Under the pieces are notes generated by a model that saw only the letters and a program-made list of their open reading frames with translations, was not told where the DNA came from and searched no databases. Below, in pieces: positions 1-32,000 of a stretch of DNA of 32,000 bases; the stretch's first letter is position 1; each line of letters opens with the position of its first letter. The stretch comes from Erysipelothrix larvae (GTDB lineage Bacteria; Bacillota_I; Bacilli_A; Erysipelotrichales; Erysipelotrichaceae): assembly GCF_001545095.1 (NCBI RefSeq), contig NZ_CP013213.1, positions 2,460,001-2,492,000 of the forward strand. The letters are read 5' to 3'. Position numbers and translations under genes: made by a program.

Positions 1-521
1 CCTGTAGGGTTGTTTGGTGTTGTGAACATAACCGCTTTTGTATTCTCATTAATCACTTCATTTAATCGTTTCGGATCTACCATAAAATCTGTGTCGCTTG
101 TATCAACTTCAACAAGCTTTGCACCACACATTTCAATAATTGTACGATAGATTGGATAATACGGCATCGGTACAACAACTTCATCCCCTGGGTTTAAAAT
201 AGAGTTCAAAATACATGCTAAACCTTCTGTCGAACCTTGTGTTATTAAGATATTCTCAGCAGTATAGTGTGTTCCATGTTTTTCGTTTTCATAGTCTGCA
301 ATTGCTTTTCGTATGTGTTCATACCCTTGTGCTGGAGGGTAATGCGTATCGTTATCTAAGAGGGCTTGAATGGCGGCTTTTTTGATTGAATCATCAGTAT
401 TGAAGTTAGGTTCCCCAATTGTAAGTTTTACATACTCTGGTTTTTCTTGAACATAACCTGTCAAATCCTTTACGCCGATTACTGTAGCGCTCTCAATCAA
501 TTTATTCATCGTTTTAGCCAT
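1..521 (-). CDS. Class I/II pyridoxal-phosphate-dependent aminotransferase, N-terminal ~173 codons (3' end runs off the window)
   Basis: Not in the ORF track because no stop lies in the window. My minus-strand translation from ATG 521..519: MAKTMNKLIESATVIGVKDLTGYVQEKPEYVKLTIGEPNFNTDD...ITQGSTEGL...NPGDEVVVPMPYYPIY...TTPNNPTG. GEPNF and NPxNPTG are fold-type I aminotransferase hallmarks. SD AGAGGA sits 8 nt upstream of the ATG. Confidence 0.8.
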   Translation of the reverse strand, partial: MAKTMNKLIESATVIGVKDLTGYVQEKPEYVKLTIGEPNFNTDDSIKKAAIQALLDNDTHYPPAQGYEHIRKAIADYENEKHGTHYTAENILITQGSTEGLACILNSILNPGDEVVVPMPYYPIYRTIIEMCGAKLVEVDTSDTDFMVDPKRLNEVINENTKAVMFTTPNNPT

Positions 522-588
522 TTCAAATGTCCTCTTTTCTATTTTGTTATTATACACCAAAAAGCAGTAAAGCGTTTATAAAATTTGG

Positions 589-672
589 TGTAACACAGGT
601 ATAAAAACCACTTATATCTATAAAAAAATTATTCTCAACGCGTGTCTGTTTTATCTCTTTCACTGTGTTACA
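589..672. repeat. 10-nt inverted repeat pair TGTAACACAG (589-598) / CTGTGTTACA (663-672) bracketing a putative minus-strand promoter for the aminotransferase
   Basis: Exact reverse complements read directly from the sequence. Between them on the minus strand lie TTGAGA (638..633), a 16-nt spacer and TATAAG (616..611). A second hairpin, TACACCAAA (553-561) / TTTGGTGTA (584-592), overlaps the left copy. Confidence 0.45.
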
Positions 673-738
673 TCATAAAATAATCTATGGACACCTTGTA
701 TCAATTTATGAACACCCTACCTAGCATCGTTTCTCATA

Positions 739-1740
739 TTATCGTTTCACTTTAATGCTGTGAATCCGCTCTTCAATCGCAGTAAGAGAAGTACGCGTTA
801 GCATGTATTCAAAATGAATAATCTTCCCGCCATTAAGAATGAATTCATGGTTTCTTTGTTGAAATGCCGGATTGGTATACAATGGTGATTCATTGAAGTT
901 AATAATCGCATTGACCCCATTAAGGCTGTGATTCTTGGGATTGTAATCATGTTCATAATAGGCATAGATATTTTCGAATTTAAAGCCTAAGTTTGTAAGT
1001 GTATCAATGACGAGTTGTTTGAATACGTCTGTACGATATATTACTGTGATTCGTGAATATTTTGGTAAAGAACTCAAAAGCTTTAGAGTCGAGTTTGTTG
1101 GTACAATGTTTGCACGAAGGATTTTGTGATTATGTTCAGGGATTATTTCTACCAGTTGATCATAATCAATGATTGTTGCAATAATTAAATCATATGTCAT
1201 CAATAAATCGCTTGGGTTTTTGCTAATTTGTATGCTATTAAGTGTCATAAAAGACAAGGTAAAAAGATAAAAAGTCTTTTGCGTTAAATACGACAACTCT
1301 GATTCAAGTTTCGATAAGATTAAGTGATTATTTGAAACAATGAGAATATTGATGTTCTCCAGTGACTTTTGGGCACTGATTTTTAGTTTTATAATATTCA
1401 CAATTTCAGTATCTGTAAGCCCCATTTCATATAATTGATCAAAAGCATGATCCATAAGATCCATGGCATGTTTCTTCGTGATATCATTCAGAATTTGTGG
1501 CTGAAAAGACACATAATAGCCATCATTATGTTTCGATTCAACCAAAGACAAATCAACAAGTTGTTGATATGCCTTGCTAATTGTGCCGCGTGCGACACCC
1601 AAAAGAGAAGACAATTGCCTTTCTGATGGCAACTTAACATTATTTTGAATTCGACGTGTAAGGATTGCAGCTTTATAATATGAGACAATCTGTTCGACAA
1701 TACTTAACGGCGAATCTCGGTTAATTTTGAGATTTTCCAT
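739..1740 (-). CDS. GntR-family transcriptional regulator: N-terminal winged HTH plus ~250-aa alpha/beta C-terminal domain that is neither FCD, UTRA nor MocR type
   Basis: N-terminus SIVEQIVSYYKAAILTRRIQNNVKLPSERQLSSLLGVARGTISKAYQQLVDLSLVES is a typical GntR HTH. The C-terminal part shows alternating hydrophobic-strand/helix patterns (INILIVSNN, YDLIIATI, RITVIYRTD, VNAIINFN). SD AAGGGGG lies upstream of ATG 1740. Confidence 0.8.
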   Translation of the reverse strand: MENLKINRDSPLSIVEQIVSYYKAAILTRRIQNNVKLPSERQLSSLLGVARGTISKAYQQLVDLSLVESKHNDGYYVSFQPQILNDITKKHAMDLMDHAFDQLYEMGLTDTEIVNIIKLKISAQKSLENINILIVSNNHLILSKLESELSYLTQKTFYLFTLSFMTLNSIQISKNPSDLLMTYDLIIATIIDYDQLVEIIPEHNHKILRANIVPTNSTLKLLSSLPKYSRITVIYRTDVFKQLVIDTLTNLGFKFENIYAYYEHDYNPKNHSLNGVNAIINFNESPLYTNPAFQQRNHEFILNGGKIIHFEYMLTRTSLTAIEERIHSIKVKR

Positions 1741-1800
1741 AAGCCCCCTTTAGTCCAACGCTTTTTATTTATAGTCCAATTTAAATCTTTCGCAAACACT

Positions 1801-1825
1801 ATTGGTATATTCATTATATACCAAT
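1801..1825. promoter_or_regulatory. Perfect 10-bp inverted repeat ATTGGTATAT-N5-ATATACCAAT; candidate GntR operator overlapping a minus-strand TATAAT
   Basis: Read directly from the sequence. The TGGTATA/TATACCA half-sites fit the generic GntR GT..AC operator logic. The minus-strand TATAAT (1818..1813) lies inside the palindrome, 73 nt upstream of the GntR ATG. An 8-nt direct repeat TAGTCCAA (1751-1758, 1772-1779) lies in the presumed leader. Confidence 0.45.
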
Positions 1826-1857
1826 CCCGCTATTTTTTTTAGTTTTATCGATGCGTA

Positions 1858-1885
1858 TTGCACAATAAAGTTCTAGACATATAAT
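1858..1885 (+). promoter_or_regulatory. Putative sigma-A promoter of the gltS-fhs operon
   Basis: Perfect -10 TATAAT at 1880-1885. A weak -35 TTGCAC at 1858-1863, with a 16-nt spacer. Confidence 0.4.
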
Positions 1886-1922
1886 AAAGCTATAAACACA
1901 GGGGGACACCGTTAGTTATAAA

Positions 1923-1936
1923 TGACACATATGTCA
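1923..1936. promoter_or_regulatory. Operator-like inverted repeat TGACA-N4-TGTCA (copy 1)
   Basis: tgacacatatgtca read directly. Lies in the leader between the putative -10 and gltS. Confidence 0.4.
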
Positions 1937-1971
1937 CGTGTTCTTTTGTGAGCAGTCAAAAGAAAGGAGAA

Positions 1972-1987
1972 GTGACATATTTGTCAC
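1972..1987. promoter_or_regulatory. Operator-like inverted repeat GTGACA-N4-TGTCAC (copy 2)
   Basis: gtgacatatttgtcac read directly. Its centre is 50 bp from the centre of copy 1. It sits between the SD-like AAAGGAGA (1963-1970) and the gltS ATG (1999). Confidence 0.4.
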
Positions 1988-1998
1988 GCGTATGATTC

Positions 1999-3237
1999 AT
2001 GAAATTTGAAACAATTGACGGGCTCTTAACAATCCAATTGGGTCTAGTTGAAACAACGATGTTAGCCGGAGCGCTCCTTATGTTGGGATATGCTTTACGT
2101 CATAAGATTCATTTTTTGGAGAAATTCTGTATTCCTGCACCTGTAATTGGAGGTCTGATTTTTGCCTTAGTTGCATGGGGACTTCGAAGTTTTAATATAA
2201 TAGCCTTTAGCTTGGACACGACACTTCAGACACCCTTCATGATTGCCTTCTTTGCATGTGTAGGGTTTAGTGGTAGTTTCGCCTTGCTCAAGCGGGGAGG
2301 AAAAGCACTCATTATTTTCTTATTCATCTGTTTTGGAATGGCAATTGTTCAAAATATTGTGGGAGTATCCCTCGCGAAACTGATGAATATTAATCCATTG
2401 CTTGGCGTAATGGCTGGAGCTGTATCCTTAACAGGAGGGCATGGTAACGCAGCAGCATTTGGTCCTTCAGCAGAGAGCTTAGGCGCTGTGGGTGCTGAGG
2501 CAGTTGCAGTTGCTGCAGCAACCTATGGCTTAATTGCAGGATCATTAAGTGGGGGTCCAATTGGGCGATATTTAATTGATCGCTACAAACCACCAATCAA
2601 AACCAGTGATGATGCTTTGTTTACTGAAGAAAACACGAATACAAAGGCAGAAAAGCAAATGATTGATGCGTTTACTCTAATGAAATATATGACCTTTGTC
2701 GGTGTCTTTATGGTTATTGGAAATCTCGCAGTAAATTGGGTTGCGAGTTTAAATATCAAAAACTTTGCACTGCCAGCTTATGTTGGTGCGATGTTTGCTG
2801 CGATAATCTTCAGGAATCTAAATGATACTTTTAAGCTTATGGACTTTCGGGAAGATGCCATTGATCTCATCAAAGAAGTTGGCCTTGGATTCTTCCTAAC
2901 TATGGCAATTATGACCTTACGTATTTGGGATCTTGCATCGCTTGCTGGCCCCCTTATCATTATCTTGCTGGTTCAAACAGTCGTTGTATTATTTGTGATA
3001 CGGTTTATTGTTTGGCCTGCGATGGGTAAAGACTACGATGCAGCTGTCATTGCTGCTGGTTTCTCTGGTGTCGGTTTAGGTGTTACCGCAACGGGTGTTG
3101 CAAGTATGAGTTCTGTTACAGAACACTTTAATCAACCATCACCAAAAGCTTTAATCATTGTACCATTGTGTAATGCAGTGTTTATCGACATTGTCGCCAT
3201 TCCTGCAATCCTTTGGTTCTTACAAACATTTGCATAA
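1999..3237 (+). CDS. gltS: Sodium/glutamate symporter GltS family
   Basis: 412-aa polytopic membrane protein. By recall it is co-linear with E. coli GltS: FLEKFCIPAPVIGGL, GVMAGAVSLTGGHGNAAAFG, GKDYDAAVIAAGFSGVGLGVTATGVASM, VPLCNAVFIDIV. Confidence 0.85.
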   Translation: MKFETIDGLLTIQLGLVETTMLAGALLMLGYALRHKIHFLEKFCIPAPVIGGLIFALVAWGLRSFNIIAFSLDTTLQTPFMIAFFACVGFSGSFALLKRGGKALIIFLFICFGMAIVQNIVGVSLAKLMNINPLLGVMAGAVSLTGGHGNAAAFGPSAESLGAVGAEAVAVAAATYGLIAGSLSGGPIGRYLIDRYKPPIKTSDDALFTEENTNTKAEKQMIDAFTLMKYMTFVGVFMVIGNLAVNWVASLNIKNFALPAYVGAMFAAIIFRNLNDTFKLMDFREDAIDLIKEVGLGFFLTMAIMTLRIWDLASLAGPLIIILLVQTVVVLFVIRFIVWPAMGKDYDAAVIAAGFSGVGLGVTATGVASMSSVTEHFNQPSPKALIIVPLCNAVFIDIVAIPAILWFLQTFA

Positions 3238-3264
3238 ATTATTAAAATATAAAAGGAGAAAATT

Positions 3265-4161
3265 ATGTCAAAATTAATCGAATGCATTCCTAACTTTAGT
3301 GAAGGACGCGATCAAACAATTATCAATGCGCTTGTTGATACCGCAACAAGTATCAAAGGCGTTACCTTACTGGATCACTCATCTGATGAAAGTCACAATC
3401 GCAGTGTATTCACACTTGTGGGAACACCTGAGGGTATTGAGGAAGCAGCTTTTGAATTGTGCAAGAAAGCATCTGAACTTATTGATATGAGAAAACACAC
3501 GGGTGAACACCCACGTATGGGAGCGACTGACGTCATCCCCTTTGTTCCAGTAAAAAACGCAACCGCAAAGGACTGTGTTGAAATCTCGATTAATGTCGCA
3601 AAACGCATCTCAGAGTCATTAGGAATTCCTACATTCCTCTATGAAGATTCCGCAACACGTCCTGAACGTAAGAATCTTGCGAAAGTACGTAAGGGCCAAT
3701 TTGAAGGAATGCCTGAGAAGTTGCTTGAAGAAGATTGGGCACCAGACTTTGGTGAACGAAAGATTCATGAAACAGCGGGTGTCACAGCCGTTGGAGGTAG
3801 AATGCCACTGGTAGCATTCAATGTGAACTTGAACACCAGCGACATCAATATTGCGAATAAGATTGCGAAGAAAATACGTGGATCAAGTGGTGGTTACACA
3901 TACATTAAAGGAATCGGCGTGATGCTTGAAGATCGTAACATAGCACAAGTATCCATGAATCTTGTGAACTACGAAAAAAATGCAATGTATGTTGCCTTTG
4001 AAACAATTAAGTTTGAAGCGAAACGCTATGGTGTCGAAATCCTTGGTAGTGAAGTTATTGGATTAACACCGATGAAAGCATTAATTGACTGTGCAGAATA
4101 TTATCTTCAAATTGAAGACTTTGATTATGCAAAACAAGTCTTAGAAAACCACATATTATAA
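3265..4161 (+). CDS. ftcD: Glutamate formimidoyltransferase
   Basis: N-terminus MSKLIECIPNFSEGRD is the family hallmark; also HPRMGATDVIPFVP. 298 aa. SD AAGGAG. Confidence 0.9.
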   Translation: MSKLIECIPNFSEGRDQTIINALVDTATSIKGVTLLDHSSDESHNRSVFTLVGTPEGIEEAAFELCKKASELIDMRKHTGEHPRMGATDVIPFVPVKNATAKDCVEISINVAKRISESLGIPTFLYEDSATRPERKNLAKVRKGQFEGMPEKLLEEDWAPDFGERKIHETAGVTAVGGRMPLVAFNVNLNTSDINIANKIAKKIRGSSGGYTYIKGIGVMLEDRNIAQVSMNLVNYEKNAMYVAFETIKFEAKRYGVEILGSEVIGLTPMKALIDCAEYYLQIEDFDYAKQVLENHIL

Positions 4162-4175
4162 AGGAGCTATACACA

Positions 4176-4802
4176 ATGAAACTTGTTGATTTAACCCTAA
4201 AAGACTTTACGTCTGAACTTGCTTCCAGTTCGCCTGCACCAGGCGGCGGTAGTGCTGCAGCTTTATCTGGATCAATAGGTGTATCCTTAGTGAGTATGGT
4301 CGGAACTTTGACTTTAGGTTCTAAGAAATATGCTCAACACCATGACGCTACACAAGGACTGATAGACCAAGCAGATGCATCCCGTTTGGAGTTTCTACGG
4401 ATTGTTGATGCAGATACAGAATCCTTTAATATCGTAAGTGATGCCTTTAAATTACCTAAAGAAACACCTGAAGATAAAGCAGCGCGTTCTGTTGCAATCC
4501 AAGCAGGTTTGAAGCAATGCACATTAACCCCTTATCAAATCCTTGAACAAGCGCTTGTTGGGATGAAACTGATTGAAGCCATGCTCGAAGGATTTAATAC
4601 GAGTGCATCGAGTGACTTAGGTGTTGCTGCGCTTCACCTTCACACTGCAGCATATGGAGGGTGGTATAATATTTTAATCAACTTGTCATCCATTAAAGAT
4701 CAAGCGTTTGTGGATGACTATACGACGAAAGGAACATACCTTCTAGAAACCATTGATACGCTACATCAACAGATTCTGGATAAAGTTGCTTCTTATTTAT
4801 AA
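4176..4802 (+). CDS. fchA: Formiminotetrahydrofolate cyclodeaminase / methenyl-THF cyclohydrolase family protein
   Basis: SSPAPGGGSAAALSGSIGVSLVSMV motif. 208 aa. SD AAGGAG. The stop overlaps the next start (TAATG at 4800-4804). Confidence 0.8.
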   Translation: MKLVDLTLKDFTSELASSSPAPGGGSAAALSGSIGVSLVSMVGTLTLGSKKYAQHHDATQGLIDQADASRLEFLRIVDADTESFNIVSDAFKLPKETPEDKAARSVAIQAGLKQCTLTPYQILEQALVGMKLIEAMLEGFNTSASSDLGVAALHLHTAAYGGWYNILINLSSIKDQAFVDDYTTKGTYLLETIDTLHQQILDKVASYL

Positions 4803-5350
4803 TGGATATCATTTCAATTGACACACTGCAAACTACATCATGGTCTGGTGGGATTACACATCAGATAGCGATTTATCCAAGTGACGCAGTATTCGCTCAT
4901 CATGATTTTATTTACAGAGTTTCAAGTGCAGAGGTAGAGTTGGACGAATCCAACTTTACCTCCTTTAAAAAGTACACACGATACATCATTTCACTCAATA
5001 ACCCACTAAAGATTTCCCATAATAAGGGTGGCCACATTGAATTAGATCCGCTTCAGGTACATCGTTTTAGCGGAGATGTTGAAACAACCGCTTATGGGAA
5101 ATGTAGCGACTTTAACTTGATTATACAAAATGGCCTCCTTGGATCAATTGGTGTATTACGCCATGACCTTCAAGAAATACCATCGGGGCATACGATTATC
5201 TATGCGTATGATGAGCGGGTTTATTTAGAAGTAAATGGTGAAAGTCGAATCATCGAAAAGCATAAAGCACTCCTCATTCGAAGTAAAGAACCAATTAAAG
5301 TGGGATTCCTTAGTTCTCGTGCTGTATATGCAAACATTCAAATTAATTAA
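4802..5350 (+). CDS. hutD: HutD/Ves family protein
   Basis: 182 aa. The pattern SWSGGITHQIAIYP ... FIYRVSSAEV ... FTSF ... SDFNLI parallels E. coli Ves / Pseudomonas HutD by recall. Translationally coupled to fchA. Confidence 0.7.
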   Translation: MDIISIDTLQTTSWSGGITHQIAIYPSDAVFAHHDFIYRVSSAEVELDESNFTSFKKYTRYIISLNNPLKISHNKGGHIELDPLQVHRFSGDVETTAYGKCSDFNLIIQNGLLGSIGVLRHDLQEIPSGHTIIYAYDERVYLEVNGESRIIEKHKALLIRSKEPIKVGFLSSRAVYANIQIN

Positions 5351-5424
5351 ATTAACGAAAAAGAAAGGGATATGGTGATGAGTCAAATTCTGATCAACAT
5401 CATCATACTAGGAGTTTTAAGTTT

Positions 5425-7095
5425 ATGTCGTATCTCAGTGATATAGAAATCGTTCAACAAGCACATCTTAAACCAATAGTTGAGGTTGCCATGAAGTTGA
5501 ATGTAGAAGAATCCTTGTATTATTATGGGAAGTATAAAGCAAAACTGAACATCCATCATCTCGAAGATAAGGAACCTTCAGGAAAACTCGTCTTGGTTAC
5601 TGCGATTAATCCAACACCTGCAGGCGAGGGGAAAACCACAACCTCAATTGGCCTTGGTGATGCACTTAATCGACTGGGTAAGAAAACAATTATTGCCTTA
5701 AGAGAACCTTCTTTAGGTCCCGTATTTGGTGTGAAGGGCGGTGCCGCAGGAGGCGGGTATGCACAAGTTGTTCCAATGGAAGATATCAACCTGCATTTCA
5801 CGGGCGATTTTCATGCAATCGGTGCTGCAAATAATTTGCTCGCAGCTTTAATCGATAATCACATCTATCAAGGAAACGCACTTAACATTGATCCTCGTAG
5901 AGTCACATGGCGCCGTGTTGTTGATATGAACGATCGTCAACTTCGAAATATTGTGGATGGGTTAGGTGGTAAAACAAATGGCGAACCACGAGAAGATGGG
6001 TTTGACATTACCGTTGCCTCTGAAGTGATGGCTGTCCTTTGTCTTGCGAAAAATATTACAGACTTAAAAGAACGATTGGGTCGTATGGTTGTGGGTTATA
6101 ATCGAAATGATGAACCGATTACTGCAAAAGACTTAAACGCACAGGGTGCTATGGCAGCCTTACTCAAAGAAGCAATCAAACCAAACCTTGTTCAGACACT
6201 CGAAGGAAATGCAGCCTTAATTCATGGAGGGCCTTTCGCAAACATAGCGCATGGATGTAATTCATTGATTGCAACTCAAACTGCACTTAAACTTGCGGAT
6301 TATGTCATCACAGAAGCTGGATTTGGCGCAGACTTAGGTGCGGAAAAGTTTATTGATATTAAGTGTCGCAGTCTTAATAAATCGCCAGATGCAGTTGTAC
6401 TTGTTGCTACTGTACGCGCCTTAAAAATGCATGGGGGACAAAAGAAGGCTGATCTTGAAACAAAGAATCTTGACGCATTAGAAAAGGGAATTCCAAATCT
6501 ATTACGTCACATTGAAAGCATAACTCAATGCTTTGGACTCCCAGTTGTTGTTGCGATTAATAAATTCCCAACAGATCATGAAGCGGAACTTCAACTTATT
6601 CGTGATAAATGTCGTTTGCACAATGTCAATGTTGCACTTTCTGATGTATGGGCAAAGGGTGGAAAAGGGGGAGAAGCACTTGCAAAAGAAGTGATTAATC
6701 TTGTTGAACACGGTGTTCCTCATTTCAATTACGCTTATGAATTAGAAGATTCAATCGAGACTAAAATTGAAAAGATTGTTACTAGAATATATGGCGGCTC
6801 TTCTGTTAGCTATACCGCGAAGGCTCGAAAAACCATCAAGAAACTTACGGAACTTGGCTATCATACCTTGCCAATCTGTATGGCAAAGACACAGTATTCA
6901 CTCTCTGATGATGCAAAACGCATTGGTCGCCCTGAAGGCTTTGATATCACAATTCGTGATGTAAAGGTATCGGCAGGCGCTGGCTTTATTGTGGTCTTAA
7001 CTGGAGAAATCATGACCATGCCTGGACTTCCTAAAGTACCATCAGCAAACAGTATTGATATTGATGAAGATGGTAAAATAAGTGGACTCTTCTAG
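5425..7095 (+). CDS. fhs: Formate-tetrahydrofolate ligase
   Basis: 556 aa with [15 protein letters not shown]-loop region, [22 protein letters not shown] and [21 protein letters not shown] lies 9 nt upstream. Confidence 0.95.
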
Positions 7096-7104
7096 TTATA
7101 CCTT

Positions 7105-7137
7105 AAAAAACGCAAGCACTTTACACTTGCGTTTTTT
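7105..7137. terminator. Bidirectional rho-independent terminator shared by convergent fhs and the AraC-family gene
   Basis: AAAAAACGCAAG-loop-CTTGCGTTTTTT. An A-run lies on one side and a T-run on the other. The AraC-family stop codon (7121-7123) lies inside the loop. Confidence 0.6.
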
Positions 7138-7969
7138 CTATATCCAACCCCTCATTTTCTATTGGAATCCATAGCTCAGCATAGGAGTTCTTTCCATTGA
7201 AACAATAATACTCAAGGTCGTATTGAAAACGTCTTTTATAGTGTGTTTCTTGAAGCCACACCGAGTAAATTGCATCCCAGGTTTTTTGCACGTTCTCAAC
7301 GATCGGATTCACCACCTTAAAAACTGCATAATATGATGCTTCAAGATGAAGTCCGGGTTTATTAGGATCCATAATCTCTAGATTCCCAATGATATAGGTA
7401 AAATCATGAGTTTCACTTAACATACAGACACCCACAGCATTACACATTGGTTCGTGGTTGGTTTTGAGGTACTCACTCCATAGCTTTGGAATGACTTGAT
7501 AACTCTTCGTCTCAATATGAACCGGGGATCCTTCAACTGTGAGCGCAGGTATAAATTCAATTGTTGGAAACAAACCATCAGCGTGAATCAAATAGCGGTT
7601 AATCACATTCTCTAAACTTAAAGGGGCTCTGAGTTCATAAAAGTTTTGATTCTTTCGCATCATCGAAGGACTCTCACCATAAAGTTTTTCAAAAGCTCGG
7701 CTAAATGCTTCTCGTGAACTATAACCATAGTGTATTGCGATGTCGATAATGGGGCTTGAATTACTGATTAGGTCCCTTGCAGCCTCAGTCATGATACGCT
7801 TTCGAATGTAATCTCTAAGAGAATCTCCAACACAATAACGAAAAATACGATGAAAGTGATAAAGAGAGTATCCTGCGTTTGAGGCAATTGCATTTAAATC
7901 AATGCTCTCATTTAAGTTCGCTTCAATCGTATCTAAAGCGTGTTTTATTGTGTTAATAAGATCATTCAT
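7121..7969 (-). CDS. AraC-family transcriptional regulator with C-terminal GyrI-like small-molecule-binding domain
   Basis: The N-terminal ~105 aa form a double HTH (LNAIASNAGYSLYHFHRIFRY..., IAIHYGYSSREAFSRAFEKLYGESP). The C-terminal ~160 aa have a Rob/GyrI-like beta-rich pattern. The start overlaps the upstream stop (ATGA at 7966-7969). Confidence 0.85.
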   Translation of the reverse strand: MNDLINTIKHALDTIEANLNESIDLNAIASNAGYSLYHFHRIFRYCVGDSLRDYIRKRIMTEAARDLISNSSPIIDIAIHYGYSSREAFSRAFEKLYGESPSMMRKNQNFYELRAPLSLENVINRYLIHADGLFPTIEFIPALTVEGSPVHIETKSYQVIPKLWSEYLKTNHEPMCNAVGVCMLSETHDFTYIIGNLEIMDPNKPGLHLEASYYAVFKVVNPIVENVQKTWDAIYSVWLQETHYKRRFQYDLEYYCFNGKNSYAELWIPIENEGLDIEKTQV

Positions 7970-8838
7970 ACTGACTCCTGAAATCCATTATAAATTACAC
8001 TCAAATCACTCGGTGCTTTTATACGCGGGTTGTTTTTTATATGTTCAATCAATATTTGAGGGTTTTTGTCCACCTGTAAAATGGCATGTGCAAGTGTATC
8101 CATACTTTCATAATCTGCATCATTCCATTGATCAATCGGCAAGTTTTTATACCCTTCCCAATAATCCCATGGATACAATGGCATTTTCAACAAAGCATTC
8201 GCGTCTAGGATTAGGTTGCATGCTAAGTATTCATAGCCCCAATAAGTATAAATCCCAAATTTGCTGGGATCATAGTTTCCGTGTCTACAACCTAACCATG
8301 CTTCAGCAGCATTTATAAAGCGTGGAGCAGGCACGTTGTTTGAATCAAAATCACAGTTCAACTCTTCTCTTTGAAGTTCATCCAATTGGACATCAACCAT
8401 CACCCATCGTTGCTCTTTATCATTATAAGTCTCAAGGACCCAATGGTCGATGAATAAACCCTCTTCTAGGTAATCTGCAAAGCCACATCTTGGTCGTGCA
8501 GCGATTCCTACTTCACGACACAGTGCTGTTGCGATGACTGAAAAGTCACGACAAATCCCAAGGATTCTTTGATTTGGTAATAATGGTGTTGAGATGGAGT
8601 TAATCCCTTTTGCATGTAACACCTTAAGTTTTTCTTCGACACTTCTTAAATAGATTTCTGCTTCTTGTTTTTGTGTTGGCGTCACATGATATCGTTTAGC
8701 CCAATGGCGGTGAAGGCAGATATTTTGAGTCAATCTAACTATTTCCTCAAGACTTTGAGGGTATATGCTGATCATAAACCGCATTGACTTTGGGTCTGTC
8801 ATGATGCCATGTTTGGTATAATCAATGGTTGATTTCAT
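7966..8838 (-). CDS. Cytoplasmic transglutaminase-fold (Cys-His-Asp) domain protein, function unknown
   Basis: Candidate triad with canonical spacing, numbered from M at 8838: C96 (LGICRDFS), H132 (FIDHWV), D149 (WVMVD). I prefer ATG 8838 (SD GAAGGGA upstream) to the track start 8883. No signal peptide or TM segment. Confidence 0.7.
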   Translation of the reverse strand: MKSTIDYTKHGIMTDPKSMRFMISIYPQSLEEIVRLTQNICLHRHWAKRYHVTPTQKQEAEIYLRSVEEKLKVLHAKGINSISTPLLPNQRILGICRDFSVIATALCREVGIAARPRCGFADYLEEGLFIDHWVLETYNDKEQRWVMVDVQLDELQREELNCDFDSNNVPAPRFINAAEAWLGCRHGNYDPSKFGIYTYWGYEYLACNLILDANALLKMPLYPWDYWEGYKNLPIDQWNDADYESMDTLAHAILQVDKNPQILIEHIKNNPRIKAPSDLSVIYNGFQESV

Positions 8839-8957
8839 CTTAATCCCTTCTTTCTCAACTCCATTATATGCAATACAACACAAGAAGGCATGATAGTTTG
8901 TGCTAATACGATGATACCAGCTTGTAAAGAAGCTAAAGCATAGGATACTTATGCATT

Positions 8958-9704
8958 TTAGTCCCCGTGTTCTTTCTTATTTTTTGTAGCCTTAATCAGT
9001 AACATCATAGGACGTTTTAGTTCGTACATCATGCCATCAATGTCCAAAGCATCCTTAGAAGGTTCTGCCTCAACTAAAGCATCGATGGTCATTCCTGTAT
9101 TAATGAGTCCGTTCACAATTTGAGTGAGTGTATGATGATACTTCTCAATGGTATGACCAAGGAATTGAGTGCTTCTTAGCCCTGGTTCATAGTAACGATC
9201 AACTGGCCATACATCTGGGGTCCCATCCTCTTTGTAAATCCATTCTTGATTCACACCACTCGTGTATGTTGGGTGTTCAATGTTCAGCAGGAATATTCCG
9301 TTTGGCTTCAGTGTCTTGGCAATATTTCGATAGACTTCATCTAGATCGTCGATATAGTGAAGTGCTAAGTTTGATAATACCAAATCATATGTTTCAAAAG
9401 GATACGCATAATCCATAATACCAATTACTTTATACGCTATTTTTTCATCTGCATTTCGAGTCAAAGCTTCCTGAATCATTTTTTCACTATGATCAATTGC
9501 AACTACAGTCTTAGCGCCTTGTTCAACCATATACTTTGCATGCCAGCCATAGCCACACCCTAAATCAAGGATACACATATCCTTTACATCTGGAAACATT
9601 TCCTTAAACTGAACCCATTCACCTGCACCGCTTAGTCCTTCTTTACTCCGTGTCATGGACTTATAAGCATTAAAGAAGGTGGGGTTGTTATAGTTGTTTT
9701 TCAT
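8958..9704 (-). CDS. Class I SAM-dependent methyltransferase
   Basis: ILDLGCGYGWH (motif I), VVAIDHSEKM, VLSNLALHYI and LKPNGIFLL. The track start 9716 is a GTG inside the SD (GTGAGGA); ATG 9704 is the better start. Confidence 0.85.
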   Translation of the reverse strand: MKNNYNNPTFFNAYKSMTRSKEGLSGAGEWVQFKEMFPDVKDMCILDLGCGYGWHAKYMVEQGAKTVVAIDHSEKMIQEALTRNADEKIAYKVIGIMDYAYPFETYDLVLSNLALHYIDDLDEVYRNIAKTLKPNGIFLLNIEHPTYTSGVNQEWIYKEDGTPDVWPVDRYYEPGLRSTQFLGHTIEKYHHTLTQIVNGLINTGMTIDALVEAEPSKDALDIDGMMYELKRPMMLLIKATKNKKEHGD

Positions 9705-9888
9705 GTTAGTCCTCACTTATTCATATACAGACCCATTATACAACAGTTTTTACTTATATTGTTTTTTATCGATATATTAACGAAGCCATCACGCACTCTG
9801 GGGTTATTACCTTTTACCTGTACTGATATTTTGCTTTGTTCCTTACTTCTGCGAGTCTGTTTCAATTTATGATTAATCTAGATCTATA

Positions 9889-9905
9889 GTATTTCAGTGA
9901 AATAC
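9889..9905. promoter_or_regulatory. Perfect palindrome GTATTTCA-G-TGAAATAC in the divergent methyltransferase/PTS intergenic region
   Basis: Read directly from the sequence. It lies about 105 nt upstream of the PTS -35. The binding factor is unknown. Confidence 0.3.
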
Positions 9906-10001
9906 ATCTTATTTTTTGTAATAAACGATTGATGTTCAACCATATCAATATGAATTTCGATACTTAAAATGTCCAAAATAAAATTCTGCTATAAAATAAT
10001 C

Positions 10002-10015
10002 TGAAAACCTTTACA
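10002..10015 (+). promoter_or_regulatory. cre-like (CcpA) box TGAAAACCTTTACA overlapping the -35
   Basis: 13/14 match to TGWAANCGNTNWCA. The only mismatch is the central CG, which reads CC here. Confidence 0.35.
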
Positions 10016-10038
10016 TTATGACATCATGATGTTATGAT
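10010..10038 (+). promoter_or_regulatory. Sigma-A promoter of the PTS/DUF871/DgaE-like operon
   Basis: -35 TTTACA (10010-10015), 17-nt spacer, -10 TATGAT (10033-10038) preceded by TGT (extended -10). Confidence 0.55.
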
Positions 10039-10041
10039 GTC
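10020..10041. promoter_or_regulatory. Inverted repeat GACATCAT-N6-ATGATGTC overlapping the spacer and -10; candidate operator of the GntR/UTRA repressor
   Basis: 8-bp arms read directly from the sequence. The position is typical of repressor occlusion. Confidence 0.4.
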
Positions 10042-10069
10042 TGCATATCCATTATACAAGGAGGAGACC

Positions 10070-11365
10070 ATGGAGAAATTTATGCAATTTTTGGAAGAAC
10101 GCATTATGCCTTCCGCAACAAAAATTAGTACTCAACGCCATATGGCTGCAATTAGAAAGGGGATTGTAGCTACATTACCATTGACTATTGTAGGGTCATT
10201 TTTTACAATTTTACTTAATGTTCCTATTGATTCTATCGCAGCAATGCTTGCACCTTATGCTTCTGTAATCGATATTCCTTTCCGTTATACGGTTGGAATT
10301 CTATCATTGTATTGCTCATTTACAATCGCTGCAACTTTAGGCGAATCCTATAAGTTGAATACAATAACTTCTGGAATGTTAGGAACTTTAGCCTTTCTAA
10401 TTACTACAGTTACTCCAACACGCGTTACTGAAGCCGTTGACGGTGTGATTGCTTCTGGACGATATATTAACATTGCAAACTTAAGCTCTCAATCATTATT
10501 TTCTGCAATCTTAACTGCAATTCTCGCTGTGGAAATCTACAATTTTATGCAAAAGAAGAATTTTACATTGAAAATTCCTGATGGTGTTCCGCCAGAAGTT
10601 TCTAACTCTTTCATTGCACTTATTCCAACTGCCGTTATCATACTTTTATTCTGGTTTGTTCGTTATTTCTTCAATCTTAATATCAACGAACTATTAACCA
10701 CTGCTTTAACACCACTAAAAGGAATTCTAGCAGGAAACAGCCTACTCGGTGGCTTACTGACTGTTCTACTAATTTGTGTTTTCTGGGTTCTTGGTATTCA
10801 CGGACCTGCAATCCTAGGACCAATCATTCGTCCATTCTGGGATATGTCAATTGCTGAAAACATGGAAGCATTTGCTGCTGGAGTTTCTGCAAACGCGCTT
10901 CCAAACATCTTCACTGAGCAATTCCTTCAATGGTTTGTTTGGATTGGTGGAGCTGGTGCAACACTCGCATTAACATTATTATTCTTAAGATCAAAATCTA
11001 CCTACTTTAAGAAATTAGGAAAACTTTCATTCTTACCCGGTCTGTTCAACATCAATGAACCAATGATATTTGGTGCTCCTATCGTTATGAATCCAATCCT
11101 TGCGATTCCATTCATCGTTGCGCCATTGGTTACAACAACGCTCTCTTATGTATTAACAATTACTAATATTGTTCCGATGATGATGGCTCGATTACCATTT
11201 ACAGTAATTTCACCTATCGCTGCATGGATGAGTACAGATTGGAGCATTACTGCTGGTGCATTAGTTATCGTAAACTTTATTATTTCTGTAGCAATCTATT
11301 ATCCATTCTTTAAAGTTGCTGAAAAGCAACAACTTGCTAAGGAACTAGAAGGCAATAACTCATAA
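10070..11365 (+). CDS. PTS EIIC permease, lactose/cellobiose (Lac/Chb) family
   Basis: About 431-aa polytopic protein starting MEKFMQFLEERIMPSATKISTQRHMAAIRKG. It contains GIHGPAILGPIIRPFW and NINEPMIFGAPIVMNP, typical of the CelB/ChbC family. ATG 10070 has SD AAGGAGGAG. The track start 10034 lies inside the -10 element. Confidence 0.85.
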   Translation: MEKFMQFLEERIMPSATKISTQRHMAAIRKGIVATLPLTIVGSFFTILLNVPIDSIAAMLAPYASVIDIPFRYTVGILSLYCSFTIAATLGESYKLNTITSGMLGTLAFLITTVTPTRVTEAVDGVIASGRYINIANLSSQSLFSAILTAILAVEIYNFMQKKNFTLKIPDGVPPEVSNSFIALIPTAVIILLFWFVRYFFNLNINELLTTALTPLKGILAGNSLLGGLLTVLLICVFWVLGIHGPAILGPIIRPFWDMSIAENMEAFAAGVSANALPNIFTEQFLQWFVWIGGAGATLALTLLFLRSKSTYFKKLGKLSFLPGLFNINEPMIFGAPIVMNPILAIPFIVAPLVTTTLSYVLTITNIVPMMMARLPFTVISPIAAWMSTDWSITAGALVIVNFIISVAIYYPFFKVAEKQQLAKELEGNNS

Positions 11366-11430
11366 TCTACAATATATTTTGAAAGGAGACGTACGAGGGA
11401 CATAATTAGGTGTTCCTCGTATAATTATTT

Positions 11431-11694
11431 ATGACACTCTATGAATTATTAACACTTGTTTGCATCTTTATCCTTTGTCAAATTACAGCTCGCAATAAAC
11501 TGTTAGTCAATCAAATTAAGGATTATTCTTTGCTTAAGTTATCATTGATAAGCTTAGGTTTAATTGCAATCACAATAATTATTACAATCATCGCTCATTT
11601 ATCACTATGGCTTGTAGTTGGGATGACACTCTTTACTGCCATAATTACAATTAATCAATATAATGCATCGTTAGAAAACGCAAGGAGGATGTGA
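11431..11694 (+). CDS. Hypothetical 87-aa membrane protein (3 predicted TM segments)
   Basis: The ORF fills the EIIC-DUF871 gap exactly. Its stop TGA (11692-11694) is 1 nt from the DUF871 ATG, and the DUF871 SD AAGGAGGA lies in its last codons. It has no convincing SD of its own, and a hairpin (ACGAGG/CCTCGT) lies just upstream. Confidence 0.4.
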   Translation: MTLYELLTLVCIFILCQITARNKLLVNQIKDYSLLKLSLISLGLIAITIIITIIAHLSLWLVVGMTLFTAIITINQYNASLENARRM

Positions 11695-11695
11695 G

Positions 11696-12784
11696 ATGAA
11701 ACGAAGACTTGGTATTTCTATTTACCCCGACCACAGCAATATTGAAGCAGATATGGCTTATTTGGACACTGCTTCTCACCTTGGTTTTTCTCGACTGTTT
11801 GCAAGCATGCTTGAAGTTTCTGGAAGCAAAGAAGAGACGGCTGCTAAGTTTAAAACAATTCTTAAGTATGCAAAAGACAAAGGGTTTGAAGTAATCCTTG
11901 ATGTTGCACCGAACATCTTTGAGCAATTGCAGATTTCCTATGATGATCTTAGCTTTTTTAAGGAACTTCATGCGGATGGAATTCGTCTCGATGTTGGATT
12001 TGATGGCAATAAAGAAGCTTTATTGACATACAATGAATATGGCCTTATTATTGAATTGAACATGAGTAATGATGTTGCTTATCTTGATAACATTCTGACC
12101 TACCAAGCCAATAAGCCATTCTTATATGGATGCCATAACTTCTACCCTCAGTCAGGCACTGGGTTAGATTATGATTTCTTTGTGAACTGTTCAAAACGGT
12201 TTAAACGTCACGGACTACGAACTGCTGCATTTATCACTTCAAGTACTGCTACTTTAGGTCCTTGGAATATCAATGATGGGCTTCCAACTCTAGAGCTTCA
12301 CCGAAGTTTACCGATTGATGTACAAGCTAAGCATCTCTTTGCAACAGGACTCATCGATGATGTGATTATTGGAAACGCATATGCAAGTGATGAAGAACTT
12401 GAATCCCTAAGCAAAGTCAATCGTTACCAATTAAGTCTTAGAGTCGATGTTAATGAACGTAATAATGAAGTTGAGAATGACATTATCACGCACAACCAAC
12501 ATCAACGTCGGGGGGATATTTCAAGTTCTTTAATTCGTTCAACAGAGGTTCGTAAAAAGTATGCCCATAGTCCAAATTCATTGCATTCAAATGAAGATCC
12601 TTTCCAATTTGGAGATGTTGTTATTGGCAATGATTGCTTTGGAAAATACAAAAACGAATTGCAAATTGTGTTGCAACCTCATACAGATCCCCGCAAGAAC
12701 AAAGTAGGACAGATTCTTGAGGAAGAGAAGTTTTTACTGAAATACATCAGTCCTTGGAGTAAATTTAGATTAGAAAAATTGTGA
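11696..12784 (+). CDS. DUF871 family protein (MupG-like 6-phospho-glycosidase)
   Basis: N-terminus MKRRLGISIYPDHSN...GFSRLF and the 362-aa length match my recollection of DUF871/MupG proteins. Strong SD. Confidence 0.7.
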   Translation: MKRRLGISIYPDHSNIEADMAYLDTASHLGFSRLFASMLEVSGSKEETAAKFKTILKYAKDKGFEVILDVAPNIFEQLQISYDDLSFFKELHADGIRLDVGFDGNKEALLTYNEYGLIIELNMSNDVAYLDNILTYQANKPFLYGCHNFYPQSGTGLDYDFFVNCSKRFKRHGLRTAAFITSSTATLGPWNINDGLPTLELHRSLPIDVQAKHLFATGLIDDVIIGNAYASDEELESLSKVNRYQLSLRVDVNERNNEVENDIITHNQHQRRGDISSSLIRSTEVRKKYAHSPNSLHSNEDPFQFGDVVIGNDCFGKYKNELQIVLQPHTDPRKNKVGQILEEEKFLLKYISPWSKFRLEKL

Positions 12785-12788
12785 TATT

Positions 12789-13904
12789 ATGCTCGATATA
12801 CTTATTAAAAATGCCGTCTTAACAGACGGAAGTAAAATTGATATAGGCGTAAAGAATGGTAAGATTGTTGCGCTTGACACCCTGCTTAACTTAAATGCAG
12901 TTCAGACATTCGTGATGGAATCTGGGTCGTACATCAGTGCGGGTTGGATCGATGACCATGTCCATTGCAATCCGACGATGGATATCTATTATGATGAACC
13001 CGATCTCATTGGTGTACACTCTGGAGTTTGTACAGTAATTGATGCTGGGTCCTGCGGATATTCGAATGTTGACGCTTTTTTTCAATGTGTAAAGAATGCT
13101 AAAACAAATGTCTACGCCTTACTCAACATCTCAGATATTGGGCTGATTAGACAAGACGAACTCTCTGATTTATCATTGATTCAAATTGATCATATAAAAG
13201 AGAAGTTTAATATGTACCCCGATTTTCTACTTGGAATTAAAGCACGAATGAGTCAAAGTGTTGTTGGTGATAACGGTATTCAACCTTTAGTGATGGCAAA
13301 GAAGATTCAAAAAGAACTCGGTGATATTCCGTTAATGGTTCACATTGGGTCTGCACCACCACCTCTTGAAGACATCATGCCGTTATTAGATCATCATGAT
13401 ATGGTTACCCATTGTTTCAATGGTAAAGCGAATTCAATCATTGATTCTGATATGCATATTAAGTCTTGTGTCTTATGTGCTCAAAAACGTGGAGTGGCAT
13501 TTGATTTAGGCCATGGAACTGCGAGTTTTGACTTTAACGTTGCACGGCACTGTTTAAATCTCGGATTTAAATGCTGTACAATTAGTACAGATATCTATCA
13601 CCGAAACCGTGTTAGCGGACCTGTGATGAGTTTTGCAGTCACATTAAGTAAGATGTTACACCTTGGTTATTCTTTAGAGGAAATCATTGATAAAGTTACC
13701 AGGGTGCCTGCAGAGTTCTTTAAGATCCAAAATAAAGGGAAAATAGAAATCGGATATGACGCTGATTTCACAATCTTCGAAGTCAAAGACACACAATTTG
13801 AAGCAATTGATTCTTCAGGAAATCGTGAAATCATTCATAAATTAATTCAACCCCGTCACGTAATTGTAGGTGGTGTGATGATCGATATGGAGGAGATTCA
13901 ATGA
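12789..13904 (+). CDS. Amidohydrolase-superfamily metallo-deacylase (dihydroorotase-like, deacetylase type)
   Basis: MLDILIKNAVLTDG...GKIVAL...ISAGWIDDHVHC (HxH metal motif), later MVHIG and HCFNG histidines, and C-terminal GKIEIGYDADFTIF. Confidence 0.8.
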   Translation: MLDILIKNAVLTDGSKIDIGVKNGKIVALDTLLNLNAVQTFVMESGSYISAGWIDDHVHCNPTMDIYYDEPDLIGVHSGVCTVIDAGSCGYSNVDAFFQCVKNAKTNVYALLNISDIGLIRQDELSDLSLIQIDHIKEKFNMYPDFLLGIKARMSQSVVGDNGIQPLVMAKKIQKELGDIPLMVHIGSAPPPLEDIMPLLDHHDMVTHCFNGKANSIIDSDMHIKSCVLCAQKRGVAFDLGHGTASFDFNVARHCLNLGFKCCTISTDIYHRNRVSGPVMSFAVTLSKMLHLGYSLEEIIDKVTRVPAEFFKIQNKGKIEIGYDADFTIFEVKDTQFEAIDSSGNREIIHKLIQPRHVIVGGVMIDMEEIQ

Positions 13905-14983
13905 ACGAACTTAATTTAACGCGTGTAATTAATGCAAGTGGTAAAATGTCGATACTGGGTGTTTCAAAGGTTCAAAAGACTGCAATCGAAGCACAACAAT
14001 ACGGTGCTCAAAACTTCTTTGTGATCGAAGAACTTATTGAGAAAACTGGCAGTCAACTCAGTCAATTAACCGGGTACCCTGCAGCAACAATCGTTGCAAG
14101 TGCTTCATCAGGGATTGCACTCTGTGTTGCAGGGTGTATCGCTAAAGATAATGACCACGCATTGTTACACCCTTATGATCCAACCCTAACAAAACGTGAA
14201 GTTGTTATTATGAAAGGCCATAACGTTGATTATGGTGCCCCAGTTCAAACAATGATTGAACTGGGGGGAGGGGTTGTTGTTGAAGCTGGCTATGCGAATG
14301 GATGTACTGCATCGCATGTTAAAGCATGCTTGAATGAAAACACCTGTGCTTTGATGTATGTTGTCAGCCATCATACTGTTCAAAAAAGTATGTTATCTCT
14401 TGAAGATATGATTCAAATTAGCAAAGCATCAAACGTACCCCTTATTGTGGATGCTGCAGCTGAAGAAGCACTTACACAATATGTCAATCAAGCGATTGAT
14501 TGTGTGATCTTTAGTGGCGCAAAAGCCATTGAAGGCCCAAGTTCTGGACTTGTATTTGGAAGTGTTCAGGCAATCGACTGGGTGCGACGTCAAAGCAAGG
14601 GAATTGGCCGTGCAATGAAAATTGGAAAAGAAAACATTCTCGGTCTCTATCAAGCAACTAAAACCTACTTAAGTGAAGGAAACGAATCTGGCGCATCCAT
14701 GATTGAACGTATTGAACCTTGGCTAAAAGATATGAAGGCACTTGGTATCAATGCATCAATCACTCAAGATGGAGCAGGCCGCGATATCTATCGTTTAAAA
14801 ATAATAGTAGAGGATGCACCTTCATTAATTTCTTCGATGAAACAACAAAACCCTGCTGTTTATACCCGTGAGTACTATGCAAATCAAGGGATCATCGAGT
14901 TTGATGTTAGAGCACTAAATCAAGACGATATGCGTATCATCACACAATATATCGAATCATTTATGAAAGGAAACCACCCATGA
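13901..14983 (+). CDS. DgaE-like SelA-fold PLP-dependent ammonia-lyase
   Basis: VINASGKMSILGVSKV at the N-terminus and FSGAKAIEGPSSGLV (candidate PLP lysine). 360 aa. ATGA overlap with the upstream gene. SD GGAGGAG. Confidence 0.75.
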   Translation: MNELNLTRVINASGKMSILGVSKVQKTAIEAQQYGAQNFFVIEELIEKTGSQLSQLTGYPAATIVASASSGIALCVAGCIAKDNDHALLHPYDPTLTKREVVIMKGHNVDYGAPVQTMIELGGGVVVEAGYANGCTASHVKACLNENTCALMYVVSHHTVQKSMLSLEDMIQISKASNVPLIVDAAAEEALTQYVNQAIDCVIFSGAKAIEGPSSGLVFGSVQAIDWVRRQSKGIGRAMKIGKENILGLYQATKTYLSEGNESGASMIERIEPWLKDMKALGINASITQDGAGRDIYRLKIIVEDAPSLISSMKQQNPAVYTREYYANQGIIEFDVRALNQDDMRIITQYIESFMKGNHP

Positions 14984-15720
14984 GAACAAAACCAAATTTC
15001 TATAATAACCGAGTAGCACTTAATGTGCTTGCGAATACTCTTGAAAATGCTGTTGAATGCTATGAGGCAGCAGAACACCACGCAATTATTGGACTATTAT
15101 CTTCGAACTATGAAACAGATGAACTTGCGATTGAAGATTTTAAACGTTATCAAAGTGCATTAGACAACGCCATTTCAATTGGTTTAGGTGCCGGCAATCC
15201 AAATCAAAGCAATATGGTCGCAAGACTTAGTGGTGCACTGAAACCACAACATGTCAATCAAGTATTTACTGGCATTGGTAATACCCGTGGAAGACTTGGG
15301 GATGCGGATACATACATTAACGGTCTTGTTTCACCTACTGGAACTGTTGGATTTGTTAATATTGGGACTGGACCAATCAGCTCTAAAAACGATCCTGTTG
15401 TTGTCAGTGTCCAAGGGGCCATCGATTTGCTGAAAGATATGGGTGCTAATACCATTAAGTATTTCCCAATGAAAGGTCTTGCACATCTTGATGAATACCG
15501 CGAAGTATGTCGACTTTGTGCACAAAATGACTTTGGACTTGAACCTACAGGTGGTATCGATCTCGATAACTTTGAAATCCTCTTGCAAATTGCTCTTGAT
15601 GCAAATGTAAAAGAAATCATTCCGCATGTGTACAGCTCAATCATTGACCCAACAACAAATAACACCCGCGTTGAAGATGTGAAAACATTATTTGGAATCA
15701 TTAAAAAGCTGGTAAAATAA
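14980..15720 (+). CDS. KDGP aldolase family protein (2-dehydro-3-deoxy-phosphogluconate aldolase-like)
   Basis: PNFYNNRVALNVLA, GLGAGNPNQSNMV, QHVNQVFTG, LEPTGGIDLDNF and IPHVYSSIID match my recollection of the family consensus. ATGA overlap with the upstream gene. Confidence 0.7.
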   Translation: MRTKPNFYNNRVALNVLANTLENAVECYEAAEHHAIIGLLSSNYETDELAIEDFKRYQSALDNAISIGLGAGNPNQSNMVARLSGALKPQHVNQVFTGIGNTRGRLGDADTYINGLVSPTGTVGFVNIGTGPISSKNDPVVVSVQGAIDLLKDMGANTIKYFPMKGLAHLDEYREVCRLCAQNDFGLEPTGGIDLDNFEILLQIALDANVKEIIPHVYSSIIDPTTNNTRVEDVKTLFGIIKKLVK

Positions 15721-15721
15721 C

Positions 15722-16714
15722 ATGAGAATTGTTGCATTTGGCGAAACAATGCTTCGCTTATCAACTCAAAATAACAAAGCCTTATCTCAATCACAAGCAC
15801 TTGATATGTTGTTTTGTGGAACGGGAGTAAACTTGTTAAGAAACCTGTATCAGTTTGGTCATGAAGTTTCTCTTATTTCTTCAGTCCCTGATAATGATAT
15901 TGGAATCGCTGCGCTTTCAAATCTAAGAATGCTTGGCATTAATGAACAAGCAGTCACGAAATCTGGCAATCATATTGGAATCTACTTTCTAGAACCAGGA
16001 CATGGTTTAAGACCAAGTAAAGTCACTTATATGAACCGAAGTTTCTCAAGCTTTAATACCTATCAGTTTACACAAGAAGAATTAAGACAAGCACTTTCAG
16101 GTGCTGATCTTGTCCATATCTGCGGTATTTCGTGCCAAACTTCCGTGATTAGTAGAAACAATGCTTTATTGGTTGCTTCATTATGTGAATCGATGAGTAT
16201 TAAACTCTGCTTTGATTTTAATTTCCGTCAATCCTTAATGGATCCAAATGAATATGATACGGTTCTTGATGCCTTCAAATATATTCTTAAACGCAGTACA
16301 ATCGTTTTTGGGAGTGTCCTTGATTTAGAAAAGACACTACAAATTGAAGGTTCTACTTTTGAAGAACGCACGTTAAACTTCATGAATCAATACACGGTCG
16401 ATGTATTCTCTGGAACACTCAAAACTTTAGATCACAACGATCAGTTAGTTATTAAAGGGTTTTTGTGCAAGGATTCTGTCTTCAAGTCCGGAAAACCCAT
16501 AGCCGTAGATGTTTTGGATGCGATTGGAACCGGTGATGCCTATGCATCTGGAATTATCAGTGGATTACAATCCGGATGGCCGATTCAAGAAGTAATTGAT
16601 TTCGCTACACGATGCTGTGCAGTAGCCTATACAACGGTTGGTGATTACTTGAATGTCACCCAAGAAGAAATACTACGCATGAACCCTTCAAAAGCTCAAC
16701 GTGTCTTGCGATAA
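15722..16714 (+). CDS. PfkB-family sugar kinase (2-keto-3-deoxygluconate kinase-like)
   Basis: 330 aa with N-terminal FGETMLRL and C-terminal DAIGTGDAYASG (PfkB signature 2). Confidence 0.8.
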   Translation: MRIVAFGETMLRLSTQNNKALSQSQALDMLFCGTGVNLLRNLYQFGHEVSLISSVPDNDIGIAALSNLRMLGINEQAVTKSGNHIGIYFLEPGHGLRPSKVTYMNRSFSSFNTYQFTQEELRQALSGADLVHICGISCQTSVISRNNALLVASLCESMSIKLCFDFNFRQSLMDPNEYDTVLDAFKYILKRSTIVFGSVLDLEKTLQIEGSTFEERTLNFMNQYTVDVFSGTLKTLDHNDQLVIKGFLCKDSVFKSGKPIAVDVLDAIGTGDAYASGIISGLQSGWPIQEVIDFATRCCAVAYTTVGDYLNVTQEEILRMNPSKAQRVLR

Positions 16715-16780
16715 TAGCGCATTACTTTTATTCGTCACTTTACACGTTTTCCTTAATATCAATGACTCAATCTATGCAAA

Positions 16781-16829
16781 AGAAACACCCCTTAGATTCA
16801 ATGTGAATTTAAGGAATGTTTCTTTTTTT
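16781..16829. terminator. Long-stem rho-independent terminator ending the PTS operon; probably also serves the convergent GntR gene
   Basis: GAAACA-CCCTTAGATTCA-atg-TGAATTTAAGG-aa-TGTTTC followed by TTTTTTT. Confidence 0.65.
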
Positions 16830-16903
16830 GGTTTGATTTGCTACAAACGATAATGTACGAGTTACAGATTTAATGATTGCATTGATTGGTAGGCGTGTAT
16901 ATG

Positions 16904-17596
16904 TTAAATCTCATATTCTACTTTATAGGGTAAAACCTCTGTATTATAATAACCGCGAGAAATCTCTATAATATTTCCATCTTCATCTATGGTGCTGCGT
17001 ACACGTCGCAATACACTTGAAACATTTAAAACATCTTTGATTTCAGCCGAAACAACCTCAACATTAAAATCATCTTCGAATTTCATCACAGTGTGCCCTT
17101 TGGCATCCAACCAGCGATACAAGGAATTCTCTTCAATCTTCCGTTTTGCAGTTTCTAAATCTTCATTAAAACAAGGAAAATAGTGTACAAAATATACATA
17201 GGGTTTCTGGTCTAGATAATAGATTCTTTTCATGCACAGTGCGGTAGACCCAATTGCTTCAAGAATGCTCGCATCTTGTATCTCATGATCAACTTCCAAT
17301 GATATAATTTTCTTTTCGAGTTGGTGGTTTCGTTCAAGAATTGATGAAAAGGAGGTTGCTTTTGAAAGTTTGTTAAACAATCGATTGCTCACAACGACTG
17401 TCCCAATACCTCGTTTCTTATCTATAAATCCTTCTCCGACAAGCTCTTCGATCGCTTTACGTACAGTGATCTTGCTTACTTCAAACATAGCCTCCAATTC
17501 GTTCTCTGTTGGCAAGAAAGAATTCACAGGATAAACACCGTCTAAAATGTCTTGTTTAATTTGATTTGCAATCTCAGCATACAACAATTTCTTCAT
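16904..17596 (-). CDS. GntR-family regulator, HutC/FarR subfamily (winged HTH + UTRA effector domain)
   Basis: LPTENELEAMFEVSKITVRKAIEELVGEGFIDKKRGIGTVV, then a ~150-aa UTRA-like C-terminus. 230 aa. SD AAGGAG. Confidence 0.85.
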   Translation of the reverse strand: MKKLLYAEIANQIKQDILDGVYPVNSFLPTENELEAMFEVSKITVRKAIEELVGEGFIDKKRGIGTVVVSNRLFNKLSKATSFSSILERNHQLEKKIISLEVDHEIQDASILEAIGSTALCMKRIYYLDQKPYVYFVHYFPCFNEDLETAKRKIEENSLYRWLDAKGHTVMKFEDDFNVEVVSAEIKDVLNVSSVLRRVRSTIDEDGNIIEISRGYYNTEVLPYKVEYEI

Positions 17597-18026
17597 AGTA
17601 AATACTCCTTGATATGTCGATTATATTCTACTGACAATGATAATATAATAATGTCTTAAAAGCAACTTTATCCCGCTTTCGTATGTAAATGAAATTACCG
17701 CATATTTAGCTAAAGATAACGTTCAAAGAGTAGTTCAAACTCACACGTGAAGCATTATTTTATGACCAAGAGACACCTGTTTTCGTACCCTTTTTAATGG
17801 ATTCGATTGCACCTGATACTGTATTTGGTTTTCTTCTGATTTGTCCTGGCATAAACATTTCGTGTTTTATATGCGTGACCTTAAACCAAACTGTTTACAA
17901 ATTGATGAACATCATACATTGAGCTACATTTTTAATAATCGTAGGAAGGACCACGCGTATGTCAATTAATTGTGGATTAGTTGAAGTTTTATACCAATTA
18001 TACATTCCTCTTTTTCTCATACGAAT

Positions 18027-18058
18027 TTAAAAAAGGTTCGAATTAATGATTCGAACCT
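18027..18058 (-). terminator. Rho-independent terminator of the V-ATPase operon
   Basis: AGGTTCGAAT-taatg-ATTCGAACCT. On the minus strand the stem is followed by TTTTTT. It begins 10 nt after the ntpD stop. Confidence 0.7.
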
Positions 18059-18067
18059 CTTCTGTTA

Positions 18068-18679
18068 CTATCTTCGATCTGTCTGGCTCTTCACCAATTT
18101 CATTCGAATAAAATCTTCACGTTCTTTTTCTTCGAGCGCTTCAGATATCATTTTTATTTCTGATTCAAGATTTGGAATTACGATATAAGCAAGTGCATTC
18201 GCACGTTTACGGCTTTTCTCTATTGCTTTCGCAAGTCGATACATGCCGTTATCGAGTTCCGCTAATTTTACTGTATAGCTTTTCACAATGTTGAATCGCA
18301 TAAACGCTTCATCTAAGTGACTGTCTGTACCTTGAACCCTGAATTGAGGCTCGTTACTGATTGTTTTGTTTAAGTGAACCTTAGGTATCTCAATCCCCAT
18401 AACAGAGCGGTATACGATTTCTACACCGTCGTCTACGGTTACTTGACTTGCAATGGCGCGCGTTGTAAAAGAACCGATTGAAATATTGGCATTTTGTAAT
18501 GAATAGTACGCATCATCATATGCCTCATCAATAACAGTTCGTAGTGTTTTAACATCATCCATCATTTGTGATAACTCTTGCATTAGAATCACACGCTTAC
18601 GGTCCATGAGGTCATATCCCAATTTCGCAAGCCTTAATGATTCCCTACTGGCTATGAGGTTGCTTTTGGTAATGAGCAT
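18068..18679 (-). CDS. ntpD: V/A-type ATPase subunit D
   Basis: 203-aa coiled-coil central-stalk pattern (LRLAKLGYDLMDRKRVILMQEL). Last gene after subunit B. Confidence 0.9.
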   Translation of the reverse strand: MLITKSNLIASRESLRLAKLGYDLMDRKRVILMQELSQMMDDVKTLRTVIDEAYDDAYYSLQNANISIGSFTTRAIASQVTVDDGVEIVYRSVMGIEIPKVHLNKTISNEPQFRVQGTDSHLDEAFMRFNIVKSYTVKLAELDNGMYRLAKAIEKSRKRANALAYIVIPNLESEIKMISEALEEKEREDFIRMKLVKSQTDRR

Positions 18680-18680
18680 A

Positions 18681-20093
18681 TTAGTGTCCTACTTCTAACG
18701 ATTCAAAATATGTTTTAGCACGAGATGGGTCATAGTGCGCATCTAAGAGTTCATCGCTGAGTCGATCTAAGTCATGACGTGGAAGTAGGGAGACAAGAAG
18801 CCAACCTAAATCAAGTGTATCATCTACAAATCGGTTTGTTTTCGAACCTTGTCCTACAAAGACTTGTTCAAACATACGACCAAACTCAAGATAGTTTTGA
18901 TCTTCTTTACTAAGTTCATCTAGCCCGATAACAGATGCAAGATTTCTTACGTCAATTACACGCGCATATGATGCGAATAGTTGTGATGAAACATCTTGGT
19001 GGTCTTCACGTGTCAATCCTTTCCCAATACCATCTTTCATCAAACGAGAAAGGGATGGGAGTACGTTGATTGGTGGATAAATACCTTGTTGTGTCATATT
19101 ACGATCCAATACGATTTGTCCCTCAGTTATGTATCCTGTTAAGTCAGGAATCGGGTGAGAGATATCGTCATTTGGCATGGTAAGAATTGGAATTTGAGTC
19201 AATGACCCTGTACTTCCTTCAACACAACCTGCACGTTCATACATACTTGCAAGGTCTGAATAGAGGTATCCAGGATACCCTTTACGACCTGGGATTTCAC
19301 CTTTTGATGCACTGTATTCACGAAGCGCTTCACAATAGGTTGTCATATCTGACATCACTACAAGAATGTTCATGTTTTTTTCAAAAGCTAGGTATTCAGC
19401 TGCAGTTAATGCGAAACGTGGTGTTAAAATACGTTCGATAATTGGGTCATTTGCCATGTTTAAGAACATAACAACGTGGTCCATAACGCCGCTTTCCATA
19501 AATGCTTTCTTAAAGAATGCTGCCACATCATGTTTTACACCCATTGCAGCAAACACAATCCCAAATGATTCGTTTTCATCATGAAGACGTGCTTGGCGGA
19601 CAATTTGAGCCGCAAGTTCATTATGGGGTAACCCTGAACCTGAAAAGATTGGAAGCTTTTGTCCACGAATAAGTGTATTGAGACCATCAATGGCACTGAC
19701 TCCTGTGTTGATGTAGTTTCGTGGATAAATCCGTGATACAGGGTTCATAACACGCCCGTTAATGTCTTGGGTACGTTCAACATAGATTGGTCCTTGGCCG
19801 TCAATTACTTGGCCAGACCCATTAAAACTACGTCCTAGAATTGCTTCTGAAAGTCCCATTTCAATTGGACGTCCGGTAAACTTAGTTTGTGTATTTGTTC
19901 GTGACATCCCTTCAGTTTGTCCAAAGACTTGGATCAGAACCTTGTCACCTTTTATTTCAATAATACGTCCGAGTTGTTGTGAACCATCTTCATCATACAG
20001 TTCAACAAGTTCATCGAAAGACGCATCTTCAATACCTTCAAGCGCTACAAGTGGGCCGTTGATATTGGATAAACCTTGATATAAAGTACGCAT
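18681..20093 (-). CDS. ntpB: V/A-type ATPase subunit B
   Basis: [36 protein letters not shown] and [33 protein letters not shown] 20093 lies 6 nt after GGAGGAG. The track start 20096 is a TTG. Confidence 0.95.
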
Positions 20094-20106
20094 CAATATC
20101 TCCTCC

Positions 20107-21831
20107 TTATGCGATTGATCTTAATTGAGTATTCACAAAATCATAATACTCTTCAAATTTAGATAAGTCTTCGTCAACGTTGTATTTTAACCCAATTATC
20201 TTATCAAAGATATGTGTTTCCACAATTGCTGACATCGTTTTCTTTTCTTTTAATATTTTTTGACACTCATCATACGTATATGAAATGAGTTTTAGCATTG
20301 CAGTTTGTTTTTCCAATGATACGGAACTATCAAACTTATGGAACGCATTTTGTTGGAGATAACCAACACGAACTACACGTGCCATCTCAAGGGTTAGTTT
20401 TTGTTGATCCGCAAGAACATCTTGTCCAATCAACTTCACAATTTCCATCAAACGGTTTTCTTCATTAAGAATTGATAAAATACGTTGACGGTTGATAAGG
20501 AACTCTTCTCCAAGGTGTGAATCAAACCATGAGTTTAATTGACTTAAGTATTCACTGTAACTTTGGTTATAGTTGATTGAAGGGAAGTGACGGATATACG
20601 CAAGGTTTTTATCCAACGCCCAGAAACAACCAATAAACCGTTTTGTGTTTTGAGTAACTGGTTCTGAGAAGTCAGCACCTTGTGGTGAAATCGCACCAAC
20701 AATACTGATTGAACCGATTGAATCATTTAAGTTTTTTACAAATGAACTTCTTTCATAGAATGCAGCAAGACGTGATGCAAGGTATGCAGGGAAGCCTTCT
20801 TCAGCTGGCATTTCTTCCAAACGACCGGATAACTCACGAAGTGCTTCTGCCCAACGTGATGTTGAGTCCGCCATAAGGGCCACATGGTACCCCATATCAC
20901 GATAATACTCAGCAAAGGTTATTCCTGTATAAATGGATGCTTCACGCGCAGCAACTGGCATGTTTGACGTATTTGCAATCAGAATGGTCCGTTCGAGTAA
21001 GGTTCTTCCTGTTTTAGGGTCCACCAACTCACCAAATTCTTCAAGTACTTGAGCCATTTCATTACCACGTTCACCACAACCAATGTACACGATAATATCC
21101 GCATCACACCATTTTGCAAGTTGGTGTTGAAGCATTGTTTTCCCAGCACCAAATCCACCAGGGATTGCAGCGCTCCCACCTTTTACAATTGGGAATAAGG
21201 TATCAATGACACGTTGTCCTGTAATGAGGGGTTCTTTGGCGTCAATGCGTTCTTTCACAGGGCGTTCGTGACGAATTGGCCATGTGTTTACTAATGTTTG
21301 TGTTTCGCCGCTTTCATAACTCACCACAATATCTTGAGTTGTATAGGATTTGTTTTCACAATCAGATGCGATAATACCATCATGTTGTGCCATCACGCGG
21401 TGTTCAATTGCGCCTGTTTCAAAGAAAGTTGCAAGGATTGCACCTTTTGAAACATAGTCGCCTTTTTTAACTTTAAAGGTAAGGTCCCATCCGATAGTAG
21501 CATCAAGTGTTGGTACATCTTGACCGACTTCTAGATACGATCCAAATTTCTTTTCAATTTGTTTAAGGGGTCGTCCAATCCCATCAAAGATATTTCCAAG
21601 TAGCCCTGGGCCCAAGTCAACACTTAATGGCGTGCCGGTGTGAACAATTTCTTCACCCACTCGCATTGAGGTTGTTGATTCATAGACTTGGATTGTCGCA
21701 AAGTCTTCATCGATTCCAATGACTTCTCCCATGAGTTTGTTTTTACCAACAAACACCATTTCTTGCATCATGAAGTCGTTAACGTCTTTACTCTTGATGA
21801 TTGGTCCATTTATCCAATATATTTGACTCAT
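20107..21831 (-). CDS. ntpA: V/A-type ATPase catalytic subunit A
   Basis: Walker [25 protein letters not shown]-like [13 protein letters not shown], and [18 protein letters not shown] 21831 lies 7 nt after AGGAG and is preferred to the track start 21852. Confidence 0.95.
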
Positions 21832-21835
21832 CTCA

Positions 21836-22390
21836 TCACTCCTGTCCATCAATATTTAGTGTATTAGAAAAGGAATCAAATACTTCTTTGAATGCAGTTT
21901 CTAATGTAAAATCAATAATTCGAGATCCATCCACTACTTTAAATCCACCCAGTGGAATGGTCGCAACTTTCGTATCAACATCTTTAAAATGCACAACATC
22001 TTCAGCGCGTACATAATACGTGCCCGACTTTGGTGCTTTTGATTTTGCTAATTCGAGATATCCGACATATTCAGGGGTATTGAGCATTGTGGTAAGTCGC
22101 TTGCGTGTTTTATCACGAAGGACATTGATTTGTTCAGTTTTTACTTCACGAAGGGCAGTGCGAACTTTCCATTTTTGCTCAGAACTGTAATGCTTGTGAT
22201 CCTGTTTTGAGTCGCCTTCTTTTCTCTCTAATTTTTTTTGAAGCATTTCTGCTTGATATTCGTCGTATTCCACCAATTGTCTACTCAAACTTTGTTTAAA
22301 GTTATCGATATAAACTTCAGTGTCCTCATGTTCATGAGCAGCGATACGACTGATTATCTCTTCAGTAATGCGTGCTTTTTCACCAGCCAT
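21836..22390 (-). CDS. ntpE: V/A-type ATPase subunit E (peripheral stalk)
   Basis: 184 aa with a charged coiled-coil N-terminus and a globular C-terminus. Its position immediately upstream of subunit A supports the call. Confidence 0.75.
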   Translation of the reverse strand: MAGEKARITEEIISRIAAHEHEDTEVYIDNFKQSLSRQLVEYDEYQAEMLQKKLERKEGDSKQDHKHYSSEQKWKVRTALREVKTEQINVLRDKTRKRLTTMLNTPEYVGYLELAKSKAPKSGTYYVRAEDVVHFKDVDTKVATIPLGGFKVVDGSRIIDFTLETAFKEVFDSFSNTLNIDGQE

Positions 22391-22698
22391 TATGTCACCT
22401 TCCCAACTATCTTCCGGATTGTCTCATCGAGCATCGATTGCACTTCATGAGAATGATGTCGGTCTGATATTTCAACAATCAGAGGCTTTTTAAGTTCTAG
22501 CTTCAATTCCATCAAGTGATCTCGATCTAAATCAAACGCTTGGGTTGTCATTAATACGATCCCAATTTCTGGATTGTTTAAAACATCATCAAGTACAGTC
22601 TTGAGTGTGCCTTCGTCGTGGACTATTGCACCATCAATTCCGCCAAGCCGCATCCCCATTAATGTATCGACGTTGTCGCTAATGAGGAAGATTTTCAT
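22390..22698 (-). CDS. V/A-type ATPase subunit F
   Basis: 102 aa, MKIFLISDNVDTLMGMRLGGIDG...IGIVLMT, typical of subunit F. Confidence 0.85.
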   Translation of the reverse strand: MKIFLISDNVDTLMGMRLGGIDGAIVHDEGTLKTVLDDVLNNPEIGIVLMTTQAFDLDRDHLMELKLELKKPLIVEISDRHHSHEVQSMLDETIRKIVGKVT

Positions 22699-23132
22699 AA
22701 ACGAATTACGATTAAGATAGCGACTAATAGACCATAGATCGCAACACCTTCTGCCAAGGCAACGAAGATCATAGCCTTACCAAATGTGTCACTTTTCTCA
22801 GCTAATGCACCAATAGCAGCAGGCGCAGCGTGTGCAACGGCAATCCCAGCACCAAGTGCTGAACATCCAACAGCGATTGAAGCTGCGATAAATCCTAACC
22901 CTTGTGCAATACTTCCTACGAATGCTGAATCAACAGCTGTTTCAGTATCAGCATATGCTGTTGTGCTAAATAGGAATACTCCAACACATGAAGCAAAGAA
23001 TAATGCGATTTGTAATTTTACACGGAACGCTCCATTTTCAACAGTTGTTTTACCTTGGAAAACTGGAACAAGTGGTAATGTAATAAGTGCGATAAGGACT
23101 AAAGGTCCTACGAATTGTAATACTGTAAACAT
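22695..23132 (-). CDS. ntpK: V/A-type ATPase proteolipid subunit K (c)
   Basis: 145 aa. The C-terminal hairpin is GLGFIAASIAVGCSALGAGIAVAHAAPAAIGAL...MIFVALAEGVAIYGLLVAILI, with the membrane Glu at residue 128. Strong SD AGGAGGAA. Confidence 0.85.
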   Translation of the reverse strand: MFTVLQFVGPLVLIALITLPLVPVFQGKTTVENGAFRVKLQIALFFASCVGVFLFSTTAYADTETAVDSAFVGSIAQGLGFIAASIAVGCSALGAGIAVAHAAPAAIGALAEKSDTFGKAMIFVALAEGVAIYGLLVAILIVIRL

Positions 23133-23143
23133 TGAATTTCCTC

Positions 23144-24928
23144 CTAAAGTGTTTTGTATTCAACGCCGCCACTCTCGTAATAACGGCTAAACATTTCATA
23201 ATATTCAAGACGTAATGCTTGGATACCTACAATTAGTCCTTCAAGTCCAATAACTAAGATGTTCCCGAAGATGAGAACAAGTGGACCTGCTGTTCCTGCA
23301 AGTACTCGAAGTTCCATAACTACCGTCATCATCCCAACGTGACTGAGGATAAATCCACCCACACGTAAGAATGACAATGTATTTGCCATAAAACTCAACA
23401 GCACTTCAAACAATTCAAAGAAGCTTTCTGTAATGTATCCACCCCAACCATCTTCTGGTTTGAGTTTCTTTCTTTGAATTGCATTGTGAATTGGAACATG
23501 GAACATAATTGATAATAGTGGTAATCCTACACAGAGGATTAAGAGCGGTGTTGTAAAGATGTTCACTTTATATACTAGATTTAGAACAGCTCCTACAACT
23601 AAATAAACATAGAACACGATACCACAAACTCCGTTTTGAGAAAGGATTGCAGATGCGTATCGTTTTTGTTTCATCAAGATTAATACATTCATAAGCATTG
23701 ATATTACAATGAGTATTACACCCATCGCAACGGCAGCAATCAGTAAAGGTTGCGTCATGTCATTATCCCCAACATGGATTGGTAATCCAAAGGGACGAAG
23801 GAACCCATCTAGAATTGTTTCATCTCCAAACACTGAACCGTAAATGATTCCAAAGAACGCTGAGAACATACCGATGCGCATTAAAACAGCACCAAGTCCC
23901 ATTCCTTTTTTCTTTAGCATGAACCATCCAACCAATGAAATCACAACTCCTTGCCCAAGGTCCCCAAACATAATCCCAAATAGTAGACTATATGTTATGG
24001 CGAAGAAGGTTGTTGGATCAAAGGTTCCATATCGTGGAAGTCCATACATCTCAACAAACGATTCAAACGGTTTAACGGATTTCCGATTGCTTAATTTTGT
24101 AGGTGGTGTGAAGTGATAATCACTGTTTTCCACATCTTCAATTTCAAAATCACTAAATTCTTTTTTAAATTCTTCTACTTCATCTTCAGGAACAAAGGCG
24201 TTAAATAAGATTGTATCTTCCTCAACACTTACAAATTTCTCGAATTGTTCCATTTTAGAACGCCAAGCCACAAATCCACAGATTTCTCCAAGTGCTTGCT
24301 TGCAGTAATCACGAATTTCCTCTTCTTGTTCCATATCTTTTGGAATATCTACAGTTTCAAAGTAGAGCGAACCAAACATCTCTTCAAAGTGCTTATCGTC
24401 TTCTTTCATACATAGATACATAATCCAAACATAGTGTTTATTTCGCACTAATTCTGTAAAGATAAATGCCTCATTGTTATAAAGGGTTACCCGTGACAAT
24501 GCTTCTAGAGGAATTCGTCCAAGGTGAACTGCAATGTATTGAAGTTCTTGACCATGGAGATATTCGTGAAGTTTTGCCAGTGCTTCCTTATCTTCTTTAT
24601 CTGAAGTTCTTGCTCTTGAGGCAGTGAATTTTTCATACTTGCCTTCAACTTTATCAATTGTGTCCTTGATAACATCCAACTCAACTTCATTAATGTCACT
24701 AAGATTTTCAACGAGTCCTAAGTTTAATCCTTTGTCCACTGCATCAATGCGTGTTTTCAATTGAGTATAAACTTGGTCTTGAGCATATTGAAATCCAATC
24801 ATTTTTGACTTGATTACATCGTTTGCCAAAATTGGGTGGAAATTCTTTTTTGCAACAGCATGAGAAGCTAATTCAAGGTATTGATCTCTAGAACAGCGAA
24901 CACTCAATAATTTCATTTTTTCAATCAT
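23144..24928 (-). CDS. ntpI: V/A-type ATPase subunit I (a)
   Basis: 594 aa with a soluble N-terminal half and a C-terminal multi-TM half ending LSFLRVGGFILSHVGM...ALRLEYYEMFSRYYESGG. Confidence 0.9.
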   Translation of the reverse strand: MIEKMKLLSVRCSRDQYLELASHAVAKKNFHPILANDVIKSKMIGFQYAQDQVYTQLKTRIDAVDKGLNLGLVENLSDINEVELDVIKDTIDKVEGKYEKFTASRARTSDKEDKEALAKLHEYLHGQELQYIAVHLGRIPLEALSRVTLYNNEAFIFTELVRNKHYVWIMYLCMKEDDKHFEEMFGSLYFETVDIPKDMEQEEEIRDYCKQALGEICGFVAWRSKMEQFEKFVSVEEDTILFNAFVPEDEVEEFKKEFSDFEIEDVENSDYHFTPPTKLSNRKSVKPFESFVEMYGLPRYGTFDPTTFFAITYSLLFGIMFGDLGQGVVISLVGWFMLKKKGMGLGAVLMRIGMFSAFFGIIYGSVFGDETILDGFLRPFGLPIHVGDNDMTQPLLIAAVAMGVILIVISMLMNVLILMKQKRYASAILSQNGVCGIVFYVYLVVGAVLNLVYKVNIFTTPLLILCVGLPLLSIMFHVPIHNAIQRKKLKPEDGWGGYITESFFELFEVLLSFMANTLSFLRVGGFILSHVGMMTVVMELRVLAGTAGPLVLIFGNILVIGLEGLIVGIQALRLEYYEMFSRYYESGGVEYKTL

Positions 24929-25929
24929 GTTTGTTTCACCTCAAATACCAGTTGTTCTAGAATCGACTGTACATTTCTACGATAACGTACACCTTCGATT
25001 ATACTGATGATATTTTTTACTTCTATATCCATTAACATCTTATAAGCATAAACAACTGCTTTACTGTCTTGACTGTATCGCATCACTTTCAATGCTTGTT
25101 TAAAGCGCATCCGATCGAAGTAGTTCTCAATCGTTGAGCGGTATACTTCTTGAGGAATACCATACTTTTCTTTTACATTCGCGACAAATAAGTTAGGATC
25201 CGATTGTTCAACCCAATCCTTTAACTCTTGTTTCTTTAACTTATAAGGGATCCACGTGTAACTTTCTAGCTTCTTAATATAGTTTGGATTATTTGCAATA
25301 ACCATTCTAAATGCTTCGGCCACACGGGTTAATTCAATGTCAAAGCGGAAGATATCTCTAAATTCTTCACTATCCTTCGCTTCATTTTCATTGACGAGTT
25401 TAATATATAAATCGTACAACTTGCTTTCTATTTCCCAAATTGGTGTCCCCTTGTTAACTTCCACGTCAACCGTATGTGCATACGGGCTGCGTGCTATCGT
25501 TTTAAGGACTGCTTCAATTGAGTTACAGTTTATAAGATCCGCAACGTTGAATGAGAATGATTGACTGAGTTCTACACTATCACGTGTTGGTTGATAAATT
25601 ACTCCGTGACTGAGTGAATAGAGCATATCAACAATCAAATTTCGCTCTAAATCCAAAGAAAAAAAAGTCTTCGCCCTGGCAACTTGCTCCATCCGCAAAA
25701 GACTCTTGTATTCAAGAGGAACCATCACTCGTATTCTTTGTTCTAAAATGTCTCGGTGTATTTCAAGACTGCGCACGCCTTCCATTACACCTTCATAACG
25801 AGGGTGTTTTTCAAAGAACATGGCAACATCTTCAACACGCTTCAAATCGGCCAATTGATGGTAATCAAAGTCTTTTAAATGTAAGCTATACATTGCTCTC
25901 GCTTTAGCAATTACCGCTGTATTAGGCAT
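24925..25929 (-). CDS. ntpC: V/A-type ATPase subunit C (d)
   Basis: 334-aa all-helical protein starting AVIAKARAMYSLHLKDFDYHQL, typical of subunit C/d. Overlaps both neighbouring genes. Confidence 0.8.
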   Translation of the reverse strand: MPNTAVIAKARAMYSLHLKDFDYHQLADLKRVEDVAMFFEKHPRYEGVMEGVRSLEIHRDILEQRIRVMVPLEYKSLLRMEQVARAKTFFSLDLERNLIVDMLYSLSHGVIYQPTRDSVELSQSFSFNVADLINCNSIEAVLKTIARSPYAHTVDVEVNKGTPIWEIESKLYDLYIKLVNENEAKDSEEFRDIFRFDIELTRVAEAFRMVIANNPNYIKKLESYTWIPYKLKKQELKDWVEQSDPNLFVANVKEKYGIPQEVYRSTIENYFDRMRFKQALKVMRYSQDSKAVVYAYKMLMDIEVKNIISIIEGVRYRRNVQSILEQLVFEVKQT

Positions 25930-26236
25930 TGCTTAAACTCTCCCTGACTAGACGTTCAACCCACTCATCCGACCTCTCTTCGAATAATTTGATCATTGCT
26001 GCTTTCTGTTCTTCGAATTCAGCTTTAAGCGCATTATCCAATGCACCCAGTTCATCTTCTCTTTCTTGATCCATTCGGTTTGATTCGATCTCATAAGCTG
26101 CATGATTTGCGTCATCAATATTCTGCTTCGCACTTTCGAATTCTTTATTCAACTCAGCAAGCTTTGTGGTACGTCTTGTCAACGCCTCTTTCGCTTCTTT
26201 ATCTCTTTGAAGAATTCTTACTATTGAATCATCCAT
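25922..26236 (-). CDS. V/A-type ATPase small coiled-coil subunit (G/H-like)
   Basis: 104-aa highly charged helical protein. It is the first gene of the operon, has SD AGGAGG, and shows an 8-nt overlap with subunit C. Confidence 0.6.
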   Translation of the reverse strand: MDDSIVRILQRDKEAKEALTRRTTKLAELNKEFESAKQNIDDANHAAYEIESNRMDQEREDELGALDNALKAEFEEQKAAMIKLFEERSDEWVERLVRESLSNA

Positions 26237-26784
26237 TTCACGCCTCCTATCGCTAACACTAACACTATACGCTTAAGACTTTGGGAATGCAACAGATATT
26301 ATATCGAAAAGTACATAAAATTCGTCGCGTTTCTTCACTTTTTCACGATTCCCATCACAAATCATAATTGAGAGGGTTTACAACCTCAGAAACGCACTAT
26401 TTATTGACCGACAGTCAATTTTTTTAAATGTTTTTTCGCTCATTTTAAGATTAATTTTTAGTCTTTTTTATAAAATTAGTCGTCACCTGTTCTCGTTTCT
26501 CCCTTTACTCTCTTAAAACATAAAACACTTGAAACCTATCAATATTTTCTTTAGGTATTTTCTGAATGTATACCTACAATAGTGTATTATCTTCCAGTTA
26601 AGATGTGATAACAGTGATCTCACAAATTTTACTTTACTTGTATTCATAAATATTCATTATGATTATTTCAATTTGAGAGATTAAAAGTTCTTACTGTTTA
26701 AAAGTTAAGGATCTGTTTTTATTGGTATCAACTGTATATAAAAAAGTTATATAAGTCTTTTAATAATTTCCAATCAGATAACAA

Positions 26785-26836
26785 AAAAATCACTTAAACA
26801 CAGCAAATTTCTCTTGCTAAATGTAAAGTGATTTTT
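26785..26836 (-). terminator. Rho-independent terminator after rqcP
   Basis: AAAAATCACTT ... (inner AGCAA/TTGCT) ... AAGTGATTTTT. On the minus strand the stem is followed by a 7-T run. It begins 35 nt after the stop. Confidence 0.55.
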
Positions 26837-26870
26837 AGTTAGATAGTTTTTAACTATTATAGAGTTATTA

Positions 26871-27134
26871 TTACTCTGATTTCGGTACTGAGCGATCAAA
26901 AATTAACTCATAATAGGGTGGGCTGTCCTTGTGCATTTTCTCGCTCATATAGGTTATCTTCACACGAATGTGTCTGTGTTCAAAACGAATCTCTACTTCA
27001 TCACCAATATTTACTTCTGATGAAGGTTTTGAAAGTTTGTCATTCACGAATACACGATTATCATCTGCCAAATCTTTCGCAACAGCGCGACGTTTTATGA
27101 TTCGTGATACTTTTAAGTATTTATCAAGACGCAT
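26871..27134 (-). CDS. rqcP: S4-domain RNA-binding protein, RqcP/YabO (Hsp15-like) family
   Basis: [49 protein letters not shown] closely parallels B. subtilis YabO by recall. 87 aa. The start overlaps the mfd 3' end by 11 nt. Confidence 0.8.
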   Translation of the reverse strand: MRLDKYLKVSRIIKRRAVAKDLADDNRVFVNDKLSKPSSEVNIGDEVEIRFEHRHIRVKITYMSEKMHKDSPPYYELIFDRSVPKSE

Positions 27135-30100
27135 TATCTTTCTCCTTTATATGTTCCATGATATATAGTAGTTCATCAGACCAATCCAAATCGAGTGGAA
27201 GGATGATTGTAATTGATTTGTTTAAATATTTAATTTTAATATCTAATGATCGATTCGAGATAATCTCAAATAAATGCATGCCATCAATGCGTTCACTGAA
27301 TTCTTCAGAATACGTAAGTTCTACGCGGTTTACATACTCTTTAAAGGACTTCACTCGGGGGTCGGACAAGAATATTTCAAGGCGTTTTTTCTCAAGAAGC
27401 ATTTCTACAGCATGCGGAAGTGAACCGTATCGATCTTCCATTCGATGCTTAAATGCATTCAGCTTGTCGAAGTCAGTAACCATACTGAGTTCTTGATAGA
27501 TTTCTAACTTTTCACTGTCATCATTCGCAAAGTGCTCTGGTAAGTACCCATCAAGATGTAGTGACACAGTTTCTTCTTGTGGTTTTCTTTCAATTCCTTT
27601 TTCTTTGTCTATTGCTTCGCGAAGCATTTCAATATAAAGATCAATACCGACAGTATCAATAAACCCAGATTGATTATCACCTAATAATTCCCCAGCGCCT
27701 CGTATTGTAAGGTCTCGCATTGCGATTTTATACCCACTACCAAGTTGTGTGAATTCTTTAATGGCTTGAAGTCGTTTACTTGCTACTTCAGTTAAACTCT
27801 TTTTGCTTGGTACTACAAAATAAGCATAGGCTAAGCGATCACTTCGACCAACTCGTCCCTTGATTTGATAAAGTTGTGATAAGCCAAATTTGTGGGCATT
27901 ATCTACGATGATTGTGTTTGCATTTGGAATATCAATTCCTGTTTCGATAATTGTGGTACACACTAAAACTGAAATTTCTTTTTCCACAAAACGAATCATC
28001 ACATCTTCAATTTCATTTCGATCCATTTGCCCATGAACAACACCAACAGAAGTATCAAGTTCATCTCTGATTGTATTCGCAATCGCATAAAGATGTTGTG
28101 TATCATTAAAGAGATAAAATACTTGTCCCTCTCGATTTAGTTCTTTGCGCATAATGTCAAATAGGGTTTTTTCATCTTTTTCAATCACATAGGTCATCAC
28201 AGGAAGTCTGTTTGATGGTGGAGTGTTGAGTTGAGAGAGTGAGCGAAGCCCAACAAGAGACATTTGAAGGGTTCGTGGAATTGGTGTAGCACTGAGTGAT
28301 AAAACATCGACAGAGACTTTCAATTCTTTGATACGCTCTTTATGTTCAACACCAAAACGTTGTTCCTCATCAATGATTAAAAATCCCAAGTCTTTGAACT
28401 TCACATCTTTTGATAAGATTCGGTGTGTACCAATCAGAATATCAACGTCTCCACTGTGGACACGCTTAAGAATGTCTCGTGCTTTCTTGTCTGAAACAAA
28501 TCGATTTAAAACTTCAATCACAACAGGAAACTCTTTGAATCGATCTTTAAATGTTCGATAGTGTTGTTGAGAAAGAATCGTTGTTGGACATAAGAAAGCA
28601 ACTTGCTTATGATCTGAGACTGCTTTGAATGCAGCCCGAATAGATACTTCTGTTTTCCCAAATCCTACATCGCCACAAAGCAGTCGATCCATTGGTTTTG
28701 GTGTTTCCATATCGATTTTAATTTCTTCAATTGCTTCTTTTTGATCAACAGTGAGATCATACATAAAAGCATTTTCAAAGTCTTCTTGATATTTGCTATC
28801 TTTAGAGTATGCAAATCCTTCAGCTTTCATACGTGTTGTGTAAAGATCTACTAACCGTTTCGCAACCTCTTCGACATTTTGTTGAATGCGTTCTTGATTT
28901 TTGCGCCATGCATTTGATCCTAGCTTGCTCAATCTCACGGAGATTGCATTGGATGAGAAGTATTTTCTAACAAGGTGAAATTGCTCAATTGGAACAAATA
29001 ATTCATCGCCACCTTGATATCGAATTTTCATAAAGTCTTTATGGATACCATCGATTTCTTTAGTGGCAATTCCCATATAGCGACCAATTCCATATTGACG
29101 ATGCACTACATAATCAAGCTCATCTAAATCCAGCACACTATTTAATGCTTCGGCTTTTGTAAATTTACTGTCATAGCGATAGCGTTTTTGATGATATTGA
29201 TACAGTTCACGAATTGTGTAATAGGATAGGTTTAAATCGTCAAATTCAAGTCCGATGTCCATCGAATCTTCGGTGATGAAGATCCCTGGTTGGATCACTT
29301 CATCATACAAATCAAACGTACCCGTACGCTCAACAAGAATACTGATAAATTGTTTGCGTTCCTTTTCTGGCAATGAGATTAAGAAGGTTCTATGTTCAGA
29401 TTCTTTATGCATCCAATCAACCATGTCAATGAGGTTTGTCGCAACGACTTCTGCACGGTGCCATGGGACATTCAATTCATTATGGGATTGATAATCATGA
29501 ATTCGATAGCTGTTTTCATACCACGATTCTTTAAGCTCAGAATAGACATCATATTCCAAAGGTAAGAGGTTCAAACCGTGGCGCTCTTGAATAAATTCCA
29601 CGACATCTTCCATCAAGGTCTTCGCGAAGTGTTGCATTCCTTCAAGTGTACTAAAAACGCACATGTTTGGTGCAAGATTCATGATTGTTTCATAAGACTG
29701 CCATGATGCCAAAAGGGGATACATGGAGGGTTCGTACTGGCGTGCGATTAAAAAGGAAATTTGTGTTTGAATTTCATTTTTAAGTTCATCATTCACTGTA
29801 TCGCTTATTGTATAAAGGTGTGAAATTACATGGTCCAATATTGAATCATCTATCAGAATTTCAGAAGCAAAAATAATGGTTGCCTCTTGAAGTGTTTGAA
29901 TGGACGTTTGGGTCTCTACATCAAAAAATCTGAGGGAATCAACTTCAATATCAAAGAGTTCAATCCGAATTGGATTATCATATTGACCACTAAATACATC
30001 ACACACACCCCCACGAATCGCGAAGGTGAAGGGCTTATCAACATATTTAACTTTTGTATATCCGAGTTGAATGAGTCGCTCTTGAAGTGTTTTGAGCGAA

Positions 30101-30525
30101 ATTTCAGAACCAATCTTAAGATTTAATAATGAATCAAGCAATACTTGTTTTGGACTCATCTTTCGCATAATGGCAGCAGTATGTGTCACACAAATATCAT
30201 AGTCATCTGTGATAATTGAATAGAGTGCGCTCACACGCGCAAGGCGTGCTTCTTCAGAATGGGCAAGTGCTTCGATTCTGAGTGAATCTTCATGCATAAA
30301 TAGAACACCATTGATTGAAGCATCAATCTCTTTAATCATCTCAATCAGTGCTTGGGCTTGTTGTTGGTTTTCTTTCACAACAAAAATAGGTTGTTGGGTT
30401 TGAACCCACGAACCTACATAAAGCATCGCTTCTTGGATTAAATCAAGATGAGAAGCTTCTTTCTTTTTTGAAAGAAAATCAAGGACTGTTTGATGATTTT
30501 CTAAATAGTGTCTTAACCAATTCAC
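27124..30525 (-). CDS. mfd: Transcription-repair coupling factor Mfd
   Basis: 1133 aa with [15 protein letters not shown] (Walker A), [10 protein letters not shown] (DEEQ), [10 protein letters not shown] and [15 protein letters not shown] start with AGAGGA upstream. Confidence 0.95.
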
Positions 30526-30527
30526 CT

Positions 30528-31079
30528 TTAATCCTCTTTCTTGTTATAGGTATTCATTAACTGTGTTAAATCATCGTTGTTGAGATAATCCATCACGCAT
30601 TGGATTGCTGGTTTTATGGCTGTTTGATCGTCCATTTTACCCAAAACATAATCAACTGTTGGGATTAAGGGATTCTTGCCGATTCCTACTTTGATACGTG
30701 CAAATTCATTTGAACCCGTTCTATCAATGATACTTTGAATGCCTCGTTGTCCGCCAGAACTTCCTTTACGACGCACTTTAAGGGTACCTACTGGCAAATC
30801 AAGATCATCGGATACGACTAAAAGATCCTCAAGATCAACATCGTAGTAGTTGAGAATTTGGATTACTGCATCTCCAGAGAGATTCATAAATGTCTGTGGT
30901 TTTACAAGAATGATCTTTTGTCCTTTATAAAATCCTTGGCCAATCAATGCGTTAAATTTCAGTGAGTTTACAGAGATTGATGTTTCTTCAGATACACCAT
31001 CAATGACTAAAAAGCCTGCATTGTGTCGTGTGTTTTCATATTTCTTACCAGGATTTCCTAATCCAACAATTACTTTCAT
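30528..31079 (-). CDS. pth: Peptidyl-tRNA hydrolase
   Basis: MKVIVGLGNPGKKYENTRHNAGF and GGQRGIQSI. 183 aa. Confidence 0.95.
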   Translation of the reverse strand: MKVIVGLGNPGKKYENTRHNAGFLVIDGVSEETSISVNSLKFNALIGQGFYKGQKIILVKPQTFMNLSGDAVIQILNYYDVDLEDLLVVSDDLDLPVGTLKVRRKGSSGGQRGIQSIIDRTGSNEFARIKVGIGKNPLIPTVDYVLGKMDDQTAIKPAIQCVMDYLNNDDLTQLMNTYNKKED

Positions 31080-31118
31080 TGATTTCCTCCAAATAGACGA
31101 AAAAGAATAAGGAATCCC

Positions 31119-31736
31119 TTATTCTTCGTTACTTTCTACATACATAACTTTTAGATGACGGTGTCTTCCTTGTCCTTCGCTCTCAGTTTTAATATGAGCC
31201 ATGCCGCTTAATTCTTTATGAATTACTCTGCGTTCATCATTAGACATCGGATCAAGTGATGCAGTTACTTTTGTACGTTGTACCGTCTTTGCAACTCGTT
31301 TCGCTAGATCGCGTAACTTATGATAACGGTTGTCTTTATAACCGTTGATATCCACTGTTACATAGAAGCGACGCTTAAACTCTGAGCTCACAACGTTTCT
31401 TAAGAGTAAATTTAGTCCACTTAATGAGCTCCCATTTTTACCAATAAGAATTGCGTTGTTTTCTGCATTGAGATTCGCAATCACTTTTCCTTCATTTACA
31501 GATACTTCAAGTTCAACATCCATACCCAATCCCTTGAAAAATGTATCAAGGTAATTGAATACAAATTCTTCAACATCACAGGATGCGTATACATCTGCTG
31601 TGACACTTGCACCGATTCCTAAAAACCCAGTTTTAGTTTCAGTTACATAATATGTTAGTGCTTCTACCGCTACGTTTTTTTCATCCGCAACTTTTTGTAG
31701 AAGATCCTCGAGTGTTTTTCCCGTATATGATTTCAT
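31119..31736 (-). CDS. khpB: Jag/KhpB RNA-binding protein (Jag_N + KH + R3H)
   Basis: N-terminus MKSYTGKTLEDLLQKVADE. The C-terminal R3H region is ERRVIHKELSGMAHIKTESEGQG. ATG 31736 lies 5 nt after GGAGG. The track start 31748 is a TTG. Confidence 0.85.
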   Translation of the reverse strand: MKSYTGKTLEDLLQKVADEKNVAVEALTYYVTETKTGFLGIGASVTADVYASCDVEEFVFNYLDTFFKGLGMDVELEVSVNEGKVIANLNAENNAILIGKNGSSLSGLNLLLRNVVSSEFKRRFYVTVDINGYKDNRYHKLRDLAKRVAKTVQRTKVTASLDPMSNDERRVIHKELSGMAHIKTESEGQGRHRHLKVMYVESNEE

Positions 31737-31754
31737 AGACACCTCCAAAGTTTA

Positions 31755-32000
31755 TTAGTTAGTATTATTATCGGTGTATTTCCACTGGATGTAAAGTGTT
31801 TGGAACAATTGTACCAGTGCAGTGATTGCCCAATATAAACTCATCCCGATATTCCATGTAAATGCAAAGAATAAAATCATTGCAAGTGACATAAACATCA
31901 TCGTGTTTGTATTTGGACCTTGTGGTTTATCATACTTACGTTGTTTTTGACGACGTTTTAGTAAGTATTGTGGCAAGAACATTGATGCTGCTTGAGCAAT
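31755..32000 (-). CDS. yidC: YidC/Oxa1-family membrane insertase, C-terminal part (5' end off window)
   Basis: The frame stays open to the window edge (IAQAASMFLPQYLLKRRQ...). The last TM, GMSLYWAITALVQLFQTLYI, resembles the conserved YidC LYW segment. Position upstream of jag supports the call. Confidence 0.75.
   Translation of the reverse strand: MAQAASMFLPQYLLKRRQKQRKYDKPQGPNTNTMMFMSLAMILFFAFTWNIGMSLYWAITALVQLFQTLYIQWKYTDNNTN

Follow-up and report, generated by a model that had tools for sequence, protein, structure and literature searches.

The Erysipelothrix larvae genes AOC36_11510–11545 comprise a seven-gene operon and the gene for its presumed regulator. We propose that the operon directs the substrate-inducible catabolism of a β-linked disaccharide with an N-acylated 2-amino-2-deoxy-aldonic acid at its reducing end, and we give this reading a probability of about 0.45. 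All substrates and reactions are inferred, from gene content, family membership, catalytic residues, synteny, co-variation with genomic context and an operator motif. The leading candidate for the substrate is chitobionic acid, GlcNAc-β-1,4-N-acetyl-D-glucosaminate; C1-oxidised chitin is the known natural source of 2-acetamido-2-deoxy-aldonate glycosides (PMC9537276). The operon would thus most likely allow Gram-positive bacteria to take up a disaccharide that ends in an N-acetylated amino-sugar acid, of the type that oxidative chitin cleavage generates, and to convert it to pyruvate and glyceraldehyde-3-phosphate. Full-text literature searches returned no experimental description of the operon and no prior experimental assignment, in agreement with the preliminary description, and none of three proteins, the amidohydrolase, the GH170 protein and the kinase, is given a specific name in NCBIfam release 20 (June 2026).

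The seven genes run in the same direction, are tightly packed, and are followed by the convergent GntR/UTRA regulator gene (Table 1). Every open reading frame lies where the preliminary description placed it; the 4-nt ATGA overlaps that it gave at 13901 and 14980 and the gaps of 1, 4 and 1 nt at 11695, 12785–12788 and 15721 are exact, and HMM assignments agree with its family labels. The EIIC start at 10070 is favoured over the ORF-maximal start at 10034 by an AGGAGG sequence at 10060–10065 and by the public annotation. The seven-gene set is a real operon, and it is conserved across many genomes. Synteny had been put forward earlier as a check: in a comparison set of 80 related loci from Lactobacillales and Listeria genomes, the complete gene set is colinear in 32, belonging to Enterococcus, Carnobacterium, Desemzia, Vagococcus, Marinilactibacillus and Lacticaseibacillus, and it also occurs in two further genomes, Lactococcus formosensis and Miniphocaeibacter (Tissierellia).

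Table 1. Genes and predicted regulatory features of the operon (positions within the window, the whole 32-kb stretch of DNA analysed)
Feature	Position	Strand	Basis
Sigma-70-type promoter-like site TTTACA-17-TATGAT with TG extension	10010..10038	+	10/12 match with TG; 32 nt upstream of EIIC start codon
Operator-like 28-bp palindrome ACATTATGACATCA / TGATGTTATGATGT	10013..10040	.	14-nt arms, 86% complementary
PTS EIIC permease, Lac/Cel/Chb family (AOC36_11510)	10070..11365	+	PF02378, TIGR00410
Strong intra-operon RNA hairpin in the EIIC/small-gene interval	11391..11422	+	13-bp stem, weak T-tail; dG -19.1 kcal/mol, z -4.4
87-aa small membrane protein (AOC36_11515)	11431..11694	+	Profile of small ORFs 3' of orthologous EIIC
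GH170 (DUF871/MupG-family) putative 6-phospho-β-glycosidase (AOC36_11520)	11696..12784	+	MupG_N, MupG_C
EF_0837-family amidohydrolase, putative N-acyl-glucosaminate(-6-P) deacylase (AOC36_11525)	12789..13904	+	TIGR03583, PF22647
DgaE-family PLP-dependent ammonia-lyase (AOC36_11530)	13901..14983	+	TIGR01437
KDGP (DgaF-type) aldolase (AOC36_11535)	14980..15720	+	PF07071, NF047796
PfkB-family sugar-acid kinase, KDG-kinase relative (AOC36_11540)	15722..16714	+	PF00294
Bidirectional intrinsic terminator, common to operon and convergent regulator gene	16778..16826	.	21-pair hairpin, then U7
GntR/HutC-type regulator with UTRA effector domain (AOC36_11545)	16904..17596	-	PF00392, PF07702
Second operator-like site ATATAATAATGT	17643..17654	.	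47 nt upstream of regulator start codon

The EIIC protein scores 188 bits against PF02378 and 372 bits against TIGR00410 (lacE subfamily, cut-off 236), and falls below every substrate-specific equivalog cut-off in NCBIfam. It matches B. cereus ChbC (3QNQ) with 266 bits, keeps the GIHG and NINE motifs, and is 65–72% identical to the EIIC proteins of the syntenic loci. There is no Lac-type EIIA or EIIB gene anywhere in the window, which bears out its earlier labelling as an orphan EIIC; the Miniphocaeibacter operon includes Lac-type EIIB and EIIA genes, completing the PTS. The 87-aa protein has no Pfam or NCBIfam family match. Its ORF is a real gene: it matches, over its full length, a profile of the small ORFs found 3' of orthologous EIIC genes in other genomes (48 bits, residues 2–86). 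Such an ORF follows 34 of the 37 orthologous EIIC genes, and the protein is likely to be an accessory partner of EIIC. The hairpin directly 3' of the EIIC gene, which is absent from the preliminary description, probably has a role in mRNA stability, attenuation or the control of translation; at least 13 syntenic loci have hairpins of unrelated sequence at the matching position.

The GH170 protein matches both MupG domains (MupG_N, 323 bits; MupG_C, 121 bits), is 64–72% identical to its syntenic orthologues, and scores 470 bits against B. cereus 1X7F but only 88 bits against E. faecalis 2P0O. Among GH170 enzymes paired with PTS permeases, MupG acts on MurNAc-6P-GlcNAc (PMC6262408), and ChbE is genetically required, alongside a Cel-type EIIC, for the use of diacetylchitobiose (PMC12791066). 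The GH170 clade of the operon is also found in an unrelated PTS/GH1 operon, and GH170 alone therefore does not specify the aglycone.

The earlier family placements of the next three enzymes hold. The amidohydrolase lies above the EF_0837 cut-off (TIGR03583, 481 bits against 432) and also matches PF22647; it scores 389 bits against 2ICS, and its ligand-type residues H57, H59, K151, H185, H208 and D268 are identical at the aligned positions. The lyase exceeds the cut-off of the DgaE family (TIGR01437, 463 bits against 385), although it is below that of the DgaE equivalog (NF047797, 337 bits against 600). The aldolase passes the DgaF equivalog cut-off (NF047796, 363 bits against 300), with 322 bits against PF07071 and 310 bits against 3LM7. 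Alignment of the lyase with Salmonella DGL (7LC0, 258 bits) shows H157/H158, K208, R298, R323 and R337 to be conserved. The three arginines, which are invariant in 15 homologues, correspond to the proposed 6-phosphate-binding cluster Arg301/332/346 of DGL (PMC9529869), an assignment made by manual docking rather than from a structure of the complex. In contrast, DGL Arg226, positioned at the carboxylate in the docking model, is replaced by Ser221 in E. larvae.

The DgaE–aldolase core occurs in four contexts among the loci compared. In the mannose-PTS and sigma-54 activator context, as in Salmonella dga, none of the nine loci has the amidohydrolase or the kinase. In the context of DUF4310/4311/4312/SFCGS genes with a PRD regulator, the amidohydrolase is present in 24/24 loci and the kinase in 0/24, whereas the 32 loci with EIIC and GH170 but no DUF431x genes all contain both. 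The fourth context, GntR–amidohydrolase–lyase–aldolase–kinase–GntP permease, is that of the Listeria loci (3/3). The amidohydrolase is thus missing only from the Salmonella-like mannose-PTS dga operons, whose substrate is not acylated, and therefore goes with every substrate other than free glucosaminate; the kinase occurs only with EIIC and GH170 or with GntP, and therefore with the routes by which the acid would arrive without a phosphate. The lyases are approximately 70% identical both within and between context classes, and neither they nor the amidohydrolases and aldolases form context-specific clades, which suggests that the lyase of the operon shares its chemistry with the characterised 6-phosphate lyase.

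The comparison of contexts supports the overall pathway of the preliminary description, which we amend at one step. The Lac/Chb-family EIIC, together with the 87-aa membrane protein and EIIA and EIIB proteins encoded elsewhere, would import the disaccharide and phosphorylate it at O6 of the non-reducing sugar. The GH170 enzyme would then release a sugar-6-phosphate, probably GlcNAc-6-P to be handled by NagA and NagB encoded elsewhere, and free N-acetylglucosaminate. We suggest that the PfkB kinase adds a phosphate at O6 of the free sugar acid, that the amidohydrolase removes the acyl group before or after this step, that the lyase forms KDPG and ammonia from D-glucosaminate-6-P, and that the aldolase yields pyruvate and glyceraldehyde-3-phosphate.

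The amended step is the position of the kinase, which had been placed on KDG. We consider that it probably acts before the lyase, because the arginine cluster of the proposed 6-phosphate site is conserved. The original order, in which unphosphorylated N-acetylglucosaminate is deacetylated and deaminated to KDG and an ordinary KDG kinase feeds the aldolase, seems to us less likely. It matches the characterised GlcNAc1A route, the marine ong pathway, where deacetylation and deamination to KDG precede KdgK (PMC9537276), and the loss of DGL Arg226 is consistent with it. The kinase itself (79 bits against PF00294) has KDG and KDGal kinase models as its top NCBIfam matches and, behind 3KTN (209 bits), matches the T. 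maritima KDG kinase structure 2AFB (112 bits); it is, however, far below the cut-off of every one of those models. Four merged loci, one from E. faecalis and three from Lactobacillus, combine EIIC and GH170 with DUF431x genes and have the lyase and aldolase without a kinase in the operon; a housekeeping KdgK could substitute there, and these loci fit a generic KDG kinase elsewhere better than a dedicated upstream kinase. Against this order stand the invariance of the three arginines and the lyases of the mannose-PTS operons, which act on a phosphorylated substrate and are as similar to those of the EIIC operons as the latter are to each other.

The same architecture might serve another N-acylated amino-sugar acid or glycone that does not derive from LPMO-oxidised chitin. 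For example, the aglycone could be N-acetylgalactosaminate or another 2-acylamido-aldonate, or the non-reducing sugar could be of the Glc, GlcN or MurNAc type. The specificity left open by the EIIC scores, by the other PTS operon of the GH170 clade and by the DgaE equivalog score would allow this. So would the lack of a genomic link to chitin, which also counts against our leading reading: the operon has no linked chitinase or LPMO gene, and neither a GH18 chitinase signature nor an AA10-like ORF occurs in the window or within 10 kb of any of the 80 scanned loci. We regard this alternative as improbable, given that the aldolase passes the KDPG-aldolase equivalog cut-off, that C1-oxidised chitin is the known natural source of the aldonate glycosides, and that GH170 members of known role use MurNAc/GlcNAc β-1,4 disaccharides. 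Less probable still is that the operon joins two independent modules that share only their location and regulation, with EIIC, the small protein and GH170 importing and splitting an ordinary disaccharide such as diacetylchitobiose, and the amidohydrolase, lyase, aldolase and kinase degrading monomeric N-acetylglucosaminate that enters by some other carrier. Both modules do occur separately, the enzyme module with the GntP permease in Listeria or DUF431x genes elsewhere and the GH170 clade with a different PTS, and L. paracasei uses plain diacetylchitobiose via an EIIC and GH170 pair. Nonetheless, colinearity, with gaps of 1–4 nt or overlaps, is strict in the window and in the 32 loci, a single promoter bears the operator, no other candidate carrier of the acid is encoded at these loci, and the kinase, found in each of the 32, is absent from every locus that lacks both EIIC with GH170 and the GntP permease.

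Regulation of the proposed catabolic operon is predicted from its flanking elements. The preliminary description assigned it one promoter at 10010–10038. The site is present, but that it is the only promoter is plausible rather than established, because chance alone makes promoter-like sites frequent in AT-rich DNA such as this (41 sites where 31.6 are expected, and so not rarer than chance) and one with an 11/12 match lies within the GH170 gene at 12023–12051. Support for its placement comes mainly from the overlapping operator, which contains a nested perfect 8-nt inverted repeat and whose 12-bp core ACATCATGATGT at 10021–10032 spans the -35 to -10 interval. A related palindrome, ACATTATAATGT, lies upstream of the EIIC orthologue at 29 loci, of a GntR gene at 5 loci and of the amidohydrolase gene at 4 GntR-led loci. 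At up to two mismatches it matches the 32-kb window only twice, at the operon promoter and upstream of the regulator gene. The terminator placed earlier at 16781–16829 is real (plus strand, dG -22.6 kcal/mol, z -4.6), and can also serve the convergent regulator gene, because the minus strand folds as well (dG -23.6, z -5.5). The regulator (PF00392, 63 bits; PF07702, 57.5 bits) is presumed to be a repressor, which would bind the promoter-overlapping ACATYATRATGT palindromes and repress both the operon and its own gene; the second operator-like site suggests such autoregulation. It is 38–48% identical to the GntR protein whose gene precedes the operon in Lactobacillales.

The window lies on the chromosome of Erysipelothrix larvae, and the eight proteins of the region (AMC94576–AMC94583, AOC36_11510–11545) are identical to the public records. 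An ORF map reproduced exactly the gene coordinates of the preliminary description, including two ATGA overlaps and gaps of 1, 4 and 1 nt, and profile searches against Pfam and NCBIfam bore out each of its gene labels; the observation itself is confirmed. The operon is not set apart from its surroundings by GC content. The positions of the features discussed here are collected in the table.

Features of the operon and its signals (positions in the window)
Feature	Position	Strand	Remarks
Promoter-like site	10010–10038		
28-bp palindrome	10013–10040		
Operon, seven genes	10070–16714	+	EIIC, 87-aa ORF, GH170, amidohydrolase, lyase, aldolase, PfkB kinase
Hairpin	11391–11422		EIIC-to-small-gene spacer; strong, z −4.4
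87-aa ORF	11431–11694	+	no Pfam or NCBIfam family
Sigma-70 match	12023–12051		TTGACA-17-TATTAT, 11/12
Terminator	16778–16826	both	21-pair hairpin then U7; z −4.6, −5.5
GntR/UTRA regulator gene	16904–17596	−	convergent to operon
Second operator-like site	17643–17654		ATATAATAATGT

The amidohydrolase belongs to the EF_0837 family (TIGR03583, 481 bits against a cut-off of 432), and both it and the aldolase score above the cut-offs of the EF_0837/EF_0839 families (TIGR03583, TIGR03581). In the structure 2ICS, the positions aligned to its H57, H59, K151, H185, H208 and D268 hold the same residues; these six are the presumed metal ligands of the superfamily (HxH, Lys, His, His, Asp). The aldolase is of the DgaF type (equivalog NF047796, 363 bits vs. 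300; PF07071, 322 bits). The lyase falls in the DgaE family (TIGR01437, 463 bits vs. 385) and gives 258 bits to Salmonella DgaE itself, while remaining below the equivalog for the Salmonella enzyme (NF047797, 337 vs. 600). Its K208 and H157/H158 align with the PLP lysine K213 and the catalytic pair H162/H163 of the Salmonella structure 7LC0, and its R298, R323 and R337 align with Salmonella R301, R332 and R346 and are invariant in 15 homologues. Manual docking, not the structure of a complex, placed those three Salmonella arginines at the 6-phosphate and Arg226 at the carboxylate (PMC9529869); the position of Arg226 is Ser in the window lyase. For the kinase, only the general PfkB domain was found; its best matches are KDG kinases, and it lies far below the KdgK equivalogs (NF052444, 37.5 vs. 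400; NF041332, 118 vs. 440; NF040938, 67 vs. 400).

The deposited names of the operon proteins are generic or wrong. The GenBank entries AMC94580, AMC94579 and AMC94581 carry the misleading names “L-seryl-tRNA selenium transferase”, “dihydroorotase” and “2-dehydro-3-deoxyphosphooctonate aldolase”, respectively. We reject the selenocysteine synthesis and dihydroorotase functions implied by these annotations, since the scores against the models for SelA and for dihydroorotase fall far short of the cut-offs. A Tn-seq paper puts the E. faecalis orthologue EF0838 under selenium metabolism because of the same misleading annotation basis.

The occurrence of these genes was analyzed in 80 loci (designated by L numbers) from species-representative genomes, which were retrieved with an alignment of DgaE homologues and compared by tblastn with the window proteins; all ORFs were clustered, and recurrent clusters were annotated with Pfam. 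The expected conservation of the neighbourhood was borne out: the gene set recurs in 32 of the 80 loci, in the order [GntR]-EIIC-small ORF-GH170-amidohydrolase-lyase-aldolase-kinase, with the amidohydrolase and kinase present in all 32. This context, which we call class A, is found in Enterococcus, Desemzia, Carnobacterium, Vagococcus, Marinilactibacillus and Lacticaseibacillus. Outside these 80 loci, the class A genes also occur in Lactococcus formosensis, where kinase and aldolase have changed places, and in Miniphocaeibacter halophilus (Tissierellia), where Lac-type EIIB and EIIA come after them.

The lyase–aldolase core occurs in three further contexts. In class B (24 loci), a PRD regulator, a small PRD protein, Gly_rich_SFCGS, DUF4312, DUF4311 and DUF4310 precede amidohydrolase-lyase-aldolase, and none of the 24 has the kinase. 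Class C (nine loci) has a sigma-54/PRD activator and a mannose-family EIIA/B/C/D with lyase-aldolase, and neither amidohydrolase nor kinase; this is the architecture of Salmonella dga, and it occurs in Enterococcus. Class D comprises some Listeria species (L009 8129–14195, L048 and L051), where all three loci read GntR-amidohydrolase-lyase-aldolase-kinase-GntP permease, which looks like a monomer version of the pathway using a gluconate-type carrier. Classes A and B are merged in seven loci, of which two have the kinase, four lack it (including E. faecalis EF0835–0839) and one is truncated.

We note that the class B set is located upstream of the lyase match, at a distance of about 6 kb (e.g., L011 4442–8871; also L005, L013, L015, L018, L019 and 18 more loci). 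These DUF431x genes resemble a system for uptake that is as yet uncharacterised and may phosphorylate its substrate, and no paper on the DUF4310/4311/4312/SFCGS set was found in the literature.

The four contexts fit a single model, in which the core enzymes degrade D-glucosaminate-6-P. Salmonella DgaE converts this compound to KDPG, which DgaF cleaves (PMC9529869). In such a model the amidohydrolase would be required in every case where the incoming acid is N-acylated, which would account for its absence from class C alone. The kinase would be required in every case where the acid enters the cytoplasm without a phosphate, whether GH170 releases it there as the aglycone or a GntP permease brings it in. 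The pathway of the preliminary description, an amino-sugar-acid glycoside route, fits this pattern and stands as a supported hypothesis, strengthened by the comparative genomics. Its placing of the kinase on the keto-acid after deamination fared less well.

The lyase sequences point to a kinase that acts on N-acetylglucosaminate or glucosaminate, upstream of the lyase, because the arginines R298, R323 and R337, aligned to the docked 6-phosphate site, are invariant, and because the lyases of class C, whose substrate arrives phosphorylated, and those of classes A and D are about 70% alike both within and across contexts. In addition, the lyase, amidohydrolase and aldolase form no clades by genomic context, their top-level structure being that of taxonomy; a split by context would have pointed to differing substrates. 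The alternative is that deamination comes first and the kinase then acts on KDG. The nearest relatives of the kinase are indeed KDG kinases, the merged loci that lack it are more easily explained by a housekeeping KdgK, and the phosphate site comes from a manual docking rather than a complex structure, in a model whose carboxylate-binding Arg226 is here replaced by Ser. Set against the invariant arginines and the uniform lyases, we consider this KDG order less likely, and we hold the kinase-first order as a tentative preference at somewhat under even odds.

The EIIC is a member of the Lac/Cel/Chb family (TC 4.A.3), matching PF02378 over its whole length (188 bits, profile positions 1–319 of 319) and the lactose/cellobiose subfamily TIGR00410 with 372 bits against a cut-off of 236. 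It shares only approximately 40% identity with the B. cereus permease for diacetylchitobiose, and falls below every substrate-specific equivalog (TIGR00359, 372 vs. 434; NF007157, 221 vs. 503; TIGR00394, 220 vs. 614; ChbC NF007634, 182 vs. 760). Permeases of the Lac/Chb family phosphorylate O6 of the non-reducing sugar of a β-disaccharide. There is no Lac-type EIIA or EIIB in the 32-kb window or within reach in the class A loci of Lactobacillales, whereas both lie inside the orthologous operon of Miniphocaeibacter; the EIIC is therefore an “orphan” in most genomes, yet presumably part of a complete PTS.

The 87-aa ORF matches, over its full length and with 48 bits, a profile of the small ORFs that trail orthologous EIIC genes. 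Such an ORF follows the EIIC in 34 of 37 loci as well as in the window. Members of the family (e.g., L073 9957–10226, L082 7735–8004 and L081 7725–7985) are membrane proteins of 86–90 residues, with a conserved F-I-L/V-C-Q near the N-terminus and, by eye, two or three hydrophobic segments. Judged by this conservation, the ORF is a probable membrane partner of the permease and not an artefact, and the family may represent a subunit, so far undescribed, with an accessory role in a PTS permease of the Lac family. The hairpin in the spacer before it is matched in at least 13 other loci (L008, L014, L020, L026, L030, L031, L032, L035, L036, L038, L047, L050 and L076), where hairpins of −13 to −28 kcal/mol separate the stop codon of the EIIC from the small gene; the position is conserved and the sequences are unrelated. 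In the window the stem is immediately preceded by a GGAG-type Shine–Dalgarno sequence and followed, after 8 nt, by the start codon, so that folding could bring the two to a normal spacing; alternatively, the hairpin could attenuate or stabilise the transcript.

The regulator consists of GntR (PF00392, 63 bits) and UTRA (PF07702, 57.5 bits) domains, placing it in the GntR/HutC subfamily. The promoter proposed upstream of the EIIC is present as a promoter-like site, of a kind that is not rare in this DNA; the best sigma-70 match of the region lies inside the GH170 gene, and could be an internal promoter or a chance match. Better evidence for the operon promoter than the match itself is the 28-bp palindrome, which spans its −35 to −10 interval. 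An Rfam scan of 9500–18200 found no family, only spurious hairpin matches to an miRNA model at the terminator, and no riboswitch or RAT-type antiterminator was found in the 350-nt leader.

The fetched loci (1.55 Mb in all) contain 52 occurrences of the 12-bp palindrome ACATTATAATGT with at most one mismatch. It is found no more than 150 nt upstream of class A EIIC genes in 29 cases and upstream of the GntR gene in five, and it precedes the amidohydrolase in four GntR-led loci, Listeria among them (39–40 nt upstream in L009 and L048). Only two window sites match with up to two mismatches: ACATCATGATGT, which lies in the operon promoter, and ATATAATAATGT, which precedes the regulator gene by 47 nt. 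The pattern is not over-represented in the window (2 matches vs. 4.1 expected), and only the positions are informative. Two symmetric changes set ACATCATGATGT apart from the consensus, and they leave the palindrome intact. These positions, and the palindrome-keeping change, support a single predicted regulon with an autoregulated repressor, the same putative regulator–operator pair serving classes A and D.

The GH170 protein contains both MupG domains at full length (MupG_N, 323 bits, 1–237 of 237; MupG_C, 121 bits, 2–116 of 116); the MupG/DUF871 family is the one now classed as CAZy GH170. It gives 470 bits to the B. cereus structure 1X7F and only 88 bits to the E. faecalis structure 2P0O, to which it is only about 25% identical and which the MupG paper gives as a putative MupG orthologue (PMC6262408). 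Neither murQ nor murP is in the window, so that both marks of MupG orthology, mur context and close similarity, are missing here. Recycling of peptidoglycan (MurNAc-GlcNAc) was rejected on these same grounds, and also since it would leave the downstream enzymes without a role. A GH170 protein 65% identical to that of the window occurs in a different operon of Enterococcus florum (L083 593–9089), with a sigma-54/PRD activator, Lac-type EIIB and EIIA, an Acetyltransf_9/SCP2_2 acetyltransferase, EIIC and GH1; this GH170 clade is therefore not confined to an amino-sugar-acid context.

The D-glucosaminate pathway of Salmonella enterica, dgaABCDEF with DgaR, was reportedly described by Miller et al. 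in 2013, and 7LC0 and 7LCE are structures of its lyase. The operon shares with it a homologous lyase (the catalytic His pair, PLP lysine and Arg cluster are kept), a DgaF-type aldolase, PTS-dependent entry, and pyruvate and GAP as end products. In Salmonella the PTS is of the mannose family, has four components and acts on the monomer, and the activator is of the sigma-54 type, neither of which is in the window (no mannose-family EIIABCD permease, no sigma-54 activator); the Salmonella system also lacks glycosidase, deacylase and kinase; here there are instead a Lac/Chb-family EIIC, GH170, the EF_0837 amidohydrolase, a PfkB kinase and a GntR repressor.

The phospho-glycosidase half has its own precedents. 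In the mupG-murQ-murP-murR operon of S. aureus (Kluj et al., 2018, PMC6262408), a PTS permease is likewise combined with a GH170/DUF871 6-phospho-glycosidase, MupG, which splits MurNAc-6P-GlcNAc into MurNAc-6P and free GlcNAc; there, however, MurP is a glucose-family EIIBC and the MurQ etherase is part of the operon, whereas no murQ is found here. Another is the chbRCDE/chbBA system of Lacticaseibacillus paracasei (2026, PMC12791066), in which the GH170 ChbE and a Cel-type EIIC are required for diacetylchitobiose use. It too has a GntR repressor, a small protein of unknown function and an operator overlapping the promoter. It differs in that its accessory ChbD is a soluble DUF3284 protein rather than an 87-aa membrane protein, in having adjacent EIIA and EIIB, and in lacking amidohydrolase, lyase, aldolase and kinase, its products passing to NagA/NagB. 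In E. faecalis, EF0835–EF0839 (L062) present EIIC-GH170-amidohydrolase-lyase-aldolase in the same order as the window, merged with DUF431x genes and without the kinase; the literature on these genes consists of Tn-seq and R-IVET mentions and speculation on amino sugars. As of June 2026, NCBIfam still lists EF_0837 and EF_0839 as “hypothetical equivalog” (function unassigned); neither the GH170 protein nor the kinase has a model there. The operon joins two known kinds of system, a PTS phospho-glycosidase operon and the dga lyase/aldolase route. The authors of the preliminary description knew of no experimental account of the combination, and we found none in full-text literature that takes in a minority of subscription journals, so that a paper may have been missed.

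It follows from the enzyme set that the predicted substrate is a β-glycoside with a 2-acylamido-2-deoxy-aldonate aglycone. Chitinases and chitin-active LPMOs are secreted by many Bacillota. The leading candidate, by analogy, is chitobionic acid, because C1-oxidised chitin is the known natural source of 2-acylamido-aldonate glycosides and because the characterised GlcNAc1A pathway has analogous steps carried out by unrelated enzymes (PMC9537276). This ong pathway of marine Gammaproteobacteria, a non-PTS system acting on LPMO-oxidised chitin (Jiang et al., 2022, PMC9537276), is the sole known route for the aldonic-acid products of oxidised chitin. It shares the logic proposed here for the aglycone: deacetylation, PLP-dependent deamination, KdgK-type phosphorylation and aldolase cleavage, under a repressor. 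Its enzymes are a periplasmic GH20 (OngA), a D-aminoacylase-type deacetylase (OngB) and a fold-type III PLP deaminase (OngC), with an SSS symporter as carrier and no phosphorylated amino-acid intermediate (PMC9537276), unlike the PTS, cytoplasmic GH170, EF_0837 family and SelA-like fold-type I lyase here. Since the ong families as described in that paper differ from those found here, the likeness would be one of pathway logic and not of membership. In a study of chitin use in Aeromonas, no homologue of OngB or OngC was found, and a role for other deacetylases and deaminases was left open.

We put at about 35% the probability that this operon is the PTS-based route, missing so far, by which Gram-positive bacteria consume the chitobionic acid that chitin-active LPMOs release. 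A scan for the PROSITE GH18 signature, and for a signal peptide followed by HG as a pattern for AA10, among the 1,567 ORFs of the 80 loci and the six-frame translation of the window, gave no hit for either motif, in the window or at up to 10 kb from any locus; as the motifs are crude, this is weak negative evidence. With its disaccharide PTS, GH170, N-deacylase and glucosaminate-6-P lyase/aldolase, the operon is a concrete and testable candidate for the missing route. If the chitobionate route is true, four new activities and one new component would be defined: a Lac-family EIIC specific for chitobionate, together with the 87-aa membrane protein as its obligatory partner; a GH170 6-phospho-β-N-acetylglucosaminidase accepting an aldonate as aglycone; a 6-kinase for N-acetylglucosaminate that derives from KDG kinases; and N-acetyl-D-glucosaminate-6-P as the first physiological substrate of the EF_0837 amidohydrolase family. 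It would also imply that the widespread DUF4310/4311/4312/SFCGS genes are a monomer uptake system feeding the same enzymes. Functions would thereby be given to several families now labelled merely from structural genomics or as hypothetical equivalogs: to EF_0837, to a large GH170 clade including 1X7F, to a group of KdgK-like kinases and to a small membrane protein that belongs to no family. Since the carriers are gut- and food-associated enterococci, carnobacteria and lactobacilli, and E. larvae was isolated from the gut of a beetle larva, the pathway could matter for niche colonisation.

Identity to the Lactobacillales orthologues is 64–72% for the EIIC and GH170 protein, 45–53% for the amidohydrolase, 50–55% for the lyase and 35–42% for the kinase. 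The gap between the EIIC/GH170 pair at 10070–12784 and the genes at 12789–16714 could reflect stronger constraint on uptake and cleavage, or separate histories of the two halves.

The genes flanking the operon on both sides are unrelated to it. Downstream are ORFs that by eye resemble a V-type ATPase operon, followed by Mfd; upstream are a formiminotransferase/HutD/formate-THF ligase set, an AraC-type regulator, a transglutaminase-like protein and a methyltransferase. At 739–7095 a divergent GntR-domain regulator (333 aa) adjoins genes for a Na+/glutamate symporter, formiminotransferase (FTCD_N/FTCD), cyclodeaminase (FTCD_C), HutD and formate-tetrahydrofolate ligase, and this group looks like a catabolic unit for formiminoglutamate and the end of histidine breakdown.
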